64,000 bases of DNA. Origin: an uncultured virus (IMG/VR IMGVR_UViG_3300020213_000017). Its lineage: Duplodnaviria > Heunggongvirae > Uroviricota > Caudoviricetes. The position numbers were made by a program, and so were the translations under genes. The notes below the pieces were generated by a model. It ran no database searches. It was not told the DNA's origin and was given only the letters and a program-made list of their open reading frames with translations. The stretch is from IMG/VR virus record IMGVR_UViG_3300020213_000017; one strand, written 5' to 3'. This document shows, piece after piece, positions 1-64,000 of this stretch (positions within the stretch are counted from its first letter, which is position 1; each line of letters opens with the position of its first letter).

Positions 1-521
1 TAAAAACCACTAGCTGAGAAAAAACCACCATACCCGATAGGAGTGCCAGGACTCTTGGTAATCCAAAAATTTCCACCCACCTCTTCGGGATTAGTCTTGA
101 TAACCTTCGCCACGATGTTGTCGGTCTGGAGATTTAGCCCAGCCATGCCTTGGAGCAGTTTCAGCTTATCGGCATCCGTTACACCACCACCACCAGAGCC
201 AGTTACGCCACCAACGCGCCACACACCGGCAGCTAAAGAAATGTCGCTCACCAAGAAATATCGCTGGGTTCCGGCGGCTACAACCCCAACGGCTCCCCCA
301 CCATTAGCATTGACGGTGATTGCTCCGGTGGAGCGATTGTTGATATCGAAACGTCTGCCGATGCTTAAAGTAGTAGCATCAGGAAGCACCACAGTCTGCG
401 TGGTAGTTCCGGTGAACTGCTGAATGGGTCTGCTTGAGGCCGTGAGCGTTGTGGTCCCCGCCGCCGTGGCGGTGGAGGTTAATCCCTCGACCAAACTTCC
501 AAGTTTATAATAAGTGCTCAT
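1..521 (-). CDS. Partial virion/receptor-binding protein, paralog of the adjacent Kelch-repeat protein (runs off window)
   Basis: Not in the ORF track. ATG at 521 overlaps the TAA of the upstream gene. Reads MSTYYKLGSLVEG...QFTGTTTQTVVLPDATTL...NRSTG...NPEEVGGNFWITK, open to base 1 and colinear with the N-terminus of 521..2956. Confidence 0.85.
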   Translation of the reverse strand, partial: MSTYYKLGSLVEGLTSTATAAGTTTLTASSRPIQQFTGTTTQTVVLPDATTLSIGRRFDINNRSTGAITVNANGGGAVGVVAAGTQRYFLVSDISLAAGVWRVGGVTGSGGGGVTDADKLKLLQGMAGLNLQTDNIVAKVIKTNPEEVGGNFWITKSPGTPIGYGGFFSASGF

Positions 522-2956
522 TAGCTAATCCTCAAGGCTGCGCCCAAGACTACGTTTTGAATTGCTGAAGCCCACTGGTACACGTTGGAGAGATAAGCTC
601 CATTGTTGCCCCCCATGGAATATCCGCTATTACCTACTGACCCACCAACAGGCCCGTAGGCTGATATTGGATATGCAGTCTTACTAATCCACGCATTTAT
701 TCCGTCCTTAAAGAGATAATGAATAGTAGAATTACCCCCGCTGTACGGAGCTGCAATATGCCAACCATCTTCTATTACAAAACTGCTAGCTGATTCCACG
801 TTCGCTGCCGTGGCGGCCATGGTAAGCCAACTTCCAGAAGCGTCATTAAACCTCTCGTTTATTGTACTGGTCCCACCAACCATGTAACCAAATCCATTAA
901 GAGCCGACATCATTCCGCCGTAGTGAATGTTGTTCAGCGTGGCTATGTTCGAACTCCATGAATTCGTGGAAAGGGTGTAGCGATATGTAGATAATTGATG
1001 TGCCGGGACTGTTGGACCACCAGAAGCAGAATACGCAAAACCATTAAGCACCAAGTTTCCGTTTAATTGCCCGGAGCCACCACCAGTAGCCACCGTAGTC
1101 CACGCTTTGAGAATGGTATCGTAGAGCATAGTACCGCCGTCAAGCAAAACAGCACCATTGTGGCCATTAGTGAATCCTCTGCCGTAAAGAGTGGACGAGG
1201 AGGTTAGCCCACCAGTATACGCTTCACTTAGGTTTCCGTCAGTCTCTCGTACTGAAGCATTTAGCAAAGTATCAAATCTTTGAGTCTTCTTGTGACGCCC
1301 ACCAACATCAAGCCCGTAGGCCCCATAGACTTGTGTCCCAACAGTAAATGAACAACTGTGTTGAGACACAAAAGATAAATTTGCTTTAGTTACCCACTGA
1401 CCACCACCAGTAGCGGCCAAGTAAGTGGGCAAGCCGATCTGGAGTTCGTAGTTGTAATATCCACTTCCATTCGCGGCAAACTTAGCAAAAGTCTCGCCCT
1501 GCTTTAAAACTGAATCTGCGTTGGCAGTAAGGTTCTTCCAATTTGTACCATCGGTGCGGATTCTCACTGGCACACTGGTCACTACTCCACTAAGCGCAGC
1601 GGCAACAAAGATGCTAGTTGGAGCGGAGGTGGATTTCTTGGAGAGAGGGACAGCTAAGAAGGAGAAAGGGGTGTAGCTCTCAATTGAGGAGATGAGGGTT
1701 ACGCCGGTGGTCTCGCCGCCTAGCACATAGGCTACACCATTAAGTGAGGCACCAGAGGTTAAATTAGAATGCGCTCCAGTGGGTTTTGGAGACATTGTAT
1801 TCCACAAGTTGGCGTCTACATTGTAGCGGTAGTTTACAGCGCTGTACGCTGGCCCTTGACCACCCATCGAGTATCCGGTTCCGCTGGCGAACGTAGCTGG
1901 GCCATTTTGAATAGTTGTGGCAGGATGATTTGCAATAGATACCCAAGAATTGGAAACAGAAGAAAAAGCGTAACCAAGATTCGTAGCAGCAGTTTCTCCG
2001 CCGATAGAATAATATTTATTTGGAGAAGCGAAGCCTAAAGTTTCTCTTCTGGAGATGGGGCGATCAGCTCTTGAATACCAAACATTAGCAACAGAGTCGT
2101 AAATTAAAGATGTGGCAGTAGGAGAGCCAGAAAGGTCTCCACCAGATAAAATCCCATACCCATCAAGCACTGCTGGAGTGTACGATGCTCTAGTAGCTGG
2201 TAGAGCGGCTTTTGCAGACCATGAGTCCAGCACATCGTCATAAGCTTGAACGACAGCGGTTTGAGATGCTTGGAATCCGCCAGAAGCATATCCAAGGGTC
2301 AGTGCAAATCCACCAACCTGAGTCGTGGCAGTGGTCAGAGCAGTTCTTGCCAAAACAGCATTAGAGTCATCATTATAACGCTCAACAGTAGTAACTTTTG
2401 TAGAAACAGGATTCTCTCCACCCAAGGAGTAAATAAAGCCGCCCAGAGTGAATGACCCGGTGTATCTGCGGACAGAAGACAGAGGAGTTTTCGTAGTCCA
2501 AAAATTTCCACCGATTTCTTCGGGGTTTATCTGCAACGTCACCGCGTCAGTTTGAGAGTCTTGGTAAAAAGAACCAGCAAGAGCTGATAATGCTCCAAGT
2601 TTTTCAAGAGAAGTAAGGGTGACAGAACCACCCCCACTTGACTCAACCGTAGCATCCCAAGCTCCAGCAGCGGTTGAGTTGTCAGTGCAGCGAAAGATAG
2701 TCTGAGAGTCACCATTTACAGTGGCGGCTAGAGATCCACCGTTGTAGTTTACAGTAACAATGCCAGTGGAGCGGTTGAGGACGGCGAACTTGCCACCAAT
2801 AGGAATGGTGGTTCCGACAGGTAGAACTACAATGTGAGTAGTGGTGCCGGTAAATCTCTGATATGACGCAGAAGACGCAACAAGCGTTAGTGTAGCGCCA
2901 CTTGTATTAGTGGTGTTCACTCTTTCAACTAACGCACCTTGTTTCCTATAGGCCAT
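521..2956 (-). CDS. Kelch-repeat (beta-propeller) virion protein, probable receptor-binding/tail appendage
   Basis: Repeated GG...Y...W Kelch-type units (YSLGGE, YSIGGE, YSMGGQ, YVLGGE) in two blocks after an N-terminal phage fibre-type anchor. Confidence 0.8.
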   Translation of the reverse strand: MAYRKQGALVERVNTTNTSGATLTLVASSASYQRFTGTTTHIVVLPVGTTIPIGGKFAVLNRSTGIVTVNYNGGSLAATVNGDSQTIFRCTDNSTAAGAWDATVESSGGGSVTLTSLEKLGALSALAGSFYQDSQTDAVTLQINPEEIGGNFWTTKTPLSSVRRYTGSFTLGGFIYSLGGENPVSTKVTTVERYNDDSNAVLARTALTTATTQVGGFALTLGYASGGFQASQTAVVQAYDDVLDSWSAKAALPATRASYTPAVLDGYGILSGGDLSGSPTATSLIYDSVANVWYSRADRPISRRETLGFASPNKYYSIGGETAATNLGYAFSSVSNSWVSIANHPATTIQNGPATFASGTGYSMGGQGPAYSAVNYRYNVDANLWNTMSPKPTGAHSNLTSGASLNGVAYVLGGETTGVTLISSIESYTPFSFLAVPLSKKSTSAPTSIFVAAALSGVVTSVPVRIRTDGTNWKNLTANADSVLKQGETFAKFAANGSGYYNYELQIGLPTYLAATGGGQWVTKANLSFVSQHSCSFTVGTQVYGAYGLDVGGRHKKTQRFDTLLNASVRETDGNLSEAYTGGLTSSSTLYGRGFTNGHNGAVLLDGGTMLYDTILKAWTTVATGGGSGQLNGNLVLNGFAYSASGGPTVPAHQLSTYRYTLSTNSWSSNIATLNNIHYGGMMSALNGFGYMVGGTSTINERFNDASGSWLTMAATAANVESASSFVIEDGWHIAAPYSGGNSTIHYLFKDGINAWISKTAYPISAYGPVGGSVGNSGYSMGGNNGAYLSNVYQWASAIQNVVLGAALRIS

Positions 2957-3004
2957 CTTCTCTCCGTGTTCTTCACACCAACGCCATAGTATCTATATCG
3001 TATC

Positions 3005-4057
3005 TTACTGGAATTGAGCGACGTGAAATCCGAGTCTATAATTCGCGGAATCCACTGGACTATTCCATGATACTGTAAAGGTTAGGTTGGTCTTGGCAGT
3101 TACGATTACTGCCTGAAATTGTGGATTAGGATCAATTATATTGACCATAGTAGCCACAATTGTATAGTTTGTTCCAGCATACGTATAAGGTAGTGAAATC
3201 ACTAAAGTATCTGCAGTATCTGGAATTTCTTTCTCGCCAGTGTGCTCCTGGACAACAGGTACAATGTACGATAAGAGATAGTTTGCTGAATCTGTAGGCG
3301 CATTCCAATTTGCAGTGAAACCATTGATAGTTTTATTAGTAATAATAATATCTTGAAACTGAGGGTTAATATCAGTGATGTTGACAAACTGAGCCTGAAT
3401 TACATAATTAGTGCCAGGTAGAGCGCTTGGAAAGTTGACCGCAACACTTTGGACAGCATCTGGTATAGCGATTTCTTGAGCAAAACCTGCCTGAATCGAT
3501 CCTGAGCCACCGCCACCGCCGCCACCGAACTGGAAAATCTTGTTCTGAACAACACTCTGAACTATACCAGCATTATTAAAAAGACTGATATAAGCCACAG
3601 GCAAGGTGTTGGCAACAGGGGCTGGAACAATTGCGTTTGCCTCAGCTAAGTCAGAAACACCTTGAGTAACAATCAAATCACCAGAGGAATCCAGAGAAAT
3701 GAGGACTTTGATGTATTCGTTTGGTGGGCAGGTTAGAGTTGTGTTTGAGCCAGGAGAAACGGTGATGTTTCCGCCATTTAGACTAGGGAAAGTAATCGTA
3801 CCAGACGTAAAAGCTGGAATTGCGTTTTGGATATGCGGAATAGATTTCTGACGACCAGAGATTGTGTTGTTTACAATGGCAGGACCAATGGTAACAACAA
3901 GATCGGGCGTAGAGCTTGCATCAACGCGTAAGGGTGCCTGCAAGTCCTTGTCTATAGACTTAAGCAGAGTGTCTAGCTGCTGGCCAGATAGGTACGGAAA
4001 GATTTGCTGGAGCAAGTCTCTCGATATAGTCTGGTTTGCGAAAGGATTTCTTTGCAT
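3005..4057 (-). CDS. Tail fibre-associated structural protein with two C-terminal beta repeats
   Basis: Gly linker, then two copies of 'NYxI...VN..D.NPQFQ..I.T.KT...FT..WN.P.DS.NY'. Lies in the virion operon. Confidence 0.65.
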   Translation of the reverse strand: MQRNPFANQTISRDLLQQIFPYLSGQQLDTLLKSIDKDLQAPLRVDASSTPDLVVTIGPAIVNNTISGRQKSIPHIQNAIPAFTSGTITFPSLNGGNITVSPGSNTTLTCPPNEYIKVLISLDSSGDLIVTQGVSDLAEANAIVPAPVANTLPVAYISLFNNAGIVQSVVQNKIFQFGGGGGGGSGSIQAGFAQEIAIPDAVQSVAVNFPSALPGTNYVIQAQFVNITDINPQFQDIIITNKTINGFTANWNAPTDSANYLLSYIVPVVQEHTGEKEIPDTADTLVISLPYTYAGTNYTIVATMVNIIDPNPQFQAVIVTAKTNLTFTVSWNSPVDSANYRLGFHVAQFQ

Positions 4058-4066
4058 CTACGTTCC

Positions 4067-4366
4067 TTAAGTGATAAATCCGTCAAGTACGATATAGGCC
4101 AGTTTGTAGTTAGAACTATCAACTGGAGCGTTCCAAGTGGCCGTAAAGGCAGTAGCAGACCTGACCGTGATCAAAACGTCTTGAAATTGTGGATTAGAAT
4201 CAACAGTGTTTACCATCCAGGCAACAACTCTAGGGTTTGCGTTTGCGGTTTGTAGCGTAGCAGGAAAATTTACGACAACAAAAGACGTAGCATCAACAAT
4301 GGAAACTTCCTGGTCAACACTGACCGATTTAAGCTGTCCTTTAATTAAGCGGGTTACTTTTGCCAT
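4067..4366 (-). CDS. Small structural protein, stand-alone copy of the repeat in 3005..4057
   Basis: VNTVDSNPQFQDVLIT...FTATWNAPVDSSNY matches the repeats of the neighbouring gene. Confidence 0.7.
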   Translation of the reverse strand: MAKVTRLIKGQLKSVSVDQEVSIVDATSFVVVNFPATLQTANANPRVVAWMVNTVDSNPQFQDVLITVRSATAFTATWNAPVDSSNYKLAYIVLDGFIT

Positions 4367-4408
4367 ACGTGTAACTTATCATATTACAGAGGTTTTCCCT
4401 GCAATTGA

Positions 4409-6457
4409 TTAGTTGATACCTCTAAGCTGCTTGAAATCTACCCAAATTGAAGATGTTGACTGAATCGTTCCGATACAGAAAGCGGCCTCATTTGTAGTAT
4501 CAGCCAAGGCAGAGCCTAAGATGAAAGCTCCAGTTGTGCCTACATATAACTCTTTTCCTACATCGCCAGCGGCAAAAGCAGAATCGTTAGCACCAAGAGC
4601 AGAGGTTCCCAACATGATCACCTGAATATTTCCACCAGCTGATACGCCTGCTACTGAACGACCGATACCGATACCCATGTATTTAGCAGATGCCGAAGCG
4701 TCTTTGTCGGCTTTATATACTCTTCCAGCAGTTTCACCAGTTAAAGCCCATCGAACTGAAAAGGAAACATCTGCAGCAAAAGCTTCACCGGCAACTAGAG
4801 TTCTTGAAACCAAAGGAGCGGCAAGGACGTTAAGAGCAGTACCAGCACCACCAGCAATGGTTGTTTGGTCTGCTACGTCTGTATTGAGTTTTGCAGCAGT
4901 AGTTCCAGCGTCTTTTTGACGAAGAGCGTTTGCGCTAATTTCTAAGGTAGAACCATCAACCTGTACAGCAAGCTTAGATGCGCCGCCACCTGTGATCGCG
5001 CCAGCTGCGTTAAAAGCTGATGCTGCGATTTTATTCTCATCTACAGAATTAGAAGCCATTTTGGCCAAGGTGATACCAGCGTCTTTTACGCGAAGGGCGT
5101 TAGAGCTAATCTCAATCGTTGAGCCATCAACCTGTACAGCCGCGCCGGAAGCGCCTGAAGCAAGAGCTCCAGCTGCATCCATTTTGAGGCCAAGCTCATT
5201 AGAACCAGAGAATTTTAAGCTTGGGTTAGAAGCTTCAAGTTTGATACGTAACTGACCAGCTGAGTTGCTTGGGTTACTAGATTCAAGACCGCTTGCAGTG
5301 GCAAGATCGAGAGAAATGGTCTGACCAGTTACGGTGACCATATCGCCACCGATAATAGCAGCAGCAGAATTGAAATATACCCAAACCATTGGGTCAGTAT
5401 CTAAAACAGCTACATTGCTTTGCTCAACCCAGCCCTGACCTGCTTGCGTACCAGATTGAATAAAGGTGTAGGCTCCGTTAATCTCATCTATAGGCGTAAG
5501 CGAGTCCATGTCTGGCGCACGAACAGCTGCGCCAGAAGCTTGTACAATATAAATACCATTTTCTTCAGGCAGAGTTTGGTTTTTAACCAATACGCGGTCG
5601 CCTGTGACAAGAGTGATACCGTCAACAGTATCGCCGTTTTCTAGCGCACTGGCAAGAGCTATATCTGCCAAAGAAGCAACGCGCACGGCCTGTTTAGGAC
5701 GAAGACCTTGGGCTACAGCATCTACGTAAGCCTTTGTAGCGGCATGTTGAGGCGCTGTGGGGTCTGCCACGCTGGTCAGATTAAACCCACCCATGGACTG
5801 GGCAGCAGTAAAAGCGTTTGCGCCCGAAACAAGAATCGATTGTTCATAGCGAACTGAGTGTCCAGCAGCAGAACCGGCAGCCATTCCAGTAAGCTTAAAT
5901 CCGCCCATTGGCAGATCGGCAGTAACTGTTACAGAGCCGTCTTTTTGTAAAGCAGATGCTATCTTGCCAAGATCAACGTTTGCGTCTGGCATCGTAATTG
6001 TACGAACCGTAGAAGTAGAAATACCAGAACTTTCAAAGGCAATTTTCTTAGTAGGATCAGCATTGTCCGAAATACGAAAAACAGAATCAAGAAAATCATT
6101 CCCGCCAGCAGAGGCTAAAGCGCTGTCGATACCTGCCAAGTGGGCCTCAACATCAGCAGAACCAGGTGTGTAATTGACCGGAGTGGCCTTGACCCCAATT
6201 AGCTGTGCGCCGGAAGTACCAACTGCAGATCCAAGCTCGGTTTCTGTAAAGTACCTGCTATCGTGAGTGTGATAAGCAGCAGCAACATCAGTTCCATCTT
6301 GTAAGGAAACAAGCCTGTCCAAAATAGTTTTGGTTAGTTCAGTATTGGATACTCCACCGCCCACCTTGATGGACAGCCAAACACCAGTGTTTGCCGTTAT
6401 ATCCAATCCAGTAGCTATTCCAGAAGAAAGCTCTAGAAGTTTTACGATATCTGCCAT
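4409..6457 (-). CDS. Tail fibre / virion structural protein
   Basis: HTHDSRY, AATKAYVD, GDRVLVKNQ...ENGIY and VDGSTIEIS motifs typical of phage fibre proteins; Ala/Gly/Ser-rich. Confidence 0.75.
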   Translation of the reverse strand: MADIVKLLELSSGIATGLDITANTGVWLSIKVGGGVSNTELTKTILDRLVSLQDGTDVAAAYHTHDSRYFTETELGSAVGTSGAQLIGVKATPVNYTPGSADVEAHLAGIDSALASAGGNDFLDSVFRISDNADPTKKIAFESSGISTSTVRTITMPDANVDLGKIASALQKDGSVTVTADLPMGGFKLTGMAAGSAAGHSVRYEQSILVSGANAFTAAQSMGGFNLTSVADPTAPQHAATKAYVDAVAQGLRPKQAVRVASLADIALASALENGDTVDGITLVTGDRVLVKNQTLPEENGIYIVQASGAAVRAPDMDSLTPIDEINGAYTFIQSGTQAGQGWVEQSNVAVLDTDPMVWVYFNSAAAIIGGDMVTVTGQTISLDLATASGLESSNPSNSAGQLRIKLEASNPSLKFSGSNELGLKMDAAGALASGASGAAVQVDGSTIEISSNALRVKDAGITLAKMASNSVDENKIAASAFNAAGAITGGGASKLAVQVDGSTLEISANALRQKDAGTTAAKLNTDVADQTTIAGGAGTALNVLAAPLVSRTLVAGEAFAADVSFSVRWALTGETAGRVYKADKDASASAKYMGIGIGRSVAGVSAGGNIQVIMLGTSALGANDSAFAAGDVGKELYVGTTGAFILGSALADTTNEAAFCIGTIQSTSSIWVDFKQLRGIN

Positions 6458-6505
6458 TTTATGCTCCGTTTACAGTTAAATTGTGGTTACCATTAAGATT
6501 AGTCC

Positions 6506-6967
6506 TTACAGCCGACCTATTTTCGTATCAAACATAATCTTCAAATCTTTTAAAAGTGGATTAAATTCGTTTTTTACAACAACACCAATGAAAACGATAT
6601 GATCGCCTGCAACGAATCCGGCCATGCCGATTTCAGGGGTAACATTGGTTAAAAAACCGTCTTTTGCTACATAAAGAGCGTCGCCAACAGAAAAAGCTGG
6701 CAGATCAACCTCTTCTAGACGGCCACCGTCGTAGACTGATCCAAAAGCGGCATTTGGGAGATCTTCTCCAGCTACGCCCAAGAAAGCTTTTATATTTGCC
6801 ACACTGGATACGTTTACCGAAATAAGTTGACCAAAAGAGTTCACTGCTACTGGGGTGCATTGATCTAAAGAGAAACCAGACCCATTTTGGTAGTTAGAGG
6901 TCAAAGATCTACTAGAACGACTTGTCGCATTTGTAGTATCTCCTCTAAAATTTGGACTATAGCTCAT
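6506..6967 (-). CDS. Small virion structural (decoration/cement-like) protein
   Basis: Probable start at ATG 6967 (MSYSPNFRG), because the track's extension overlaps the upstream gene. The GDALYV..DG...IGVV pattern resembles the C-terminal domain of 4409..6457. Confidence 0.55.
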   Translation of the reverse strand: MSYSPNFRGDTTNATSRSSRSLTSNYQNGSGFSLDQCTPVAVNSFGQLISVNVSSVANIKAFLGVAGEDLPNAAFGSVYDGGRLEEVDLPAFSVGDALYVAKDGFLTNVTPEIGMAGFVAGDHIVFIGVVVKNEFNPLLKDLKIMFDTKIGRL

Positions 6968-6977
6968 ATCTGATTCC

Positions 6978-9659
6978 TTAGAAAATATCCCACCCAGTGC
7001 CGTTTGAGACAATGGTGAAAGATTCGTATTGAACTGTGGTTTGTTGAGTATTGAAGCCATCGATAAGCTCTGATCCATCTGCTTCAACGATCATAGGATT
7101 TGCAGAAGCGTCTACTTTCTTTAAAAAGAACACATTTCCAACTGCTGATGCAGCCGGAGGAAGACTAAAAGTTACAGTTCCACTAGAAGCGTCTGCTCGC
7201 AACATGTTGTCACTGGTCATCACTGTGTAGTCAACAATCTTAGTGCTGATAGCAATAGGACCGCCGATAGCATCATTGCCAGGTACGCCCATTGGTCCAG
7301 GAGGGCCTTGTACGCCTACGCCGCCGCCGCCGCCTGGGCCACCTTGGACTAGAATTTTAAACCCTAGACTGTCACCGGCAAAAAGGCTTCTGAGAATTTC
7401 AATTTGGTCACTTGCGGTACCAGCTGCTCCAACTTCATTAAAATCTCGTCCATAGGCGAGTTCAATTCCATTTAGGTCTAGTTCTAAAACGCCTTGTCCT
7501 ACTGTGTATTTTTGAGGTAAATTGCCAAGACGACTATTGTCTGGCAATTGAATTAGATCGCCTGAAATAACAGGAACGTCGATAGAAGCAGGTGGAACGC
7601 CGCCAGAAGCAACTATGTCAACGTATTCGCAATAACCAGGCTCATCAAGAAGAGAAGAAATTTCGCGAATGGCTTCGTCAAGTTTCTTAATAGCAAGGGT
7701 TAAACTGTCACCATCATTGATAGCAAAATTGCCTGAACCAGTACCCTGTTGTGTTACGGTTACAGCAAAAGGAGCGCCAACGTTAAAATTTACAGCATCG
7801 GCACATGTACCAGCAGATTTGTTGGTTACCAATACTTGCGCGATACCCGCTACAGTAGTAAAATCTTCATCATCGGTTGAAGCAAGAACAGTGGCAAGGG
7901 CCTGGGCCGTTTGCGTAGCAGTCTGACCAGTGCTGATAATCCATTCAACATATGCATTTACGAATGGGGCATTTGGCTGAACACCGGTCCCATCCTTGTT
8001 CACCCATACAGCGTATCTGCGAGAGTCAGCAGAAGAGTTGATGAAAAAATACTGGTTGGACACCATCGTGGTAGCATCGCCAGTTGTAATCGTAGTCTTC
8101 TCTGGTAACGAACCTGGATTGAGTGCAGAGGCATACTGTGGCTTGCTTGCAGATTCTAAAGGTGATCCGATATACTGAAGGAGCTGTCTGGACACTCCGT
8201 CGTCGATTTCTTCAGATTCGCCCAGTTCTAGCTCGGAGCCAATAAAGCGAACATACACTTTAGGTATTACGCCACCGTTATCTGCGCGAAGCAGGAACCA
8301 AAAGATATTTTCACCTTCTGGAACGTCTTCGCGGTCTGCGATAAAAATGTGACGACCAGTAGAAGGGGCTGGGGAAGTAGAATATGAGCCAAAAGCGTAT
8401 TTTGCTTTTGCACCAGCTGCACCCGTAGAAGTTCCGCCAAAGTTTTCGGTCAGGGTTATTTGAGAAAGGGAATCTACGGTTTGGATTTTGTAGTAGCCAG
8501 CATCCGTATCCGCACCAGCTTTTACCCAGTCGCCAGCAGCAAGAGGAGCAGTCCAAGCAACGTTACCAACTGAAGTTATAATTGCAGAGCCGTTTGTAAA
8601 AATAAGGTTTGGAGTTACAAGAACGCCGCGCACCAGATTCACATAGGCAACCTGGTTGTCATTCAGAGTGATATCGATAGAGGAGGGGTTAGCAAGAAGA
8701 ACGTAATCAAGACGTGAACCAACCACTTTGAAATGAATGTCTTCATCCCAATTGATCAAGCCTGCGGTGTCTGCACTGTGTGAAATAATACCAGCGCCAG
8801 TTGAAATGGTGTTACCCAAATCCTGACGCAAGCTAGCAAGAGATCCTGAGGTGCCAAGGGAGTACCAATAGGTGGTCCCTTTGATCTCAAGAATCTGAGA
8901 CATGACGGCATCCATCCAGTCCTTGAATGTGCCAAGCATTTTGTCACCACCATGGAATGGATTGACAGCGTTGCTATTCGAGGAAGGAGGGTTTTCTACA
9001 CGGCCTTCGGATTGGGCGGTCCAGGGATAAACGTAAAAGGGGTTTGCGGTAGAACGGCCTGCCGTACCAAGACGAAAAAAGTCACGACGTGAGTCGCCTA
9101 TATCCGTTACGTTGTTGCCAGCATCTGTGGTTACAGTGCAAATTGGCAAAACATTTGTGGCCCAGGTTGAAGCAGTGATCTTAATGCGATAGCGAAGAAT
9201 TTGAGCGCGAGGGGCTACCTTTGTAGTTTCACTGTCGGTAGTAGGGTTCCAGATATACACCTGTGCAGAAGTAGTGTCATCAATAAAACGCTCATACTCA
9301 AGACCAACATAATTGATCGCGTTTGGAGCAAATGCGCCGTCAACAATAGTGTTGGTCGCAGAATTCAGAGGTTCAGGAGGAGTTCCGGCAGGAACCACCA
9401 GATAGGCTCCAGACTGGCTAGATCTGGTGTGGAGAACAGCTGCTTCAGCAACGAACATTTGGAGGGCGCTAGAGGCACCCCCAATAGCACCAGCCATTGA
9501 AAGCTCAAAGCCACGTAGTATGTAGCCTTCTTCTTCGCCAGTGAACAATGCCTTGACTAACTCGTCGAAATCATTGGACGCAGCAGATTCCAGAGCTCGC
9601 ATGTCTGGTACATCAACTCTTTGCTGGCTAATCCAAGATACCCGTCTTTTTACTGCCAT
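6978..9659 (-). CDS. Baseplate-attached tail fibre / structural protein with short collagen-like segment
   Basis: 893 aa; GVQGPPGPMGVPG segment; C-terminal 'TVTFSLPPA..VG.VFFLKKVD...ELIDG...W' fibre-type domain. Confidence 0.7.
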   Translation of the reverse strand: MAVKRRVSWISQQRVDVPDMRALESAASNDFDELVKALFTGEEEGYILRGFELSMAGAIGGASSALQMFVAEAAVLHTRSSQSGAYLVVPAGTPPEPLNSATNTIVDGAFAPNAINYVGLEYERFIDDTTSAQVYIWNPTTDSETTKVAPRAQILRYRIKITASTWATNVLPICTVTTDAGNNVTDIGDSRRDFFRLGTAGRSTANPFYVYPWTAQSEGRVENPPSSNSNAVNPFHGGDKMLGTFKDWMDAVMSQILEIKGTTYWYSLGTSGSLASLRQDLGNTISTGAGIISHSADTAGLINWDEDIHFKVVGSRLDYVLLANPSSIDITLNDNQVAYVNLVRGVLVTPNLIFTNGSAIITSVGNVAWTAPLAAGDWVKAGADTDAGYYKIQTVDSLSQITLTENFGGTSTGAAGAKAKYAFGSYSTSPAPSTGRHIFIADREDVPEGENIFWFLLRADNGGVIPKVYVRFIGSELELGESEEIDDGVSRQLLQYIGSPLESASKPQYASALNPGSLPEKTTITTGDATTMVSNQYFFINSSADSRRYAVWVNKDGTGVQPNAPFVNAYVEWIISTGQTATQTAQALATVLASTDDEDFTTVAGIAQVLVTNKSAGTCADAVNFNVGAPFAVTVTQQGTGSGNFAINDGDSLTLAIKKLDEAIREISSLLDEPGYCEYVDIVASGGVPPASIDVPVISGDLIQLPDNSRLGNLPQKYTVGQGVLELDLNGIELAYGRDFNEVGAAGTASDQIEILRSLFAGDSLGFKILVQGGPGGGGGVGVQGPPGPMGVPGNDAIGGPIAISTKIVDYTVMTSDNMLRADASSGTVTFSLPPAASAVGNVFFLKKVDASANPMIVEADGSELIDGFNTQQTTVQYESFTIVSNGTGWDIF

Positions 9660-9747
9660 GATTTTGGTCCTGTTCTGGTCTTAGATAAAACTAAGATAGC
9701 CTTCTTCTCTAGTAAAGATTGTCTCAAGTCGCGGTTTTCAAGAACCC

Positions 9748-9776
9748 TTGCCTAATAGGTCTTTATCATATATGAT
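9748..9776 (+). promoter_or_regulatory. Sigma70-like promoter
   Basis: TTGCCT-N17-TATGAT upstream of the 9821 gene. Confidence 0.55.
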
Positions 9777-9820
9777 ATATCAAGGATGAATCTTAGTTGT
9801 AACACTCAGTGGAGGTAAGC

Positions 9821-10201
9821 GTGAGCAAATCCAGGCGCGACAACAGAGGTAATACCCGTGAACAAAAGCTTCAACACGAAAATGATAAGTTAAAACGAAT
9901 AGTTAGCTTTCTTCGCAAACAATTAGCAAGAGTTGACTTAGACAGATCTGCCAATGTGCGCGATATTGTTCAGAAATATTACGAAAACGAAGATAAAGAG
10001 GCGTTTGCGGAAAAAGAACGCAAAGGCCTAGAAGCTCTACAGCGCGAATGGCAATGTTCTAAATGCGGTGAGGGTTATCTAGAAATAACGTTACTTAACA
10101 AGTTGGATTCATTGCATTATTATCGCAAATGTACGAGTTGTTCTAATCGAACCAAGCTACAGCCGTACAACAAACATGTTCGCGGAATTGTTAAGAAATA
10201 G
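9821..10201 (+). CDS. Hypothetical coiled-coil protein with C-terminal zinc ribbon
   Basis: GGAGG SD before GTG 9821; CSKC...CTSC motif. Confidence 0.7.
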   Translation: MSKSRRDNRGNTREQKLQHENDKLKRIVSFLRKQLARVDLDRSANVRDIVQKYYENEDKEAFAEKERKGLEALQREWQCSKCGEGYLEITLLNKLDSLHYYRKCTSCSNRTKLQPYNKHVRGIVKK

Positions 10202-11017
10202 CTATTTGACGCCCTCTAGAAACTTAGGGAGTGGGTTTTCTGGGTTATTGAAATACTGAGCAAGCAAATTCCCAAAATCACCGAATTTATTGACCATTTT
10301 AACCTTGAATTTTTTAATCACGAATTTGGTCAAAAAGCCTCGGCTTTCACAAGCAGTGACCATGTGGAAACGTAAGATCCAAGAATCGTGCGAGCTCTTG
10401 TCGCCAACCGTAAGTATGTAAAAAGACCAGTACAACCAATGAATTGGGTTGATGGCCTTGCCAGCAGCTAGCTTCATGGTGGCGGTTACATCAAAACGTC
10501 TTCCTAGCCAAGAGGATACGTGGAATTTTCCATAGTTACGGTTATTCCATACCCAGTTCACTTTTCCAAATTTCAAGATCTTCAGAGCGGTAAAGGCCAG
10601 TTTGTTCAGTTTTGCTTTTTTTGGATCTGTCTCGGATTCGTCAATTCCGTCACAGCGGACGTTTTTTCCATACTCAAGCACTTGCTGGGTCCATTCTGGC
10701 TTATCCAATATCATCGCAAGCGTTAGGAGGCCAAGATAATCGTCATGAGCCTGATAATCGAGCTCCTTAGCAACAGAACGGTCAATCAGGCCAGGTGCGT
10801 CAAAGCAAAGTGATACGGCTTCTATTAATCGGTTACGTTCTTTCTCAGTCAACAAGCCTTTGATTTTTAGACCAAGAGCATAATGGGCAGTGTAAAGGGT
10901 TCCATTGCCAGATACACCGTCGTTTTTACGATCAGAGTTCAGGCCGTATTCGTCTACCCAATTTTGAAATTCTGGCAAAAGTACGGTGTTTACCTGATTT
11001 AACTGATAATTAGGCAT
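10202..11017 (-). CDS. Hypothetical protein (~270 aa)
   Basis: Long ORF with GGAG SD and the AATCTTA motif upstream; no function recognised. Confidence 0.75.
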   Translation of the reverse strand: MPNYQLNQVNTVLLPEFQNWVDEYGLNSDRKNDGVSGNGTLYTAHYALGLKIKGLLTEKERNRLIEAVSLCFDAPGLIDRSVAKELDYQAHDDYLGLLTLAMILDKPEWTQQVLEYGKNVRCDGIDESETDPKKAKLNKLAFTALKILKFGKVNWVWNNRNYGKFHVSSWLGRRFDVTATMKLAAGKAINPIHWLYWSFYILTVGDKSSHDSWILRFHMVTACESRGFLTKFVIKKFKVKMVNKFGDFGNLLAQYFNNPENPLPKFLEGVK

Positions 11018-11058
11018 AATCACTCCTGTTTCTAAGATTGTGATGGAAGGGTTCAGCC

Positions 11059-11087
11059 TTGACTAACAGCCAACTATAGGCTACTAT
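11059..11087 (+). promoter_or_regulatory. Sigma70-like promoter
   Basis: TTGACT-N17-TACTAT, then AGGAG SD before ATG 11105. Confidence 0.7.
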
Positions 11088-11104
11088 TTAAATAGGAGAA
11101 AAGC

Positions 11105-11524
11105 ATGGTTTATGAAAATATTATCACATTGGCAGCTCAAAAAATAGGCGTACCGATCTCTCTTTTAATGGCAATCTGCTCACATGAGAGCGGTCTTAAG
11201 AACGTTGTGGTGCCAAATGACGGTGGCAGCCCAAGTTATGGAATTTGCCAGGTAAAATCCGATACCGCAAAAATGTTCGGATATGAGGGTACTGAAAAAG
11301 AACTGATGACCCCTAAAAACAATGTCGCCGCAGCAGCAAAATATTTAAAATACCAGCTAGACCGATATGATCAGAATTGGTGCAAGGCATCTGCAGCCTA
11401 CAATTCGGGAACTTATTTTCCTAGCAAGAAAAACCTTGGCAAACCTACAAATCACGCGTATATCAAAAAGGTGCGCAAATATCTTGAAGAAGAACTACAT
11501 GAACATTTAGAGTGTAATGAATGA
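11105..11524 (+). CDS. Lytic transglycosylase (SLT domain)
   Basis: AICSHES (catalytic Glu), YGICQV, AAKYL and AAYNSG motifs. Confidence 0.9.
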   Translation: MVYENIITLAAQKIGVPISLLMAICSHESGLKNVVVPNDGGSPSYGICQVKSDTAKMFGYEGTEKELMTPKNNVAAAAKYLKYQLDRYDQNWCKASAAYNSGTYFPSKKNLGKPTNHAYIKKVRKYLEEELHEHLECNE

Positions 11525-12159
11525 GCAATCATCGAAAAAACATATTTATAACTTCGGATTGGCATGTAGGACATGCTAACGTATTGATTTATGACAAAAG
11601 ACCTTTCGAAGATCTAAACCACATGCACAGAGTGCTGGTAAATAATTACAACGCATCAGTGCGCGATGGAGATGTTTGCTATTTTCTTGGCGACATGGGT
11701 ATGGGCAGTGGAGATGTTCTCAAAAAAGTGATTGAACGGCTTAACGGCACCAAAGTTTTGATCCTGGGTAATCATGACAAGAACACCTATTCAATGTACG
11801 GTGTGGGTTTTGACGTAGTTCTTAATACTGCTGTGATATACCTTGGAGATAAACGTATTTCCATGAGTCACTGTCCGCTTCCTGGGATCTTTCGAGAAGA
11901 CGTTGCGAATATGAAAGGTGCCAAAGAAAACGAAAACTGGCATGGCGAGCATAAGAATCAACGATTTACTTCTCAAGATCTTACGGTAGACTTCCACCTT
12001 CACGGGCATATTCATTCCGATGGCAAAACTAAGCCGCGATCTACTGATCGTCAATACGACGTGGGCGTTAGAGCAAATGCGTATAAGCCCGTAAGCTTGA
12101 GCCTAATAGAATCTTGGATAGCAAACGAACAAATCAAGGCAAAACACGGAAACAAATAA
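11521..12159 (+). CDS. Calcineurin-like metallophosphoesterase
   Basis: SDWHVGH, LGD, GNHD, SHCP and HGHIH motifs. Confidence 0.9.
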   Translation: MSNHRKNIFITSDWHVGHANVLIYDKRPFEDLNHMHRVLVNNYNASVRDGDVCYFLGDMGMGSGDVLKKVIERLNGTKVLILGNHDKNTYSMYGVGFDVVLNTAVIYLGDKRISMSHCPLPGIFREDVANMKGAKENENWHGEHKNQRFTSQDLTVDFHLHGHIHSDGKTKPRSTDRQYDVGVRANAYKPVSLSLIESWIANEQIKAKHGNK

Positions 12160-12365
12160 TGGTAATCGTAATCCTAAAAGACGGATATGTATTCGGATTT
12201 GAGATGGACGGCTTTGACAAAGAAGAAATGCTAGTAGAGCATTTTAATAACAAAAACCTGTCAAAAACTACCGTTCTTGATTTAAAGAGTAAGGGTCAGT
12301 TTAAGGTTGGCGATATCCAGGGAATGGAATTTCAACCCGTTCGTGCGATCAAAAGAAAAAGCTAA
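12159..12365 (+). CDS. Hypothetical protein
   Basis: ATG overlaps the TAA of the phosphoesterase (TAATG coupling). Confidence 0.55.
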   Translation: MVIVILKDGYVFGFEMDGFDKEEMLVEHFNNKNLSKTTVLDLKSKGQFKVGDIQGMEFQPVRAIKRKS

Positions 12366-12372
12366 AAAAGTC

Positions 12373-12801
12373 TTAAGAAGATCTGTCTAGTGCAAATAGT
12401 GGGATCTGGCCGACGAAACTAAAGTTAAGCTTATAAGTACCCCTCACCGCAGCGGTATGGCCTTCGTTAGACACCTTGCAATTGGGAATAAAAATAATAT
12501 CTTCTCCAGTTGACCTGTCTTGTACGCGAAGGGATATGTACGGTGCGGCGGCAGCATCCTGAAACAAAGGGCGAAGCTCTTGCGCCTGCAGTCCACCGCT
12601 TTGCCTAACACGTAAACCACTCACGTTACCGCTTACTGAAATTCTGTTAGCGCAAATTTCTTGAGCATACATGGAATCAATACCATAAATAGCGGTTTCG
12701 TCGTAATCGACGGTAAAAGAAACGCTTTGAGCAACTTTATACAGCTTGTTGTTTAGGTATAATTTTATATGTGCCCCAGCTAGAATTATTGGTGCAGCCA
12801 T
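12373..12801 (-). CDS. Tail tube-like / tube-initiator protein
   Basis: ~142-aa beta-rich protein (AQSVSFTVDY..IYGIDS...SVSGNV...NFSFVG) directly after the baseplate genes. Confidence 0.55.
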   Translation of the reverse strand: MAAPIILAGAHIKLYLNNKLYKVAQSVSFTVDYDETAIYGIDSMYAQEICANRISVSGNVSGLRVRQSGGLQAQELRPLFQDAAAAPYISLRVQDRSTGEDIIFIPNCKVSNEGHTAAVRGTYKLNFSFVGQIPLFALDRSS

Positions 12802-14420
12802 TATTCCCCCCAAATTTGGGGGTTTTCGCTATATTGCGTACCCCACTTGCCGAGCCCAATATCTGATGGATACAGTACGGTAAAGATAATAGTGATACCA
12901 GTTGCAGCCACGCTCTTGATCAGATCCTGAGCGTAAATACGTCCTGCTACTACATCGGTAATATAAAATGGGTAATCATAACCATCACTGCTGATATCAG
13001 AAGCGGTCTTCTGAGAAACCAAGGCAACGTCTGTTCCGTTTGGGTGAAACTTTTTAACGTTGTAGGCAGGACTGATCAACAGTGTGGTAGAAGAAGGACG
13101 GGCAATGTAAGGTACAGGGCCTTCTTGGTGGCTAGTGCCGTACCCTAAGATTAAATTTCCTTGTTCGTCTGGGAACGCAGAGGCATTTGCTACACTAACA
13201 ACTCTGGAAACAGATCCGTCTAAATCCTGAGTTAACAATGTTCCAATATGGCTTACGGTGAAAGGCTGGGTTAGATCATAGGCATAAGGGCCTTCCTGAT
13301 TGGGAAGCAAAGAAACGGGATCAGAAGGATCGTGCAAGTGAGAAGAACCTCTACGGTCGCGACGTACCACCTTGGTAGCAGCAGGTAAAAATACCTGTAA
13401 GACCTTAGACTGTGTTTGATATGCGGCAGCATAGGAGAGTAAAGAAGAAAGGGTTTTCTTCACGGCCCTGAAGAACAAAACAGCATCATTGATTCCTTGA
13501 ACCACAATTCCAGTTGTACCCAAAGGATTGAAAACCTCAAAATACTGCACACCAACTGCGCCTCCGCGTGAGGCAATAATTGTATAGCTGCCTTCGTTTG
13601 CAGAAGCGGAAAACCCGCCGCCGAATACGTTCACATAATCGTTTGGAGTAACCTTGCCCAGCTGTGGATTGGCTCCACCAGTCCATGTAAAGCGAATGTT
13701 ACCGCCTGGCTGGAGGGATAGGGTCCATTGAGTAGACATGTTTCCACCAGCTGCCACAGTAGAATCAAAAAGAAGCTCATTCTGAGCGCGACCGCCTTTA
13801 ATGGTTACGGAAGACGCTGGACCAATAGTATCAGAAAAGATTTGGGTATAGGGGCCATTACCATCGTCTTTTGCAACAGCAGTGCCAGTAAGACCGGCTG
13901 AGCGCAGCTCTTTGGTAATAGCATCTGCTACTTCCTGGGCTGAAGCCGCTGCTATGTTTTGAAATTCACCAGTGTTAAAAGTGATAATAGCATCGGTTTT
14001 TTCATCAAAATTGATCAGAAAAGTATCGCCATCTTGAAGATTGTACGGCGCAAATGCACGAGCAGAGGAACTTGCGCGAACAAATTCATCTCCAAAAATG
14101 GCACTCAAGAGATTGTTTATCAGATCACGAATCTGTTTACGGTTCTTTACTTCAATACCGATTTGCCGGAATACTTCGTCTGAAAGACCTACGGCGGGTG
14201 GACGAGAAATGTTAGCATCTGCCAAGCGCTCATCCAGATAACGACCTGAGGCCGTGGCGATATAAAGTTGGTCATTTACTGCGCGAACGTTGTTGATCAA
14301 GTGGGCAGCATTGCCTACAGCCAAGGCGTCGAGGACAGCATCTACACTTTTGCCCTTAATAGCAGGGTTTAAATATGAGCGCAGTCTTTTGTACTGTTCT
14401 TCTGGAGTTGTTATTGCCAT
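12801..14420 (-). CDS. Baseplate wedge-associated protein
   Basis: 'TASGRYLD...D..FR' segment typical of wedge proteins; directly downstream of the baseplate J-like gene. Confidence 0.65.
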   Translation of the reverse strand: MAITTPEEQYKRLRSYLNPAIKGKSVDAVLDALAVGNAAHLINNVRAVNDQLYIATASGRYLDERLADANISRPPAVGLSDEVFRQIGIEVKNRKQIRDLINNLLSAIFGDEFVRASSSARAFAPYNLQDGDTFLINFDEKTDAIITFNTGEFQNIAAASAQEVADAITKELRSAGLTGTAVAKDDGNGPYTQIFSDTIGPASSVTIKGGRAQNELLFDSTVAAGGNMSTQWTLSLQPGGNIRFTWTGGANPQLGKVTPNDYVNVFGGGFSASANEGSYTIIASRGGAVGVQYFEVFNPLGTTGIVVQGINDAVLFFRAVKKTLSSLLSYAAAYQTQSKVLQVFLPAATKVVRRDRRGSSHLHDPSDPVSLLPNQEGPYAYDLTQPFTVSHIGTLLTQDLDGSVSRVVSVANASAFPDEQGNLILGYGTSHQEGPVPYIARPSSTTLLISPAYNVKKFHPNGTDVALVSQKTASDISSDGYDYPFYITDVVAGRIYAQDLIKSVAATGITIIFTVLYPSDIGLGKWGTQYSENPQIWGE

Positions 14421-14423
14421 TTG

Positions 14424-17400
14424 TTAAGTTCCAATCTGAGACACGCCAATATCTAGTCCTGGATCGAGGATTCTGGCTTTTTCGCCTGGAGCAATGAAGA
14501 TAATATCGTGAGTAGAATCGTATTGCGGGCTGCTGATAGCTACTGAAACTACGCCTGGAACTGCTTTCACAACACTAACGATAGAGCTAAAGTCGATAGG
14601 AACACCAATTTTATTAGAGTTGATAAGAGAGCTTACGTTAGTTCTTACCTGTTCTGCAAGCTGAGCAAAAGGGGCTCCGGTGGCAATTCTAATATTGATA
14701 GAAACTTGAATTCGTCGGTCGAGAGGTTCGCGAACAAATATCTCGGCACCAGCTGCACCAGAACCTGGATACGTAGTGGAATCTCTAGGGTCACCGTAGA
14801 CAATTCTATTGGCCTCACCGATTAGACCTGTATCGTATCTATAACTGTCCAGGCCTTTCTTTATAAGGGTGTTAAAATCCATCTTGTTAACAGAAATCAG
14901 TTGTACGCCAGCTGCTTCGTTGATCTTAGAAGACTGGGCATTCGTGTCGAATACGATTTGTGTACGTTGAGGAGCGCCAGCTTGAGCAGAAACCAGAAGT
15001 ACGTGTTTGTAACCAAAATAGAATGCAGCTTCTTCTACGAAGACCGAAGACTCTCTGTTGTTCAGACTTGCATTGTCTACATTTGCCATGGTGCCAATAA
15101 CGACTGCAGTATTGCGATCTATAACCTCATCAATCACCCAAGACCCTGCGTTCGAAAGGGTCAGAGTGTCTCCAGTAGCAACAACCTTATCGCCAAAAAC
15201 CGAAGCTTCGATTTCAAGGAATTGCATCTGAGGTCTGTGGTCTTCCAGAACACTTCCAATAACGAATACCGCAGCTTCGTTTACGGCAGAAGGATTTGTT
15301 GCTTCAAGAAATGAACGCTTACCAGCTTGTACCAAAGCAGCAGTGAAAGGGGCCGGAACGTTGAAGTTAGACGCTGCAGTGGTTTCTTGGAAACCGCTAG
15401 TCGTAGAAGTAACTTCATTGTTTAGAGAAGTTGCTGAAATATCTGAAGTTCCAGTGATAGCTAAGGCAGTTTTTGCGGCTACCTGTGCAGAGCTATCGCC
15501 GCTGAGAATTGCTGCCAGCACTGGTGTTAGACCGCCTGGGGCTGGATCTGAGTTAGAACCGTTTATGTTAAACCATACATAGTATTGATTCACGTCACCG
15601 GCAGAGTTCAATAGGAAATACTTGCCTGGGCCACCAATAGTAAATTGAGCACCAGTAGGCATCACAAATCTTTCAATTTGTTGTTTCTTAGCGCCAGCAG
15701 AGATGACCATGAAATTGCCCTGGTTGGCAACGGCAAAGTCTGTTCCAAAACGTACCACGTCGCCTACTTTGGCATTTCCAAGACTTGGCTCAAGCCCTAC
15801 GCCATTCCAATTTAAATATTGAGTATGATTGGTAGCGTTTACCTTGAAAGAAGTCGTTGCATCAAAGCCCAAACTGATCAGATTTGCAGGAAGGGTAACT
15901 TCTTCTTCAACTACATTAGGGTTTTCAATCCAGATACTATCGTCATATCTGCGAATTACGAGAAACTTGCCCTGGTTAAGTACAGCAAAAGGATTGCTCA
16001 TGATTAGAGTGTCACCTTCAGATACTTCAGTAGAAGCTGAGAAATCAGAGGCGTTAAAGGATTGACCTACGATGGAAGCGCCTGATACGGTTACAACCAG
16101 TGTGCCAGAATACGCCAAAGCCAAAGTAGAACTGGGAGCGTTTGCGGTTACAGTGACAACAAGACCGTTAACAGTACTGTTTGCGCCTGGAACGGTGCCA
16201 ATTACAGCCGATAGATTAGCAGCAGTATCAGCGGCAGTAGCGCCAATTGCAAAATTGGTACCGGCGATTAAATTCGTAATACCGATTGTAAACTGGTCAC
16301 CTGCAGTGGAATTGGCAGAAAACGTGAAGGTTCCAGACGAGAATTCGTTTACAGAAGCAGAATTTAAAACTCGTAGGGTTTTACCGTTACTGGATACTCC
16401 GGTTACAAGGAATGTACCGTTGTTATCTGGATCAGGCATGTTGGCAACAGTAACCAAGTCTCCGATGGACAGGCCATTAAAGTTGGCATTGCCAGTTAAA
16501 ACGATATACTCAACGTCATTGCCTCCAGTTACTTTAGAAACGTTGAGGGTTCCGCCGCCTGCGTCATTGAAATCTACAGCAGACAGTAGGAAGTCAGGGC
16601 TTGTGCCAACTAGATTCCAGCTGATACAAACCAAATTACCTTGTTTTTCTACACGAAAAGTATTTCCGCGTGATCGAACATGGTGTCTTGGCTTGCCAAA
16701 ATAACGCTGATTGAGCTCTCTATTGTTAAACATAACAGTGGATTTGCCAGAAGCAGGACTATTCCCAATAATGGTTACACCGCTGTTAGAAGAAAGAAGC
16801 GTTTCTTTGCGTTGTTTTACGGTTGCTTCAAGTCGGAACCACTGATCTGAATGAACGCCCTGAGCAGATACGCGATCAGCAGAAACGCTCATTACAGTGT
16901 TGTTTAAACGGGTAGCAATATCTAGAACGGGAACTTCGTATTTGTTAGCTAAGCCGCCAATAATTTGCACAGCACCCTTGCTTCCAAGGATTTGTGTTGC
17001 TAGTTCTAGTCTGGAAGCACGTTCGGTTGTGCCGATTGTGCCTACAGTCGTGAAACCAGTTACTGCCAAAACGGAAAGTAAGCGTTTAACCTGTTCGTGA
17101 GTGGTAGGAACAAGTCTTACCTCCTCTGAACTATTGAAGGCATAGCCTACGTCGCTTGAGAGATCGAGGGGTTTCTTAAAAGTAAACTGAGGGCTTACTG
17201 ACAAATCGTTAGAAGCAATCCAGTTAATACCATCTAAAAGACTTACCCTGTCATACGAGAAACCAGAATCTTCGTATGTGCTTTCTACAAAGACGCCTGA
17301 GCCGGAAGTACCGCCATCGTTCACGATAGTAGCGGTGACATAAAGGGCCAGGTCGGTGTCTACATAAGCTTTTACATCGGCTGCAGTCGTAGAAGCAGAC

Positions 17401-20400
17401 GCATAAAACGATATTGCTCCTGGTACGAGAGTGGATTTATTGGATTCGGCTACGGCTGCGGCGGTAGGTCTTTGAACAGAAAAACTAGTGGGAGTAGGTG
17501 TGAACCCTACTTCTGAAGAAATACGGAAAATCCCAATATTAGCTTCATCAAATTCAGTTTGATTGGTAATATTTACATATTCACCGCCCGAAAGGGTTAT
17601 GGAGGGATTGGTACCCAGTCCAGTCCAGGTGTACGTGACTTGGTCTACTCCGGCGATTGGAGTATTTGGGGTAACAGTGATATCCCATTCAGTAGAACCA
17701 TCTACAGCGCTTGCTATTGCGGCACCAGAGGCTAATACGATACGGATATCAACTGAGTTACTTACATCTATATTGCTGGTGACAAGAGCGTTGGGACCGC
17801 CTGGGTAATCGTATCCTACGGTAATTTTTTCACCAGAACGACCCCAGCGTGCTGAGCGATAAAGCAATGCTGTCTCAGGAAGAGCGTGTTTTAATACTTT
17901 TTTTGCCTGCATTAATACTTTGAATTGTTGAAAATCAAAGCCAGGGCCAAAAGAAGATGCAAAGTTTACAACAGGACCGGCATCAACATCATATGCGTTA
18001 AAACTAGAAGGATTGTTGGCAAACGAAGTGTTAGTTACAGCTCTGCGATAGAACGGCATTTCAAAAGATTTAGCGGTAGTGTCGTTGTCCAAGACAACTA
18101 CAGCAGTGTCTGAGAAGCCAAAGTCCAAGGGGTTGGCAATAAAGAAGCGATCATCAATGCGCATTCTGCGAATCAAAGCTTGCTCGGCAATAGTTACTAC
18201 AGGACCGGCAATACTCTTGACCTGTGCGCATTCTCCGTATGGCTGTGAGTCTGGTATTGCGCCATAGGGATGGAGTTCGCAGATCAATTCATTAGGATCG
18301 CGACCGGCAAAAGAAATATTTGAAGTAACCGATGCTGTAAAACTATCTGGAGGATTGGCGGCAGAACCGGCAGCAAACGAAGAATGCACAAAACGAGGCA
18401 GCTGACCCTCACGAGTCCGACTGTCGTAAAAAGCTATAAGAGAATCTTTGCTCGTATTGCTCGTATTTGCAGGTAGATTTAAAAGTTTTCCTTCTAGGTC
18501 GGCGGTTACAACCAGTACATAACCATTGGTGTTTTTTGTCCTAGAGCGCACAACTATATATCTGTCTTCAAGAACAGAGAAAATCAGACTGTTGGTTTGA
18601 TCCTGAAGCTCTTGGGTAATATCATCAAGGGTCTTAGGACCAAGCGTGATACGAAATTTTTGCGGAGCTAAAGTACTGCGAAGGATTACAAAGCCTTCAG
18701 AAAAAAGGATTCCAGATTCGGCTACGGCTGCAGCCCATTCGGCGGCGGTTACAACAATATCTAGCGTGGTGCCGGTCTTGGCATGTACCCGACCTTCTAG
18801 GCGGTTATTTATGTTTAACTCTTCAGACCAAATAATTATGTAGTCACCAACCACAACATTGTCAAATGCGCTTGGGATAGTGGTCACATAACGAACGGTA
18901 TTAGTGGCTGGCTTGGTCACGTCTATAATCGTATTTCCAGCTACACCAGTAACAATGATTTCCCCTGGATTATCAATCAACAGCCAGATATGAGCATCTG
19001 CAGAAAAAGCAACACTTCCACCTGGAATCTCAAGAGATTGGATTCTAGCTTCAGTCTGGGTAGTTCCAGCTTCTAAGACATCTCCAGCAACCAAGGGTAC
19101 AGCCAGTTCTATCTGGGCGGTATTTCTAGAAAGAATAAAATCAGAAGCCTTACCTTGAGCAGAAAGACCTGTTAGAGAACTAAGCATTCCCTTTGTAACT
19201 AACGAAGATGCTCCATCTATGACAACTTCCGCACGATTGTTAGAGCCTAGATTAGAAGTAATTCTCAAACGTTGGCCAACTACAGATACTGTTACTCCAG
19301 TAAGTTTTGCCGTTAGAACTTCTGCCCAGGAGTCTAGAGAGTTCGCAGAAGAAACACTGGTGTAAAGCCCTGTGGCAATAAAGTCGGCATCATAAACAGT
19401 GTAAGTAATAGCGGCAGTTCCATCGACCAAAAGAATGAGTGTGTCACCCGTAACAATGGTTGGCGACCACAAAGACTGCTCCTGCGTAAACACAGAGGCT
19501 GTTTTACCATCTTTGTTTAGGGGTATTTTGTTCTTATAAAGACGTAGGGTTTGGATTTCGTTTTCTGACAAGCCCAGCTGTACAGAAGCGTCGCGCCCAG
19601 AAGTAGTGGGAGTGGAAATTTTTATATTGTCACTGCCTTCTGTTTTAGAGCGGAAAACAACATATAGACCACCGCCTGAAGTGGTAGCCTCAAAACCAAG
19701 TTCGGGGTTAGCATTCACAGAAGCCGTAACTTCATTGGCAGTAACACCACCTGGAGAGCGAAAGTCAGAAGAAGTAAACACATGCTGATAAGTGGTTTCG
19801 CCAACAATTAACGCCAGCGTATCGCCATCGATAATATCAAATGGAGCAGAAAGAGTAGAAATCAAGAATGCTTTGGTTACAGATGTTTGGCGTCCACCGG
19901 TAGATAATTGAAAAAACTGTTCACCACCGATAGCACTATTTACAATTGCTTCAAGCCCTACGCCAGTATTTTTGGCCTCATATCCAGAACCATCGTCAAT
20001 GTAAAGAATAGCGCCGTCTGAATTTGACAATATGTCAGAGCTAACAATAGTGGCATCTTCATCAGAAGGAGCTGCTCCGATTACAGAATTTTTTACAGCA
20101 GTTGCCGTGCCAAGGCCACGAGATTCGATAGCACGTTTGATACGCACTCGAAGCTGATCATCAGTCTCAGAATCCTTGCCGGTAATAAACGGAAGGGTGT
20201 TGGTTACAGCAGCACCGGCAAAAGGAGGGTTTGAAAACTGCTTAATAGCGCCGCGCGGTACGTTTCCGTCAGCTCCAGGTGTCAAAGAAGCAACTTGCAC
20301 ATTGCCAACAGAAACTTCACCATCAAGAATTATAGCAGCAGTGGTTACAGCAAACTGAAGATCAGAACTAGAGCCTACAGCTGGAGAAACAGCGATGGAA

Positions 20401-20969
20401 TTTACAGGAATAGAGCGATTTCCGCCCTGAGCTAAAATTACAGTCTCGCCTACGTTATGGAACTTAGTCGTAGGAACACTGAGATTGATAACGAAAAAAC
20501 TACCAGAAGGCGCAATGGAGACGTAAGGAATTGGCCCTTCAATATTAGGGGTTCCACGACCAATATAGATTGACCCAGTGGCCGTCCAGGCGGTAGTATC
20601 GCTAACCTTGATAGAGGTAGAGCCGATATTTGGAGACATAGCGCCAGCGTATATCTTAGTGGATTTCTTGGTAAAACCAGTATCGGTAACAGTAACCTGA
20701 CCAGTGGCTGGTTTTGCGGTAACAGGAGCTACACGATTCTCGATAGCCAAGCGCTTAAGTGTGTCACCGGTTGCACGATCTACAGAAAAATCACGGAGAA
20801 TCTGAAATACGTCGCCAGATGCGCGAACAGTAGCAAGGGCTACAGTCTCAAAAAAACTGGTTACAGCTGATCCTACGTTAAAATCGTTAATACCCTGCTT
20901 AGTAGCATAGGTTGAGAGCATATCTGCAAGCACTGCTTCATAAGATTTTGGATTTGGCAAGTCACTCAT
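14424..20969 (-). CDS. Giant baseplate wedge protein (baseplate J/gp6-like) with large inserted domains
   Basis: N-terminal DFNVGS, ATG..L..LA, ATGQV, GADGNV, G.D.ETDDQLR.R..A...GT motifs; C-terminal 'IN...IG...S.IV......PGV.SV' baseplate J signature. Confidence 0.85.
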   Translation of the reverse strand: MSDLPNPKSYEAVLADMLSTYATKQGINDFNVGSAVTSFFETVALATVRASGDVFQILRDFSVDRATGDTLKRLAIENRVAPVTAKPATGQVTVTDTGFTKKSTKIYAGAMSPNIGSTSIKVSDTTAWTATGSIYIGRGTPNIEGPIPYVSIAPSGSFFVINLSVPTTKFHNVGETVILAQGGNRSIPVNSIAVSPAVGSSSDLQFAVTTAAIILDGEVSVGNVQVASLTPGADGNVPRGAIKQFSNPPFAGAAVTNTLPFITGKDSETDDQLRVRIKRAIESRGLGTATAVKNSVIGAAPSDEDATIVSSDILSNSDGAILYIDDGSGYEAKNTGVGLEAIVNSAIGGEQFFQLSTGGRQTSVTKAFLISTLSAPFDIIDGDTLALIVGETTYQHVFTSSDFRSPGGVTANEVTASVNANPELGFEATTSGGGLYVVFRSKTEGSDNIKISTPTTSGRDASVQLGLSENEIQTLRLYKNKIPLNKDGKTASVFTQEQSLWSPTIVTGDTLILLVDGTAAITYTVYDADFIATGLYTSVSSANSLDSWAEVLTAKLTGVTVSVVGQRLRITSNLGSNNRAEVVIDGASSLVTKGMLSSLTGLSAQGKASDFILSRNTAQIELAVPLVAGDVLEAGTTQTEARIQSLEIPGGSVAFSADAHIWLLIDNPGEIIVTGVAGNTIIDVTKPATNTVRYVTTIPSAFDNVVVGDYIIIWSEELNINNRLEGRVHAKTGTTLDIVVTAAEWAAAVAESGILFSEGFVILRSTLAPQKFRITLGPKTLDDITQELQDQTNSLIFSVLEDRYIVVRSRTKNTNGYVLVVTADLEGKLLNLPANTSNTSKDSLIAFYDSRTREGQLPRFVHSSFAAGSAANPPDSFTASVTSNISFAGRDPNELICELHPYGAIPDSQPYGECAQVKSIAGPVVTIAEQALIRRMRIDDRFFIANPLDFGFSDTAVVVLDNDTTAKSFEMPFYRRAVTNTSFANNPSSFNAYDVDAGPVVNFASSFGPGFDFQQFKVLMQAKKVLKHALPETALLYRSARWGRSGEKITVGYDYPGGPNALVTSNIDVSNSVDIRIVLASGAAIASAVDGSTEWDITVTPNTPIAGVDQVTYTWTGLGTNPSITLSGGEYVNITNQTEFDEANIGIFRISSEVGFTPTPTSFSVQRPTAAAVAESNKSTLVPGAISFYASASTTAADVKAYVDTDLALYVTATIVNDGGTSGSGVFVESTYEDSGFSYDRVSLLDGINWIASNDLSVSPQFTFKKPLDLSSDVGYAFNSSEEVRLVPTTHEQVKRLLSVLAVTGFTTVGTIGTTERASRLELATQILGSKGAVQIIGGLANKYEVPVLDIATRLNNTVMSVSADRVSAQGVHSDQWFRLEATVKQRKETLLSSNSGVTIIGNSPASGKSTVMFNNRELNQRYFGKPRHHVRSRGNTFRVEKQGNLVCISWNLVGTSPDFLLSAVDFNDAGGGTLNVSKVTGGNDVEYIVLTGNANFNGLSIGDLVTVANMPDPDNNGTFLVTGVSSNGKTLRVLNSASVNEFSSGTFTFSANSTAGDQFTIGITNLIAGTNFAIGATAADTAANLSAVIGTVPGANSTVNGLVVTVTANAPSSTLALAYSGTLVVTVSGASIVGQSFNASDFSASTEVSEGDTLIMSNPFAVLNQGKFLVIRRYDDSIWIENPNVVEEEVTLPANLISLGFDATTSFKVNATNHTQYLNWNGVGLEPSLGNAKVGDVVRFGTDFAVANQGNFMVISAGAKKQQIERFVMPTGAQFTIGGPGKYFLLNSAGDVNQYYVWFNINGSNSDPAPGGLTPVLAAILSGDSSAQVAAKTALAITGTSDISATSLNNEVTSTTSGFQETTAASNFNVPAPFTAALVQAGKRSFLEATNPSAVNEAAVFVIGSVLEDHRPQMQFLEIEASVFGDKVVATGDTLTLSNAGSWVIDEVIDRNTAVVIGTMANVDNASLNNRESSVFVEEAAFYFGYKHVLLVSAQAGAPQRTQIVFDTNAQSSKINEAAGVQLISVNKMDFNTLIKKGLDSYRYDTGLIGEANRIVYGDPRDSTTYPGSGAAGAEIFVREPLDRRIQVSINIRIATGAPFAQLAEQVRTNVSSLINSNKIGVPIDFSSIVSVVKAVPGVVSVAISSPQYDSTHDIIFIAPGEKARILDPGLDIGVSQIGT

Positions 20970-21006
20970 AGTATAAAGATTGTCCTTGTAAGACTTATAT
21001 CATAGC

Positions 21007-23598
21007 CTATATGGGCATTTGGAAACTAAGAGGGAAAACCCCTTGTTGACCAGCAATCATTACGCCCATATTGATTGACAAAGTTGGTCCATTAATAGTA
21101 ATCTGAAGACTGTCAAGCCCTTGATAACGTGAGTCATCTTCGATCATTTTGTTAATAGAATTGTAGATATCCTGAACGTCCACTTCAGAAGTCATAACAC
21201 CTGGTCTTATACCCATCCCAAACTCTGGATGGGTTATAAGTCTTCCTTTTGGGGTAGAAAGCTTGATTCTTATGGCTTGAATTAAATTAGTAATACCAGC
21301 AGCGTATCTAAAATCACCATAACTATTCGTTGCTAGATCGCCTGATTCGGTCAATAACCAGTCCACCTTGCTAAGCCCTACTAGGTCTACGGCCTGTACA
21401 GAGGCAGGGATCACGATATTGTCACTTTCAGGAACCGGTAAAGTGCTAGGAATGAAGATTTTTTGCTGACTGTTTACGGTGCCAGGCAGATAGGCCTGCA
21501 TATAAGCAAGATCTGCAATCGTATATGGATCTAAATCAGCTTCTCCATCCAAGGTGACCAGAAAAGAAGTATCAGAAAGACGACCTAGATCTAAAATTCT
21601 ACGAGCAGACTGGGCCTGAGCAGTTGATCCAATCAGTACGCGTTGTCCTATGTAAAGATTCTCTATGTTGTTTATTGTGATTTGCCTTCCAGTTGCATTG
21701 GACAGCAGTGATCGTTTAAAACCGTCTTCATCAATATAAGGATCTCTCAAATTATTCAAGGTGACGATTTCAAGCCATTTCTGAGCATCCCCAAGATAGC
21801 GCAGGGCAATCTGTTCAACGTTTTTACCAAAAGGAACTGGAACAAGGATTTTACTATTTGGCAGGTCAAAAGGAATACCTGCAGCATCGGCCAAGCCAGC
21901 TACGTATTCCATATTGGTTTTCTTGTTCAAATCGTCAATATCCGTAGTAGCAGTTAAAATATCATAAGACTGCAAGACTTCATACAGGGCCTTTAAAATA
22001 CCGTATTCGTCCAGTGTCATGGACTGAATGCGTGATTTGGGAGGTGGGCGACCATAGATCTGACTGTAATATGCATCCCCTGCTCCAAAATTATTTGAGA
22101 GCTGGGTGGTTAGATCTGCAATTACGGCGCGGAATTCACGAAGATCGTCCACGGTAGTTTCGCGAGCATCTTCTATAATCGTATCGACAGCAAACTGCTG
22201 AGCATCGTTTAGCTGCAGACTGAACACGGGAACCATATCCATGAGATCAAAGTTGCGCTCTGGATTATCAAAAATATTATTAGAAGGATCTAGGGTCTGA
22301 TTTATAGCGGCCTGATCGCCAAGTTGACCACCGGCTATAGCAGCAATGCTCAATCCCTCGGTTAGTAGAGAGCTTGTTACAATTGCAGATAAGGCAGATA
22401 TAACCCTTGGATCGCTAGAAGATGAAGATATTGAATCCTTCAAAATCCTCATCGATTCCTTAATAGAACTAGAATAATCTTTCTGGATCTGAGATGGGAG
22501 GTCGGCCACGCTGGTAACTACGCCTGAAAGATCTTTTACAAACAATGCGGTTTGACGCAAAACTTCAAGAGGTTTTCCTACGTCAGATCTAACCGCACTA
22601 ATAAGATCGATTGCAGCGGACATTGTACGGCGAGCTTCCGTAATAGTGCTCATAATACGCTGTAAAATACCCGAATCAATTTTTTGCAAATTTGGTACAA
22701 CAGCAGAGACCTTCTCCTGAAGATCAATGCGTCTCCAGGCCTTCAACTGCATTACGTAGGTGACTTCCATCGCCTTGGCAACGCTTTGTTGCCAAACAAA
22801 TTGCTCTGGAGTAACTACATAAGAAGCGTTCTGCTTAGGAATATCGAATACCAAGCGCCAGCCAGCATTGTCAGGGTTTTTCTTGGCTTCTGCATATTGT
22901 TCGAGAAACTGCTGAAGGGCCAGTGCGTGGTGGTAACCAGTGCTCGATGAGCCTTCGGGTGAGGTTTCAGGGCGCTTTGAGCTAGGCTTGCTTGCCGGAT
23001 GTCCAGAGGTAGCTGCGTTAATAACACGATTTACTTGACCAAACAGGTTACCTACTGCCTCAATAGTTCCACCAAAAATAGATTCAAGGACGGACGGACT
23101 TTGTGGGGGAGCAGTCACGCTCTGGCGATAAGGCCATACTCCCATGGTTCCCGTGGCGTTAATCGTCTTAAACCTAAGACCGCCGTGTTCTTCCAGTATG
23201 CCTTTTAAGGTAGCGGTCGTTTGAATAGCATAGGAATCAGTGATGCTCAGCTGTTGAGGGCTAATAGGAAGGGTAAAAACCCATTTTTTACTCAGTGTTT
23301 CAAAGTTAACTATTGAATTATTCTGACTATTTGAAACTGTAACCTTGGCAGTATTTCCACCGTTTACCACCCGATTCCCCTTGCGAGTGTCAATAACAAG
23401 TAATCGATATGGAAACAGCTGGTCCCATCGCTTAGGCTCAATATGAATAAAAGGAAAAAAAGCAGATTGAACATTGCTCCAAGGCATTGAACTTGCTTGG
23501 TTATTTTGAGTATTATTCAGATCCCTGACAAGTGCTTGAAATTGCTTAGAGAGATTGTTTGCAATTCCAGTAGGTTGAGGGGTGCTTGGGATGGACAT
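21007..23598 (-). CDS. Baseplate protein with LysM-like region and C-terminal gp25/lysozyme-like wedge domain
   Basis: 'EQIALRYLGDAQKWLEIVTLNNL' (LysM-like) and 'GITNLIQAI..KL.TPKG.L..HPEFG' (gp25-like). Confidence 0.75.
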   Translation of the reverse strand: MSIPSTPQPTGIANNLSKQFQALVRDLNNTQNNQASSMPWSNVQSAFFPFIHIEPKRWDQLFPYRLLVIDTRKGNRVVNGGNTAKVTVSNSQNNSIVNFETLSKKWVFTLPISPQQLSITDSYAIQTTATLKGILEEHGGLRFKTINATGTMGVWPYRQSVTAPPQSPSVLESIFGGTIEAVGNLFGQVNRVINAATSGHPASKPSSKRPETSPEGSSSTGYHHALALQQFLEQYAEAKKNPDNAGWRLVFDIPKQNASYVVTPEQFVWQQSVAKAMEVTYVMQLKAWRRIDLQEKVSAVVPNLQKIDSGILQRIMSTITEARRTMSAAIDLISAVRSDVGKPLEVLRQTALFVKDLSGVVTSVADLPSQIQKDYSSSIKESMRILKDSISSSSSDPRVISALSAIVTSSLLTEGLSIAAIAGGQLGDQAAINQTLDPSNNIFDNPERNFDLMDMVPVFSLQLNDAQQFAVDTIIEDARETTVDDLREFRAVIADLTTQLSNNFGAGDAYYSQIYGRPPPKSRIQSMTLDEYGILKALYEVLQSYDILTATTDIDDLNKKTNMEYVAGLADAAGIPFDLPNSKILVPVPFGKNVEQIALRYLGDAQKWLEIVTLNNLRDPYIDEDGFKRSLLSNATGRQITINNIENLYIGQRVLIGSTAQAQSARRILDLGRLSDTSFLVTLDGEADLDPYTIADLAYMQAYLPGTVNSQQKIFIPSTLPVPESDNIVIPASVQAVDLVGLSKVDWLLTESGDLATNSYGDFRYAAGITNLIQAIRIKLSTPKGRLITHPEFGMGIRPGVMTSEVDVQDIYNSINKMIEDDSRYQGLDSLQITINGPTLSINMGVMIAGQQGVFPLSFQMPI

Positions 23599-23668
23599 TT
23601 GTTTTTTTATTCCTTCAATATAAGATTATGCTGTCAGGATCAGACCGTCCCTGATATAAGATTATCAC

Positions 23669-24247
23669 ATGAAGACCCTATTTTTACTGACATTTTTGGT
23701 CCTATTCACATCCTGTAGCTCCCCTGTTCCTAAGAACGAACCTGCATATAAAGGCACTGACCCAAGGCTTCAGGAGTACAAGGATGAGTTTATGGAGCTG
23801 GCTGTTGTTCGTGGGATCGTCTTTAACAGAGATGTGACCATGGGATTCGCCAATACTCAATCTGATGCTTCTGGCGGCGTTATAGGAATATGCACATATG
23901 GCCATAGATGGAGAGAAATCGATATTGATGAAAAATTCTTCAAAAGTAGAGGTTATCTCCAAACAAAAGCTTTGATATTTCACGAGTTGACACATTGTTA
24001 CTGTAATCGCAATCACACTTATGGCAGCAAAACAAGGATTCAATATCCTGATGGAATTTTTGAAAAAATTATTGAAAAGTTAAGAACTGAAATAGACGAA
24101 ACAGAAATACCCGAAACAGAGCGTCCTTATTTTGAAGATGGCTGTGCAAGAACTCTTATGCACCCAGTCGTAGTAAGTAGTACTTGTATGTTCAATCATT
24201 ACGATCACTATGTTGATGAAATGTTTAACAATTGTAGAGTTTGGTAA
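23669..24247 (+). CDS. Lipoprotein zinc metallopeptidase (HExxH)
   Basis: Signal peptide with lipobox-like FTSC; FHELTHC; downstream LMHP Met-turn-like motif. Confidence 0.7.
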   Translation: MKTLFLLTFLVLFTSCSSPVPKNEPAYKGTDPRLQEYKDEFMELAVVRGIVFNRDVTMGFANTQSDASGGVIGICTYGHRWREIDIDEKFFKSRGYLQTKALIFHELTHCYCNRNHTYGSKTRIQYPDGIFEKIIEKLRTEIDETEIPETERPYFEDGCARTLMHPVVVSSTCMFNHYDHYVDEMFNNCRVW

Positions 24248-24267
24248 TCAATTTTGCTATAATCAAT

Positions 24268-24618
24268 ATGATGACTAGAGATGAGCAACAAATAGTTTCT
24301 GAAGTTTACAGTAAATTTGTCCAAAGCGAACATTTGAACTCTTGGGACGATCTAGACGATAGCCTTTGTCTTTTGGAGAGCCTGACAAATGTCGAATTGG
24401 CGAATGAAGCACAGGTTTTATTCGACACGCATAGCACGGGAAACGTTCGCTGTAAGCTAAATCACTCTCCTAAACTCTGCATGGTTCCCATGCTCATGGA
24501 GGCGGTTGCGGCTATATTAAAACTTTGGAATGAAACCGGAATGCTACATATAAAAAATAAATACGTCTTTCAATATTATTTAGCCTTATCCCACGTCAAG
24601 TTTATTGTTTTAGATTAA
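24268..24618 (+). CDS. Hypothetical protein
   Basis: ORF preceded by extended -10 TGCTATAAT. Confidence 0.6.
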   Translation: MMTRDEQQIVSEVYSKFVQSEHLNSWDDLDDSLCLLESLTNVELANEAQVLFDTHSTGNVRCKLNHSPKLCMVPMLMEAVAAILKLWNETGMLHIKNKYVFQYYLALSHVKFIVLD

Positions 24619-25995
24619 GACTTTGTACAGGCGACCGTTTTCTCTAGGTCTATATTTAGACGGAACGATGCCGTTCAAAATAACAGATTTGCCATTTATA
24701 GATTTTACGGCTCTTAACAATTCTTCCTGACCTTCTGCTATTACATATACCAGATCGCCCACGGACAAAAAGCTAGCATCCCTAAGGTGAAGAGTTGCCG
24801 TGCTAGAGGCTGGAGCGGCAAACAAGCTTACTCTTATAACCGTTTCATATAAAGCCTTGGTTTCAATAGCGCTTGCGGCAATCTGATCTTGAACTTGGGA
24901 AGATGTTTGAAGACCGTTCAAAAGGGTCAAAGATCCGCCTAGAGTATTGAGCCTTAAAACCAAAAAAGAATAGCGCTGTCCATAGAAACCGCTGCTCGAA
25001 ACTATATCCCCAGTGGTTAAATCCTGATTGATTGATCCCAGGTTCAAGTTTAGCTCACCAAGCCTGCTAGTGATATTTGTCAAACGAGTGTTCAGCGCTG
25101 TCTGTAGGGCGGTTAGCTCTGAAGAATGCAGCTTTGTAGGCGCTAACAGATTCGCATTGTAACCGCTAAAGCCTGCACAGGTAGTCTGTCCGTGGGCGGT
25201 ATTGAAATCCGAATAGGCTAACCACAAATCCAGGGCAGGAACAATAGTATTATTAATATAATCTATGGCCGCCTGATTCTGGGCTTGACGACCGATATTC
25301 ACATCATTCATTACGATTACAGCGGCTTCTGCAAGCAGTAAACTTCGAAGTTGGTTTACAGTATTCACTAAATTTGTTTTTAAGGTTTCCACCGCTGGAT
25401 AAGAAGAGATTACATCCGGTCCAGGTGTCCAAGTTTCACCATTCAATATACAGGTAGCCTGATCAGTATACAAAATGTCAGAACAGGTTCCGCTTGCCTG
25501 ACATTCTTGGCCAGACGTGTTCTGTATGTCTGCATAGGAAGAGGCGCTAGTGATAAAAGCAAGAGCCGCGTTTATAACATCGCCCTCTTTTGTGGTAGCA
25601 TCGTAAGTTTCAGAATATTTCTTACCAATGGCAAAACTGAGTGCGTATGGCTTGAACCTAACCCATATATTGCTATAGGCAGCTAAGCTAGGAACAGAAG
25701 TCTGAACATCATTGGGAAAAAAACTATTTCTCAATATTCTTTTTGCGGCATCTTGTATGTCAGTTTCAGAAATTTGAGTACGAATCTGACCAGTTAGATA
25801 GTTTGACTCTAGCTGATAGGCGTTAACAAGATCATTGACTGGGTCAAAAAGACGCTTATTGGCCTGGTCTAATTTGTAAATAGAGTCTACCTGAACCTGA
25901 ATCTGTTCTTTTGCGGATAGCAATCCTTGAATTTCTTTTTCCGTATTTACAATTTTTAGAGAAAACGCAATACGGTCATCTTGTGACAATGGCAT
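24610..25995 (-). CDS. Virion structural protein (helical, baseplate cluster)
   Basis: 461-aa ORF co-oriented with the baseplate genes; function inferred from context only. Confidence 0.55.
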   Translation of the reverse strand: MPLSQDDRIAFSLKIVNTEKEIQGLLSAKEQIQVQVDSIYKLDQANKRLFDPVNDLVNAYQLESNYLTGQIRTQISETDIQDAAKRILRNSFFPNDVQTSVPSLAAYSNIWVRFKPYALSFAIGKKYSETYDATTKEGDVINAALAFITSASSYADIQNTSGQECQASGTCSDILYTDQATCILNGETWTPGPDVISSYPAVETLKTNLVNTVNQLRSLLLAEAAVIVMNDVNIGRQAQNQAAIDYINNTIVPALDLWLAYSDFNTAHGQTTCAGFSGYNANLLAPTKLHSSELTALQTALNTRLTNITSRLGELNLNLGSINQDLTTGDIVSSSGFYGQRYSFLVLRLNTLGGSLTLLNGLQTSSQVQDQIAASAIETKALYETVIRVSLFAAPASSTATLHLRDASFLSVGDLVYVIAEGQEELLRAVKSINGKSVILNGIVPSKYRPRENGRLYKVLI

Positions 25996-26264
25996 TAGTG
26001 TACCCTCAATGGGTGTATATAGAAACTAGCTAGAGCCAGCATAGCACTATCTTTCTCTTCGTCAGCGCCATTATCTAATATATTTCTTAATTCTTTCAAA
26101 ACAGCCTTGCTGACTTGCTCTATGATTTCTGGAGGAAACACTATGATACCGTCCGAAATATAAACTTCTGTCCCAATCTGAATCCAAAAGCCCTGTTCGG
26201 CAATGCGAAGATCCGTGGCAGAATACCTATAGGGGTTTTTTTCACCATTTTTCTTTTTAGACAT
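25995..26264 (-). CDS. Hypothetical protein
   Basis: Overlapping start/stop coupling with both neighbours. Confidence 0.65.
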   Translation of the reverse strand: MSKKKNGEKNPYRYSATDLRIAEQGFWIQIGTEVYISDGIIVFPPEIIEQVSKAVLKELRNILDNGADEEKDSAMLALASFYIHPLRVH

Positions 26265-26808
26265 ATTGCCCCAATATTAGCCTGAGTGTTATCAGTGTGG
26301 TTAAATCGTAGAAAGTATGACAAATCATAACCGTCCCTACTCCATATTTTTCCCCTAATTTAGTTACTATTGGAATATAAAAAGACAAAAGAAATGCTGC
26401 TATAAAACCTTGATAGGTATGGCCCATTCCAAAGGCAAACATAACCGCGATGGTTATTGCCATTCGGACGCGATTGGCAAATTTACTGTCATTGAAAAAA
26501 GAAAACAGAAGAACTAATGGTAAAATATGAACCATGTCTTCCCAAAATACAAAAGCTGTTGCTCCTAGAGGTATCATGTCTATAGCGGCCTTGGTATCGC
26601 CTGGCAAAAAGTCTATAATTTTTGGAAAAATACTAAGCAAGACCACCCTAAGAACAGTGACCATGGCCATAAGAGAAAGGAATCGTTTTACAGCCTTTTT
26701 CTCAATTCTTACAAATTTTCCGTAACCAGCCCTGATCGTGGCGAACAATATTACAGTGCCAATGATCCAAAAGGGGAACATGTTTATCGCCATTTCTTTA
26801 AAAGTCAT
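26257..26808 (-). CDS. CPBP (CAAX protease/Abi family) intramembrane glutamic endopeptidase
   Basis: Multiple TM helices; WED, FGMGHTYQG and H...D (CHTFYD) motifs. Confidence 0.75.
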   Translation of the reverse strand: MTFKEMAINMFPFWIIGTVILFATIRAGYGKFVRIEKKAVKRFLSLMAMVTVLRVVLLSIFPKIIDFLPGDTKAAIDMIPLGATAFVFWEDMVHILPLVLLFSFFNDSKFANRVRMAITIAVMFAFGMGHTYQGFIAAFLLSFYIPIVTKLGEKYGVGTVMICHTFYDLTTLITLRLILGQYV

Positions 26809-26840
26809 GTTTTCTCCTATCTTATTGTATCATTTTACTG

Positions 26841-27896
26841 TTATTTTGCAAATACAGAGGTCGCATAGCCAGAAATTGGAAAGCTGATTACGGGCATCCC
26901 AAGGTTCCCAATCCCGAGAGTCATTGTGAGCAGGGTTAAAACAGGCAAGCCGCCCGCGCCGCCGAGATAAACAATTCCATCGACAATCACAATACTTCCC
27001 TTGATCTTTACCAGGCTTTCTGCTTCTAAGGCAACAGTGCTGCCTTTCATGTCAAATTCAGACTCAGACTTCATCGTGATCTTTTGGCATTCTAAAAGAG
27101 CAGATCCAGTTGCTTTAGCGGTTAACATATCGCAATTTAAGGTGAAATCCTTTTCAGCCTTCAGATTGATATTTTCAGTGGTCGTAACCTTAAAGCTTTT
27201 CTTGGAAGTATTCTCAATATTATCATCGGCGATCAGACTGGCCTTGCCACTTTTGTCAAGACGCATTTTGATAGTTTTGTGATCAATCTGACAGGAACCA
27301 TCTTTTTCTATCTTGACAACGGTTGGACCTTGTGAAGAATCTGTTATCTTGCCATCGTTGTCGGTAGCACCCTTGAACGTAAACGTGCAGCTGCCATCAG
27401 TAGCCACCTTGATGTTACAGCCATTGTATTCGCCTTCTAGGTAGGGCTCTTCGTTCTTCAAGGTGGTCTTACGATCTGGATGCGTCAGAGCTCCAATAAT
27501 TACAGCCTTTTCTGACATGCCGTCTAAACACAAAAGAAGGACAATGGCACCGTTTTGGCCTTTGGTGTTTACGGCATCGCCCTTCTTGGTCTTCTTCTTG
27601 GTCTTCCTGAGAGCTTTTTCAAAAAAATCTGCAACAGAGCCTAGGCCTTCAGCAGACATACAGTTCCTATAAAGAATAGTAGTCACACCCTTGTCTTCGT
27701 TCTGTTCGATAACGGTTACGTCATACTCAGTAGTAAGCTTTGATTTATTAAGATCGTTGGAGACAGGGTAAGCTTCCTTGATCACACCAATGCGAAGTGC
27801 AAGGTTTTTATAACTCTTATTAAAGCCCGCCATCATTTGGCTAGGATCACTGCTTAGCAGGCCGTGCGGCAATACTGCTCCATTCTTAAGTTTCAT
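26841..27896 (-). CDS. Baseplate central spike protein (gp5/gpV-like)
   Basis: N-terminal OB-like region, then beta-helical repeats; follows the hub gene. Confidence 0.65.
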   Translation of the reverse strand: MKLKNGAVLPHGLLSSDPSQMMAGFNKSYKNLALRIGVIKEAYPVSNDLNKSKLTTEYDVTVIEQNEDKGVTTILYRNCMSAEGLGSVADFFEKALRKTKKKTKKGDAVNTKGQNGAIVLLLCLDGMSEKAVIIGALTHPDRKTTLKNEEPYLEGEYNGCNIKVATDGSCTFTFKGATDNDGKITDSSQGPTVVKIEKDGSCQIDHKTIKMRLDKSGKASLIADDNIENTSKKSFKVTTTENINLKAEKDFTLNCDMLTAKATGSALLECQKITMKSESEFDMKGSTVALEAESLVKIKGSIVIVDGIVYLGGAGGLPVLTLLTMTLGIGNLGMPVISFPISGYATSVFAK

Positions 27897-29725
27897 TATT
27901 TCTTAGCCTTTTTCTTTTTCCTAAAACTACGAAAAGCAGGTTGGGGAAAAGATTTGTTGGTAGCCTGTTGAGCATCTACATTGCCATGTCTTTTGATAAT
28001 ATCTTGAGATTCAGATACTCCTGGCAACATTTCTTCATTGTCAAAATCCCTCTTGCGCTCAAGATCGGCAGCCGTATTTGTCATTTCAGCGTAGCGAGTG
28101 CCTTTTGCCGAACTGTCGATGCTAATACCACTGCTCACATTGATTACAGATCTAAACTGTCTAGCACCTTTTGGCCCAACCATAGCGGCAGAGTGCGTGA
28201 TCTGCTCAATGTGATACACAACACTGTCTAATTCTAGATTATCGCCTACCGCTATGGGGTCTACTAGGCCAGCACAGGTGATTGTTCCGTTAAGCTTAAG
28301 ATGACCGCCAATCAAAATATTACCCATAACCCTTGCCCATCCTGGACTGCGATAATTTTTATAAATAGTAGTAGGCTCATCAAATTGAGTTGTTACGATA
28401 TAGGGTCTTAGTCCACTGCGTTGAACATCTTTGATATCATATACGTAGTTTCCCTGGTCCAGCTGCTGGGCAATATCAGCGCCTTCTTGACCAACGGAAG
28501 ATCTACCGAAATATTGAACAAAATTCACACGAGCGGCTTCTTCTCTGCCCAAATCTTTATCCATGATCAAAGCTGGGTTGACTTTCCATCTGGGCAAATT
28601 TAAAAACTTTGTGTTGGCAGCGCCTTTGAAATCTTCCGTACTGAAAGGCATCTGTCGGAACACCAATGTAGGCATCACTTTATTGCCTGGATCTGTACGA
28701 AAAGCAGTATACATTTCATTCAATGGAGCGTTAGTGTATTGATTCAAGATAGCCCAGGTTTTTATTTGGTTCCAATACTCTGCCTTTAAAAGAGTGTCGC
28801 CTTGACATTCAGCTGGAGTGTACCAGAAATTCTTAAATTTTTGCCTAATACCTGCCGGATTAGTACCTGAACCAACAGACTGTGCAGAACCAGAAGCATA
28901 TTTCTGGATGCCAAAAAGATATATGTAGATGTCTTTAGCGGCCTTGGCCCCCTGTACGCCTAACAATCTTCCTACAAGGTCTGGAATGAAAAAATGCACA
29001 TTATGAGTCTTTAGACCTGACTTGTCCGCTTGACCCTTACCTTGAATGCCGGTACCAATAAAACTTTGGATCAAAACCGCAATAACGTCTTGAACGTTTG
29101 TTAGACCCTTTTTGCCGACAAGGTTGGCCCAATCTTTGCCGATAAAACTGGCAAACAGAAGTTCATTCTTCTTGTCTTGATTTGGATCGATTAGATAGGG
29201 ATTAAAATAAATAGTATTGTTGAATTCAGTGAAAGCAAATCCGTTAATCTTAAAAAGAACAATTTTAGTGCCAGTCTGCGGATCTGTTGTTTCTATTTCT
29301 CTTACGCCCTGTACTTTAAAAATGCCCTTAAAACCGTCCGTAGGACCATTGATGGCTTGCTTATTAAATGCTTTCTGGGCTACGCGTTTAGCTTCGGCTT
29401 CCCAATTTAACATGTTTACTAAAACGAAATCTCCTGGTGCGATTGCAGTAAGATAGTTTACATCGGTCATCACTAGAGTGGCCGTCATAGAAGGTGTTAG
29501 TGCCCCTTTGCTTCCGGTCGTGGTTACAGATAGACAGTCGTTTTCTACAATAAGAGGATCGCGAACTTCAGTTGAAGCAACATTTGCGTTTCTAAGAGTA
29601 TCTCTATTTTCCCATCTTACAAACGTAAGAAGCCACGCAGGACTTACCTGGTGAACGCGATTAAACTCGCTGTCACTGGTCCCGATAGGATCTATGTCGA
29701 ATGTGTAGGCTCTATTGTCTGTCAT
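27896..29725 (-). CDS. Baseplate hub protein (gp27/gp44-like)
   Basis: Follows the tape measure gene; C-terminal 'LNGTIT..G....IAVGDNL....VYHIEQITH' hub-type motif. Confidence 0.65.
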   Translation of the reverse strand: MTDNRAYTFDIDPIGTSDSEFNRVHQVSPAWLLTFVRWENRDTLRNANVASTEVRDPLIVENDCLSVTTTGSKGALTPSMTATLVMTDVNYLTAIAPGDFVLVNMLNWEAEAKRVAQKAFNKQAINGPTDGFKGIFKVQGVREIETTDPQTGTKIVLFKINGFAFTEFNNTIYFNPYLIDPNQDKKNELLFASFIGKDWANLVGKKGLTNVQDVIAVLIQSFIGTGIQGKGQADKSGLKTHNVHFFIPDLVGRLLGVQGAKAAKDIYIYLFGIQKYASGSAQSVGSGTNPAGIRQKFKNFWYTPAECQGDTLLKAEYWNQIKTWAILNQYTNAPLNEMYTAFRTDPGNKVMPTLVFRQMPFSTEDFKGAANTKFLNLPRWKVNPALIMDKDLGREEAARVNFVQYFGRSSVGQEGADIAQQLDQGNYVYDIKDVQRSGLRPYIVTTQFDEPTTIYKNYRSPGWARVMGNILIGGHLKLNGTITCAGLVDPIAVGDNLELDSVVYHIEQITHSAAMVGPKGARQFRSVINVSSGISIDSSAKGTRYAEMTNTAADLERKRDFDNEEMLPGVSESQDIIKRHGNVDAQQATNKSFPQPAFRSFRKKKKAKK

Positions 29726-29727
29726 GA

Positions 29728-32220
29728 TTATTGGGTGGGCTTTCCGGCCTGATCTTGATTCTCAGCGCCACCCAGTGCCGCATATTTATTAAGAATTTTT
29801 TCGAATAGGCTCAAGTCTTTGCTTCCCTTGCCTTCTTCTAGGGCTTTCTGAAGCTCAGCATTCATTTCTCGAACCTTATGGGTAAACAGAGCAGCGGATT
29901 TGGAAGCAGCATCCATGCTACCACTCATTTCGTTAAAATTTTTCAATACCGTTCCAGCATCTGCTGCCATCGCTTGGATAGTACTGTCTTCCATGCGACC
30001 AGTGTCTCTACTGCCCAATCGGCCTTCTACAGCGGTATCACCTGGGGCTCCTGGTCCGTATTGTTCTGCACCTGGTATTTTCCCTACGCTGCCAAAGGTA
30101 AAAGCTTGCTGTTCTCGCTGTCCTTTATAGCCCAACTCTGCAGCGTGGAACATACCTAGATTGGACAAGTCTTGCTGTATGTCTTTTGGAAGTTTGCTAA
30201 AATTTTCGTCAGTTACCTTCTCAACACCAATATCCTTGAGCTTGCTACGAATTTTGTCTCGTAGGCTGTCTGATTCGCTAAAACGGCTTACAGCGCCTTC
30301 ATTTACATTAGAAATTTTCTTTACAAGTTCTTTTGGATCAATCTTAAGAAAGTCGGCAGCGCCTTTAATCAAGAAATTGCTTTCGTTAAGGTCCTCTTCT
30401 TTAATCTGCATGATTGCCTGCTTTTGTATTGTAGAAAGCTGAGAAAGCTTAGAATCTCTCATAAAGCCAGCAGCCCGCATAACGCCACGAGGGCCAGATG
30501 TTGTGGAAGAAATTTGCTGATATTGCTCATAGGCGGTCTTTGAAGCCTCAATACCCTTGGTGGTATTTTCAGACAAATATCTGCCCAATCCACCAGAAAT
30601 ACGCTCAAAGTCACTATCGGTTTTAGCACCAGAACGACCTATAGCCTCCGCAGCGACTGCGGTGAATCTGCGATTTTCTTCCGCAAATTTACTATCATCT
30701 AAACCTAAACGCATACCTTCAGACAAAATCTTGATGGTCGCCTGCTTAGTAGCTTCGCCTGATCCTACGCCGCCTGAAATACTTCCCATAATCTGAGAAG
30801 CGTTTGTAAGGTCGAAGCCGCGCTCCATCTGATTTCCAAGAACAGACCCTCTTGCTGCGCGAGTAGAACCGCCTGCCGCAAGAATTCCTGAGCTCATCTG
30901 TTGAGACATCTCTGGAGTGAAACCGGCATCAATACCCTGTTTTAAGAATCCGCCTGGGCCATAAAAATCTCTGTTTCGCATTCCCATTCCGCGCTGAGAG
31001 CCAAGTCTTCCCTGGAAATCCTGTTCATATTCAGAAATAGCTCGTTGTTTAAAGGGATTCATTTTCTTCTGAGCCTCTAATGAGCCCTGGAAACCGGAAG
31101 AAAGCTCTTCTGCTATCATAGATTGATATTGATTAGACATAGTGCTAGAAAATGGAGAAAGAGCCAGAGCCCGTTTTCTCTTGTCGGTTAGAATACCTCC
31201 TACGCCGTATGCGAAACCCCCCATACCACCAAGAATTCCGCCGCCTAGTGCGCCAGCCGCAGCGCCTGGAATAGCGCCTACGCCACCGGCCAAAGATCCT
31301 AGGGCAGCACCGCCCACAAAACCAGATCCGGCACCTCCTGCAATTCCAGCGCCGGTAGATTTAAGAATGCCCATAGGCAAACTCATCAGATCTGCGTTCT
31401 GAGCATTACGTGATTGAGCAAGTGCCATCTGAGCAGCCTTGGCACGCTCAGGATTCCACATCTGTTCAAACGCTGTACGTTTGCTGTAAATATTCCCTAC
31501 ATCTCTTCCCAGCACTCCCTGAACAGCATTTCCGGTCGCTTGTTGGGTCTGAATTGGAGCTTGGCCAAAACCACGATACGTATCAACGCCCATTTGACCA
31601 ATAGTTCCTACACCGGCCATCAGAGAACCAAACATACCCAGAGCTGCACCTGGATTGGCTGCCGCCATACGCCCGCCTGCAGTCATTGCACCGCCCATGC
31701 CACCTCCCTGGTAGGCATTCATTAGGCGCTGAGCACCTTGGGGTGTTGCATTTTGGCGAGCTTCCACAAGCTGATTTAATTGAGCGTCACGTTGCTTATA
31801 AGCCTGTTTGGCTCTAGAATTGTTTTCTTCCACTCGTGCAATCTGTTCTTTGAGCTTAAGCTCTTCAGCAGAATCCTTAACCGCCTGTTTTTGCAGTTCT
31901 TTCATTTCTCTTAGCTTGCCAGTACGCTGTTCGATTAGTTTAACAAGTTGTTGTTGACCCTTGGCTTCTTCCTTGATCATCTGATCAAGCTCACGGCGGG
32001 CTGATTGGGTAGATCTTTTGTAGGCTTCCATGCTTTGTTGAGACATGCCGCCTGGGGTGGAGCCGCCAGCTCCTCCCATGCCTATGCTTTGAAGATTTTG
32101 AGCGGTTTTTTGCTGGTCTTTGGGCGTGTAAAGCTCTTTCAGCTTGCGCTGCATAGACTCAACACTTTTATCAAAGTCGGAAGTATCGAATTTTGCTGAG
32201 ATAATTAATTCTTTACGCAT
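29728..32220 (-). CDS. Tail tape measure protein
   Basis: N-terminal coiled coil, Gly/Ala-rich hydrophobic middle, helical remainder; first gene of the tail/baseplate run. Confidence 0.7.
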   Translation of the reverse strand: MRKELIISAKFDTSDFDKSVESMQRKLKELYTPKDQQKTAQNLQSIGMGGAGGSTPGGMSQQSMEAYKRSTQSARRELDQMIKEEAKGQQQLVKLIEQRTGKLREMKELQKQAVKDSAEELKLKEQIARVEENNSRAKQAYKQRDAQLNQLVEARQNATPQGAQRLMNAYQGGGMGGAMTAGGRMAAANPGAALGMFGSLMAGVGTIGQMGVDTYRGFGQAPIQTQQATGNAVQGVLGRDVGNIYSKRTAFEQMWNPERAKAAQMALAQSRNAQNADLMSLPMGILKSTGAGIAGGAGSGFVGGAALGSLAGGVGAIPGAAAGALGGGILGGMGGFAYGVGGILTDKRKRALALSPFSSTMSNQYQSMIAEELSSGFQGSLEAQKKMNPFKQRAISEYEQDFQGRLGSQRGMGMRNRDFYGPGGFLKQGIDAGFTPEMSQQMSSGILAAGGSTRAARGSVLGNQMERGFDLTNASQIMGSISGGVGSGEATKQATIKILSEGMRLGLDDSKFAEENRRFTAVAAEAIGRSGAKTDSDFERISGGLGRYLSENTTKGIEASKTAYEQYQQISSTTSGPRGVMRAAGFMRDSKLSQLSTIQKQAIMQIKEEDLNESNFLIKGAADFLKIDPKELVKKISNVNEGAVSRFSESDSLRDKIRSKLKDIGVEKVTDENFSKLPKDIQQDLSNLGMFHAAELGYKGQREQQAFTFGSVGKIPGAEQYGPGAPGDTAVEGRLGSRDTGRMEDSTIQAMAADAGTVLKNFNEMSGSMDAASKSAALFTHKVREMNAELQKALEEGKGSKDLSLFEKILNKYAALGGAENQDQAGKPTQ

Positions 32221-32334
32221 TTAGTCAACCACTACGCTTACAGACATGAAATTCCATCCGTATTTAAGATTTTGTACGATCTGCCCGACACAGGCCTTTC
32301 CATTGATTTTATTAGCAATTTTGTAAACTAGCAT
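32221..32334 (-). pseudogene. Remnant of a GIY-YIG homing endonuclease
   Basis: 37-aa ORF MLVYKIANKINGKACVGQIVQNLKYGWNF... with GGTGA SD. Resembles the GIY-YIG N-terminus (VYKITNxINGKxYVGQT) with Tyr and Arg replaced and the rest missing. Confidence 0.65.
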
Positions 32335-32467
32335 AAATATCTCACCTTTTAAGATTACGCTCATGCCTCGTATCACTATTTATCACGTAATGGGCTTAAA
32401 ACAGACCATATTCTATTGCTTGACTAATCCCTGCGATTCCCGCAGTATCTACAGAAGGAGATAAAAA

Positions 32468-32722
32468 GTGCATAAAAACAAAAAAAGCCAAAAGATCAGG
32501 AAGTTTTCTTTACTGGACAGTCTTCCTAAAAATGAGGAAGAATTCCTTAAGCGGCTGATTGCACACTCCGAAAAAATGATTAGCCCTAACAATACCGAAA
32601 TCGACATGTTCTTTAGGGGTCAGGCTGACAGACAGCGAGCCAAACTGGAAAATTTGATAAAAACAAGAGCAATACACAAAGAAATAAGATATAATGGAAG
32701 ATGCTCGAACATTTGGACATAA
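32468..32722 (+). CDS. Hypothetical protein
   Basis: AAGGAG SD; TTGACT-N17-CAGTAT upstream. Confidence 0.6.
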   Translation: MHKNKKSQKIRKFSLLDSLPKNEEEFLKRLIAHSEKMISPNNTEIDMFFRGQADRQRAKLENLIKTRAIHKEIRYNGRCSNIWT

Positions 32723-32964
32723 TTCTGTTGTATTTGCTTATGCTTGCAATAGGGTTTATGTTTGTGGTATTGGTGTTCAGGTCCATGGGAAGCTTGATCA
32801 AGTTCAAAGCAATACCACTGTGCAAAATAGGGGTTCACAAAATGTACAGACATGAGCATGGCGTTAGAAAATCAAATTACCATTGCTCATGGTGTAAGAA
32901 GACTAGAAAACACCCTAAACTTAAAATCGTTCATGGTAGCAAAAAATTCCCAATGGCCAAATAA
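32701..32964 (+). CDS. Hypothetical membrane protein with Cys/His motif
   Basis: N-terminal TM segment, then LC..G.H...CSWC. Confidence 0.6.
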   Translation: MLEHLDIILLYLLMLAIGFMFVVLVFRSMGSLIKFKAIPLCKIGVHKMYRHEHGVRKSNYHCSWCKKTRKHPKLKIVHGSKKFPMAK

Positions 32965-32972
32965 AAGGTGTT

Positions 32973-33422
32973 ATGCAAAAACTACGTGTAAAAAAACTTC
33001 ATCCAGATGCTGTTCTTCCCAAATACCAAAGCAAAGGTGCGTCTGGTTTTGATTTCGTTGCTGTTGAAGATGTTCGAATTGGTCCAGGAGAAACCAAGGT
33101 CGTATCGACCGGTATTTCCTTGGCCATAGAAGAAGGGTTTGAAGTTCAGGTTCGTCCTCGCTCTGGGCTTACTTTAAAAACCACCCTACGAGTGGCCAAC
33201 ACCCCTGGCACTATCGATTCAGATTTCAGAGGGCCAGTAGGAATCATAATGACAAACTCTCTAACCATTAAAGATAACAAGGATGTGATTGTCAAAAAAG
33301 GTGATCGAATTGCACAGGGCGTAATCGTTCCTGTGGTCCAAGCTGAGATCACAGAGGTCGATAGCCTGGATGAAACTGAACGTGGATCTGGTGGATTTGG
33401 TTCTACTGGATCAAAAGGATAA
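32973..33422 (+). CDS. dut: dUTPase (trimeric)
   Basis: SGFD, RPRSG, GTIDSDFRG, RIAQ and RGSGGFGSTG motifs. Confidence 0.95.
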   Translation: MQKLRVKKLHPDAVLPKYQSKGASGFDFVAVEDVRIGPGETKVVSTGISLAIEEGFEVQVRPRSGLTLKTTLRVANTPGTIDSDFRGPVGIIMTNSLTIKDNKDVIVKKGDRIAQGVIVPVVQAEITEVDSLDETERGSGGFGSTGSKG

Positions 33423-33423
33423 T

Positions 33424-33567
33424 ATGAGATACTTAATGCTACTTTTACTGGCTCTTGTTGTTACCGGTTGTGCTAACACAGAAACCGACCGCTGTCGTAA
33501 GAAAGACGGCGTTACTCGCTGCGAGCCTAGAGAGCCTAGCGAACCCCGTGGTCGCCTCTACAACTAG
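33424..33567 (+). CDS. Small lipoprotein
   Basis: MRYLMLLLLALVVTGC lipobox. Confidence 0.6.
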   Translation: MRYLMLLLLALVVTGCANTETDRCRKKDGVTRCEPREPSEPRGRLYN

Positions 33568-33587
33568 AAAATAATCAAGCTTCTTGA

Positions 33588-33680
33588 TTGTCCTAATCGG
33601 GACAATTAAGAGGCTTAAATACGTCTATTTGTCCTAATCGGGACAATTAAGAGGCTTAAATACGTCTATTTGTCCCGATT
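33588..33680. repeat. 41-bp tandem repeat (about 2.2 copies) with an internal hairpin, between convergent genes
   Basis: TTGTCC unit starts at 33588, 33629 and 33670; the full units contain TTGTCCT-AATC-GGGACAA. Confidence 0.85.
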
Positions 33681-33690
33681 CGCGTCCAGG

Positions 33691-34554
33691 TTATAGATTC
33701 TTTTCTTTGAAGATGCTTTTGATGAAGCTAAAGATCCAGCTAAGAGATTGCCTCTTGATACTCATAAGCTCTTGCTCAGTTCCTACAATCTGACCTTCTT
33801 TTACGAGGTCATCAAAATAATCAAAAGCGATCTGTTTTAGAGAAGCGGGATATTCCACAACATAGCGTTCATCCTTAGACAAAAGTTTCTCTAGTCTAAT
33901 AGGTTGAAGCAGGTGGGAATAGTCAGGGCCTTTTTCTTTAGGCGCTTTGTCGCCTCTTGATTTGGTCCACTGAGTCTCTTCTGCCGTAAAGACTTCTTTG
34001 TAACGAGAGCCTATAATCTGCACTACGACTCCCTCAGGGTGCATAAACCCTAGGGCTAATTTGGAGCCATTGGTCTTTAGATCATCCATCGCAATTTTCA
34101 CTTGACCAAGATCGAATTTTCCTTTGTAGAGAACCGGTACCAGGACGGTCTGGGGAGGAAGGATCGCAGGGTCGTATCGCCAATAATCAAACAGAATAAA
34201 AAACTTTTCCTTAAGCCCTTCGCCGGAATTAATCCCTAGACCAGCCCATTCGCCAAAATGCTGACCAGGACCAAGCTTCTCTACAAACGCTTCTTTATTG
34301 GCATATGCGAATGCAGCAAAACCATAATTGTCGTCGCCAGGAACAATCCATCTAGTGCGTGAGCCGCAGCGAAAATCAAAGTATTGACCATTTAGTTCAA
34401 CAATACCCACGTCTTTATTGGATTTTCTAAAAATCGCAATTTCTGGGTCCAATGGTACGATCATAATTTGGGCATTAGAGCCGTGGATTTTCTGGGTGAT
34501 AGAAAATTTGACGGAACTAAGCTTTTTAATCTCGGGAAAGGATTTGAATTCCAT
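33691..34554 (-). CDS. RNA ligase, Rnl2-like nucleotidyltransferase
   Basis: TQKIHGSN (motif I), SRT, FGEWAG (III), FILFD (IIIa) and EGVV (IV). Confidence 0.8.
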   Translation of the reverse strand: MEFKSFPEIKKLSSVKFSITQKIHGSNAQIMIVPLDPEIAIFRKSNKDVGIVELNGQYFDFRCGSRTRWIVPGDDNYGFAAFAYANKEAFVEKLGPGQHFGEWAGLGINSGEGLKEKFFILFDYWRYDPAILPPQTVLVPVLYKGKFDLGQVKIAMDDLKTNGSKLALGFMHPEGVVVQIIGSRYKEVFTAEETQWTKSRGDKAPKEKGPDYSHLLQPIRLEKLLSKDERYVVEYPASLKQIAFDYFDDLVKEGQIVGTEQELMSIKRQSLSWIFSFIKSIFKEKNL

Positions 34555-34562
34555 GGCAACCT

Positions 34563-34898
34563 CTAGATAGAAGTGTTCAAAAACGCGTTTACAACAGCAG
34601 TACGAAGACGACCTACTGGTGTCACTTCATCGAGCTGAAGACTTCCAAGGTCTTCACCAATTGCATTGGCCACCGTCATAGCAGTAACAATAGACCCCTT
34701 GTTTAGGATATAGCCGCCGCCAGGACCGCGTTTTACGCTTACAATGCCAGCTTCACGCAGATTGCGCATAATCTGTTCTAGGAAGTTTACAGTGGTTCCA
34801 ACGTCAACAGTCATATCTACCACTCTGGTAGGACCAGTTTTCGTCTTGAGAATATTGACCGCGTTGATTCCAATTTCGAGTTTGCGAGTGAGTTTCAT
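34563..34898 (-). CDS. Rrf2-family transcriptional regulator lacking cysteines
   Basis: FLEQIMRNLREAGIVSVKRGPGGGYIL wHTH signature; no Cys in the protein. Confidence 0.85.
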   Translation of the reverse strand: MKLTRKLEIGINAVNILKTKTGPTRVVDMTVDVGTTVNFLEQIMRNLREAGIVSVKRGPGGGYILNKGSIVTAMTVANAIGEDLGSLQLDEVTPVGRLRTAVVNAFLNTSI

Positions 34899-35123
34899 TG
34901 ATTTCTCCTTAAATTTAGTATCTAGATATAGAGTAAACTAGTTTTATCGGCAATGCAAATCATATTCAGAAAATTGCAAATATGGTCTACATTATTGGTA
35001 TATAGCCGAAATCACTACCAAATAGCGATTGGGCAGGTTACAGTGACTTCTGTTTCTTCTTTAATATCAGGGCTATAAAGGACACTGCGGTAGATTTTGC
35101 GAACCATAGGCTTGCCGCAGAAA

Positions 35124-35414
35124 CTATTCGGATTCGGTAGAGTGCTGGAGCAACTGCTCAAAAGGAGGAGCGCCAGGAGTGGGATTTTCGACAGAAGTGT
35201 AACCATAAAACTTGATTAGTCCTTTCATTGATTTTATCACATGAGCAGGATAGTTGTCAATCTCGCCAATCCAATAAGCAGATACAATACAGGGAACGCC
35301 GGTCAACATAGATATTGCTGAAATGGCGTCTTTGGGATTTTTATGACCCTCTCTCTTGTACCAATCCTGCGCTATTTTCTTGCTACCTTTATATAACCCA
35401 ATATCTAATCTCAT
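35124..35414 (-). CDS. Hypothetical protein
   Basis: AGGAG SD before the ATG. Confidence 0.6.
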   Translation of the reverse strand: MRLDIGLYKGSKKIAQDWYKREGHKNPKDAISAISMLTGVPCIVSAYWIGEIDNYPAHVIKSMKGLIKFYGYTSVENPTPGAPPFEQLLQHSTESE

Positions 35415-35459
35415 TTGTTACTCCTGATTGTACCTACAAGGTTAGAATAGTCGATAAAA

Positions 35460-36365
35460 CTAGCCAGGGCAACCTTTTTCGAGCAATGTTTTTATTTCGT
35501 ATTTGTCAATATTTTCGTTAGGAATAGTCTTCCTGTATTGCATCCAGCCACGAAAATTCCCTGATTGAAAATCTGGCTCGAACATCGCCATAGCCTGATG
35601 CTCAGATGGAGATGCGTGAATTGGAGTGTTACCCAAAAGACGCTGATACAGGTCGAGATCCTGCTGAATAGTAGACTTGGTCCCATCGTGGTTCATATAG
35701 GATACGCGAGCGCAACGGGCCACTGAACGCTTAATCGCAAGGGTCATCGCTTCTTCTTCGTCTGCTACACAGGACACCCCGTACAAAATACTGCATTCAG
35801 CCAGAGATTCCTTGTCCATAAAGGGAAGGTGCCAATATCCAGGGTTTACGGTTTTAATATCAATTGAAGAATAGAGATCATACATCTTAGCAGCAAGAGC
35901 GTGGATCTCAGGCTGAGCGTCTGGGTGAACACGCAGAGCAAAAAAATTATCCCACTCTGTAGCTGTTACTACAACGGTAATATGATTCCAGGGCTCCAGC
36001 ACGCGATTGGCGACCTGTTTATGAACCCCAAGTCGGTCCAAAATAGAAGCTGCAATACAAGCGGTATGTCCTAAAGCCTTCCATATGAATACGGCAGCTT
36101 TCTTTTTTAAAGCAGACACTTCTTCTTTTGCTTGCATACCAGGTCTGTTTGCGCCGATATGAATCGGTATCACCATGTTAGAACGAACCATTGCAATTTG
36201 TTTCTTTACAGGTATAGCGCGGGAGCTTGATGCATTACGAGACAAAACTCTGTGCGTCATAAATTCAGCATGGATAAAGCGAGGGTAGGTAAGAACAAAG
36301 GTTGTTATGCGCTTACCGGCCTTGGACATAGAATCAGCTACGATTTTGACTTCGATCATACACAC
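35460..36365 (-). CDS. thyX: FAD-dependent thymidylate synthase ThyX
   Basis: RFIHAEFMTHRVLSRNASSSRAIP, HKQVANRVLEP, W.NFF.LR.H..AQPEI, ARCARVSY and HASP.EH. Confidence 0.9.
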   Translation of the reverse strand: MCMIEVKIVADSMSKAGKRITTFVLTYPRFIHAEFMTHRVLSRNASSSRAIPVKKQIAMVRSNMVIPIHIGANRPGMQAKEEVSALKKKAAVFIWKALGHTACIAASILDRLGVHKQVANRVLEPWNHITVVVTATEWDNFFALRVHPDAQPEIHALAAKMYDLYSSIDIKTVNPGYWHLPFMDKESLAECSILYGVSCVADEEEAMTLAIKRSVARCARVSYMNHDGTKSTIQQDLDLYQRLLGNTPIHASPSEHQAMAMFEPDFQSGNFRGWMQYRKTIPNENIDKYEIKTLLEKGCPG

Positions 36366-36577
36366 TCCACGGCTATACCGTACATTTTAGCAAGATCGCA
36401 AACCTGAAGAACGGCCAGATCTTTGCTGTTAAAATTACCAACATTCTTAGCGTTTAAATCAACGGATCGAAAAACCATATCGTTGAACTGAGCGGCTTTA
36501 GCAGAATCATCTAGTAGTTTGGCTACAGCTTTACGAATAGCGTCAGGATTGCTGAGTTTAGTTTTTAAAGTTTTCAT
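36356..36577 (-). CDS. Hypothetical protein
   Basis: Co-oriented ORF overlapping the thyX start. Confidence 0.55.
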   Translation of the reverse strand: MKTLKTKLSNPDAIRKAVAKLLDDSAKAAQFNDMVFRSVDLNAKNVGNFNSKDLAVLQVCDLAKMYGIAVECV

Positions 36578-36798
36578 TAAAATCCGTCACAGTCTTCGTA
36601 TTCTCTCATCTCTATAGCCTCATAACGAAAAATGGCAATTAATTTATTCTTTTTTGCCATTTTTTCTTCTGTTTAAGTAAATTTTAGTTGCCGCATAAAC
36701 CCCAATTGCTAAAAAACCACCAGGCACAACGATGGCAACTGCCCATATGAGCACTGGAAGTTTTTTAAATGTCTTTTTGGTTTCTCTAAAAATCTTTT

Positions 36799-37287
36799 TC
36801 ACTTTTTAAGGCCCCATTTTTTGACCAAATATTTCCTACGTTCTCTTGGGATATACTTAGAACTCATAAAATTTTTACCATTTAAATGTTCGATCTCATG
36901 CTGTACGCAAACAGCGTGAATCCCCTTAAAAACTTTAGTGCATTCTTGGCCTTTTTCGTCTTGAAATCTAATCGATACCGAATCCCAGCGTGTTCCGGTA
37001 CATATAATCTCGCCTGGAGCAGAAAGACACCCTTCTTTTAAAGAGCTTATTTTTAGGGAACTGGATGATATCACAGGATTGATAAAAAACAACTGTTCTT
37101 TGTCTGGACCTTCCATTACAAATATGCGATATTTAAGACCAACTTGATTTGCGGCCAGTCCGATCCCTTTGGTAGCCTTTAAAGTGTCCCACATTGACCG
37201 TAATATAATCTTAAGTTCAGGTCCAAAGACCGTTACCTTGCTGCAGACAACAGACAGGCTAGGGTTTGGGAATTTTAAAATTTCCAT
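36799..37287 (-). CDS. def: Peptide deformylase
   Basis: GIGLAANQVG, EGCLS and QHEIEHLNG motifs. Confidence 0.93.
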   Translation of the reverse strand: MEILKFPNPSLSVVCSKVTVFGPELKIILRSMWDTLKATKGIGLAANQVGLKYRIFVMEGPDKEQLFFINPVISSSSLKISSLKEGCLSAPGEIICTGTRWDSVSIRFQDEKGQECTKVFKGIHAVCVQHEIEHLNGKNFMSSKYIPRERRKYLVKKWGLKK

Positions 37288-37400
37288 AAGATATTTTGCT
37301 CATTTCATAGTAAGGTTTTTCACACCCCTCATAAATATTGTAACCTGTGACGAGCGCAAATCCAACATAGATTACCGTCAAGCAAATCACGGTCTTAGGG

Positions 37401-37649
37401 CTAGCTTTCTTCATTTTCTCTCCTATGAGTCCTGTGCCAGAAGGCTCGTTCTGCTTGTGGATCAGTGTGACTAAAAGGAACTTCATCGTCTAGTATTTTA
37501 GAGGCCAGCTTTGTCAAGTGTTCCTTGCTGACTTTTTCGGCAGTTTTTAAAGCGGTTCCGATCAAAACCATAGCTTCTTTACCATTAATTTCGCGTTTCT
37601 TCCATCTAGTGCAAATATCACACATTGTTTTTATCCTTAAGACTGTCAA
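37401..37649 (-). CDS. Hypothetical protein (start probably at MCDIC)
   Basis: Co-oriented ORF in the gene run. Confidence 0.5.
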   Translation of the reverse strand: MTVLRIKTMCDICTRWKKREINGKEAMVLIGTALKTAEKVSKEHLTKLASKILDDEVPFSHTDPQAERAFWHRTHRRENEES

Positions 37650-37947
37650 GTAACTGCCAGCCCAACATTGCGAACAGTCTGTTCACTAATAGCTCAAATG
37701 CTGAATTTTCCAAAGTATGAGATTGCATATGTTTTCTAAAATATTCTGGACAGACGATATCGGCCTTTTTAAGCAGTCTGTGGCCTTCCTCTTCAGAGCC
37801 CATTTCGTACCAGTCGTGAGCTAAACATACAAAGGCCTGTGCTGTATATTGTGGAGAAAGGGTAGCCTGTTCTTCCATGTCAATTTCCATCTTTCTCAAG
37901 GCTTCAGCGGTCTTCTTGTCACCTTCTGGAACATCACCGTGCAACAT
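37618..37947 (-). CDS. Hypothetical protein
   Basis: AGGAG SD; co-oriented. Confidence 0.65.
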   Translation of the reverse strand: MLHGDVPEGDKKTAEALRKMEIDMEEQATLSPQYTAQAFVCLAHDWYEMGSEEEGHRLLKKADIVCPEYFRKHMQSHTLENSAFELLVNRLFAMLGWQLLDSLKDKNNV

Positions 37948-38014
37948 TGTAACTCCTAATAATCACTTCACAAATAGGTTTTTGTAGCTTTAACGTCTTA
38001 TCTTTCATGGATTC

Positions 38015-38770
38015 CTAAAAAGAAACTAGAGACATTTGAGAAATTATCTTGGCAATTCTGAGATATTCTTCACCTTTGATCTTCACGCGCAAACCATTGT
38101 TGAAACGCACCACAAAACCTTCATCATCCTCAGAAAGGGTCTTTTGCAGGACGATCATCTGCTCAATGGTAAGGTCATATTTTTTAGCGCACTCCATAAA
38201 CATTAAACTAGCATACTTTTCAGCTTGCTCTGGAGGAACCTCTTCACCCGTTTCACGGTCAAAGGCACCAAGAAACACGAGCTTCTTTTGACCCCTGCAG
38301 TCTACCACAATCTTGTTTTCTGGATAGATAATTTCAACCAAAAGCGTGATGCTGTCTGGGATCGACATCATATTGTATTGCTTAAGCATGATTTGAGCTA
38401 CACCGGCTTGGTCAGAATAGAAGCTATCGCGAGTAGATATGTTCCAGTAGCCTTGATAATTGAAGATGATACCTAAAGAGCCATCCACCTTCTCAAATGA
38501 TTTGTAGCCCTGTTGCATAGGAAGCCTATCTATAGATGTCTCTTCCGTCTCGCCCAGGTTGAAAAATTTGGGAAATGGTTTTGCTACAAGCAACCCTGTA
38601 TCAGCTTCTAGAATCAAACCGCGCGAGATCTTGGTAAATTGACTCCAGTTGCGCTCGAAAGCGGTTTTGTCGGTATAGTCAAAAAGGATCAAACCCCCTT
38701 TAGTAGAGCTTCTCAGGTAGCCTTCTTTTACAAGATTTTCAAATTCTTGGATGTCATATTTGATACTCAT
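38015..38770 (-). CDS. T4 Rnl1-type RNA ligase, C-terminally truncated (possible pseudogene)
   Basis: RGLIL, PFPKFFN, EKVDGSLG, EIIYPEN, EGFVV and RVKIKG motifs; ends at SF-TAG-ESM. Confidence 0.8.
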   Translation of the reverse strand: MSIKYDIQEFENLVKEGYLRSSTKGGLILFDYTDKTAFERNWSQFTKISRGLILEADTGLLVAKPFPKFFNLGETEETSIDRLPMQQGYKSFEKVDGSLGIIFNYQGYWNISTRDSFYSDQAGVAQIMLKQYNMMSIPDSITLLVEIIYPENKIVVDCRGQKKLVFLGAFDRETGEEVPPEQAEKYASLMFMECAKKYDLTIEQMIVLQKTLSEDDEGFVVRFNNGLRVKIKGEEYLRIAKIISQMSLVSF

Positions 38771-39024
38771 CGGTTATCCCTGATAACTTGCTTTGGAAGT
38801 GGAATCCAAGTACGCCCTATCAAACACATAATTAGCTTTTCTTTACCATAACGAGTTGCCTCTTTGAGCTGTTCGTAAACATGTTCTGGAAGCAAGGTTT
38901 CGTTCCAAAATGGAAATACTAGAGTGCCAGAAGGGAATTCCACAGGATCACCGTGAGGGGTAGACGGATCTTTTACCTGGATGCCTTTTTTGAGAGAATA
39001 TTCTGGAAGCCTCACCAGGACCAT
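38767..39024 (-). CDS. Hypothetical protein
   Basis: ATGA overlap with the ligase gene. Confidence 0.55.
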   Translation of the reverse strand: MVLVRLPEYSLKKGIQVKDPSTPHGDPVEFPSGTLVFPFWNETLLPEHVYEQLKEATRYGKEKLIMCLIGRTWIPLPKQVIRDNR

Positions 39025-39359
39025 CCTAAAGACATGGAAGCACCGCGTTGACCATCTTTATAGTCAAGTTGGGGCTTGACAAAATCAGCACCGATAAACT
39101 CTTTTTTAGTCTTAATCTTATAGGCCACACTTTTCTTAACCACACTCTGATAGGTTATACCGCCAATAAATCCAGTTGTGTTCCAGGCTTCTTTGCCAAA
39201 AATGCGTTGGCCTTTTTCATTTCCATATTGAGTAATCTGATTCTCAAATTGGTTTACGCCCACAGTGATAGAGGTGGCTTCAACAGTTTTGTTACAGGCT
39301 TGATTATAATTGCCTGAGGTTCCTGAACATAGAGATATTATAAATAATTGGTAGAACAT
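39012..39359 (-). CDS. Hypothetical exported/outer-membrane-type protein
   Basis: Hydrophobic N-terminus and C-terminal LGWSW; start placed after the sigma70-like promoter. Confidence 0.55.
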   Translation of the reverse strand: MFYQLFIISLCSGTSGNYNQACNKTVEATSITVGVNQFENQITQYGNEKGQRIFGKEAWNTTGFIGGITYQSVVKKSVAYKIKTKKEFIGADFVKPQLDYKDGQRGASMSLGWSW

Positions 39360-39366
39360 GAATTCA

Positions 39367-39395
39367 ATCATATCAAATCACTCTTCTTTAGTCAA
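39367..39395 (-). promoter_or_regulatory. Sigma70-like promoter
   Basis: TTGACT-N17-TATGAT on the minus strand. Confidence 0.65.
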
Positions 39396-39398
39396 CCA

Positions 39399-41025
39399 CT
39401 ATAATCCACAAACTCCGTTAACACAGTTGTTTTCGTTTTCTTCAAACACCTTGCCTTCGGACTCTAGGGCTTCTTTTAGATCAACCCTGGTCAGAGGTTG
39501 ACCATCTCTGCATCCGTCTGGATACACTGTAAATCCACGCAATCGTTTAGCATATTTAAGAAGCATGTTAGCATTCTTCTCATAATTACTTTCATTATTT
39601 GATTCAGAACCCCACGGTGGCATGTTACATGTCGAAGAGATAGACATATCTACATGATTCTGAACATCTGCTTGGAATTTCACTCTTTGCTTGAACGTCA
39701 AATCATAAGAATCTTTAATGTTTTCTAATTTAACACCCATGTCCATTAGGCGTTTAACTGATCCATCTACTACGAACTGGTGTAGCCACCTACCATCTTC
39801 TGAATAGCCTGCGCTTGTAGGCCTTACAGAACAAAGGCTCTATGCCGGTAGTGGTTTCTGCAATAATGCCAATAGTGCCTGTGGGGGCAATGGCACGGAC
39901 GCCTTTAGGAACTGATACTCCTAGCTGCTTTGCGCCAACAAATGCGGCTGAATCGCTTTCTTGTTCGTAAATCGAGAGCCATTTGTGTAGCTCTGGAGTG
40001 GCTTCATATTCAGATCCACGAATCATGAGCCATTCATGAATACCGCCAAGGCCCAAACCAATGCGGTTGTTTCTAAGGCCGACTTCACGAATTTTTTCAG
40101 TAGGTACATGGCTGTAAATTCCGCCACAAAGCAAGAAAATTGTCCCATATTTACATGCTTCAGCAAATTCCACTTTGGTTTTACAGCGATTCATCCATAC
40201 TGTCCCAAGATTGCATTTGTCAGAGTCATCTTCACTTACGACTTCAGTGCAGGCATTACGAAGGTTCTCATTGTCCTTACGGAAATTAAAACTCATACCT
40301 GGCTCTGCAGTCGAAAAGGCCTGAAAACAGTTCTGCAGATACACTTTTAAAGCCAATTGATGTTTTGGATGATCTACATTCTCAATTGCAATAAAAAATT
40401 CTGTGTCATAAACCACAGAAATGTTGGTGAGCTCCATTGGCAAGGGAAAGGTTAAATCGGCTTTTTTGGCGGCTTTTAATGCTGGTGAGTAGTTTTTCAT
40501 GACCATAAACTTTAAAATATCTGGATGTGACCAATTCAAGCCTGCCCAAATAGCCGATCTGCGCTGGCCACCCTGCATGATATATCGTCCAGACTCGTTT
40601 ACCATATTCATTAGAGCTATTGGACCAGTTGATCTTCCGCCAGTGCGACGAATGATAGCACCTTCTTCACGGATTTTAGAATACTCAGCGCCAATGCCAC
40701 CGCCTGTCATCAGGGATGTACAGCCTTTTGACTGGAGTTCGGCCCATGACTCGCGACTGTCCTCTGGGCGGAAGAGAAAACAATTGTTTACTTGGTGAAA
40801 TTCTCGACCAGCAGCATATAAATAACGACCGCCTGGAATGAATTTGCGCTCTAGAATAAGCTGATAGATTTTCTCTCTAGTCTTGTTGTCTACGAGTTGG
40901 GCACATACCGATTCTACAACTCTTTTGGCCGTATCGGCCCAGGTTTCTACTCCATCCTTAGAATATTTTTGAAGGAAGGTGTCATAAGAATATTTGTTTG
41001 TGAAAACATCGTAAGCGCTTTTCAT
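39399..41025 (-). CDS. nrdJ: Ribonucleotide reductase, class II (B12-dependent) type, split by a +1 frameshift near 39807
   Basis: 5' ORF has PGGR, NNCF, GGGIG, NACTE, CNLG and IAPTGT; 3' ORF has VDMSISST, RGFTVYPDG and the C-terminal CVNGVC. The frames join at ...KRR(c)YSEDGRW... Class II is inferred from compact size and absence of nrdB in the window. Confidence 0.85.
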
Positions 41026-41080
41026 TTGGGCTCCAAAGAAGAATTAGGATAAATCTATAGTATTTTTGACGAAAAGAGGG

Positions 41081-41290
41081 CTACGAATCTGTAGCTTCTG
41101 GATTTCGACCAACAACAACGCGGGTGGATTTGGATGAAACATCAATTACACGACCATTCAGCTTAATAGTAAGAGCGGAATTATTCCAGTCTATCTTCAG
41201 ATGTACACCATCGGGCAATGTAATTTCAGTGTCATGTTTCAAAGTTTTGGTGTTTTTGGGGACAACGGGTACAGGACTATCTTTTGACAC
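41081..41290 (-). CDS. Hypothetical protein
   Basis: Co-oriented and abuts its neighbour. Confidence 0.5.
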   Translation of the reverse strand: MSKDSPVPVVPKNTKTLKHDTEITLPDGVHLKIDWNNSALTIKLNGRVIDVSSKSTRVVVGRNPEATDS

Positions 41291-41479
41291 TTATTTTCCT
41301 TCGGACACTGACATTTTAAGTTTGTCGATTTTTGCGGTTGTTTTTTTGATCTCCAGCCGGAGATAGTCTTTGTGGGCTTCAGGGTGATTCTTATGTTTTT
41401 CTGGAACGGGACTGATCAAACGTGTCTCGTGGTCAGCACGATATTTTAACAGGCTTTGAAGTTTTTCAGATGGTTTCAT
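41291..41479 (-). CDS. Hypothetical protein
   Basis: AGGAG SD. Confidence 0.6.
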   Translation of the reverse strand: MKPSEKLQSLLKYRADHETRLISPVPEKHKNHPEAHKDYLRLEIKKTTAKIDKLKMSVSEGK

Positions 41480-41552
41480 TTGGAGCTCCTTTTGATAATT
41501 TTGTCTGCAATTGCTTCTATATTGGTTTTAGTCTTTAGCTTTTGTCGCGTAG

Positions 41553-41840
41553 TCATCGCAGATCTCTCATGCGCTCTTGAAATCTGTCGCGAATAGTTTG
41601 AAGCAATTTGGGAATTGCCGGATTCACATTGCCACGGGCGATAAGGGCATTTAGAAGGATTCTTCCTTTAACCAGGGTCAAAAGATGGTTTGGATAATTG
41701 TGCATCTCTTTTTGGAAGCGAGAAATTTCTACAGCAATTTCCTCTTTGTCCATAAGAACAATCCTTGCTTTATACCCAGCAAACAACGTGACGCAGTCTT
41801 TTTCAATGCGAGCCTTCTTCAAACTAATAACGTTTTCCAT
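41553..41840 (-). CDS. Hypothetical protein
   Basis: Co-oriented ORF. Confidence 0.6.
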   Translation of the reverse strand: MENVISLKKARIEKDCVTLFAGYKARIVLMDKEEIAVEISRFQKEMHNYPNHLLTLVKGRILLNALIARGNVNPAIPKLLQTIRDRFQERMRDLR

Positions 41841-41956
41841 CTTTTAATCCTACCAAATCTAGAGAAGGTATTCAATAAAAATCTTTGTTCACTAACAGAT
41901 CTTTGTTCGCTAACAATGAACACGTCTAAGCGCCTGATTTTACTGCGTTTCCTTTT

Positions 41957-42571
41957 TCATTTGACTTCCCTTACAATTATTTCACCATTCTTAGGATGAG
42001 TCATTGTTTGTGGGTCCGTTCCGTCCATTTCGGCCAAGACCATTTTGATAAATTGTCCGTGCGATACAACCACGATATTGTCATGGCCCAGCGCGTGGGC
42101 GAGCTCTTCTACGAATCCCAGGAAGGTCTTGGCCCGCTCCCTAACATCGGCTAAACTTTCGCCACCATCGAATCTTACATGAAGATGTTGCTCCACAGAC
42201 CATTTGCTATGTTTGTACTTGAGAAATTTTTCCCAGTTAACAGGATGGTCTTTAAGATTCATGTCGTGCTCAACAATACCCTCGTGGATGCACGGTTCAG
42301 AAAAATCTTTCAGCACGGTTGAAGCGATCCTGTAGGTCTGAAAAGCTCTGGTCCAAGGAGAAACCACAAAGATCGTGGATGCTCCTGGGGTTAACATTTC
42401 CTTAAGAGTTTTACCAACCTGAACAGCATCGTGATACCCCTGCTCTGCAAGCTGAATGTCTTTGTCATCCTTCGTAAACAAGATATCGTAATTCTCGTTA
42501 GCTTCGCTTTTACCGTGTCTTATTAAATACAATTTTTTGATACTCATTAAATAACCACCATGTATATCCAA
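41957..42571 (-). CDS. Histidine phosphatase (phosphoglycerate mutase family)
   Basis: LIRHGKS, SPWTRAFQT, GGESL and VVSHG motifs. Confidence 0.9.
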   Translation of the reverse strand: MDIHGGYLMSIKKLYLIRHGKSEANENYDILFTKDDKDIQLAEQGYHDAVQVGKTLKEMLTPGASTIFVVSPWTRAFQTYRIASTVLKDFSEPCIHEGIVEHDMNLKDHPVNWEKFLKYKHSKWSVEQHLHVRFDGGESLADVRERAKTFLGFVEELAHALGHDNIVVVSHGQFIKMVLAEMDGTDPQTMTHPKNGEIIVREVK

Positions 42572-42777
42572 AGACCGCGTTTGGGAATTTTTCCAATTAT
42601 CTCGATTTTTAAATAACTTAAAGCCTTTTCTCTTACTACGGCAGAAAAGATCTTTTGAACGCGGATATCAACTGGGATAGCTGCTAATATCACGCTGTAT
42701 TCAGTATTTCCTTGATATGGAATTTTTATTGTGCGCTTGTTTATCCTTGTCAAAATCCTGTCGGAAATCATAAACAC

Positions 42778-43131
42778 CTATTTATTGTAAATCAAACGAC
42801 CCTTTACCAGGGTAGCGCCCGTTTTGAAGCCAGTTATGGCCGACTGTGTTAGCTGTTGTTTTGGCTCTTCCTGTTTTGTCTTTTTTTGGGAAAACCTATG
42901 CCCACGTAACTCAAGCCATGTTTCTCCGCTGTGTTCGCCAGCTTCAGTGATTTCGATACTAACATATCCCTTGGTCATGGCAACTTGCTCTGCCTGTTTG
43001 ATTTCGCGAATTAGCTCTAACAAGGAATTGCTCAGATCAGCAATTACCTCGTCTACGGGGCCACCGTTGGCCACTGATGGTATCGAAAATGTTCTAATCA
43101 GCTTACGTTTCTTCATATCGCGCCTTTTCAA
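42778..43131 (-). CDS. Hypothetical protein
   Basis: Co-oriented ORF. Confidence 0.55.
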   Translation of the reverse strand: MKRRDMKKRKLIRTFSIPSVANGGPVDEVIADLSNSLLELIREIKQAEQVAMTKGYVSIEITEAGEHSGETWLELRGHRFSQKKTKQEEPKQQLTQSAITGFKTGATLVKGRLIYNK

Positions 43132-43465
43132 AATGAAACATTATAGGAAATTCTTTTACGGTAATCTGACCGTATTTCTCAGCCAAACGAAAGTTTACGC
43201 TTGTTTTTCGTGCTCTGGTGACCTGTTCTTCAAGGTTTTTACGGAACGTCTCTAAGGACAGTACGTTCTTGTAGTTATTGCAAGCGAAGCAAGAGGGCAT
43301 CAAATTCTCGATATCGTCTGTTCCACCATACTCAATTGCTCTAATATGGTCAATCTGGAGCTTTTCGGGTTTCTCACCACAATATCCGCAGTGATGGTCA
43401 TATTTAGCCTTCACTTGCTCGCGGAGCTTTTTTGGGATAGCCTTACGACTTGGTTTTGGCCACAT
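43103..43465 (-). CDS. HNH endonuclease
   Basis: CGYCG...IDH.....GG.D..ENL.PSC..CN..K. Confidence 0.9.
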   Translation of the reverse strand: MWPKPSRKAIPKKLREQVKAKYDHHCGYCGEKPEKLQIDHIRAIEYGGTDDIENLMPSCFACNNYKNVLSLETFRKNLEEQVTRARKTSVNFRLAEKYGQITVKEFPIMFHFEKARYEET

Positions 43466-43777
43466 TACCCATGCCTCGTGGCAATTTTAATGAGCTCTGA
43501 TTCGCCGTAATACCATTTGACAAAATGATAGGTTACAAAATCGAGAGAAACAGTAAGTGTACCCCTACCATTTGCATATGCAAGGGTTGTTTCATAATAA
43601 AAACCAGCGCGTTTCCAGGGATCGGTCATAGACATTCCTTTAACACGCCGCTAAAATAGAACAAGCTAAGACCAATAGCAACATTGGTTGTTGCGTCTTT
43701 TAGCAAGAATAAAAAGCCAAGAAAGGTCATAAAACTGAGAAACCTACGGGATATTTTTACACGCTTTAGTCTTTTCA

Positions 43778-43993
43778 TTATTTTCCAAACATTATGACTA
43801 ACAAGATAAAAATCGACGCAACGTTGAGAACAATTACACTGACTTCCAATCTATTAAGCCTATCTCTAGTGCTCTTGCCGTCAATCTTCAAATCAGCGTC
43901 TGTTAAATTACTGGCTTCCAATCTATTAAGCCTATCTCTAGTGCTCTTGCCGTCAATCTTCAAATCAGCGTCTGTTAAATTACAGGTTTTCAT
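43778..43993 (-). CDS. Small membrane-anchored protein with a 24-aa internal duplication
   Basis: 72-bp direct repeat at 43843-43983; C-terminal TM segment. Confidence 0.6.
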   Translation of the reverse strand: MKTCNLTDADLKIDGKSTRDRLNRLEASNLTDADLKIDGKSTRDRLNRLEVSVIVLNVASIFILLVIMFGK

Positions 43994-44234
43994 CTTTATT
44001 TTCCTTCATATATGTTTTGGTAAAATTAACCATTGTTAAATATAGAATAGCAGTGTTACCCCCTTTAGTCAAGCAATAAAAAACCCACTCAATGGTGGGT
44101 TTTAAGAGATTGGCGGTAAGAGCTATAATCTCAAGCTCAGTCATAACACCTTGACCAAGTAGCTGGGATAGCTCATTGGCGGCTGCCCTGTCTGTTAGCG
44201 AAATTACCAACCTGTCTCTTAAGTTCTTAGACAT
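43980..44234 (-). CDS. Hypothetical protein
   Basis: Co-oriented ORF; its 3' part overlaps a promoter. Confidence 0.4.
   Translation of the reverse strand: MSKNLRDRLVISLTDRAAANELSQLLGQGVMTELEIIALTANLLKPTIEWVFYCLTKGGNTAILYLTMVNFTKTYMKENKDENL
44044..44072 (-). promoter_or_regulatory. Sigma70-like promoter
   Basis: TTGACT-N17-TATTCT upstream of the 43993 start. Confidence 0.55.
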
Positions 44235-44357
44235 CCCTATATCTTATAGATTAGTGCGCAAAGCCAGCGCGAGCTGGCCTTCGCGTGTACTGAAGGTAAA
44301 ACGAATTGTTAAGGTCTTGTATTCTTTGTGAATTATCGGCTCAAGCCTTTGGTTTCT

Positions 44358-44771
44358 TTACCATTTACGCCTCTTTTCATCGCACACTTCACAGAAATCA
44401 AAGGAATCCATGATTCCTTCGTAATGTTTCCACTTATGACTCCAACAGGGAACTTTGATCTCTTTTTCAACAATAGGACCATCTCCGTAATTTGCTATCA
44501 CAGAGTCACCGCTAGAAAGGATCTGAAAAGGAACTTGAGACAAAATATAATCGCCCATTCGTTTACCGAACTCGGTGTCAGATTCACCACCATACATATA
44601 CCACTGACGCTTTAGACCATATACATTGCCAAGGTCGGCTAATTCATTGGCGGTTAGACCGCTTATAGCCATTTTAATAACATCTTCTAACGTAACACCT
44701 GCTGGCCTCATTCTTTCCAGAGTGTTTGTGTCCATAGAGAATAATAGAGCTTGAGCATCCTTCATTGTCAT
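44358..44771 (-). CDS. Hypothetical protein with C-terminal CxH...CxxC
   Basis: ATGA coupling with the upstream gene. Confidence 0.6.
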   Translation of the reverse strand: MTMKDAQALLFSMDTNTLERMRPAGVTLEDVIKMAISGLTANELADLGNVYGLKRQWYMYGGESDTEFGKRMGDYILSQVPFQILSSGDSVIANYGDGPIVEKEIKVPCWSHKWKHYEGIMDSFDFCEVCDEKRRKW

Positions 44772-45139
44772 TTGAATTTCTCGAATTTACCTAGGGTGGA
44801 TTCTTTTTCAATAAGCTCGGCCAATTTCTTTTGTGCTTTTTCCAAGCCATCGCGCATCCAGTTGCCCATCCAGTTGCCCATTACGGATTTTTGGCCGCTG
44901 TACTCTTCGAGGATCTCTTCGTACCATTTCACGCGATATTCGAGACGAGCCTTCATGTTGGGCTTACGCTTGCCCTTGTGCTTATCTAGGTAAGTCTCTT
45001 CTGCTTCAGCAAGCTGTTGTTTGATCTCAGCTTTGGAATACATACGTTCTTCAGAGTCACCCTTACAGGCCTTGCCCTGATTCCAACCGCCTTTTGCGCG
45101 TTTCTTATAGGCTTGCATTACATTAGATCCCTTCGCCAT
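44768..45139 (-). CDS. Hypothetical basic protein
   Basis: Co-oriented ORF. Confidence 0.65.
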   Translation of the reverse strand: MAKGSNVMQAYKKRAKGGWNQGKACKGDSEERMYSKAEIKQQLAEAEETYLDKHKGKRKPNMKARLEYRVKWYEEILEEYSGQKSVMGNWMGNWMRDGLEKAQKKLAELIEKESTLGKFEKFK

Positions 45140-45466
45140 GTTGTCTTTTTTCCACCTAGGTCTGAGGTTTTTATAGTTACAGGCCTTTCTTTTCGTAGGC
45201 GCGTCTTTGGAACATATCTAACCTTTCCATACCCATTTCGACACTCCGTACACCAGGAGCTCAATCCAGACCTGAGCTTAAGATTGGGTTTAAAGGCCTT
45301 CGCTGGCTTTGTGAGCCCGCATTTCTTACACCCCGCTCTGGGTTAAACACTTGCGGTGGCTTAGGAGCTATAGGTCTTGCACCACGATGACAGGCCACAT
45401 TTAAGCTTCATGTTGGGCTTAAAGAGATGGGTCTTTATGTTCCTTACATCGCGCACAGGTCTTCAT
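45140..45466 (-). pseudogene. Frameshifted tandem zinc-ribbon gene (type often fused to HNH/EndoVII nucleases)
   Basis: MKTCARCKEHK / FKPNMKLKCGLSSWCK and CKKCGLTK..AFKPNLKLRSGLSSWCTEC, broken by frameshifts and stops. Confidence 0.6.
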
Positions 45467-45905
45467 ATTGATATTGTAGCACTTTTCTGGAAAAATTTTA
45501 AAAAAATTTTAGAGGTCTTTTTGACAAAAATTATCAGGAAATTTTGGTTTGTGTCTGAGCATATACCTCAGGGGTTGACCAAACTATATACACCAATCAC
45601 GGGAAACACGTTTTCCCTCAATATTTCGCATAGTTGCACAGATACATGTCAGAGATATAACAGGTGTAGCTGTCAGGATACACCTATCTCCTCACTGAGG
45701 CATTTACACTAAACATTAGACACCTTGCATTGTCGTAGGCTATTTGCTATACATACCGCATAGTTACCTTGACCAAACTATTGACAGTCTCCTCTATGAT
45801 ACCTTGTGGGCTTTCATCCTATATATGTGACTAGGTGACTAGGTGTCTACTGTATAGGTGCCTTGTGCCTTGTAGTGTCTACTGTATAGGTGTCTTGTAC
45901 TGTAT

Positions 45906-46032
45906 AGGTGTCTGCTGAATTATTCAATGATATCAGGTACTGTCTAAAAGTTCTACACTATCGTTTTTCGGTGCCTTAATGTTATCACGTAGTTATGTTT
46001 GGCATTGTCAATGCATTGTATAGTTAAGAGGT
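45906..46032 (+). promoter_or_regulatory. Sigma54-type promoter cassette copy 1
   Basis: TGTCTAAAAGTTCTACA at 45941-57; IHF-like TATCACGTAGTTA; GG 46001-2 / GC 46013-14 (N10); AAGAGG SD. Confidence 0.75.
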
Positions 46033-46036
46033 AACT

Positions 46037-46186
46037 ATGAAGCTTTTAGTTTTCGTTTTTGGCAATAACTTAGACTCACGAACCATAAGCGTTAAAGGCA
46101 GTACTATGCGGAATGCAATGCATGGCGCAGCAATGAGCCTAAAAGTAAAAGAATGCAATTTGATATTTTTATCGGTAAAGGAATAA
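46037..46186 (+). CDS. Small hypothetical protein (49 aa)
   Basis: Below the track cutoff; MKLLVFVFGNN... follows the cassette SD. Confidence 0.6.
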   Translation: MKLLVFVFGNNLDSRTISVKGSTMRNAMHGAAMSLKVKECNLIFLSVKE

Positions 46187-46187
46187 T

Positions 46188-46409
46188 ATGAATAATCCAC
46201 TAACGCCTTTTTTTGTAAACCTTCCATCAAAGGCCGTGCGCAAAACTATAGATACATGGGAGTTACATGTTGACTATGGGCAAGGTTATGAACACGAATT
46301 GACGGAAGAATCCAGACAAGAAGCCAATACAAGGCTTAAGGAATACCGTGTGAATTGCCCACAATATCCTGCAAAGATCATAAAGCGTAGAGAAAGAAAG
46401 CCTGTTTAA
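46188..46409 (+). CDS. Hypothetical phage early protein
   Basis: AAGGA SD; YGQGYE...A...LKEYR.N pattern. Confidence 0.7.
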   Translation: MNNPLTPFFVNLPSKAVRKTIDTWELHVDYGQGYEHELTEESRQEANTRLKEYRVNCPQYPAKIIKRRERKPV

Positions 46410-46500
46410 AGCTTGGTCAGGTAAAGCCTGTTTAAAGCTTGGTCAGGTAAAGCCTGTTTAAAGCTTGGTCAGGTGAAGCCTGTTTAAAGCTTGGTCAGGT
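46397..46500. repeat. 26-bp tandem repeat x4
   Basis: AAAGCCTGTTTAAAGCTTGGTCAGGT at 46397, 46423, 46449 and 46475 (one mismatch in the last). Confidence 0.95.
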
Positions 46501-46707
46501 GAGATGCGCGGGGCACAAAACGGCCTTATATTGCTATTTTTTGGCCATAACGATTATATAAGACTTGAGCTTATGGCAAAGTTTATGCCAATTGACCACG
46601 TAGCTATTATCTCAGCATTATCATATGGTTACGTGATTTTGCTTTACTTGACTTATATAGTGGCCATTAGCAAGATGCGCGATATCAGGCCGCTTCTTGT
46701 CGCGTAA

Positions 46708-46890
46708 CCTATTCCTTATTCCTTATTCCTATTCCCTATTCCCTATCCCTATTCCTTATTCCTTGTTCCCTATTCCTTATTCCTTGTTCCCTATGCCTTA
46801 TGCCTTATTCCCTTCCTATCCCGTGCTTATAGCTAATATCTTGTACCTTATGCCCTGTTCCTTGTGCCTATAGCTAATACCTTGTACCTT
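46708..46890. repeat. Pyrimidine-rich ~7-bp degenerate tandem repeat
   Basis: CCTTATT/CCCTATT/CCTTGTT units. Confidence 0.85.
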
Positions 46891-46900
46891 AGAAGTGTCT

Positions 46901-47030
46901 AGGTGACTACTGAATTATTCAATGATATCGGGTACTGACCAAAAGTTCTACATTGTCGTTTTTTAGGTGCCTTAATGATATCACATAGTTATGTTTGGCA
47001 TTGTCAATGCACTACATAGTTAAGAGGTGA
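46901..47030 (+). promoter_or_regulatory. Sigma54-type promoter cassette copy 2
   Basis: TGACCAAAAGTTCTACA at 46936-52; GG 46997-8 / GC 47009-10; GAGGTG SD. Confidence 0.75.
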
Positions 47031-47032
47031 CT

Positions 47033-47350
47033 ATGGAAAAACAGACTTTTAAACAATGGTTTGATAAGCATTTGATTGATTTTGCCGAAGATATCCGTAA
47101 TCATGGTTGTGAGGCAGGTTTTCCTAATATAACCTATACTGCTGATTGCGTAACTCTTTATGATCAATTTGAAGATGAAATATTTGAAGCCTTGAATTGT
47201 GATGCTTTTGACATGGGCTACGAATGCATAGATGAATTGACTGCTACTTTTGAGCGCAAGGATATGCTAAACGCTATTGATACGCGCAAGAACCTTCTTG
47301 TTTGGTATATGGCAGAAAGAGAAGCCCATGAGAGAGAGATTGATGAATAA
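47033..47350 (+). CDS. Acidic hypothetical phage early protein
   Basis: HGC..GF...TY..D....YD...DEI...N.LVW pattern; Asp/Glu-rich. Confidence 0.75.
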   Translation: MEKQTFKQWFDKHLIDFAEDIRNHGCEAGFPNITYTADCVTLYDQFEDEIFEALNCDAFDMGYECIDELTATFERKDMLNAIDTRKNLLVWYMAEREAHEREIDE

Positions 47351-47585
47351 GCAAGAAGCAATCAAGGCAGCAAAAAGGAAACTGAAGATGACAAAACGCG
47401 AAGCAATCAAAAAGGCAAAAAGCAGATTAAAAGTGTCTGGAATTCCTGGCATCTGGAATTTTTGGCTACTAGAGGATGGAACTTTACACCGAGAATACCA
47501 ATGTGGGCAAGGCGCATGGTTTTTGTTGGAAAAGGACGATAGCGGAAAAATCTATGAGCTAGACCAAGATGGATGTGGAAAATGA
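47343..47585 (+). CDS. Hypothetical protein with duplicated basic N-terminal helix
   Basis: MNKQEAIKAAKRKLK / MTKREAIKKAKSRLK. Confidence 0.55.
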   Translation: MNKQEAIKAAKRKLKMTKREAIKKAKSRLKVSGIPGIWNFWLLEDGTLHREYQCGQGAWFLLEKDDSGKIYELDQDGCGK

Positions 47586-48130
47586 AAATTCGTATGCTTA
47601 ACCGTATCAAAAAACAAATGGTTGCAATCAGTGCCGATAAAGAAAAGGAATTGATTAAATTAAAAGACAAGGCTATAAGGGTATTCAGTATGGAAATGAA
47701 AACCAAGAGAGCTATCATTGCCAAGATGGTAGAATCATTGGGCAATTCTAGAGAATTGACTACTGTACCGTACGATGATAGTTTCCATGCATGGATTAGG
47801 GTTGACCTTAGTCTATTGATTGATACAAAAGATAAATTAGAGCGCGAATTGCTGAAAGAATACTTTGATTTAGAATTTATCGGTATTGATTTTGAAAATG
47901 ACTGCATCACTACATCCGAAGGGCCTTGCATTGTGATTAATCATGAAGGTGATGTATTAGACCAAGACAGTAATAAATGGTTTATCTCCAAGCGTGATTA
48001 CGAGACTGTAGAAAGCCGAAATAAGCTTATCGAAGCCTACATGGAAAAGTCAGGTTACTTTCCATCTATAGTTAAATGTGATTATTACGGTAATCCTTCT
48101 TATGCTAATCCTTCTTATGCTAGTGTATAG
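47582..48130 (+). CDS. Hypothetical protein
   Basis: ATGA coupling; 3' end carries a 15-bp duplication (NPSYA x2). Confidence 0.7.
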   Translation: MKIRMLNRIKKQMVAISADKEKELIKLKDKAIRVFSMEMKTKRAIIAKMVESLGNSRELTTVPYDDSFHAWIRVDLSLLIDTKDKLERELLKEYFDLEFIGIDFENDCITTSEGPCIVINHEGDVLDQDSNKWFISKRDYETVESRNKLIEAYMEKSGYFPSIVKCDYYGNPSYANPSYASV

Positions 48131-48254
48131 GTGACTACTGAATTATTCAATGATATCGGGTACTGACCAAAAGTTCTACAAAAGTGTTTTTTAGCATCTA
48201 ATGATATCAACAACTTAGCATTGGCATTGTCAATGCATTGTATAGTAAAGAGGT
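48129..48254 (+). promoter_or_regulatory. Sigma54-type promoter cassette copy 3
   Basis: 17-mer at 48164-80; exact IHF consensus TATCAACAACTTA at 48205-17; GG 48223-4 / GC 48235-6. Confidence 0.78.
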
Positions 48255-48260
48255 AACAGT

Positions 48261-48587
48261 ATGAATAAGAAAATGCCCGAAACACGTCTTTCCCGCCTTT
48301 GTGCCCTTCACTCGCAGCAGGGAGGAACCATTTTTGAATTCGAGCGCCACTATAGTAAAATTCTTGACCTTTCCGATGAAGCTTTTGAGCGTCGTTTCGG
48401 CAAAGGCCCTAAACAATGGGTTTTCAATTGGGTAAATGGTGGATATAATGCCGTTATGGCTTCTACCAAGCGCGAGGCCTTGGAAATAGCCCATTTAATA
48501 TGCGATCTTGTCCCTTCTCCCGATACTTTCCGCGTAGTAGAAAGCGATGAAATGAATAGAATCGACGCCATGAATAACCAGGATTGA
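48261..48587 (+). CDS. Hypothetical protein
   Basis: Follows the cassette SD. Confidence 0.7.
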   Translation: MNKKMPETRLSRLCALHSQQGGTIFEFERHYSKILDLSDEAFERRFGKGPKQWVFNWVNGGYNAVMASTKREALEIAHLICDLVPSPDTFRVVESDEMNRIDAMNNQD

Positions 48588-48597
48588 AAAGGTGACT

Positions 48598-49305
48598 ATG
48601 GAAAAGCAAATTTTAGATAACATCCTTAAACTACATGCTATGTTTTTAAAAGATGAAGAAACTGGGGAAAGGGCAAACCTGTCTTGGGCAAACCTGATTG
48701 GGGCTGACCTGACTGGGGCAAACCTGACTGGGGCAAACCTGTTCGGGGCAATCCTGACTAGGGCAAACCTGTCTAGGGCAAGCCTGTCTGAGGCTTTCCT
48801 GACTGGGGCAAACCTATTCGGGGCAAACCTTCTTGGGGCAAACCTGTCTAAGGCAAACCTGTCTAAGGCAAACCTGACTGGGGCTGACCTGTCTCAGGCA
48901 AACCTGACCGGGGCAAACCTGTTCAAGGCTGACCTGTCTGGGGCTTTCCTGTTCAAGGCTGACCTGTCTGGGGCTGACCTGACTGGGGCAAACCTTCGCG
49001 GGGCAAACCTGTCTGGGGCAAACCTGTCTAAGACCTACCTTGCTGGGGCAAACCTGACTAGGGCAAACCTGTATTGGGCAAAACTGTCTAAGGCAAAACT
49101 GTCTAAGGCAAACCTGACTGGGGCAAACCTGTCTGGGGCAAACCTGTCTGGGGCAAACCTGACTGGGGCAAACCTGTATTGGGCAAAACTGTCTAAGGCA
49201 AAACTGTCTAAGGCAAACCTGTCTAAGGCAAACCTGTTCGGGGCTGACCTGTCTGAGGCTGACCTACGCGGGGCAAAACTGTCTGATACTATTTTGGCCG
49301 AATAA
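48598..49305 (+). CDS. Pentapeptide repeat protein 1 (42 pentads)
   Basis: A(N/D)Lxx repeats after the [13 protein letters not shown] cap. Confidence 0.92.
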   Translation: MEKQILDNILKLHAMFLKDEETGERANLSWANLIGADLTGANLTGANLFGAILTRANLSRASLSEAFLTGANLFGANLLGANLSKANLSKANLTGADLSQANLTGANLFKADLSGAFLFKADLSGADLTGANLRGANLSGANLSKTYLAGANLTRANLYWAKLSKAKLSKANLTGANLSGANLSGANLTGANLYWAKLSKAKLSKANLSKANLFGADLSEADLRGAKLSDTILAE

Positions 49306-49311
49306 CTGTCT

Positions 49312-49424
49312 AGGTGTCTACTGAATAATCTAGTGATATCAGGTACTGTCTAAAAGTTCTACAAAAGTGTTTTTTAGTGCCTTAGTGTTATCAACAACTT
49401 AGCATTGGCACTGTCAATGCATTA
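49312..49424 (+). promoter_or_regulatory. Sigma54-type promoter cassette copy 4
   Basis: 17-mer at 49347-63; IHF consensus at 49389-401; GG 49407-8 / GC 49419-20. Confidence 0.78.
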
Positions 49425-49471
49425 CGTACTGTATGAAAGTCTTTGAAGTTATCAATTATTGAGGAGATATC

Positions 49472-49663
49472 ATGTATAAAGTAAAGTTTATGAAGTATAT
49501 CGTAAAAGGTCCACTAAAAGGCATTGCAATTGATACAGTTTTGACTTTTGCCACGTTAAGCGCTGCAATGGATTATATGGGCTTCTTGATGAAACATACC
49601 AAAAAGCCTGTTAGCGCAATTGGTAATGGTGATTATACATGCCACGTAATTAGGATGGAATAG
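49472..49663 (+). CDS. Hypothetical protein
   Basis: GAGGAG SD. Confidence 0.65.
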   Translation: MYKVKFMKYIVKGPLKGIAIDTVLTFATLSAAMDYMGFLMKHTKKPVSAIGNGDYTCHVIRME

Positions 49664-49670
49664 AGGAAAT

Positions 49671-49892
49671 ATGAGAAAAACATATTGGATACGCAAATGC
49701 TATGCCTATAAGCAAGCAATTGATTCTGTGAAAACTTCAAGCTTGAAAGAGGCGCATAGGCTAGCCCTACAAGCAAGCAATGAAAGCGATGTTACTATAA
49801 GCTATCTTTTGACTAATGATATCTATGGCGAAATTTTTGTCGATACCTACAGGCATGGGATAGCGGCAAGCCTTTTCCATACACAATTTTAG
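49671..49892 (+). CDS. Hypothetical protein
   Basis: GAGGA SD. Confidence 0.65.
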   Translation: MRKTYWIRKCYAYKQAIDSVKTSSLKEAHRLALQASNESDVTISYLLTNDIYGEIFVDTYRHGIAASLFHTQF

Positions 49893-49901
49893 GAGTTAAA
49901 T

Positions 49902-50279
49902 ATGCTTAATAAAGAAGCTTTTATATACGAAATGGTTCAACACTATATTGTGTGCGCTTTATGGTCCAGCCTTGATGAATCAAATGAGTCAGGCGGGGTA
50001 CCTCTTGAAAGAAATTACGACGCTGACGATATCGCGCCTGAATCCTATGCCAAGGCGCTAAAAGATTGTGAACAGTTCGTAGAACAGAATGCTGCACTAT
50101 TAGAGGGATTGTGCGCCGATCAAACGGGCCATGATTTTTGGTTAACTCGTAATCGGCATGGAGTAGGCTTTTGGGATAGGGGCCTTGGCGACATTGGGGA
50201 CAAACTAACCGACGCTTGCAAAAAGTTTGGAGAACAGCACGCCATTGTCGGCGGCGATGGGCAAATTTATTTAGAATAA
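49902..50279 (+). CDS. Conserved phage early protein of unknown function
   Basis: ALWSS and GHDFWLTRNRHGVGFWDR motif, recalled from many phage hypothetical proteins; AGGAG SD. Confidence 0.75.
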   Translation: MLNKEAFIYEMVQHYIVCALWSSLDESNESGGVPLERNYDADDIAPESYAKALKDCEQFVEQNAALLEGLCADQTGHDFWLTRNRHGVGFWDRGLGDIGDKLTDACKKFGEQHAIVGGDGQIYLE

Positions 50280-50295
50280 CATTTAGGAGTTAAAT

Positions 50296-50490
50296 ATGCA
50301 ATTAAATAGAGCAATGAGAAGAATTGAGCACAATGGAATGACAGTTTCGTTGGTTGCTGTATACGATTATGAACAAGATCATGCAGGTTATGAGGTGACC
50401 AAAACATTGGAAGGTCAGATACTTCACCGCGAAACCATTGACAGTTTCGATAGTGCTGTAGAAACTATAAGACTTTGGCCATGGAAATAG
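50296..50490 (+). CDS. Hypothetical protein
   Basis: Same TTTAGGAGTTAAATATG leader as 49902. Confidence 0.65.
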   Translation: MQLNRAMRRIEHNGMTVSLVAVYDYEQDHAGYEVTKTLEGQILHRETIDSFDSAVETIRLWPWK

Positions 50491-50540
50491 GCGCATACGA
50501 TCAATTGAAAAATGGTAATGATATTGTGGCATAACTGTAT

Positions 50541-50652
50541 AGGTGACTACTGAATTATTCAATGATATCAGGTACTGTCTAAAAGTTCTACAAAAGTGTT
50601 TTTTAGCATCTAGTAATATCACGTAGTTATGTTTGGCATTGTCAATGCATTA
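50541..50652 (+). promoter_or_regulatory. Sigma54-type promoter cassette copy 5
   Basis: 17-mer at 50576-92; GG 50635-6 / GC 50647-8. Confidence 0.75.
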
Positions 50653-50659
50653 CTACTAA

Positions 50660-50800
50660 TAAGTGATTGGCAAGGATACGCAGCGGATAAGTCAGACGAA
50701 TATCGGTTAACTAGAAGCTGTAAATAGGGGCCAAGGGCAAGCGGGCGAAGTCGCCGAACTAATTCGGAATACTACTAGCAGTAACCGCGCAGCTAGACTT
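50660..50800 (+). ncRNA. Candidate structured ncRNA or long leader
   Basis: Starts at the predicted +1 of cassette 5; GC-richer than flanks, no plausible ORF, several short helices. Confidence 0.35.
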
Positions 50801-50812
50801 TTAAGGGGATAT

Positions 50813-51025
50813 ATGAACAAAATAGAGCAAAGCAAAACAGAAATACTCAGAGCATTTGCCAAACGTGTGCCGAATGCTCAAAGCATGGCCATAGATTATG
50901 GCCGTGATACTTTGACAGTATGGTTCGATGGTATTCATTCCAAGGAATACAAAGCAAGCACTATCCTTGATGCATTGGTTCAAGGCGCTTTGAAACAAGG
51001 CTTTGAAGTTGTATGGAAGGGCTAA
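50813..51025 (+). CDS. Hypothetical protein
   Basis: AAGGGG SD. Confidence 0.65.
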   Translation: MNKIEQSKTEILRAFAKRVPNAQSMAIDYGRDTLTVWFDGIHSKEYKASTILDALVQGALKQGFEVVWKG

Positions 51026-51444
51026 ACTATGAACAAGAAAACATTGTTTTACATGGGAGAATAATTATGCTTAAGTGTGATATGTTTAAGGATTGCAAGG
51101 CTACTGTCAGCTATATTGACACAAAAGGTTATTTATATTGCGCAATTCATGGCGTTATGCGTAAACACCATGTTTCTTGTCGCAAGCTAAAGTCAAAGGA
51201 AATTGAGCGTTTGCGGGAAGGGCTACCTTTGCTAACCAAAACGCAATTAAAGTTTGATAATATCCTTGACCTTTGCGCTGAAAGTGAAATTGAGATTGTA
51301 TCTCATGGCTTAGCGCCTAATCCTAATGGGTTCTGCTATGAGAGAGGTGAAAAGACAACTGAAAAGCAATGCGCCAAGCTTGAAGTTCTTTTGAACGCCT
51401 TAACATTATATGAACAAATGGAATTCATCAAACAGACCTTTTGA
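51013..51444 (+). CDS. Hypothetical protein with Cys/His cluster
   Basis: C....C...YC..H motif; start uncertain. Confidence 0.6.
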   Translation: MEGLNYEQENIVLHGRIIMLKCDMFKDCKATVSYIDTKGYLYCAIHGVMRKHHVSCRKLKSKEIERLREGLPLLTKTQLKFDNILDLCAESEIEIVSHGLAPNPNGFCYERGEKTTEKQCAKLEVLLNALTLYEQMEFIKQTF

Positions 51445-51491
51445 TAGTTAACTAATCTAATTGATCTTATTATTTTAATAAAGAGGTAAAT

Positions 51492-51725
51492 ATGAAAACT
51501 GAAGCCAAAATACAATGCTATAAGATGACTTTTGAAGCAATCCAAAGTGTGCGGAAAGAACTAGCACAATGCAATCAAAACGACACTAGGGAAATGAGTG
51601 AAATAATGCTGCGCCTTGCTAGTCTTTATGAGTCAATCGATGCCCTTCGTTTCGTGGAATGCATGGTCGAACTAGAGCAAAACAATAGCAATATTCTAAA
51701 AGTGAATTTTAGCAAAGCTGCTTAA
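51492..51725 (+). CDS. Hypothetical protein
   Basis: AAGAGGT SD. Confidence 0.65.
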   Translation: MKTEAKIQCYKMTFEAIQSVRKELAQCNQNDTREMSEIMLRLASLYESIDALRFVECMVELEQNNSNILKVNFSKAA

Positions 51726-51744
51726 CTTAATTAAAAGGAAATAT

Positions 51745-52194
51745 ATGAAAACTATACAAGAATTAGCCGCTGATTATTTGAAACAATTTGAGCATAAAAA
51801 ACGCATTAATGGCGCTAGTTTCTATTCTTTAAAAGATAGCGCGCCTAAAGAATTAAAAGAATTGGTTCAGGCGGCTCACGAGGGAATGTCTCCCGATGAC
51901 TATAAATATGAATATGCTCTAGATGCCCTGTATATGCTATCTGAGTCAGAAAACGATGGTATGGAAAACAGAATAAATGAAATTGAAGCAGATAGCTATA
52001 CAAGTGATCTTTTAGCATGGGTATCAAGTAATCTTGAGCGTTTGGGCTACGTCGATGAGCAAGCCCGAGAACTGGGCCATAGTGCCATTGGCGCAGCAGG
52101 TGATTTGATGCAAGGTCAAGTTTACGAGCGCGTAAAAATTGCAAACAGTGTTTTTGACTCTATGCGTGAAATTATGGATGAGATGGGGGCATAA
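51745..52194 (+). CDS. Putative Ocr-like (T7 gp0.3-like) DNA-mimic protein
   Basis: Acidic helical protein. INEIEADSYTSDLLAWV...LMQGQVYE resembles, from memory, the Ocr IH..AD....YY.DI....ILQARIYE pattern. Confidence 0.45.
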   Translation: MKTIQELAADYLKQFEHKKRINGASFYSLKDSAPKELKELVQAAHEGMSPDDYKYEYALDALYMLSESENDGMENRINEIEADSYTSDLLAWVSSNLERLGYVDEQARELGHSAIGAAGDLMQGQVYERVKIANSVFDSMREIMDEMGA

Positions 52195-52580
52195 TGCTAA
52201 CTATTGACTCAATTGCAGGTAGTTATGAATTTTCGGATATCCATGGCGTTTTCAAAGCTTTTAAAGGCGCTGTATATGTCAAACTGATTACTGGAAATAC
52301 GGCAGAATTGCTAGATATGGATGCAATTTCAGTACGCTTGCGTTTCAACAATATAACACATTCTAATCATGATTCTATAGTTTTGATAGACCTTGACGAA
52401 TTTAGAAATTACTGGGCAATGACTGATGCAAAAAATGAACCAACGATAAAACCTCAAAGCCTTTGCGATTGTGGCGGATACAAAACAGGTTTTAAAGATT
52501 ATACAAGGCAGCATTCGCAGTGGTGCAAGGTTTACCGTTACACTGGCTACATTGACAAAACCATACCCAAAAAACAATAA
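52194..52580 (+). CDS. Hypothetical protein with C-terminal CxCG...HS.WC motif
   Basis: TAATG coupling; CDCGG...HSQWC. Confidence 0.65.
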   Translation: MLTIDSIAGSYEFSDIHGVFKAFKGAVYVKLITGNTAELLDMDAISVRLRFNNITHSNHDSIVLIDLDEFRNYWAMTDAKNEPTIKPQSLCDCGGYKTGFKDYTRQHSQWCKVYRYTGYIDKTIPKKQ

Positions 52581-52680
52581 GAGTGGCATGATTGTTGCAA
52601 AAGCAAAATTGTCGTACCTTCAAGCCTAATCACTTGGCTTGAAGTATTCATTAGAACAGGGCCAGTGGTCAGGTATTGTA

Positions 52681-52776
52681 CGATTGTCTAAAAGTTCTAC
52701 AAAAGTGTTTTTTAGCATCTAATGTTATCACGTAGTTATGTTTGGCACCGTCAATGCATTGTATAGTTAAGAGGTG
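52681..52776 (+). promoter_or_regulatory. Sigma54-type promoter cassette copy 6
   Basis: 17-mer at 52685-701; TTTGGCACCGTCAATGCA with GG 52744-5 / GC 52756-7. Confidence 0.78.
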
Positions 52777-52779
52777 ACT

Positions 52780-53415
52780 ATGAAAAAGCAAATTTTAGAT
52801 AACATCCTTAAACTACACGCTATGTTTTTAAAAGGTGAAAAGGCTGGGGAAAGGGCAAACCTGACCGGGGCAAACCTTTACGGGGCTGACCTGGCTTTAG
52901 CAAACCTATCTGGGGCAAACCTGACTGGGGCTATCCTGTTCGGGGCTGACCTGACTAAGGCTGACCTGTCTGGGGCTTTCCTGTTCAAGGCTGACCTGGC
53001 TTTAGCAAACCTGTCTGGGGCAAACCTATTCGGGGCTGACCTGGCCAGGGCAAACCTGACTGGGGCTTTCCTGACTGGGGCAAACCTTGCTGGGGCAAAC
53101 CTGATTAGGGCTGACCTGTCTGGGGTTGACCTGTCTGAGGCTGACCTGTTTGGGGCTGACCTGACCAAGGCAAACCTGTCTGGGGCAAACCTACGCGGGG
53201 CAAACCTGGCTAAGGCTGACCTGTTCGAGGCAAACCTGTCTCAGGCAAGCCTGTCTGGGGCAAACCTACGCGGGGCTGACCTGACTTGGGCCGTCCTGTT
53301 TGGGGCTGACCTGACCAAGGCAAACTTGATCGGGGCTGACCTGTTCGGGACAAACCTTCGCGGGGCAAACCTGACTGATACTATCCTGACTGATACTATC
53401 CTGGCCGATAAGTAA
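52780..53415 (+). CDS. Pentapeptide repeat protein 2 (37 pentads)
   Basis: Same caps and repeat units as the other paralogs. Confidence 0.92.
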   Translation: MKKQILDNILKLHAMFLKGEKAGERANLTGANLYGADLALANLSGANLTGAILFGADLTKADLSGAFLFKADLALANLSGANLFGADLARANLTGAFLTGANLAGANLIRADLSGVDLSEADLFGADLTKANLSGANLRGANLAKADLFEANLSQASLSGANLRGADLTWAVLFGADLTKANLIGADLFGTNLRGANLTDTILTDTILADK

Positions 53416-53430
53416 ATTTAGGGAGCGAAT

Positions 53431-53817
53431 ATGATTAGGTTTTTAGATTGTGTGACAGTGTATCGCGTGGAAAAAAACGGGCTAGGGCCGTATTGTGGGA
53501 GTTTCCCTATCGTAGGGCATGGGGTATCCGAATGGACAACTAGGACGCACAGCTTTGAAACGGGCTGTCCTGGGCCTTATGATGATGGGCTAAATAAGCA
53601 TTTGGAATCACGTCTTGGAAATGATCCCTACCATGTTTTTGGCTTTATTTCTCTTGAGCAATTTGCAAAATGGTTTAATTCTAAAGAACTGTACAATTTA
53701 ACAGATCTTGGCTTTAGGCTTAGTGTGTATCATGCAAGCAATGTTATAACGTCAGACTTTCAATGTATTTTTTTTAAACATGAAGCCGTTTTAGAAAAAG
53801 AATGTAACTTAATTTAA
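53431..53817 (+). CDS. Conserved phage hypothetical protein
   Basis: VYRVE...GPY...FGF.S.EQ...WF pattern; GGGAG SD. Confidence 0.7.
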   Translation: MIRFLDCVTVYRVEKNGLGPYCGSFPIVGHGVSEWTTRTHSFETGCPGPYDDGLNKHLESRLGNDPYHVFGFISLEQFAKWFNSKELYNLTDLGFRLSVYHASNVITSDFQCIFFKHEAVLEKECNLI

Positions 53818-53829
53818 CAAAGGGGCATT

Positions 53830-54048
53830 ATGCTGTCAAAATATGAACTCTCATGCGGATACTTGCAAGAAAAAGAAAAAAAGGGTTACAGGGTAACGCT
53901 TTGGATGGAGCATGATTGCTATCATGTTAGAACGTATAACCACAAAAATGGTGTTAGAGTTGCTTGGGATTGCGCTGATACCTTCATTGACGCTAAAAAG
54001 TTATACAAAAGGCACTGTTTAGGCATTGAACAATTGACCAAACAATAA
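53830..54048 (+). CDS. Hypothetical protein
   Basis: AAGGGG SD. Confidence 0.65.
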   Translation: MLSKYELSCGYLQEKEKKGYRVTLWMEHDCYHVRTYNHKNGVRVAWDCADTFIDAKKLYKRHCLGIEQLTKQ

Positions 54049-54060
54049 TCGGTATTGAAG

Positions 54061-54126
54061 TTTAGCATCTAATGATATCACGTAGTTATGTTTGGCACCG
54101 TCAATGCATTGTATAGTAAAGAGGTG
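54061..54126 (+). promoter_or_regulatory. Sigma54-type promoter cassette copy 7 (5'-truncated)
   Basis: IHF-like site plus GG 54094-5 / GC 54106-7; only a TGACCAAA half-site upstream. Confidence 0.72.
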
Positions 54127-54129
54127 ACT

Positions 54130-54939
54130 ATGAATAAGCAAATTTTAGATAACATCCTTAAACTACACGCTATATTTTTAAAAGGTGGAGAAAGTGGCGA
54201 AAGGGCAAACCTGTCTGGGGTTGACCTACGCGGGGCAAACCTGGCTAAGGTTGACCTGACTTTAGCAAACCTGACTGGGGCAAACCTGTCTGAGGCAAAT
54301 ATGTCTTGGACTGACCTGTCTCAGGCAAACCTGACTGGGGTTGACCTACGCGGGGCAAACCTGTCTGGGACCTACCTTCTTGGGGCAAACCTGTCTAGGG
54401 CTTTCCTGGCTAAAGCAAAACTGTCTCAGGCAAACCTGTTCGAGGCAAACCTGACCAAGGCTGACCTGTCTGAGGCAAACCTGTCTGGGGCAAGCCTGTC
54501 TGGGGCAAACCTGACTAGGGCAAACCTGACTAAGGCAAACCTGGCCAAGGCAAACCTGACTAGGGCAAACCTGACTAGGGCTGACCTGTCTTGGACAAAC
54601 CTGACTGGGGCTGACCTGTCTGGGGCTATCCTGTCTGGGGCTATCCTGTCTGGGGCTGACCTGTCTGGGGCTATCCTGTCTGGGGCTGACCTGTCTGGGG
54701 CTGACTTGTCTGGTACTATTTTGGCCGATAAGGAAATTTTAAGTTTTCAGTTTGAAAAACACACTGCTTATTTTTTCGGATTAAATGAAATTGCTATAGG
54801 CTGTCACAAAAATACTATTTCTTTTTGGCTTGAAAACTTTAAAGAAATAGGCAGAGAAGAAGGTTATACAGAAAAACAAGTTGAAATGTATGGTAATTTC
54901 ATTAAAACCTGTGCAGATATTTTTAAAAAGCAAATTTGA
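54130..54939 (+). CDS. Pentapeptide repeat protein 3 (35 pentads) with a ~69-aa C-terminal domain
   Basis: True start at 54130 after GAGGTG; C-terminal ...IAIGCHKNTISFW... extension. Confidence 0.92.
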   Translation: MNKQILDNILKLHAIFLKGGESGERANLSGVDLRGANLAKVDLTLANLTGANLSEANMSWTDLSQANLTGVDLRGANLSGTYLLGANLSRAFLAKAKLSQANLFEANLTKADLSEANLSGASLSGANLTRANLTKANLAKANLTRANLTRADLSWTNLTGADLSGAILSGAILSGADLSGAILSGADLSGADLSGTILADKEILSFQFEKHTAYFFGLNEIAIGCHKNTISFWLENFKEIGREEGYTEKQVEMYGNFIKTCADIFKKQI

Positions 54940-54948
54940 GGTGAATGT

Positions 54949-55137
54949 ATGAAGACCGTTAAAACTATAAAATTGAATTTGACAGTTAAAGAGGTGAGTT
55001 TGCTATTAAAAGCCTTGCCCTATGTTGGTGATAGAGAAATAGAAGAAGAAGTTGATTTTGATGAACGCATGGGGCATAAATGCGATACTCTGACAGATAA
55101 AATAGAAAAACAATTGAACAAACAAAAACAAAATTAG
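54949..55137 (+). CDS. Hypothetical protein
   Basis: GAGGTG SD. Confidence 0.65.
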   Translation: MKTVKTIKLNLTVKEVSLLLKALPYVGDREIEEEVDFDERMGHKCDTLTDKIEKQLNKQKQN

Positions 55138-55143
55138 GTGAAT

Positions 55144-55656
55144 ATGGAAAAGCAAATTTTAGATAACATCCTTAAGCTGCATGCTATATTTTTAAAAGAT
55201 GAAAAGGCTGGGGAAAGGGCAAACCTGACTGAGGCAAACCTGTCTGAGGCTGACCTTCGTGGGGCAAACCTGTCTGAGGCTGACCTGACTAGGGCAAACC
55301 TGACTGGGGCAAACCTGTTCGGGGCAAGCCTGTTCGGGGCTTTCCTGACTGGGGCAAGCCTGTTCGGGGCAAACCTGTCTAAGGCAAACCTGACTGGGGC
55401 TGACCTGTCTGAGGCTGACCTGTCTGAGGCTGACCTGTCTGGGGTTGACCTTTCTAGGGCAAGCCTTTACGGGGCTGACCTGACTAGGGCTGACCTTTCT
55501 AGGGCAAGCCTTTACGGGTCTGACCTGACCAGGGCTGACCTGACCAAAGCAAACCTGTCTTGGGCTGACCTGTCTGGGGCAAGCCTGTCTAAGGCTGACC
55601 TGTCTGGGGCAAGCCTGTCTGGTACTATTTTGGCCGATAAGGCTAAGATCGAATAA
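55144..55656 (+). CDS. Pentapeptide repeat protein 4 (28 pentads)
   Basis: Same caps and repeat units. Confidence 0.92.
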   Translation: MEKQILDNILKLHAIFLKDEKAGERANLTEANLSEADLRGANLSEADLTRANLTGANLFGASLFGAFLTGASLFGANLSKANLTGADLSEADLSEADLSGVDLSRASLYGADLTRADLSRASLYGSDLTRADLTKANLSWADLSGASLSKADLSGASLSGTILADKAKIE

Positions 55657-55664
55657 GCATTGTA

Positions 55665-55773
55665 CGATTGACCAAAAGTTCTACAGGATTGAAGCCTTGA
55701 TGAAATTGGTTAACTTAATGAAATTAGGCTTTTAACTTTTGGCATAACCAGTGCATTATACTTAATAAGAGGT
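55665..55773 (+). promoter_or_regulatory. Sigma54-type promoter cassette copy 8 (diverged)
   Basis: TGACCAAAAGTTCTACA at 55669-85; TTGGCATAACCAGTGCA with GG 55741-2 / GC 55753-4. Confidence 0.7.
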
Positions 55774-55778
55774 GATAA

Positions 55779-56756
55779 ATGAAACGATTGATTAAATTCC
55801 ATAGTCCTTATGAATCTGACGGTGCAAAGTTCTCTTCTTGTTCTACCAAGTTTGAAGTTCTGCCCGAATTGGTTGATGATAGCGCAGGTCTACCCGAGCT
55901 AAAAGCGTTGGCGGAAAAGCTTGGCCTACGCGTTGGCGAAAAAGCGTTAACCTTTGAGGTTAAGGAATATTCCAAACATACACAGGTAACCCATGCTATG
56001 GATATGGTGGAAAAGATCGTGAAACCTAAAATGTTTTGCGGCGATAAGCAAGAGTTTTCTACGGTTTATATCGGCTTTGTAACCCTTCAGGATAAGGGCA
56101 CGCTTAAGCCTACCAATAAGATCGTCAAGCGCATCACTAAAGATCAAGCGCAAGAAATTATTAACAATGGAGAATATGGCATTTCGCAAGTAGGCGAACA
56201 CGCTCAAGAGGACAAAAATGTTCTAGTTAAGGAAGGCTGGAATTATTACAGTGTTATGCGCTTGCTTGGGTATCACCATGAGCAATTCGAGGAAGTTGCA
56301 AATGTAGAGGACTATGGTTTTGAGGACGATACCACAAGATGCGATGAATGCGGAATGTTGGATAGCAATGATGATGGCTATGTCTACAATTTCAGGCATG
56401 TTGAAGACCTCGGAATGTTGGGCACTAATTGTGGATGCTTTGACGAACACTGCAAATTAAACTTTGCCGATACCTACGCTAACAATCCTAAACAGGCAAT
56501 TGAACGCGCTGCCGCTACCGATTTGGAAAACGAGGGCAAGATTGAACGCCTTGAAACTTTCATTGGCGGCATGGTAGACGGTAGAGGGGGGTACTTTGAA
56601 GGCAAGCCTACGCGGGAAGGTACACCAGAAGCAATTTTGCGGGAATATCAAGAGAAGATGCCTGAAAAAACTTTCATGTTTATTCATGAAGAAAGCGGAC
56701 AATTTCAGCAATACTTTTCTATCGCTGAAATTATGCCTGAAAAAAAGGCGGCCTAG
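55779..56756 (+). CDS. Hypothetical acidic protein with CxxC...CxC cluster
   Basis: 325-aa ORF with GAGGTG SD. Confidence 0.8.
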   Translation: MKRLIKFHSPYESDGAKFSSCSTKFEVLPELVDDSAGLPELKALAEKLGLRVGEKALTFEVKEYSKHTQVTHAMDMVEKIVKPKMFCGDKQEFSTVYIGFVTLQDKGTLKPTNKIVKRITKDQAQEIINNGEYGISQVGEHAQEDKNVLVKEGWNYYSVMRLLGYHHEQFEEVANVEDYGFEDDTTRCDECGMLDSNDDGYVYNFRHVEDLGMLGTNCGCFDEHCKLNFADTYANNPKQAIERAAATDLENEGKIERLETFIGGMVDGRGGYFEGKPTREGTPEAILREYQEKMPEKTFMFIHEESGQFQQYFSIAEIMPEKKAA

Positions 56757-56786
56757 CACAATAATGATTTTTAGGAGAAAGAAGCT

Positions 56787-57365
56787 ATGAAACAATTCAC
56801 ACTAGAAGACTTGCGCGCACTAAAGCCTTGTCACGATCCGGTCAAATATTTGCCGGAAAACTGGACCGGTAACGCGCTGGATATTTTAAATGTAAAAGAA
56901 TGTCCTTTTCCTGACCGGCTCTGGCTCTTAATGCACCAGGAGTTTTTCTCTGAGAAGTTTATGCGCCTTTATGCAGTAGGGTGCGCGAGACAAGTGCAGC
57001 ATCTAATGCATGACGAACGAAGTATAAAGGCGCTTGACGTAGCAGAAGCCTACGCAAATGGAAACGCAACTAATGCCGAATTGGATGCTGCGAGGGATTC
57101 TGCGAGGGCTGCTTTGTGGAATACTGCGATGAAGGTGAGTTCTGCGGTGTGGGATGCTGAGTTTGCTGCTGCGAGGGCTGCCGTGTGGGCTGTTGTGTGG
57201 GTTGCGAGTGATATTCGTGCTGCTGCGAATGATGCTGCGAGGGCTGCCGCGAGGATTGTTGCGAGTGATATTCGTGGTGCTGCGTGGGATTCTGCGTGGG
57301 ACGCACAAGAGATCAAGTTACGCGAAATGATTATAACTGGAATCGAAACGAAGGACGTGCGATGA
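56787..57365 (+). CDS. Phage protein with AAW/AAR low-complexity repeats
   Basis: RLYAV.CARQV.HL..DERS..ALDVAE.YANG.AT..EL.AA followed by Ala-rich repeats. Confidence 0.75.
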   Translation: MKQFTLEDLRALKPCHDPVKYLPENWTGNALDILNVKECPFPDRLWLLMHQEFFSEKFMRLYAVGCARQVQHLMHDERSIKALDVAEAYANGNATNAELDAARDSARAALWNTAMKVSSAVWDAEFAAARAAVWAVVWVASDIRAAANDAARAAARIVASDIRGAAWDSAWDAQEIKLREMIITGIETKDVR

Positions 57366-57676
57366 AAAAATCAGAACTTGACGGTATATGTATGGGAATA
57401 GCAGTAGTAACCGTAGTGGCAGCGGGTATGGCGTGGGGCGCTGCGTGGGTGGCGCATAAAGAGGTGAGAGAATGGGAAAGGGCGGCGGTGATAGATAAAG
57501 CTAAGTGGAAGGAAATGTGCAATGAAAAAGCTGGAGATAAAAACATTCAAGCACGCGACGTAATAGCAGCGGCAAAGGCGTGGGGCGCTGCGAGAGATGC
57601 CGCTAAGGCTGCTCGTGATGCTGCTTTGGTAAAAGCGTTGGATAGGGCTTTGAAGGGGAAAAATGAACACTTCTAA
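57362..57676 (+). CDS. Hypothetical Ala-rich protein
   Basis: ATGA coupling; AAW/AARDAA motifs. Confidence 0.55.
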   Translation: MKKSELDGICMGIAVVTVVAAGMAWGAAWVAHKEVREWERAAVIDKAKWKEMCNEKAGDKNIQARDVIAAAKAWGAARDAAKAARDAALVKALDRALKGKNEHF

Positions 57677-57911
57677 GACTAATGAGGCGACAAGCGTAAA
57701 AGTACGATTGAATAAAAATGATACATGGCGAATCCATCTTGAGACAGAGCAAGAGTTAAAAGATTGCTACTATTTTAATGAAGAAGATATCGCGGAATGC
57801 TGCATCGAAGTCAGTCAGGAATTGATAGAAAATTACAATAGGGCAGAGGAGGAATTTAAGAAACTGCAAGATGTTTTGTGGGCAATGTATGAGAAAAAGA
57901 ACAAGTATTAA
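57663..57911 (+). CDS. Hypothetical acidic protein
   Basis: AAGGGG SD. Confidence 0.6.
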   Translation: MNTSKTNEATSVKVRLNKNDTWRIHLETEQELKDCYYFNEEDIAECCIEVSQELIENYNRAEEEFKKLQDVLWAMYEKKNKY

Positions 57912-57945
57912 AAGTAATTCTTAACAATTAATTAAAGGGAAATAT

Positions 57946-58617
57946 ATGAAACTAATCTATGTAGCAATTGCAATTTGGGCCAGTATCGCGTTTACAGGAT
58001 GTGGCAAAAGAACTAAAACCGTAGTGGTAAAAGACACGGTAACAGTAACCGAACCTTGTGAAAATGTACAAAACCTTGTGGATGTGGAAAATAAATACCG
58101 ATTAAGCCAAGGGAAAAATGCGCTATCTTCTGGACTTAGCTGTTCTGTAAGGGAAGTTGCTAGCGGACAATGGCTGTCTAGTTCTAGCCCTGGATACAAT
58201 GCTGGGCAGGGTGTATTGGTATTGACTGGTACTAAGTATGCCTTTCTTAACAAAAGTGGATTTAATCAACCTAGCGTAGCAGGAGGACAACCCAATAACA
58301 TTTTGCCCACGTCTATTCAATCGCTGTTCCTTAACAAAAACTATAAAATCACTTGCACTGGCTTTATTGTTATTGAGCGTGATGGCCATACAGGCTTTAG
58401 CATGGCAAGTGATGATGGTTCTATCCTTAGTGTTGATGGTACTAAACTGATCAACAATGATGGCAACCATGGCATTGTAACCAAAAGTGGGTCGAAGAGT
58501 ATGCGAAGAGGCGTAAAAAAATTCAGCATAGCCTATGCTCAAAGTGGTCATGGGCCTTTTGCTCTAATCCTAAACATGGATGGAAATATTGCGCCTGGTG
58601 CCTTGTTTTATCACTAA
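57946..58617 (+). CDS. Lipoprotein with PA14-like domain
   Basis: FTGC lipobox; ASDDGS.L.VDG..LINNDG.HG PA14 signature. Confidence 0.75.
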   Translation: MKLIYVAIAIWASIAFTGCGKRTKTVVVKDTVTVTEPCENVQNLVDVENKYRLSQGKNALSSGLSCSVREVASGQWLSSSSPGYNAGQGVLVLTGTKYAFLNKSGFNQPSVAGGQPNNILPTSIQSLFLNKNYKITCTGFIVIERDGHTGFSMASDDGSILSVDGTKLINNDGNHGIVTKSGSKSMRRGVKKFSIAYAQSGHGPFALILNMDGNIAPGALFYH

Positions 58618-58645
58618 TCAAATACAATACTTAGGAGTGAATTTT

Positions 58646-58951
58646 ATGAAAAAGTGGAATGATTTAACTAGCGATCAACAGATACAAGCTGTAAAGCGTA
58701 ACTTAAAGAATGCAGTGCTGAATTTGATTGATGGCAATCTAAAGCTTGACGGCAAGCGGCAAGCAGTGCTTGATAGTATGGTTGAGCATTCCACTTCAAT
58801 TGAATCTGCTACTAAGCGCATTATGCTTAGTCCTATAGGTAAAGAGCTACGATCCATGGCTACCATAGCCTCTGAGGATGCAATTTACAATGAGTTTGGA
58901 ATGCAAATAACAGAAGATAGCTTTGATGAAAACTTCCCTATGTTCGTATAG
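58646..58951 (+). CDS. Hypothetical protein
   Basis: AGGAG SD before MKKW. Confidence 0.6.
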   Translation: MKKWNDLTSDQQIQAVKRNLKNAVLNLIDGNLKLDGKRQAVLDSMVEHSTSIESATKRIMLSPIGKELRSMATIASEDAIYNEFGMQITEDSFDENFPMFV

Positions 58952-58969
58952 CAAAGGCCAAGAAATAGG

Positions 58970-59050
58970 CGATTGATCAAAAGATACTCGATTTAAAAAC
59001 AGGCCCTCTTAATGAAATTAAGTAGTTGAGAGTGGCACTAATCCTGCAAT
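58970..59050 (+). promoter_or_regulatory. Sigma54-type promoter copy 9 (most diverged)
   Basis: TGGCACTAATCCTGCA with GG 59034-5 / GC 59046-7; IHF-like AATTAAGTAGTTG; degenerate TGATCAAAA upstream. Confidence 0.6.
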
Positions 59051-59059
59051 ACTCCATAT

Positions 59060-59398
59060 ATGAGAGAAAACAATATGAAAAAACCTAAACATGGCGGCTA
59101 CCCCGAGCCAATAAGGAAAGAGGCGGCGCGGGAGGCATGGGCGGAAAAGGCGGCGAGGGATGCGCTTTCTATTAGTGAGCGGCTACAAAGCCTTCAGAAA
59201 AATATCACAACGGATAGGGGCATCTTGCAGAAAATGATGCACAGTTATGGATGCGATGCTTTCCTAAGATTGACGGTACAGGCAATGCAGGATGCATCCG
59301 AAGATATGGAAAGCATCCATAGAAAGAGTTCTGAATCGTACTTGTCACGGGCTAGTCAGGTTGACGAAATGTTAGAAACAGACTTGGACGAATCATGA
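59060..59398 (+). CDS. Hypothetical protein
   Basis: Follows promoter copy 9. Confidence 0.6.
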   Translation: MRENNMKKPKHGGYPEPIRKEAAREAWAEKAARDALSISERLQSLQKNITTDRGILQKMMHSYGCDAFLRLTVQAMQDASEDMESIHRKSSESYLSRASQVDEMLETDLDES

Positions 59399-59426
59399 AG
59401 CGAATGTATATTGACAATACGTCTAT

Positions 59427-60068
59427 GTGGGATGTAAAACATTTGGTTGTAGAAAAGGGTCGGAAATGATAAATTACAAAAGCAAGACTCATAGACTGAC
59501 TGCTAAAAACGATGCTTTGATTCGGGCGGTACTGGCAGATGAGCGTTTTACCGTGACTGAAAGCGGTGAAGTTTTTACGAGAGCCAATACAAACGGCATC
59601 AGTCTGTTGCCCAATGGGGAGGTTCGTAATTGTGACATAGCAAATGGTGATGGCTATAGGGTTCTCAATCTGCGCATCCAAAAGAAAGGTCGTAGCACAC
59701 GCAAAAAGCTACGAGTTCACCGCATGGTTTTTCAGAAGTTTGTGGGAGAGTTGGATTGCAAAATGGTTGTAAATCATAAGGATGGCAATAAAGCCAACAA
59801 TCACAGGGACAATCTTGAGCAGATCGAATGTAAAGAAAACACTTTGCACGCCATTAATGAACTAGGCCATAGCCCTATTCGTAACGCAGTATTGACCTTT
59901 GCGATTGCGGAAGATATCAGAGCATTAAGCAAAGATGGTATACCTTATAGTAGGATTTCTCAAATGTATGGTATTTCAAAAGGCCATATTTCTGAGATTG
60001 TGAATTATAAGATTTGGAATGAAAGAGCGCGTTATGAAGCCGAACAAAGCACGCCGATACCTTTTTAA
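59427..60068 (+). CDS. HNH homing endonuclease-like protein with C-terminal HTH
   Basis: VHR.V...F...VNHKDGNKANN...NLE.....N..HA, followed by an HTH (ISQMYGISKGHISEI). Confidence 0.85.
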   Translation: MGCKTFGCRKGSEMINYKSKTHRLTAKNDALIRAVLADERFTVTESGEVFTRANTNGISLLPNGEVRNCDIANGDGYRVLNLRIQKKGRSTRKKLRVHRMVFQKFVGELDCKMVVNHKDGNKANNHRDNLEQIECKENTLHAINELGHSPIRNAVLTFAIAEDIRALSKDGIPYSRISQMYGISKGHISEIVNYKIWNERARYEAEQSTPIPF

Positions 60069-60354
60069 GCTTTTTCTGTGCCTGGCTATGATAGGAGTGT
60101 TTTTTCTGATAATATGGTGGACAGTAATTGGTGGCATTGTAATGGCCTACCTGGATTTTAAAAAAGGGGAATAGTATGTTAAAAAAGATAAAAGTAAAAG
60201 TGGTTTTGAGGCTGGAAGTTAAAACTGATTCCGATGATAAGGAAATGATGGATCGTGATGTTCTAGAAGCTGCTAAAGAAGAGCTTGAAGCCCTGGATGA
60301 CGAACCTGAAAGCCTTGACTACGAAATGGAAGAAGAAGCTGACGAGGAATATTA

Positions 60355-60546
60355 ATGGAAAACTCAATTTTTAATTTTAGACACAAAGGCGCTTTAACAA
60401 CCATAACTGTAGATTTTACGGCAAAAGATGTGGTTATTGTACAAACGTCTTTTGGTGGGAGCAAGAGTGATGCCATCACCATTGCCCTAGATCAGTTAAT
60501 TAAAATTGCTGATGAAGCAAACGAACAAAGGGCGAGAAATGGCTAA
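60355..60546 (+). CDS. Hypothetical protein
   Basis: GAGGA SD. Confidence 0.55.
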   Translation: MENSIFNFRHKGALTTITVDFTAKDVVIVQTSFGGSKSDAITIALDQLIKIADEANEQRARNG

Positions 60547-60832
60547 GAAAGCAATGTTGCTAAATGGAGAGGCCGTATCCTTTAAAAAAGCTTTTGCAGC
60601 AGCAGATTCTCGAAAGCGTTTTTTCTTGATTGATGGCAAGCTTATCCAGTGTTTGACTAATTATGCTGGCAATGAAAACTACTGCGCTCACGTATTCGAC
60701 AAGGCCACTACGGTGCTTGGTCCTATGCGCTTTGAAAGAGCGAAAAAACTAGCCTTGAAAGATGCCTATGGTTTGGTTGACCGCATAAGCAAATTGACCT
60801 TAAACAGTTATTCAAAGTACAAAAAGGAATAG
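60506..60832 (+). CDS. Hypothetical protein (start probably MAKK)
   Basis: Co-oriented ORF. Confidence 0.55.
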   Translation: MLMKQTNKGREMAKKAMLLNGEAVSFKKAFAAADSRKRFFLIDGKLIQCLTNYAGNENYCAHVFDKATTVLGPMRFERAKKLALKDAYGLVDRISKLTLNSYSKYKKE

Positions 60833-61018
60833 ATGAGCAGAGCACGATTGAATAAAAATATACGCCGCAAAGGTGCCTTTGAACGCAGACAGGCCAGCAT
60901 GGCTGACTGTAAAGACAAGATAGGGCAATTTGAAGGGCTTTATAAAGAGATATGTATGGAAAGACAAGCCAAGGCAAATTCAGATGTCAAAAACCTAAAA
61001 GCGAAAGTGAGTAACTAA
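60833..61018 (+). CDS. Hypothetical basic protein
   Basis: Abuts the upstream stop. Confidence 0.55.
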   Translation: MSRARLNKNIRRKGAFERRQASMADCKDKIGQFEGLYKEICMERQAKANSDVKNLKAKVSN

Positions 61019-61211
61019 TGAAAACCGTAATGTTCAAGATGATTCTTCCTAATGGTACCGAACTAGCCGTAGTACGCGAGAATGGCATTTACAATGTGCA
61101 AGTTGATGGGCATACCTTCTTCTCTCATACTGTTTACGAAAAAGCCCGAGAAGTGTTGATTGCATAAGCTATTGCTCTTAACATGCCTTGGTAAAATTTT
61201 AATAGGTGACT

Positions 61212-61454
61212 ATGGAAAAGCAAATTTTAGATAACATCCTTAAACTACACGCTATATTTTTAAAAGGTGGAGAAAGTGGGGAAAGGGCAAACCTGTCTGG
61301 GGTTGACCTGACTGGGGCTGACCTGACTTTAGCAAACCTTTCTGGGGCTTACCTGGCTGGGGCAAACCTGGCTTGGGCAAACCTGTCTAAGGCTGACCTG
61401 TCTGGGGTTGACCTGACTGGGGCAAACCTGACTGATACTATTTTTGGCCGATAA
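61212..61454 (+). CDS. Pentapeptide repeat protein 5 (11 pentads; extra T in the C-cap)
   Basis: Ends TIFGR instead of TILADK. Confidence 0.88.
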
Positions 61455-61467
61455 AAAAATTTAAGAG

Positions 61468-62055
61468 ATGAATATGGAAAAGCAAATTTTAGATAACATC
61501 CTTAAGCTACATGCTATGTTTTTAAAAGGTGAAGAAGGTGGGGAAAGGGCAAACCTGTCTGGGGCAAACCTGTCTTTGGCAAACCTGTCTTTAGCAAACC
61601 TGTCTTTAGCAAACCTGTCTAGGGCAAACCTTTACGGGGCAAGCCTTTACAGGGCAAACCTTCGCGGGGCAAACCTGATTAGGACTTTCCTGTCTGGGGT
61701 TGACCTGTCTGGGGCAAACCTGTCTGGGGCCTACCTGTCTGGGGCTGACCTGTCTGAGGCAAACCTGACTAAGGCTGACCTGTTCAGGACTGTCCTGTCT
61801 GGGGCCTTCCTGGCTTTGGCAAACCTGTCTCAGGCAAACCTGGCTTGGGCTGACCTTTACGGGGCAAACCTGACCGGGGCAAACCTGACTGGGGCTGACC
61901 TTCGCGGGGCAAACCTGTCTGGGGCTGACCTGACTTTAGCAAACCTTTCTGGGGCTTTCCTGTCTGGGGCAAACCTTTCTGGGGCTGACCTGTCTGGGGT
62001 TGACCTGACTAGGGTTGACCTGACTAGTACTATTTTAGCCGATAAGAAAATTTAA
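61468..62055 (+). CDS. Pentapeptide repeat protein 6 (33 pentads)
   Basis: Same caps and repeat units. Confidence 0.92.
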   Translation: MNMEKQILDNILKLHAMFLKGEEGGERANLSGANLSLANLSLANLSLANLSRANLYGASLYRANLRGANLIRTFLSGVDLSGANLSGAYLSGADLSEANLTKADLFRTVLSGAFLALANLSQANLAWADLYGANLTGANLTGADLRGANLSGADLTLANLSGAFLSGANLSGADLSGVDLTRVDLTSTILADKKI

Positions 62056-62058
62056 GAG

Positions 62059-62586
62059 ATGAATATGGATAAGCAAATTTTAGATAATATCCTTAAACTA
62101 CATGTTATGTTTTTAAAAGGTGAAGAAGGTGGGGAAAAGGCTGACCTGATTGGGGCTGACCTGTCTGGGGCTGACCTGTCTGGGGCAAGCCTGTCTGGGG
62201 CAAACCTGACTAGGGCTGACCTGATTGGGGCTGACCTGTTCAGGGCAAACCTGATTGTGGCAAACCTACGCGGAGCAAACCTGTCTGGAGCAAACCTGTC
62301 TGGAGCAAACCTGTCTGGGGCAAACCTGTTTGGGGCAATCCTGTATTGGGTAAACCTGTCTGGGGTTGACCTGTCTAAGGCAAACCTGACTAGGGCAAAC
62401 CTGTATTGGGTAAACCTGTTTCAGGCTGACCTGTCTCAGGCTGACCTGTTCGAGGCAAACCTGACTTGGGTTGACCTGACCAAGGCAAACCTGTTTGGGG
62501 CAAACCTGATTAGGGCAAACCTGACTGGGGCTGACCTGACTGGGGCAATCCTGACTGATACTATTTTGGCCGATAAAAAAATTTAA
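62059..62586 (+). CDS. Pentapeptide repeat protein 7 (29 pentads)
   Basis: Same caps and repeat units. Confidence 0.92.
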   Translation: MNMDKQILDNILKLHVMFLKGEEGGEKADLIGADLSGADLSGASLSGANLTRADLIGADLFRANLIVANLRGANLSGANLSGANLSGANLFGAILYWVNLSGVDLSKANLTRANLYWVNLFQADLSQADLFEANLTWVDLTKANLFGANLIRANLTGADLTGAILTDTILADKKI

Positions 62587-62595
62587 GGAGCGAAT

Positions 62596-63135
62596 ATGGA
62601 CTATAGAATTAGGATACAAATGAAATCTGGACAGGGTGAAGCTGTGGCAAACGTCTATCGCAAGCATATTGGTAGATCTGGTAATATATGGCTGGAGAAG
62701 GTCGGTAAATTTGCTGCTGACAACATATACGTATCTGGTGATCCTAACAGCAAAGGTTTTGGCGGTTCCCTGTTGAGCTTTCAGCTTGATGATGGCTCAA
62801 CGATTGATCTTAAAGGCCCCTGGCATTCCAATGCTAACGATATGTTCAAAGATACAGAAGTAGATTTGCGCAACACCTACTCTAGCCGTGTGATTATTTC
62901 TAAGTCAATGATCTATGAGGATGTCTATATGTCTGGGAAAGTGTTCAAGGATGTTCTTTATCTTGAGGAAGAGTTTACCGAAGGATCTTTTGATCGTGCC
63001 GAAACGCGTGCTAAAGCTCAAAAGATGGCCAATGAATTGGGTCAAACACTTTATTACTTTAAAGAGAGTGGCGGTGGATCAGTCGGCGAGTATATTAAGC
63101 CTGAAACCAAAAGTGAATTGCCGGAGGCGGCATGA
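62596..63135 (+). CDS. Conserved hypothetical protein
   Basis: AAGGAG SD; GFGG...F...DG....LKGPWHSN. Confidence 0.75.
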   Translation: MDYRIRIQMKSGQGEAVANVYRKHIGRSGNIWLEKVGKFAADNIYVSGDPNSKGFGGSLLSFQLDDGSTIDLKGPWHSNANDMFKDTEVDLRNTYSSRVIISKSMIYEDVYMSGKVFKDVLYLEEEFTEGSFDRAETRAKAQKMANELGQTLYYFKESGGGSVGEYIKPETKSELPEAA

Positions 63136-63482
63136 AAAATCACGGAGAATTCCTTAAGAGTTTAAACAAAGGCAACAAAGTTGCCATCTCCAACAGAGGT
63201 GATTGGACGATTGGTATTGTAGAAAAGATCACCCCCACTGGCAAAATTGTAGTAGCCAATATCAACGGATACGAAACCACTTTTGACAAGCATGGTTATG
63301 GGTCTCTTGGTCGAATTGAACCTCTCACAAAAGAGATGATAGAAGAAAGAATGCGCTTAAAGCTTGTCAATGAAATTAAAAATTTTGATTTCAAAAGACT
63401 TCTTCTTGATCAGGCATTGGCCGTAAACGAATTGCTTAACCATTTTGAACAGTTCAATACGAATCTATCAACAGATCCCTAA
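63132..63482 (+). CDS. Hypothetical protein (SH3/KOW-like beta barrel)
   Basis: L.KG.KVAI...VEKITPTGKIVV...FD..G pattern; GGAGG SD. Confidence 0.65.
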   Translation: MKNHGEFLKSLNKGNKVAISNRGDWTIGIVEKITPTGKIVVANINGYETTFDKHGYGSLGRIEPLTKEMIEERMRLKLVNEIKNFDFKRLLLDQALAVNELLNHFEQFNTNLSTDP

Positions 63483-63507
63483 AGTAGGAGCTTGGAAGGA
63501 AAACTAG

Positions 63508-63717
63508 ATGAGCAAAAAGAAAAAGAGACTTGGCGATACCTTGTTAAGCCTGGAAACGGTGCTGGATGAACTCGTGGACGATCATGACTGTCAATGGGGT
63601 GACATCTTTAACCTTGTCAGGGGCCACCTAGAGATTCACAGACCTGATGCTCAAGAAGAATATCTTGACGGATCGCATCCAGTATTTTATTATGGAGCCA
63701 AAAAGAAATTGGGATAA
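63508..63717 (+). CDS. Hypothetical protein
   Basis: GGAAGG SD. Confidence 0.6.
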   Translation: MSKKKKRLGDTLLSLETVLDELVDDHDCQWGDIFNLVRGHLEIHRPDAQEEYLDGSHPVFYYGAKKKLG

Positions 63718-63747
63718 AGCGCTACGCAATCAGTAATCCAAGGGCTG

Positions 63748-64000
63748 TTAGCGTTCATTTTCGTCATCGCCAAGGTGCGAAAGGTCAATACTGCCAGACT
63801 TGGGTTGATCAACTTCCTGCTGAACAACTTTTTCAGCCTTCTTTTTAACCTTGCTGATCTTATGGCCCTTGCGAAAGATTGAGCTAAGAGGCAAACCTTT
63901 GGATTTGCGATCTTCTTCTTCGGCCTCGGCTTGAGCAATAAAATTTTTCAAATCCTTCTCAGTATCAGCATCGTATTCAGGATCTTCTAGATGTTTGAGC
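63748..64000 (-). CDS. 3' end of a minus-strand gene entering from outside the window
   Basis: Frame is open from the window end (LKHLEDPEYDADTEKDLKNFIAQ...) to TAA at 63748. Confidence 0.65.
   Translation of the reverse strand, partial: LKHLEDPEYDADTEKDLKNFIAQAEAEEEDRKSKGLPLSSIFRKGHKISKVKKKAEKVVQQEVDQPKSGSIDLSHLGDDENER

What the first reader, a model, noticed from the sequence alone, without database searches (positions are those of the whole stretch)
45906..59050. Phage early region driven by ~9 copies of a complete sigma54 promoter cassette (enhancer + IHF + -24/-12 + SD)
Seen: a ~100-130 bp element recurs near 45.9, 46.9, 48.1, 49.3, 50.5, 52.7, 54.1, 55.7 and 59.0 kb. Every copy has TGGCA..TGCA with exact GG-N10-GC spacing, including the diverged copies whose spacer differs. 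Just upstream is a WATCAANNNNTTR-type site (exact in copies 3 and 4). Further upstream (about -85 to -69 in copies 1-6) is a conserved 17-mer TG(T/A)C(T/C)AAAAGTTCTACA. In several copies the predicted +1 falls at the SD. Established: this order is the architecture of RpoN promoters activated by an AAA+ enhancer-binding protein through IHF looping, whereas characterised phage early promoters mostly use sigma70 or a phage RNAP. Inference: the phage ties its first-expressed genes to one host enhancer-binding protein, and so to a particular host state. This points to a sigma54-rich diderm host (for example Bdellovibrionota, Myxococcota or Desulfobacterota).
Basis: partly seen in the sequence, partly recalled or inferred. 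Interest (0 to 1): 0.88.

Follow-up and report, generated by a model that had tools for sequence, protein, structure and literature searches.

The report
Enhancer-type promoters drive phage early genes
An uncultured large phage appears to switch on its first block of small genes from nine copies of a sigma-54 promoter that fires only when a host activator protein binds just upstream, and the same switch recurs in many unrelated phages and in chromosomes of predatory Bdellovibrio-like bacteria, their probable hosts.

Summary
The repeat is real. Ten TGGCA-N7-TGCA boxes lie on the coding strand of the small-gene arm (12 in the window; shuffles 0.86). Nine have an IHF-type site 4-5 nt upstream. 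Seven have an exact 17-bp TGT-N11-ACA-type site, six of them 41-43 nt upstream. The same geometry, with unrelated spacer DNA, recurs in 72 non-redundant sites, including podovirus-like phages that share almost no proteins with this myovirus. The cultured relative Myxococcus phage Mx1 has 14 sigma-70 promoters in the matching arm instead. The 96%-complete near-identical record encodes no RpoN, activator or IHF. The cassette also heads chromosomal genes in Bdellovibrionota (9 of 301 genomes, 4 preselected; Acidobacteriota 1 of 301). Best reading: host-activator-dependent sigma-54 early promoters (0.8) in a phage of predatory bacteria (0.65). Candidate activator: a conserved Bdellovibrionota protein whose DNA-binding helix four related phages copy as a stand-alone gene (0.35). 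No transcript data exist here. Two cultured Bdellovibrio phages and 2 of 6 further relatives lack the cassette. Sigma-54 promoters are known in the late module of phage YuA, and this scan noted similar cassettes on other DNA before.

The parts
45140..45900 (.). Long, mostly non-coding gap where gene direction diverges, with short tandem repeats; the small-gene arm starts to its right
   Evidence: ORF calls; repeats
45941..46036 (+). Cassette 1: 17-mer 45941-45957, IHF-type site 45983-45995, sigma-54 box 46000-46015, predicted +1 46026, ATG 46037
46574..46590 (.). Isolated element with GG-N10-GC spacing on both strands; partner sites not examined
   Evidence: sequence
46936..47032 (+). Cassette 2: 17-mer 46936-46952, IHF 46979-46991, box 46996-47011, ATG 47033
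48164..48260 (+). Cassette 3: 17-mer 48164-48180, exact IHF 48205-48217, box 48222-48237, ATG 48261
49347..49471 (+). Cassette 4: 17-mer 49347-49363, exact IHF 49389-49401, box 49406-49421, ATG 49472
50576..50812 (+). Cassette 5: 17-mer 50576-50592, IHF 50617-50629, box 50634-50649, 153-nt leader to ATG 50813
   Evidence: leader folds no better than shuffles (z 0.74); no Rfam hit
52584..52599 (+).
52685..52779 (+). Cassette 6: 17-mer 52685-52701, IHF 52726-52738, box 52743-52758, ATG 52780 (pentapeptide-repeat gene)
53991..54129 (+). Cassette 7: near-match 17-mer 53991-54007 at gap 85 (inside the upstream ORF), IHF 54076-54088, box 54093-54108, ATG 54130 (pentapeptide-repeat gene)
55669..55778 (+). 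Cassette 8 (diverged): exact 17-mer 55669-55685 at gap 54, IHF-like 55722-55734, box 55740-55755, ATG 55779
58974..59074 (+). Cassette 9 (diverged): degenerate 17-mer 58974-58990, IHF-like 59016-59028, box 59033-59048, ATG 59075
46037..63717 (+). Arm of small, co-directional, mostly unknown genes served by the cassettes (median 101 aa vs 166 aa elsewhere in G001), including seven pentapeptide-repeat genes; inferred early region
   Evidence: position matches the small-gene arm of Mx1

Best explanation
The cassettes are host sigma-54 (RpoN) promoters that drive the phage's small-gene, probably early, arm. Shown in sequence: box, IHF-type site and a near-palindromic TGT-N11-ACA site in fixed order and spacing; co-direction with the genes; SD and start codon close behind; no phage RpoN, AAA+ activator or IHF. 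Inferred steps: host RpoN-polymerase docks on the box. A host enhancer-binding protein (bEBP) binds the 17-mer centred near -77. IHF bends the DNA near -44, which would fold the activator back onto the -12 region about 33 bp on the other side (IHF kink positions recalled, not tested). ATP-driven melting then starts transcription about 12 nt after the GC. The host is probably in Bdellovibrionota (about 0.65). The activator is possibly the conserved Bdellovibrionota bEBP with the recognition helix GITIKTLYNKL (about 0.35), which is AAA-HTH only in the Bdellovibrio-type genome examined and GAF-AAA-HTH in two others. Stand-alone phage copies of this helix may act as shut-off repressors or competitors. 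Middle and late genes would then use the phage's own sigma-70-like factor.
For: (1) Spacing. In IMG/VR a 12-bp half-site plus box, allowed gaps of 25-50, returned 8 non-self loci on 6 contigs, all at gaps 41-43 and with no 25-mer shared with the window. Over gaps 38-77, 31 of 51 non-redundant strict hits fall at 39-44 (binomial p about 1e-13), with a small group at 53-55. (2) Unsearched features. Among 72 non-redundant near-class sites (viral plus metagenome scans), 55 have the left-half YG, against 3 of 16 far-class sites. 24 have an IHF site with at most 1 mismatch (shuffle mean 0.25, maximum 2), 17 of them at offset 4; 40 have SD plus start codon within 60 nt. (3) Promoter swap. The Mx1 arm has 14 sense and 0 antisense sigma-70 sites and no cassette; this arm has 3 sense and 6 antisense. 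(4) Breadth. Cassettes occur in G003 (4), G004 (6), G361 (7, one off-arm), G362 (2), G363 (1) and G364 (1). They also occur in G005 and G006, which share 7 and 0 proteins with G001 and carry podovirus-type gene sets. (5) No PF00158 or PF04552 in G001-G006, and no PF00216 in G001, G003 or G004. (6) Host. 7 of 56 GTDB hits are Bdellovibrionota. The fuller pattern hits 9 of 301 Bdellovibrionota (5 not preselected, 1 of those inside an ORF; control 0) against 1 of 301 Acidobacteriota. An orphan fliA-like gene carries the full cassette in two syntenic chromosomal loci, L226 with the exact phage 17-mer. The Bdellovibrionota genomes tested have RpoN, IHF/HU genes and many bEBPs. (7) Stand-alone Fis-type HTH genes with a VKT(I/V/L)YNKL-like helix occur in G004, G363, G360 (partial match) and L350. 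For the G004 protein, 3 of the 4 best matches among the bEBPs compared are the KTLYNKL family, found in most of the 38 of 61 genomes hit.
Against: No TSS, reporter or binding data. Copies 1-7 are duplicates. Cultured Bdellovibrio phages phi1422 and phi1402 lack the cassette. Relatives G360 (88% capsid identity) and G365 lack it, and the strict pattern hit only 2 of 10 family records. Most of the 56 GTDB hits are chance or phage-like contigs binned in other phyla. The bare half-site is only weakly enriched at Bdellovibrionota sigma-54 promoters: 51 vs 38 for a reversed half-site overall, 18 vs 5 at gaps 40-43, of which 5 of the 18 were preselected. Autoregulation test for the candidate activator was not significant (Mann-Whitney p 0.14, 32 vs 27 regions). 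The top single match of the G004 HTH was a different bEBP (L471), and G001, G003, G005 and G006 lack the HTH. ESM Atlas searches of two window proteins did not fix the host. The upstream site is closer than the 100-150 bp quoted as typical (PMC7057263).
Confidence: 0.8

Rival explanations
1. The boxes are silent docking or decoy sites. They trap RpoN-polymerase or the host activator, or act as roadblocks, while the arm is transcribed from other promoters.
For: Relatives carry bare boxes in both orientations near the arm origin (G004 58-59 kb, G005 36.1-36.3 kb). The window has a two-way element at 46574 and a bare box at 52584. G360 has bare boxes but no upstream site.
Against: All nine cassettes point into genes, most with SD and ATG just behind. 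The upstream site and IHF site keep fixed spacing across lineages. The arm lacks the sigma-70 series that Mx1 has.
Confidence: 0.08
2. A phage protein reads the cassette: the phage sigma-70-like factor, the Rrf2-family regulator (window 34563-34898), or an activator too diverged to detect.
For: G001 encodes a sigma-like protein (35% to the Mx1 one) and an Rrf2 protein. The record is 96% complete, so a gene could be missing.
Against: G006 shares no protein with G001 yet has the cassette. Mx1 has the sigma-like protein but no cassette. Rrf2 was found only in G001 and G003 of six records. PF00158 is absent from complete relatives. The same element heads host chromosomal genes.
Confidence: 0.06
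3. Sigma-54 promoters as proposed, but the activator is PilR or the flagellar master bEBP, linking phage start-up to piliation or motility. This is a variant inside the best explanation.
For: The P. aeruginosa PilR consensus is TGT-N11-ACA (PMC8035640). An orphan fliA-like gene carries the cassette. Two flgF-type promoters have the right half-site at gap 50.
Against: At 10 Bdellovibrionota pilin genes with a sigma-54 box, the best match to the phage 17-mer had at least 5 mismatches, though one had TGT-N11-ACA at gap 44. flgB upstream regions show CGGCAA-type sites, judged by eye. Only 1 of 25 oriented main fliA loci had an intergenic box with a partial site.
Confidence: 0.15
4. The element is a repressor operator (13-bp palindrome inside the box) or a divergent sigma-70 promoter, and the sigma-54 likeness is accidental.
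For: Several copies have a perfect inner palindrome. A minus-strand TAGACA-16-AATAAT (10 of 12) overlaps the 17-mer in copies 1 and 5.
Against: The inner palindrome is kept in 0 of 72 outside sites while GG-N10-GC is kept. There is no correctly spaced sense sigma-70 pair at cassettes 1-8; a 9-of-12 match overlaps copy 9 only.
Confidence: 0.03

Closest known systems
Bacterial sigma-54 / bEBP / IHF promoters (NifA-nifH, PspF-pspA, XylR-Pu type; mechanism per PMC7057263 passages, examples partly recalled)
   Same: Order of upstream site, IHF site and -24/-12 box; TGT-Nn-ACA shape of the upstream site; need for an AAA+ activator
   Different: Carried by lytic-type phages in up to nine copies; single upstream site at an almost fixed -77, closer than the 100-150 bp quoted as typical; activator not encoded nearby
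Pseudomonas phage YuA sigma-54-like promoters (PMC10914365 passages; GenBank NC_010116 annotation)
   Same: A phage without its own polymerase uses -24/-12-type promoters
   Different: YuA's three annotated -24/-12 promoters in the first 50 kb lie in the structural module, with no matching upstream 17-mer; here they head the small-gene arm with a conserved enhancer and IHF site
Repeated strong sigma-70 early promoters of large myoviruses, seen here in Myxococcus phage Mx1 (OR576727.2)
   Same: A series of co-directional promoters spaced through an arm of small genes in a related genome (42 shared proteins)
   Different: Promoter class is sigma-54 with enhancer rather than sigma-70
P. aeruginosa PilR site, TGT-N11-ACA (PMC8035640 passage)
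   Same: Same 17-bp outer geometry
   Different: Bdellovibrionota pilin promoters carry different sites, so PilR is not supported as the activator
Bdellovibrio phage phi1422 gp46, annotated as a putative sigma-54-dependent regulator
   Same: Stand-alone Fis-type HTH like those in G004, G363 and L350 (44% to the G004 protein)
   Different: phi1422 has no cassette, and its helix matches the flagellar-type bEBP best

Membership tests
sigma-54 (RpoN) enhancer-dependent promoter | GG-N10-GC -24/-12 element in TGGCAC...TGC context | tested here: met
   10 boxes in the arm, 12 vs 0.86 expected in the window; kept in unrelated phages
sigma-54 (RpoN) enhancer-dependent promoter | Upstream activator site with dyad symmetry | tested here: met
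   17-mer at fixed spacing; left half co-conserved though unsearched, 55 of 72 vs 3 of 16; binding not shown
sigma-54 (RpoN) enhancer-dependent promoter | IHF site between enhancer and box (common, not obligatory) | tested here: met
   24 of 72 with at most 1 mismatch vs 0.25 shuffled, offset 4-5
sigma-54 (RpoN) enhancer-dependent promoter | Oriented upstream of a gene start | tested here: met
   SD plus ATG 11-16 nt after predicted +1 in 7 of 9 cassettes
sigma-54 (RpoN) enhancer-dependent promoter | Transcription starts about 12 nt after GC | not testable with these tools
   No RNA holder was listed
sigma-54 (RpoN) enhancer-dependent promoter | Dependence on RpoN and an ATP-hydrolysing bEBP | not testable with these tools
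   Needs a reporter or in vitro transcription
Phage with self-encoded sigma-54 activator | AAA+ sigma-54 interaction domain (PF00158) in the phage genome | tested here: not met
   0 of 6 records G001-G006
PilR regulon | Same site upstream of the host pilin gene | tested here: not met
   At least 5 mismatches at 10 pilin promoters with a box
Regulon of the Bdellovibrionota KTLYNKL-helix bEBP | Activator binds the 17-mer (proxy: sites upstream of its own gene) | tested here: inconclusive
   p 0.14 overall; 7 related genomes score 9.5-13.2, the others do not
sigma-70 early promoter series as in Mx1 | TTGACA-17-TATAAT-like sites in sense orientation through the arm | tested here: not met
   3 sense vs 6 antisense here; 14 vs 0 in Mx1
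Mx1-like large myoviruses | Shared structural and replication genes and gene order | tested here: met
   Baseplate protein 31% over 93%; capsid 54%, 42 shared proteins; no formal taxonomy test

The most novel reading that the evidence does not exclude
Several unrelated lineages of phages that infect predatory Bdellovibrionota have converged on one host sigma-54 enhancer circuit as the ignition for their early genes. Because IHF is mostly made in the growth phase inside prey, the phage would hold its programme until the non-replicating attack-phase predator has entered prey. Some of these phages later shut the circuit off with a stand-alone copy of the activator's DNA-binding helix. The phage-optimised 17-mer would also reveal an undescribed global regulon of predatory bacteria, candidate regulator Bd3063.
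Probability: 0.3. Interest if true: 0.9.

Novelty: new variant of a known kind. Interest (0 to 1): 0.72.

Why it matters
Sigma-54 promoters are silent until an ATP-driven activator acts, which is an odd choice for genes a lytic phage needs first. If these cassettes work as read, phage start-up is gated by a host regulator, and the promoter class of an early region can be swapped within one phage family as it changes host. The conserved site gives a sequence tag for assigning uncultured phages to predatory bacteria. It also gives a ready probe for a sigma-54 regulon in Bdellovibrionota, for which my searches listed no study. The compact, rigid geometry is a natural test case for IHF-assisted activation.

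Tried and rejected
No assembly is held for the window; the near-identical record G001 was used instead. No RNA holder was listed for 45800-52800, which is no evidence either way. No tRNA genes and no Rfam match in 45-60 kb. The copy-5 leader folds no better than shuffles. blastn of the cassette against cultured phages gave only 10 chance fragments. phi1422, phi1402 and the first 50 kb of YuA lack the cassette. PF00114 found pilins in only 1 of 41 genomes; PF14245 was used next. Flagellar-master and PilR identities were considered and not supported. Acidobacteriota as host was rejected: their hits match only the right half-site. The palindromic-operator reading was rejected. ESM Atlas taxa for the PA14 and Rrf2 proteins did not settle the host. 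The homologue search with the G004 HTH gave 10 similar short proteins without host information. My first flgB script missed most loci and was redone. Literature searches for phage sigma-54 early promoters and for Bdellovibrio sigma-54 or bEBP regulons listed nothing that describes this arrangement. The library holds only CC-licensed PMC papers and bioRxiv, and the original YuA paper was not read. No genome-wide comparison of sigma-54 promoters with attack- and growth-phase expression was made, so the host-state link rests on a few table rows.
Full report
Observation. The window is part of a large myovirus: baseplate, tail and nucleotide-metabolism genes on the minus strand, a mostly non-coding gap at about 45.1-45.9 kb, then an arm of small plus-strand genes. 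A record of 155,223 bp (G001, 96% complete) matches the window at 99.95-100% in two blocks. TGGCA-N7-TGCA occurs 12 times in the window against 0.86 expected, and ten of these lie on the coding strand of the arm. Nine have an IHF-type site ending 4-5 nt upstream. Seven have an exact 17-mer, six at a gap of 41-43 nt and one at 54. Copy 7 has a near match at 85, copy 9 a degenerate one at 42, and the box at 52584 is bare. Copies 1-7 are close duplicates, so they count as about one observation.

Independent test in other phages. I searched IMG/VR for the right part of the 17-mer plus the box with any gap from 25 to 50. Besides the window's own record, 8 loci on 6 contigs came back, all at gaps 41-43 and sharing no 25-mer with the window. 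Wider scans gave 51 non-redundant strict hits over gaps 38-77; 31 fall at 39-44 (p about 1e-13) and 4 at 53-55. The metagenome scan gave 90 stretches; among the 87 stored loci were 62 distinct non-self sites peaking at gap 42, most before small phage-like genes and a few inside ORFs. Pooled and thinned to 72 sites, features that were not in the pattern appear: YG at the left end in 55 (3 of 16 at far gaps), an IHF site with at most one mismatch in 24 (shuffle mean 0.25, maximum 2 in 500), 17 of them at offset 4, and SD plus start codon within 60 nt in 40 (4 of 16 at far gaps). The inner palindrome of the window copies is kept in 0 of 72.

Distribution. The closest cultured relative is Myxococcus phage Mx1 (42 shared proteins). 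Its small-gene arm sits in the matching position but has no cassette; it has 14 sense and 0 antisense sigma-70 sites, against 3 and 6 here. A capsid search found 62 related loci. Of 10 long records tested with a strict pattern, 2 matched. Six of those ten were then read in full with a matrix: G361, G362, G363 and G364 carry 7, 2, 1 and 1 cassettes, while G360 (88% capsid identity) and G365 carry none. G003 has 4 and G004 has 6. G005 and G006 share 7 and 0 proteins with G001, have podovirus-type gene sets, and each has one cassette at the head of a block of small genes. The cassette is therefore patchy within the family and shared across lineages, as expected for a host-determined element.

Who reads it. 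PF00158 and PF04552 are absent from G001-G006, and PF00216 from G001, G003 and G004. G001 does encode a weakly matching sigma-70-like protein, homologous to the Mx1 one, and an Rrf2 protein found in only 2 of 6 records. Neither tracks the cassette.

Host. A scan of 185,579 genomes gave 56 hits, most inside ORFs or on phage-like contigs binned in other phyla. Seven are Bdellovibrionota: five by record title and two by falling in that phylum. Several precede genes with signal-peptide-like starts. With the left half-site added, 9 of 301 Bdellovibrionota matched (control 0; 4 already known, 1 inside an ORF) against 1 of 301 Acidobacteriota. L226 has the exact phage 17-mer, an IHF-like site and the box before a second, orphan FliA/WhiG gene, and L314 has the same arrangement in the same gene order. 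One host gene kept a sigma-54 box within one mismatch in 22 of 30 homologous loci, and 4 of 29 had a strong upstream site (0.5% in shuffles; two of the four are the seed pair). Against this, the half-site alone is only weakly enriched over a reversed control (51 vs 38 in 201 genomes; 18 vs 5 at gaps 40-43), and Bdellovibrio phages phi1422 and phi1402 lack the cassette. I put Bdellovibrionota at about 0.65.

Activator. The shape equals the P. aeruginosa PilR consensus (PMC8035640, passages), but Bdellovibrionota pilin promoters carry other sites. The flagellar bEBP appears to use CGGCAA-type sites (by eye). G004 encodes a 65-aa stand-alone Fis-type HTH, with relatives in G363, G360 (partial match) and the cassette-bearing contig L350. 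Three of its four best matches among the bEBPs compared share the helix GITIKTLYNKL; the top match was another bEBP. That family is widespread in the phylum. It is AAA-HTH without a sensor domain in L476 and GAF-AAA-HTH in L467 and L473. By gene order and length (beside xerC, 352 aa) its counterpart in strain HD100 is probably Bd3063; the sequences were not compared. Sites upstream of its own gene are not enriched overall (p 0.14), though 7 related genomes have them. This is a lead at about 0.35.

Host state. From PMC3627812 I read passages, Table S2 in full and selected rows of Table S1; a .doc supplement could not be read. By eye, only 1 of 140 attack-phase promoters (Bd2462) looks sigma-54-like. 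Reading the columns as attack vs growth RPKM, rpoN is expressed in both phases (169 vs 271), IHF-alpha mostly in growth (48 vs 4283), and Bd3063 weakly in both (36 vs 61). This fits firing in the growth phase but does not show it.

Mechanism. Shown: the order, spacing, orientation and conservation of the three sites, and the lack of phage-encoded factors. From established knowledge (PMC7057263, passages): sigma-54 holoenzyme needs a bEBP, often brought in by IHF looping. Inferred: with the box T at -26, the IHF core spans -43 to -31 and the 17-mer is centred at -77. A U-turn near -44 (kink positions recalled) would place the activator opposite -12, which would explain the narrow 41-43 class and the one-turn class at 53-55.

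Relation to what is known. It works like a classical enhancer-dependent sigma-54 promoter and meets every sequence criterion; the functional criteria could not be tested. YuA has sigma-54-like promoters (PMC10914365, passages), annotated in its structural module. My searches (listings only, apart from the papers cited above and short term look-ups in PMC12622784, PMC12316311 and PMC13689555) listed no description of an enhancer-driven early region or of this regulon. Earlier notes of this scan report similar cassettes on other DNA. They are not independent support; one gave me the YuA lead.

Verdict. Real feature; new variant of a known kind; interest 0.72. What this analysis adds is the fixed cross-lineage geometry, the sigma-70 to sigma-54 swap against Mx1, the host chromosomal match and a testable activator candidate.

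Noticed in passing
window 48598, 52780, 54130, 55144, 61212, 61474, 62065: Seven pentapeptide-repeat genes share the same 13-residue N-terminus; G001 has at least ten matching that start. Two sit directly behind cassettes. A host gene behind the best palindromic site (L171) is also a pentapeptide protein.
   Followed up: partly
window 45919-45946 and 50554-50581, minus strand: A sigma-70-like TAGACA-16-AATAAT (10 of 12) overlaps the left half of the 17-mer and points away from the box; weaker versions occur in copies 2-4.
   Followed up: no
window 45843-45924, 46400-46510, 46708-46883: Three sets of short tandem repeats near the arm origin; the first contains the left half of the 17-mer. Possibly terminus or origin features.
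   Followed up: no
G004 about 58.1-59.2 kb (L249); G005 about 36.1-36.3 kb (L257): Clusters of bare sigma-54 boxes in both orientations at the origin of the small-gene arm.
   Followed up: no
L226 and L314: An orphan second FliA/WhiG sigma gene in Bdellovibrionota-type chromosomes is headed by the full cassette, a possible sigma-54 to sigma-28 cascade.
   Followed up: partly
L540 1465-1659 (G004), G363 157725-157898, L350 2487-2681, phi1422 gp46: Phage stand-alone Fis-type HTH proteins that copy bEBP recognition helices; 10 similar short proteins.
   Followed up: partly
L410-L438: Many Bdellovibrionota sigma-54 boxes precede genes for proteins with signal-peptide-like starts, hinting at a large sigma-54 secretome regulon.
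   Followed up: no
L145, L176, L184: In Bryobacterales and a Burkholderiaceae genome, the right half-site plus box lies between two bEBP-like genes, before a small STAS-like gene: a separate recurring module.
   Followed up: no
L293, L353: The right half-site plus box precedes an Flp-pilin-like gene in two metagenome contigs.
   Followed up: no
window 39399-41025, minus strand: The ribonucleotide reductase large subunit appears split into 411-aa and 115-aa ORFs.
   Followed up: no
Mx1 87.5-114.5 kb (L127, L128): Most of the 14 sigma-70 sites in the Mx1 arm contain a GATC-bearing spacer.
   Followed up: no
window 34563-34898 and 57946-58617: Phage-encoded Rrf2-family regulator and a PA14-domain protein with a lipoprotein-like start.
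   Followed up: partly
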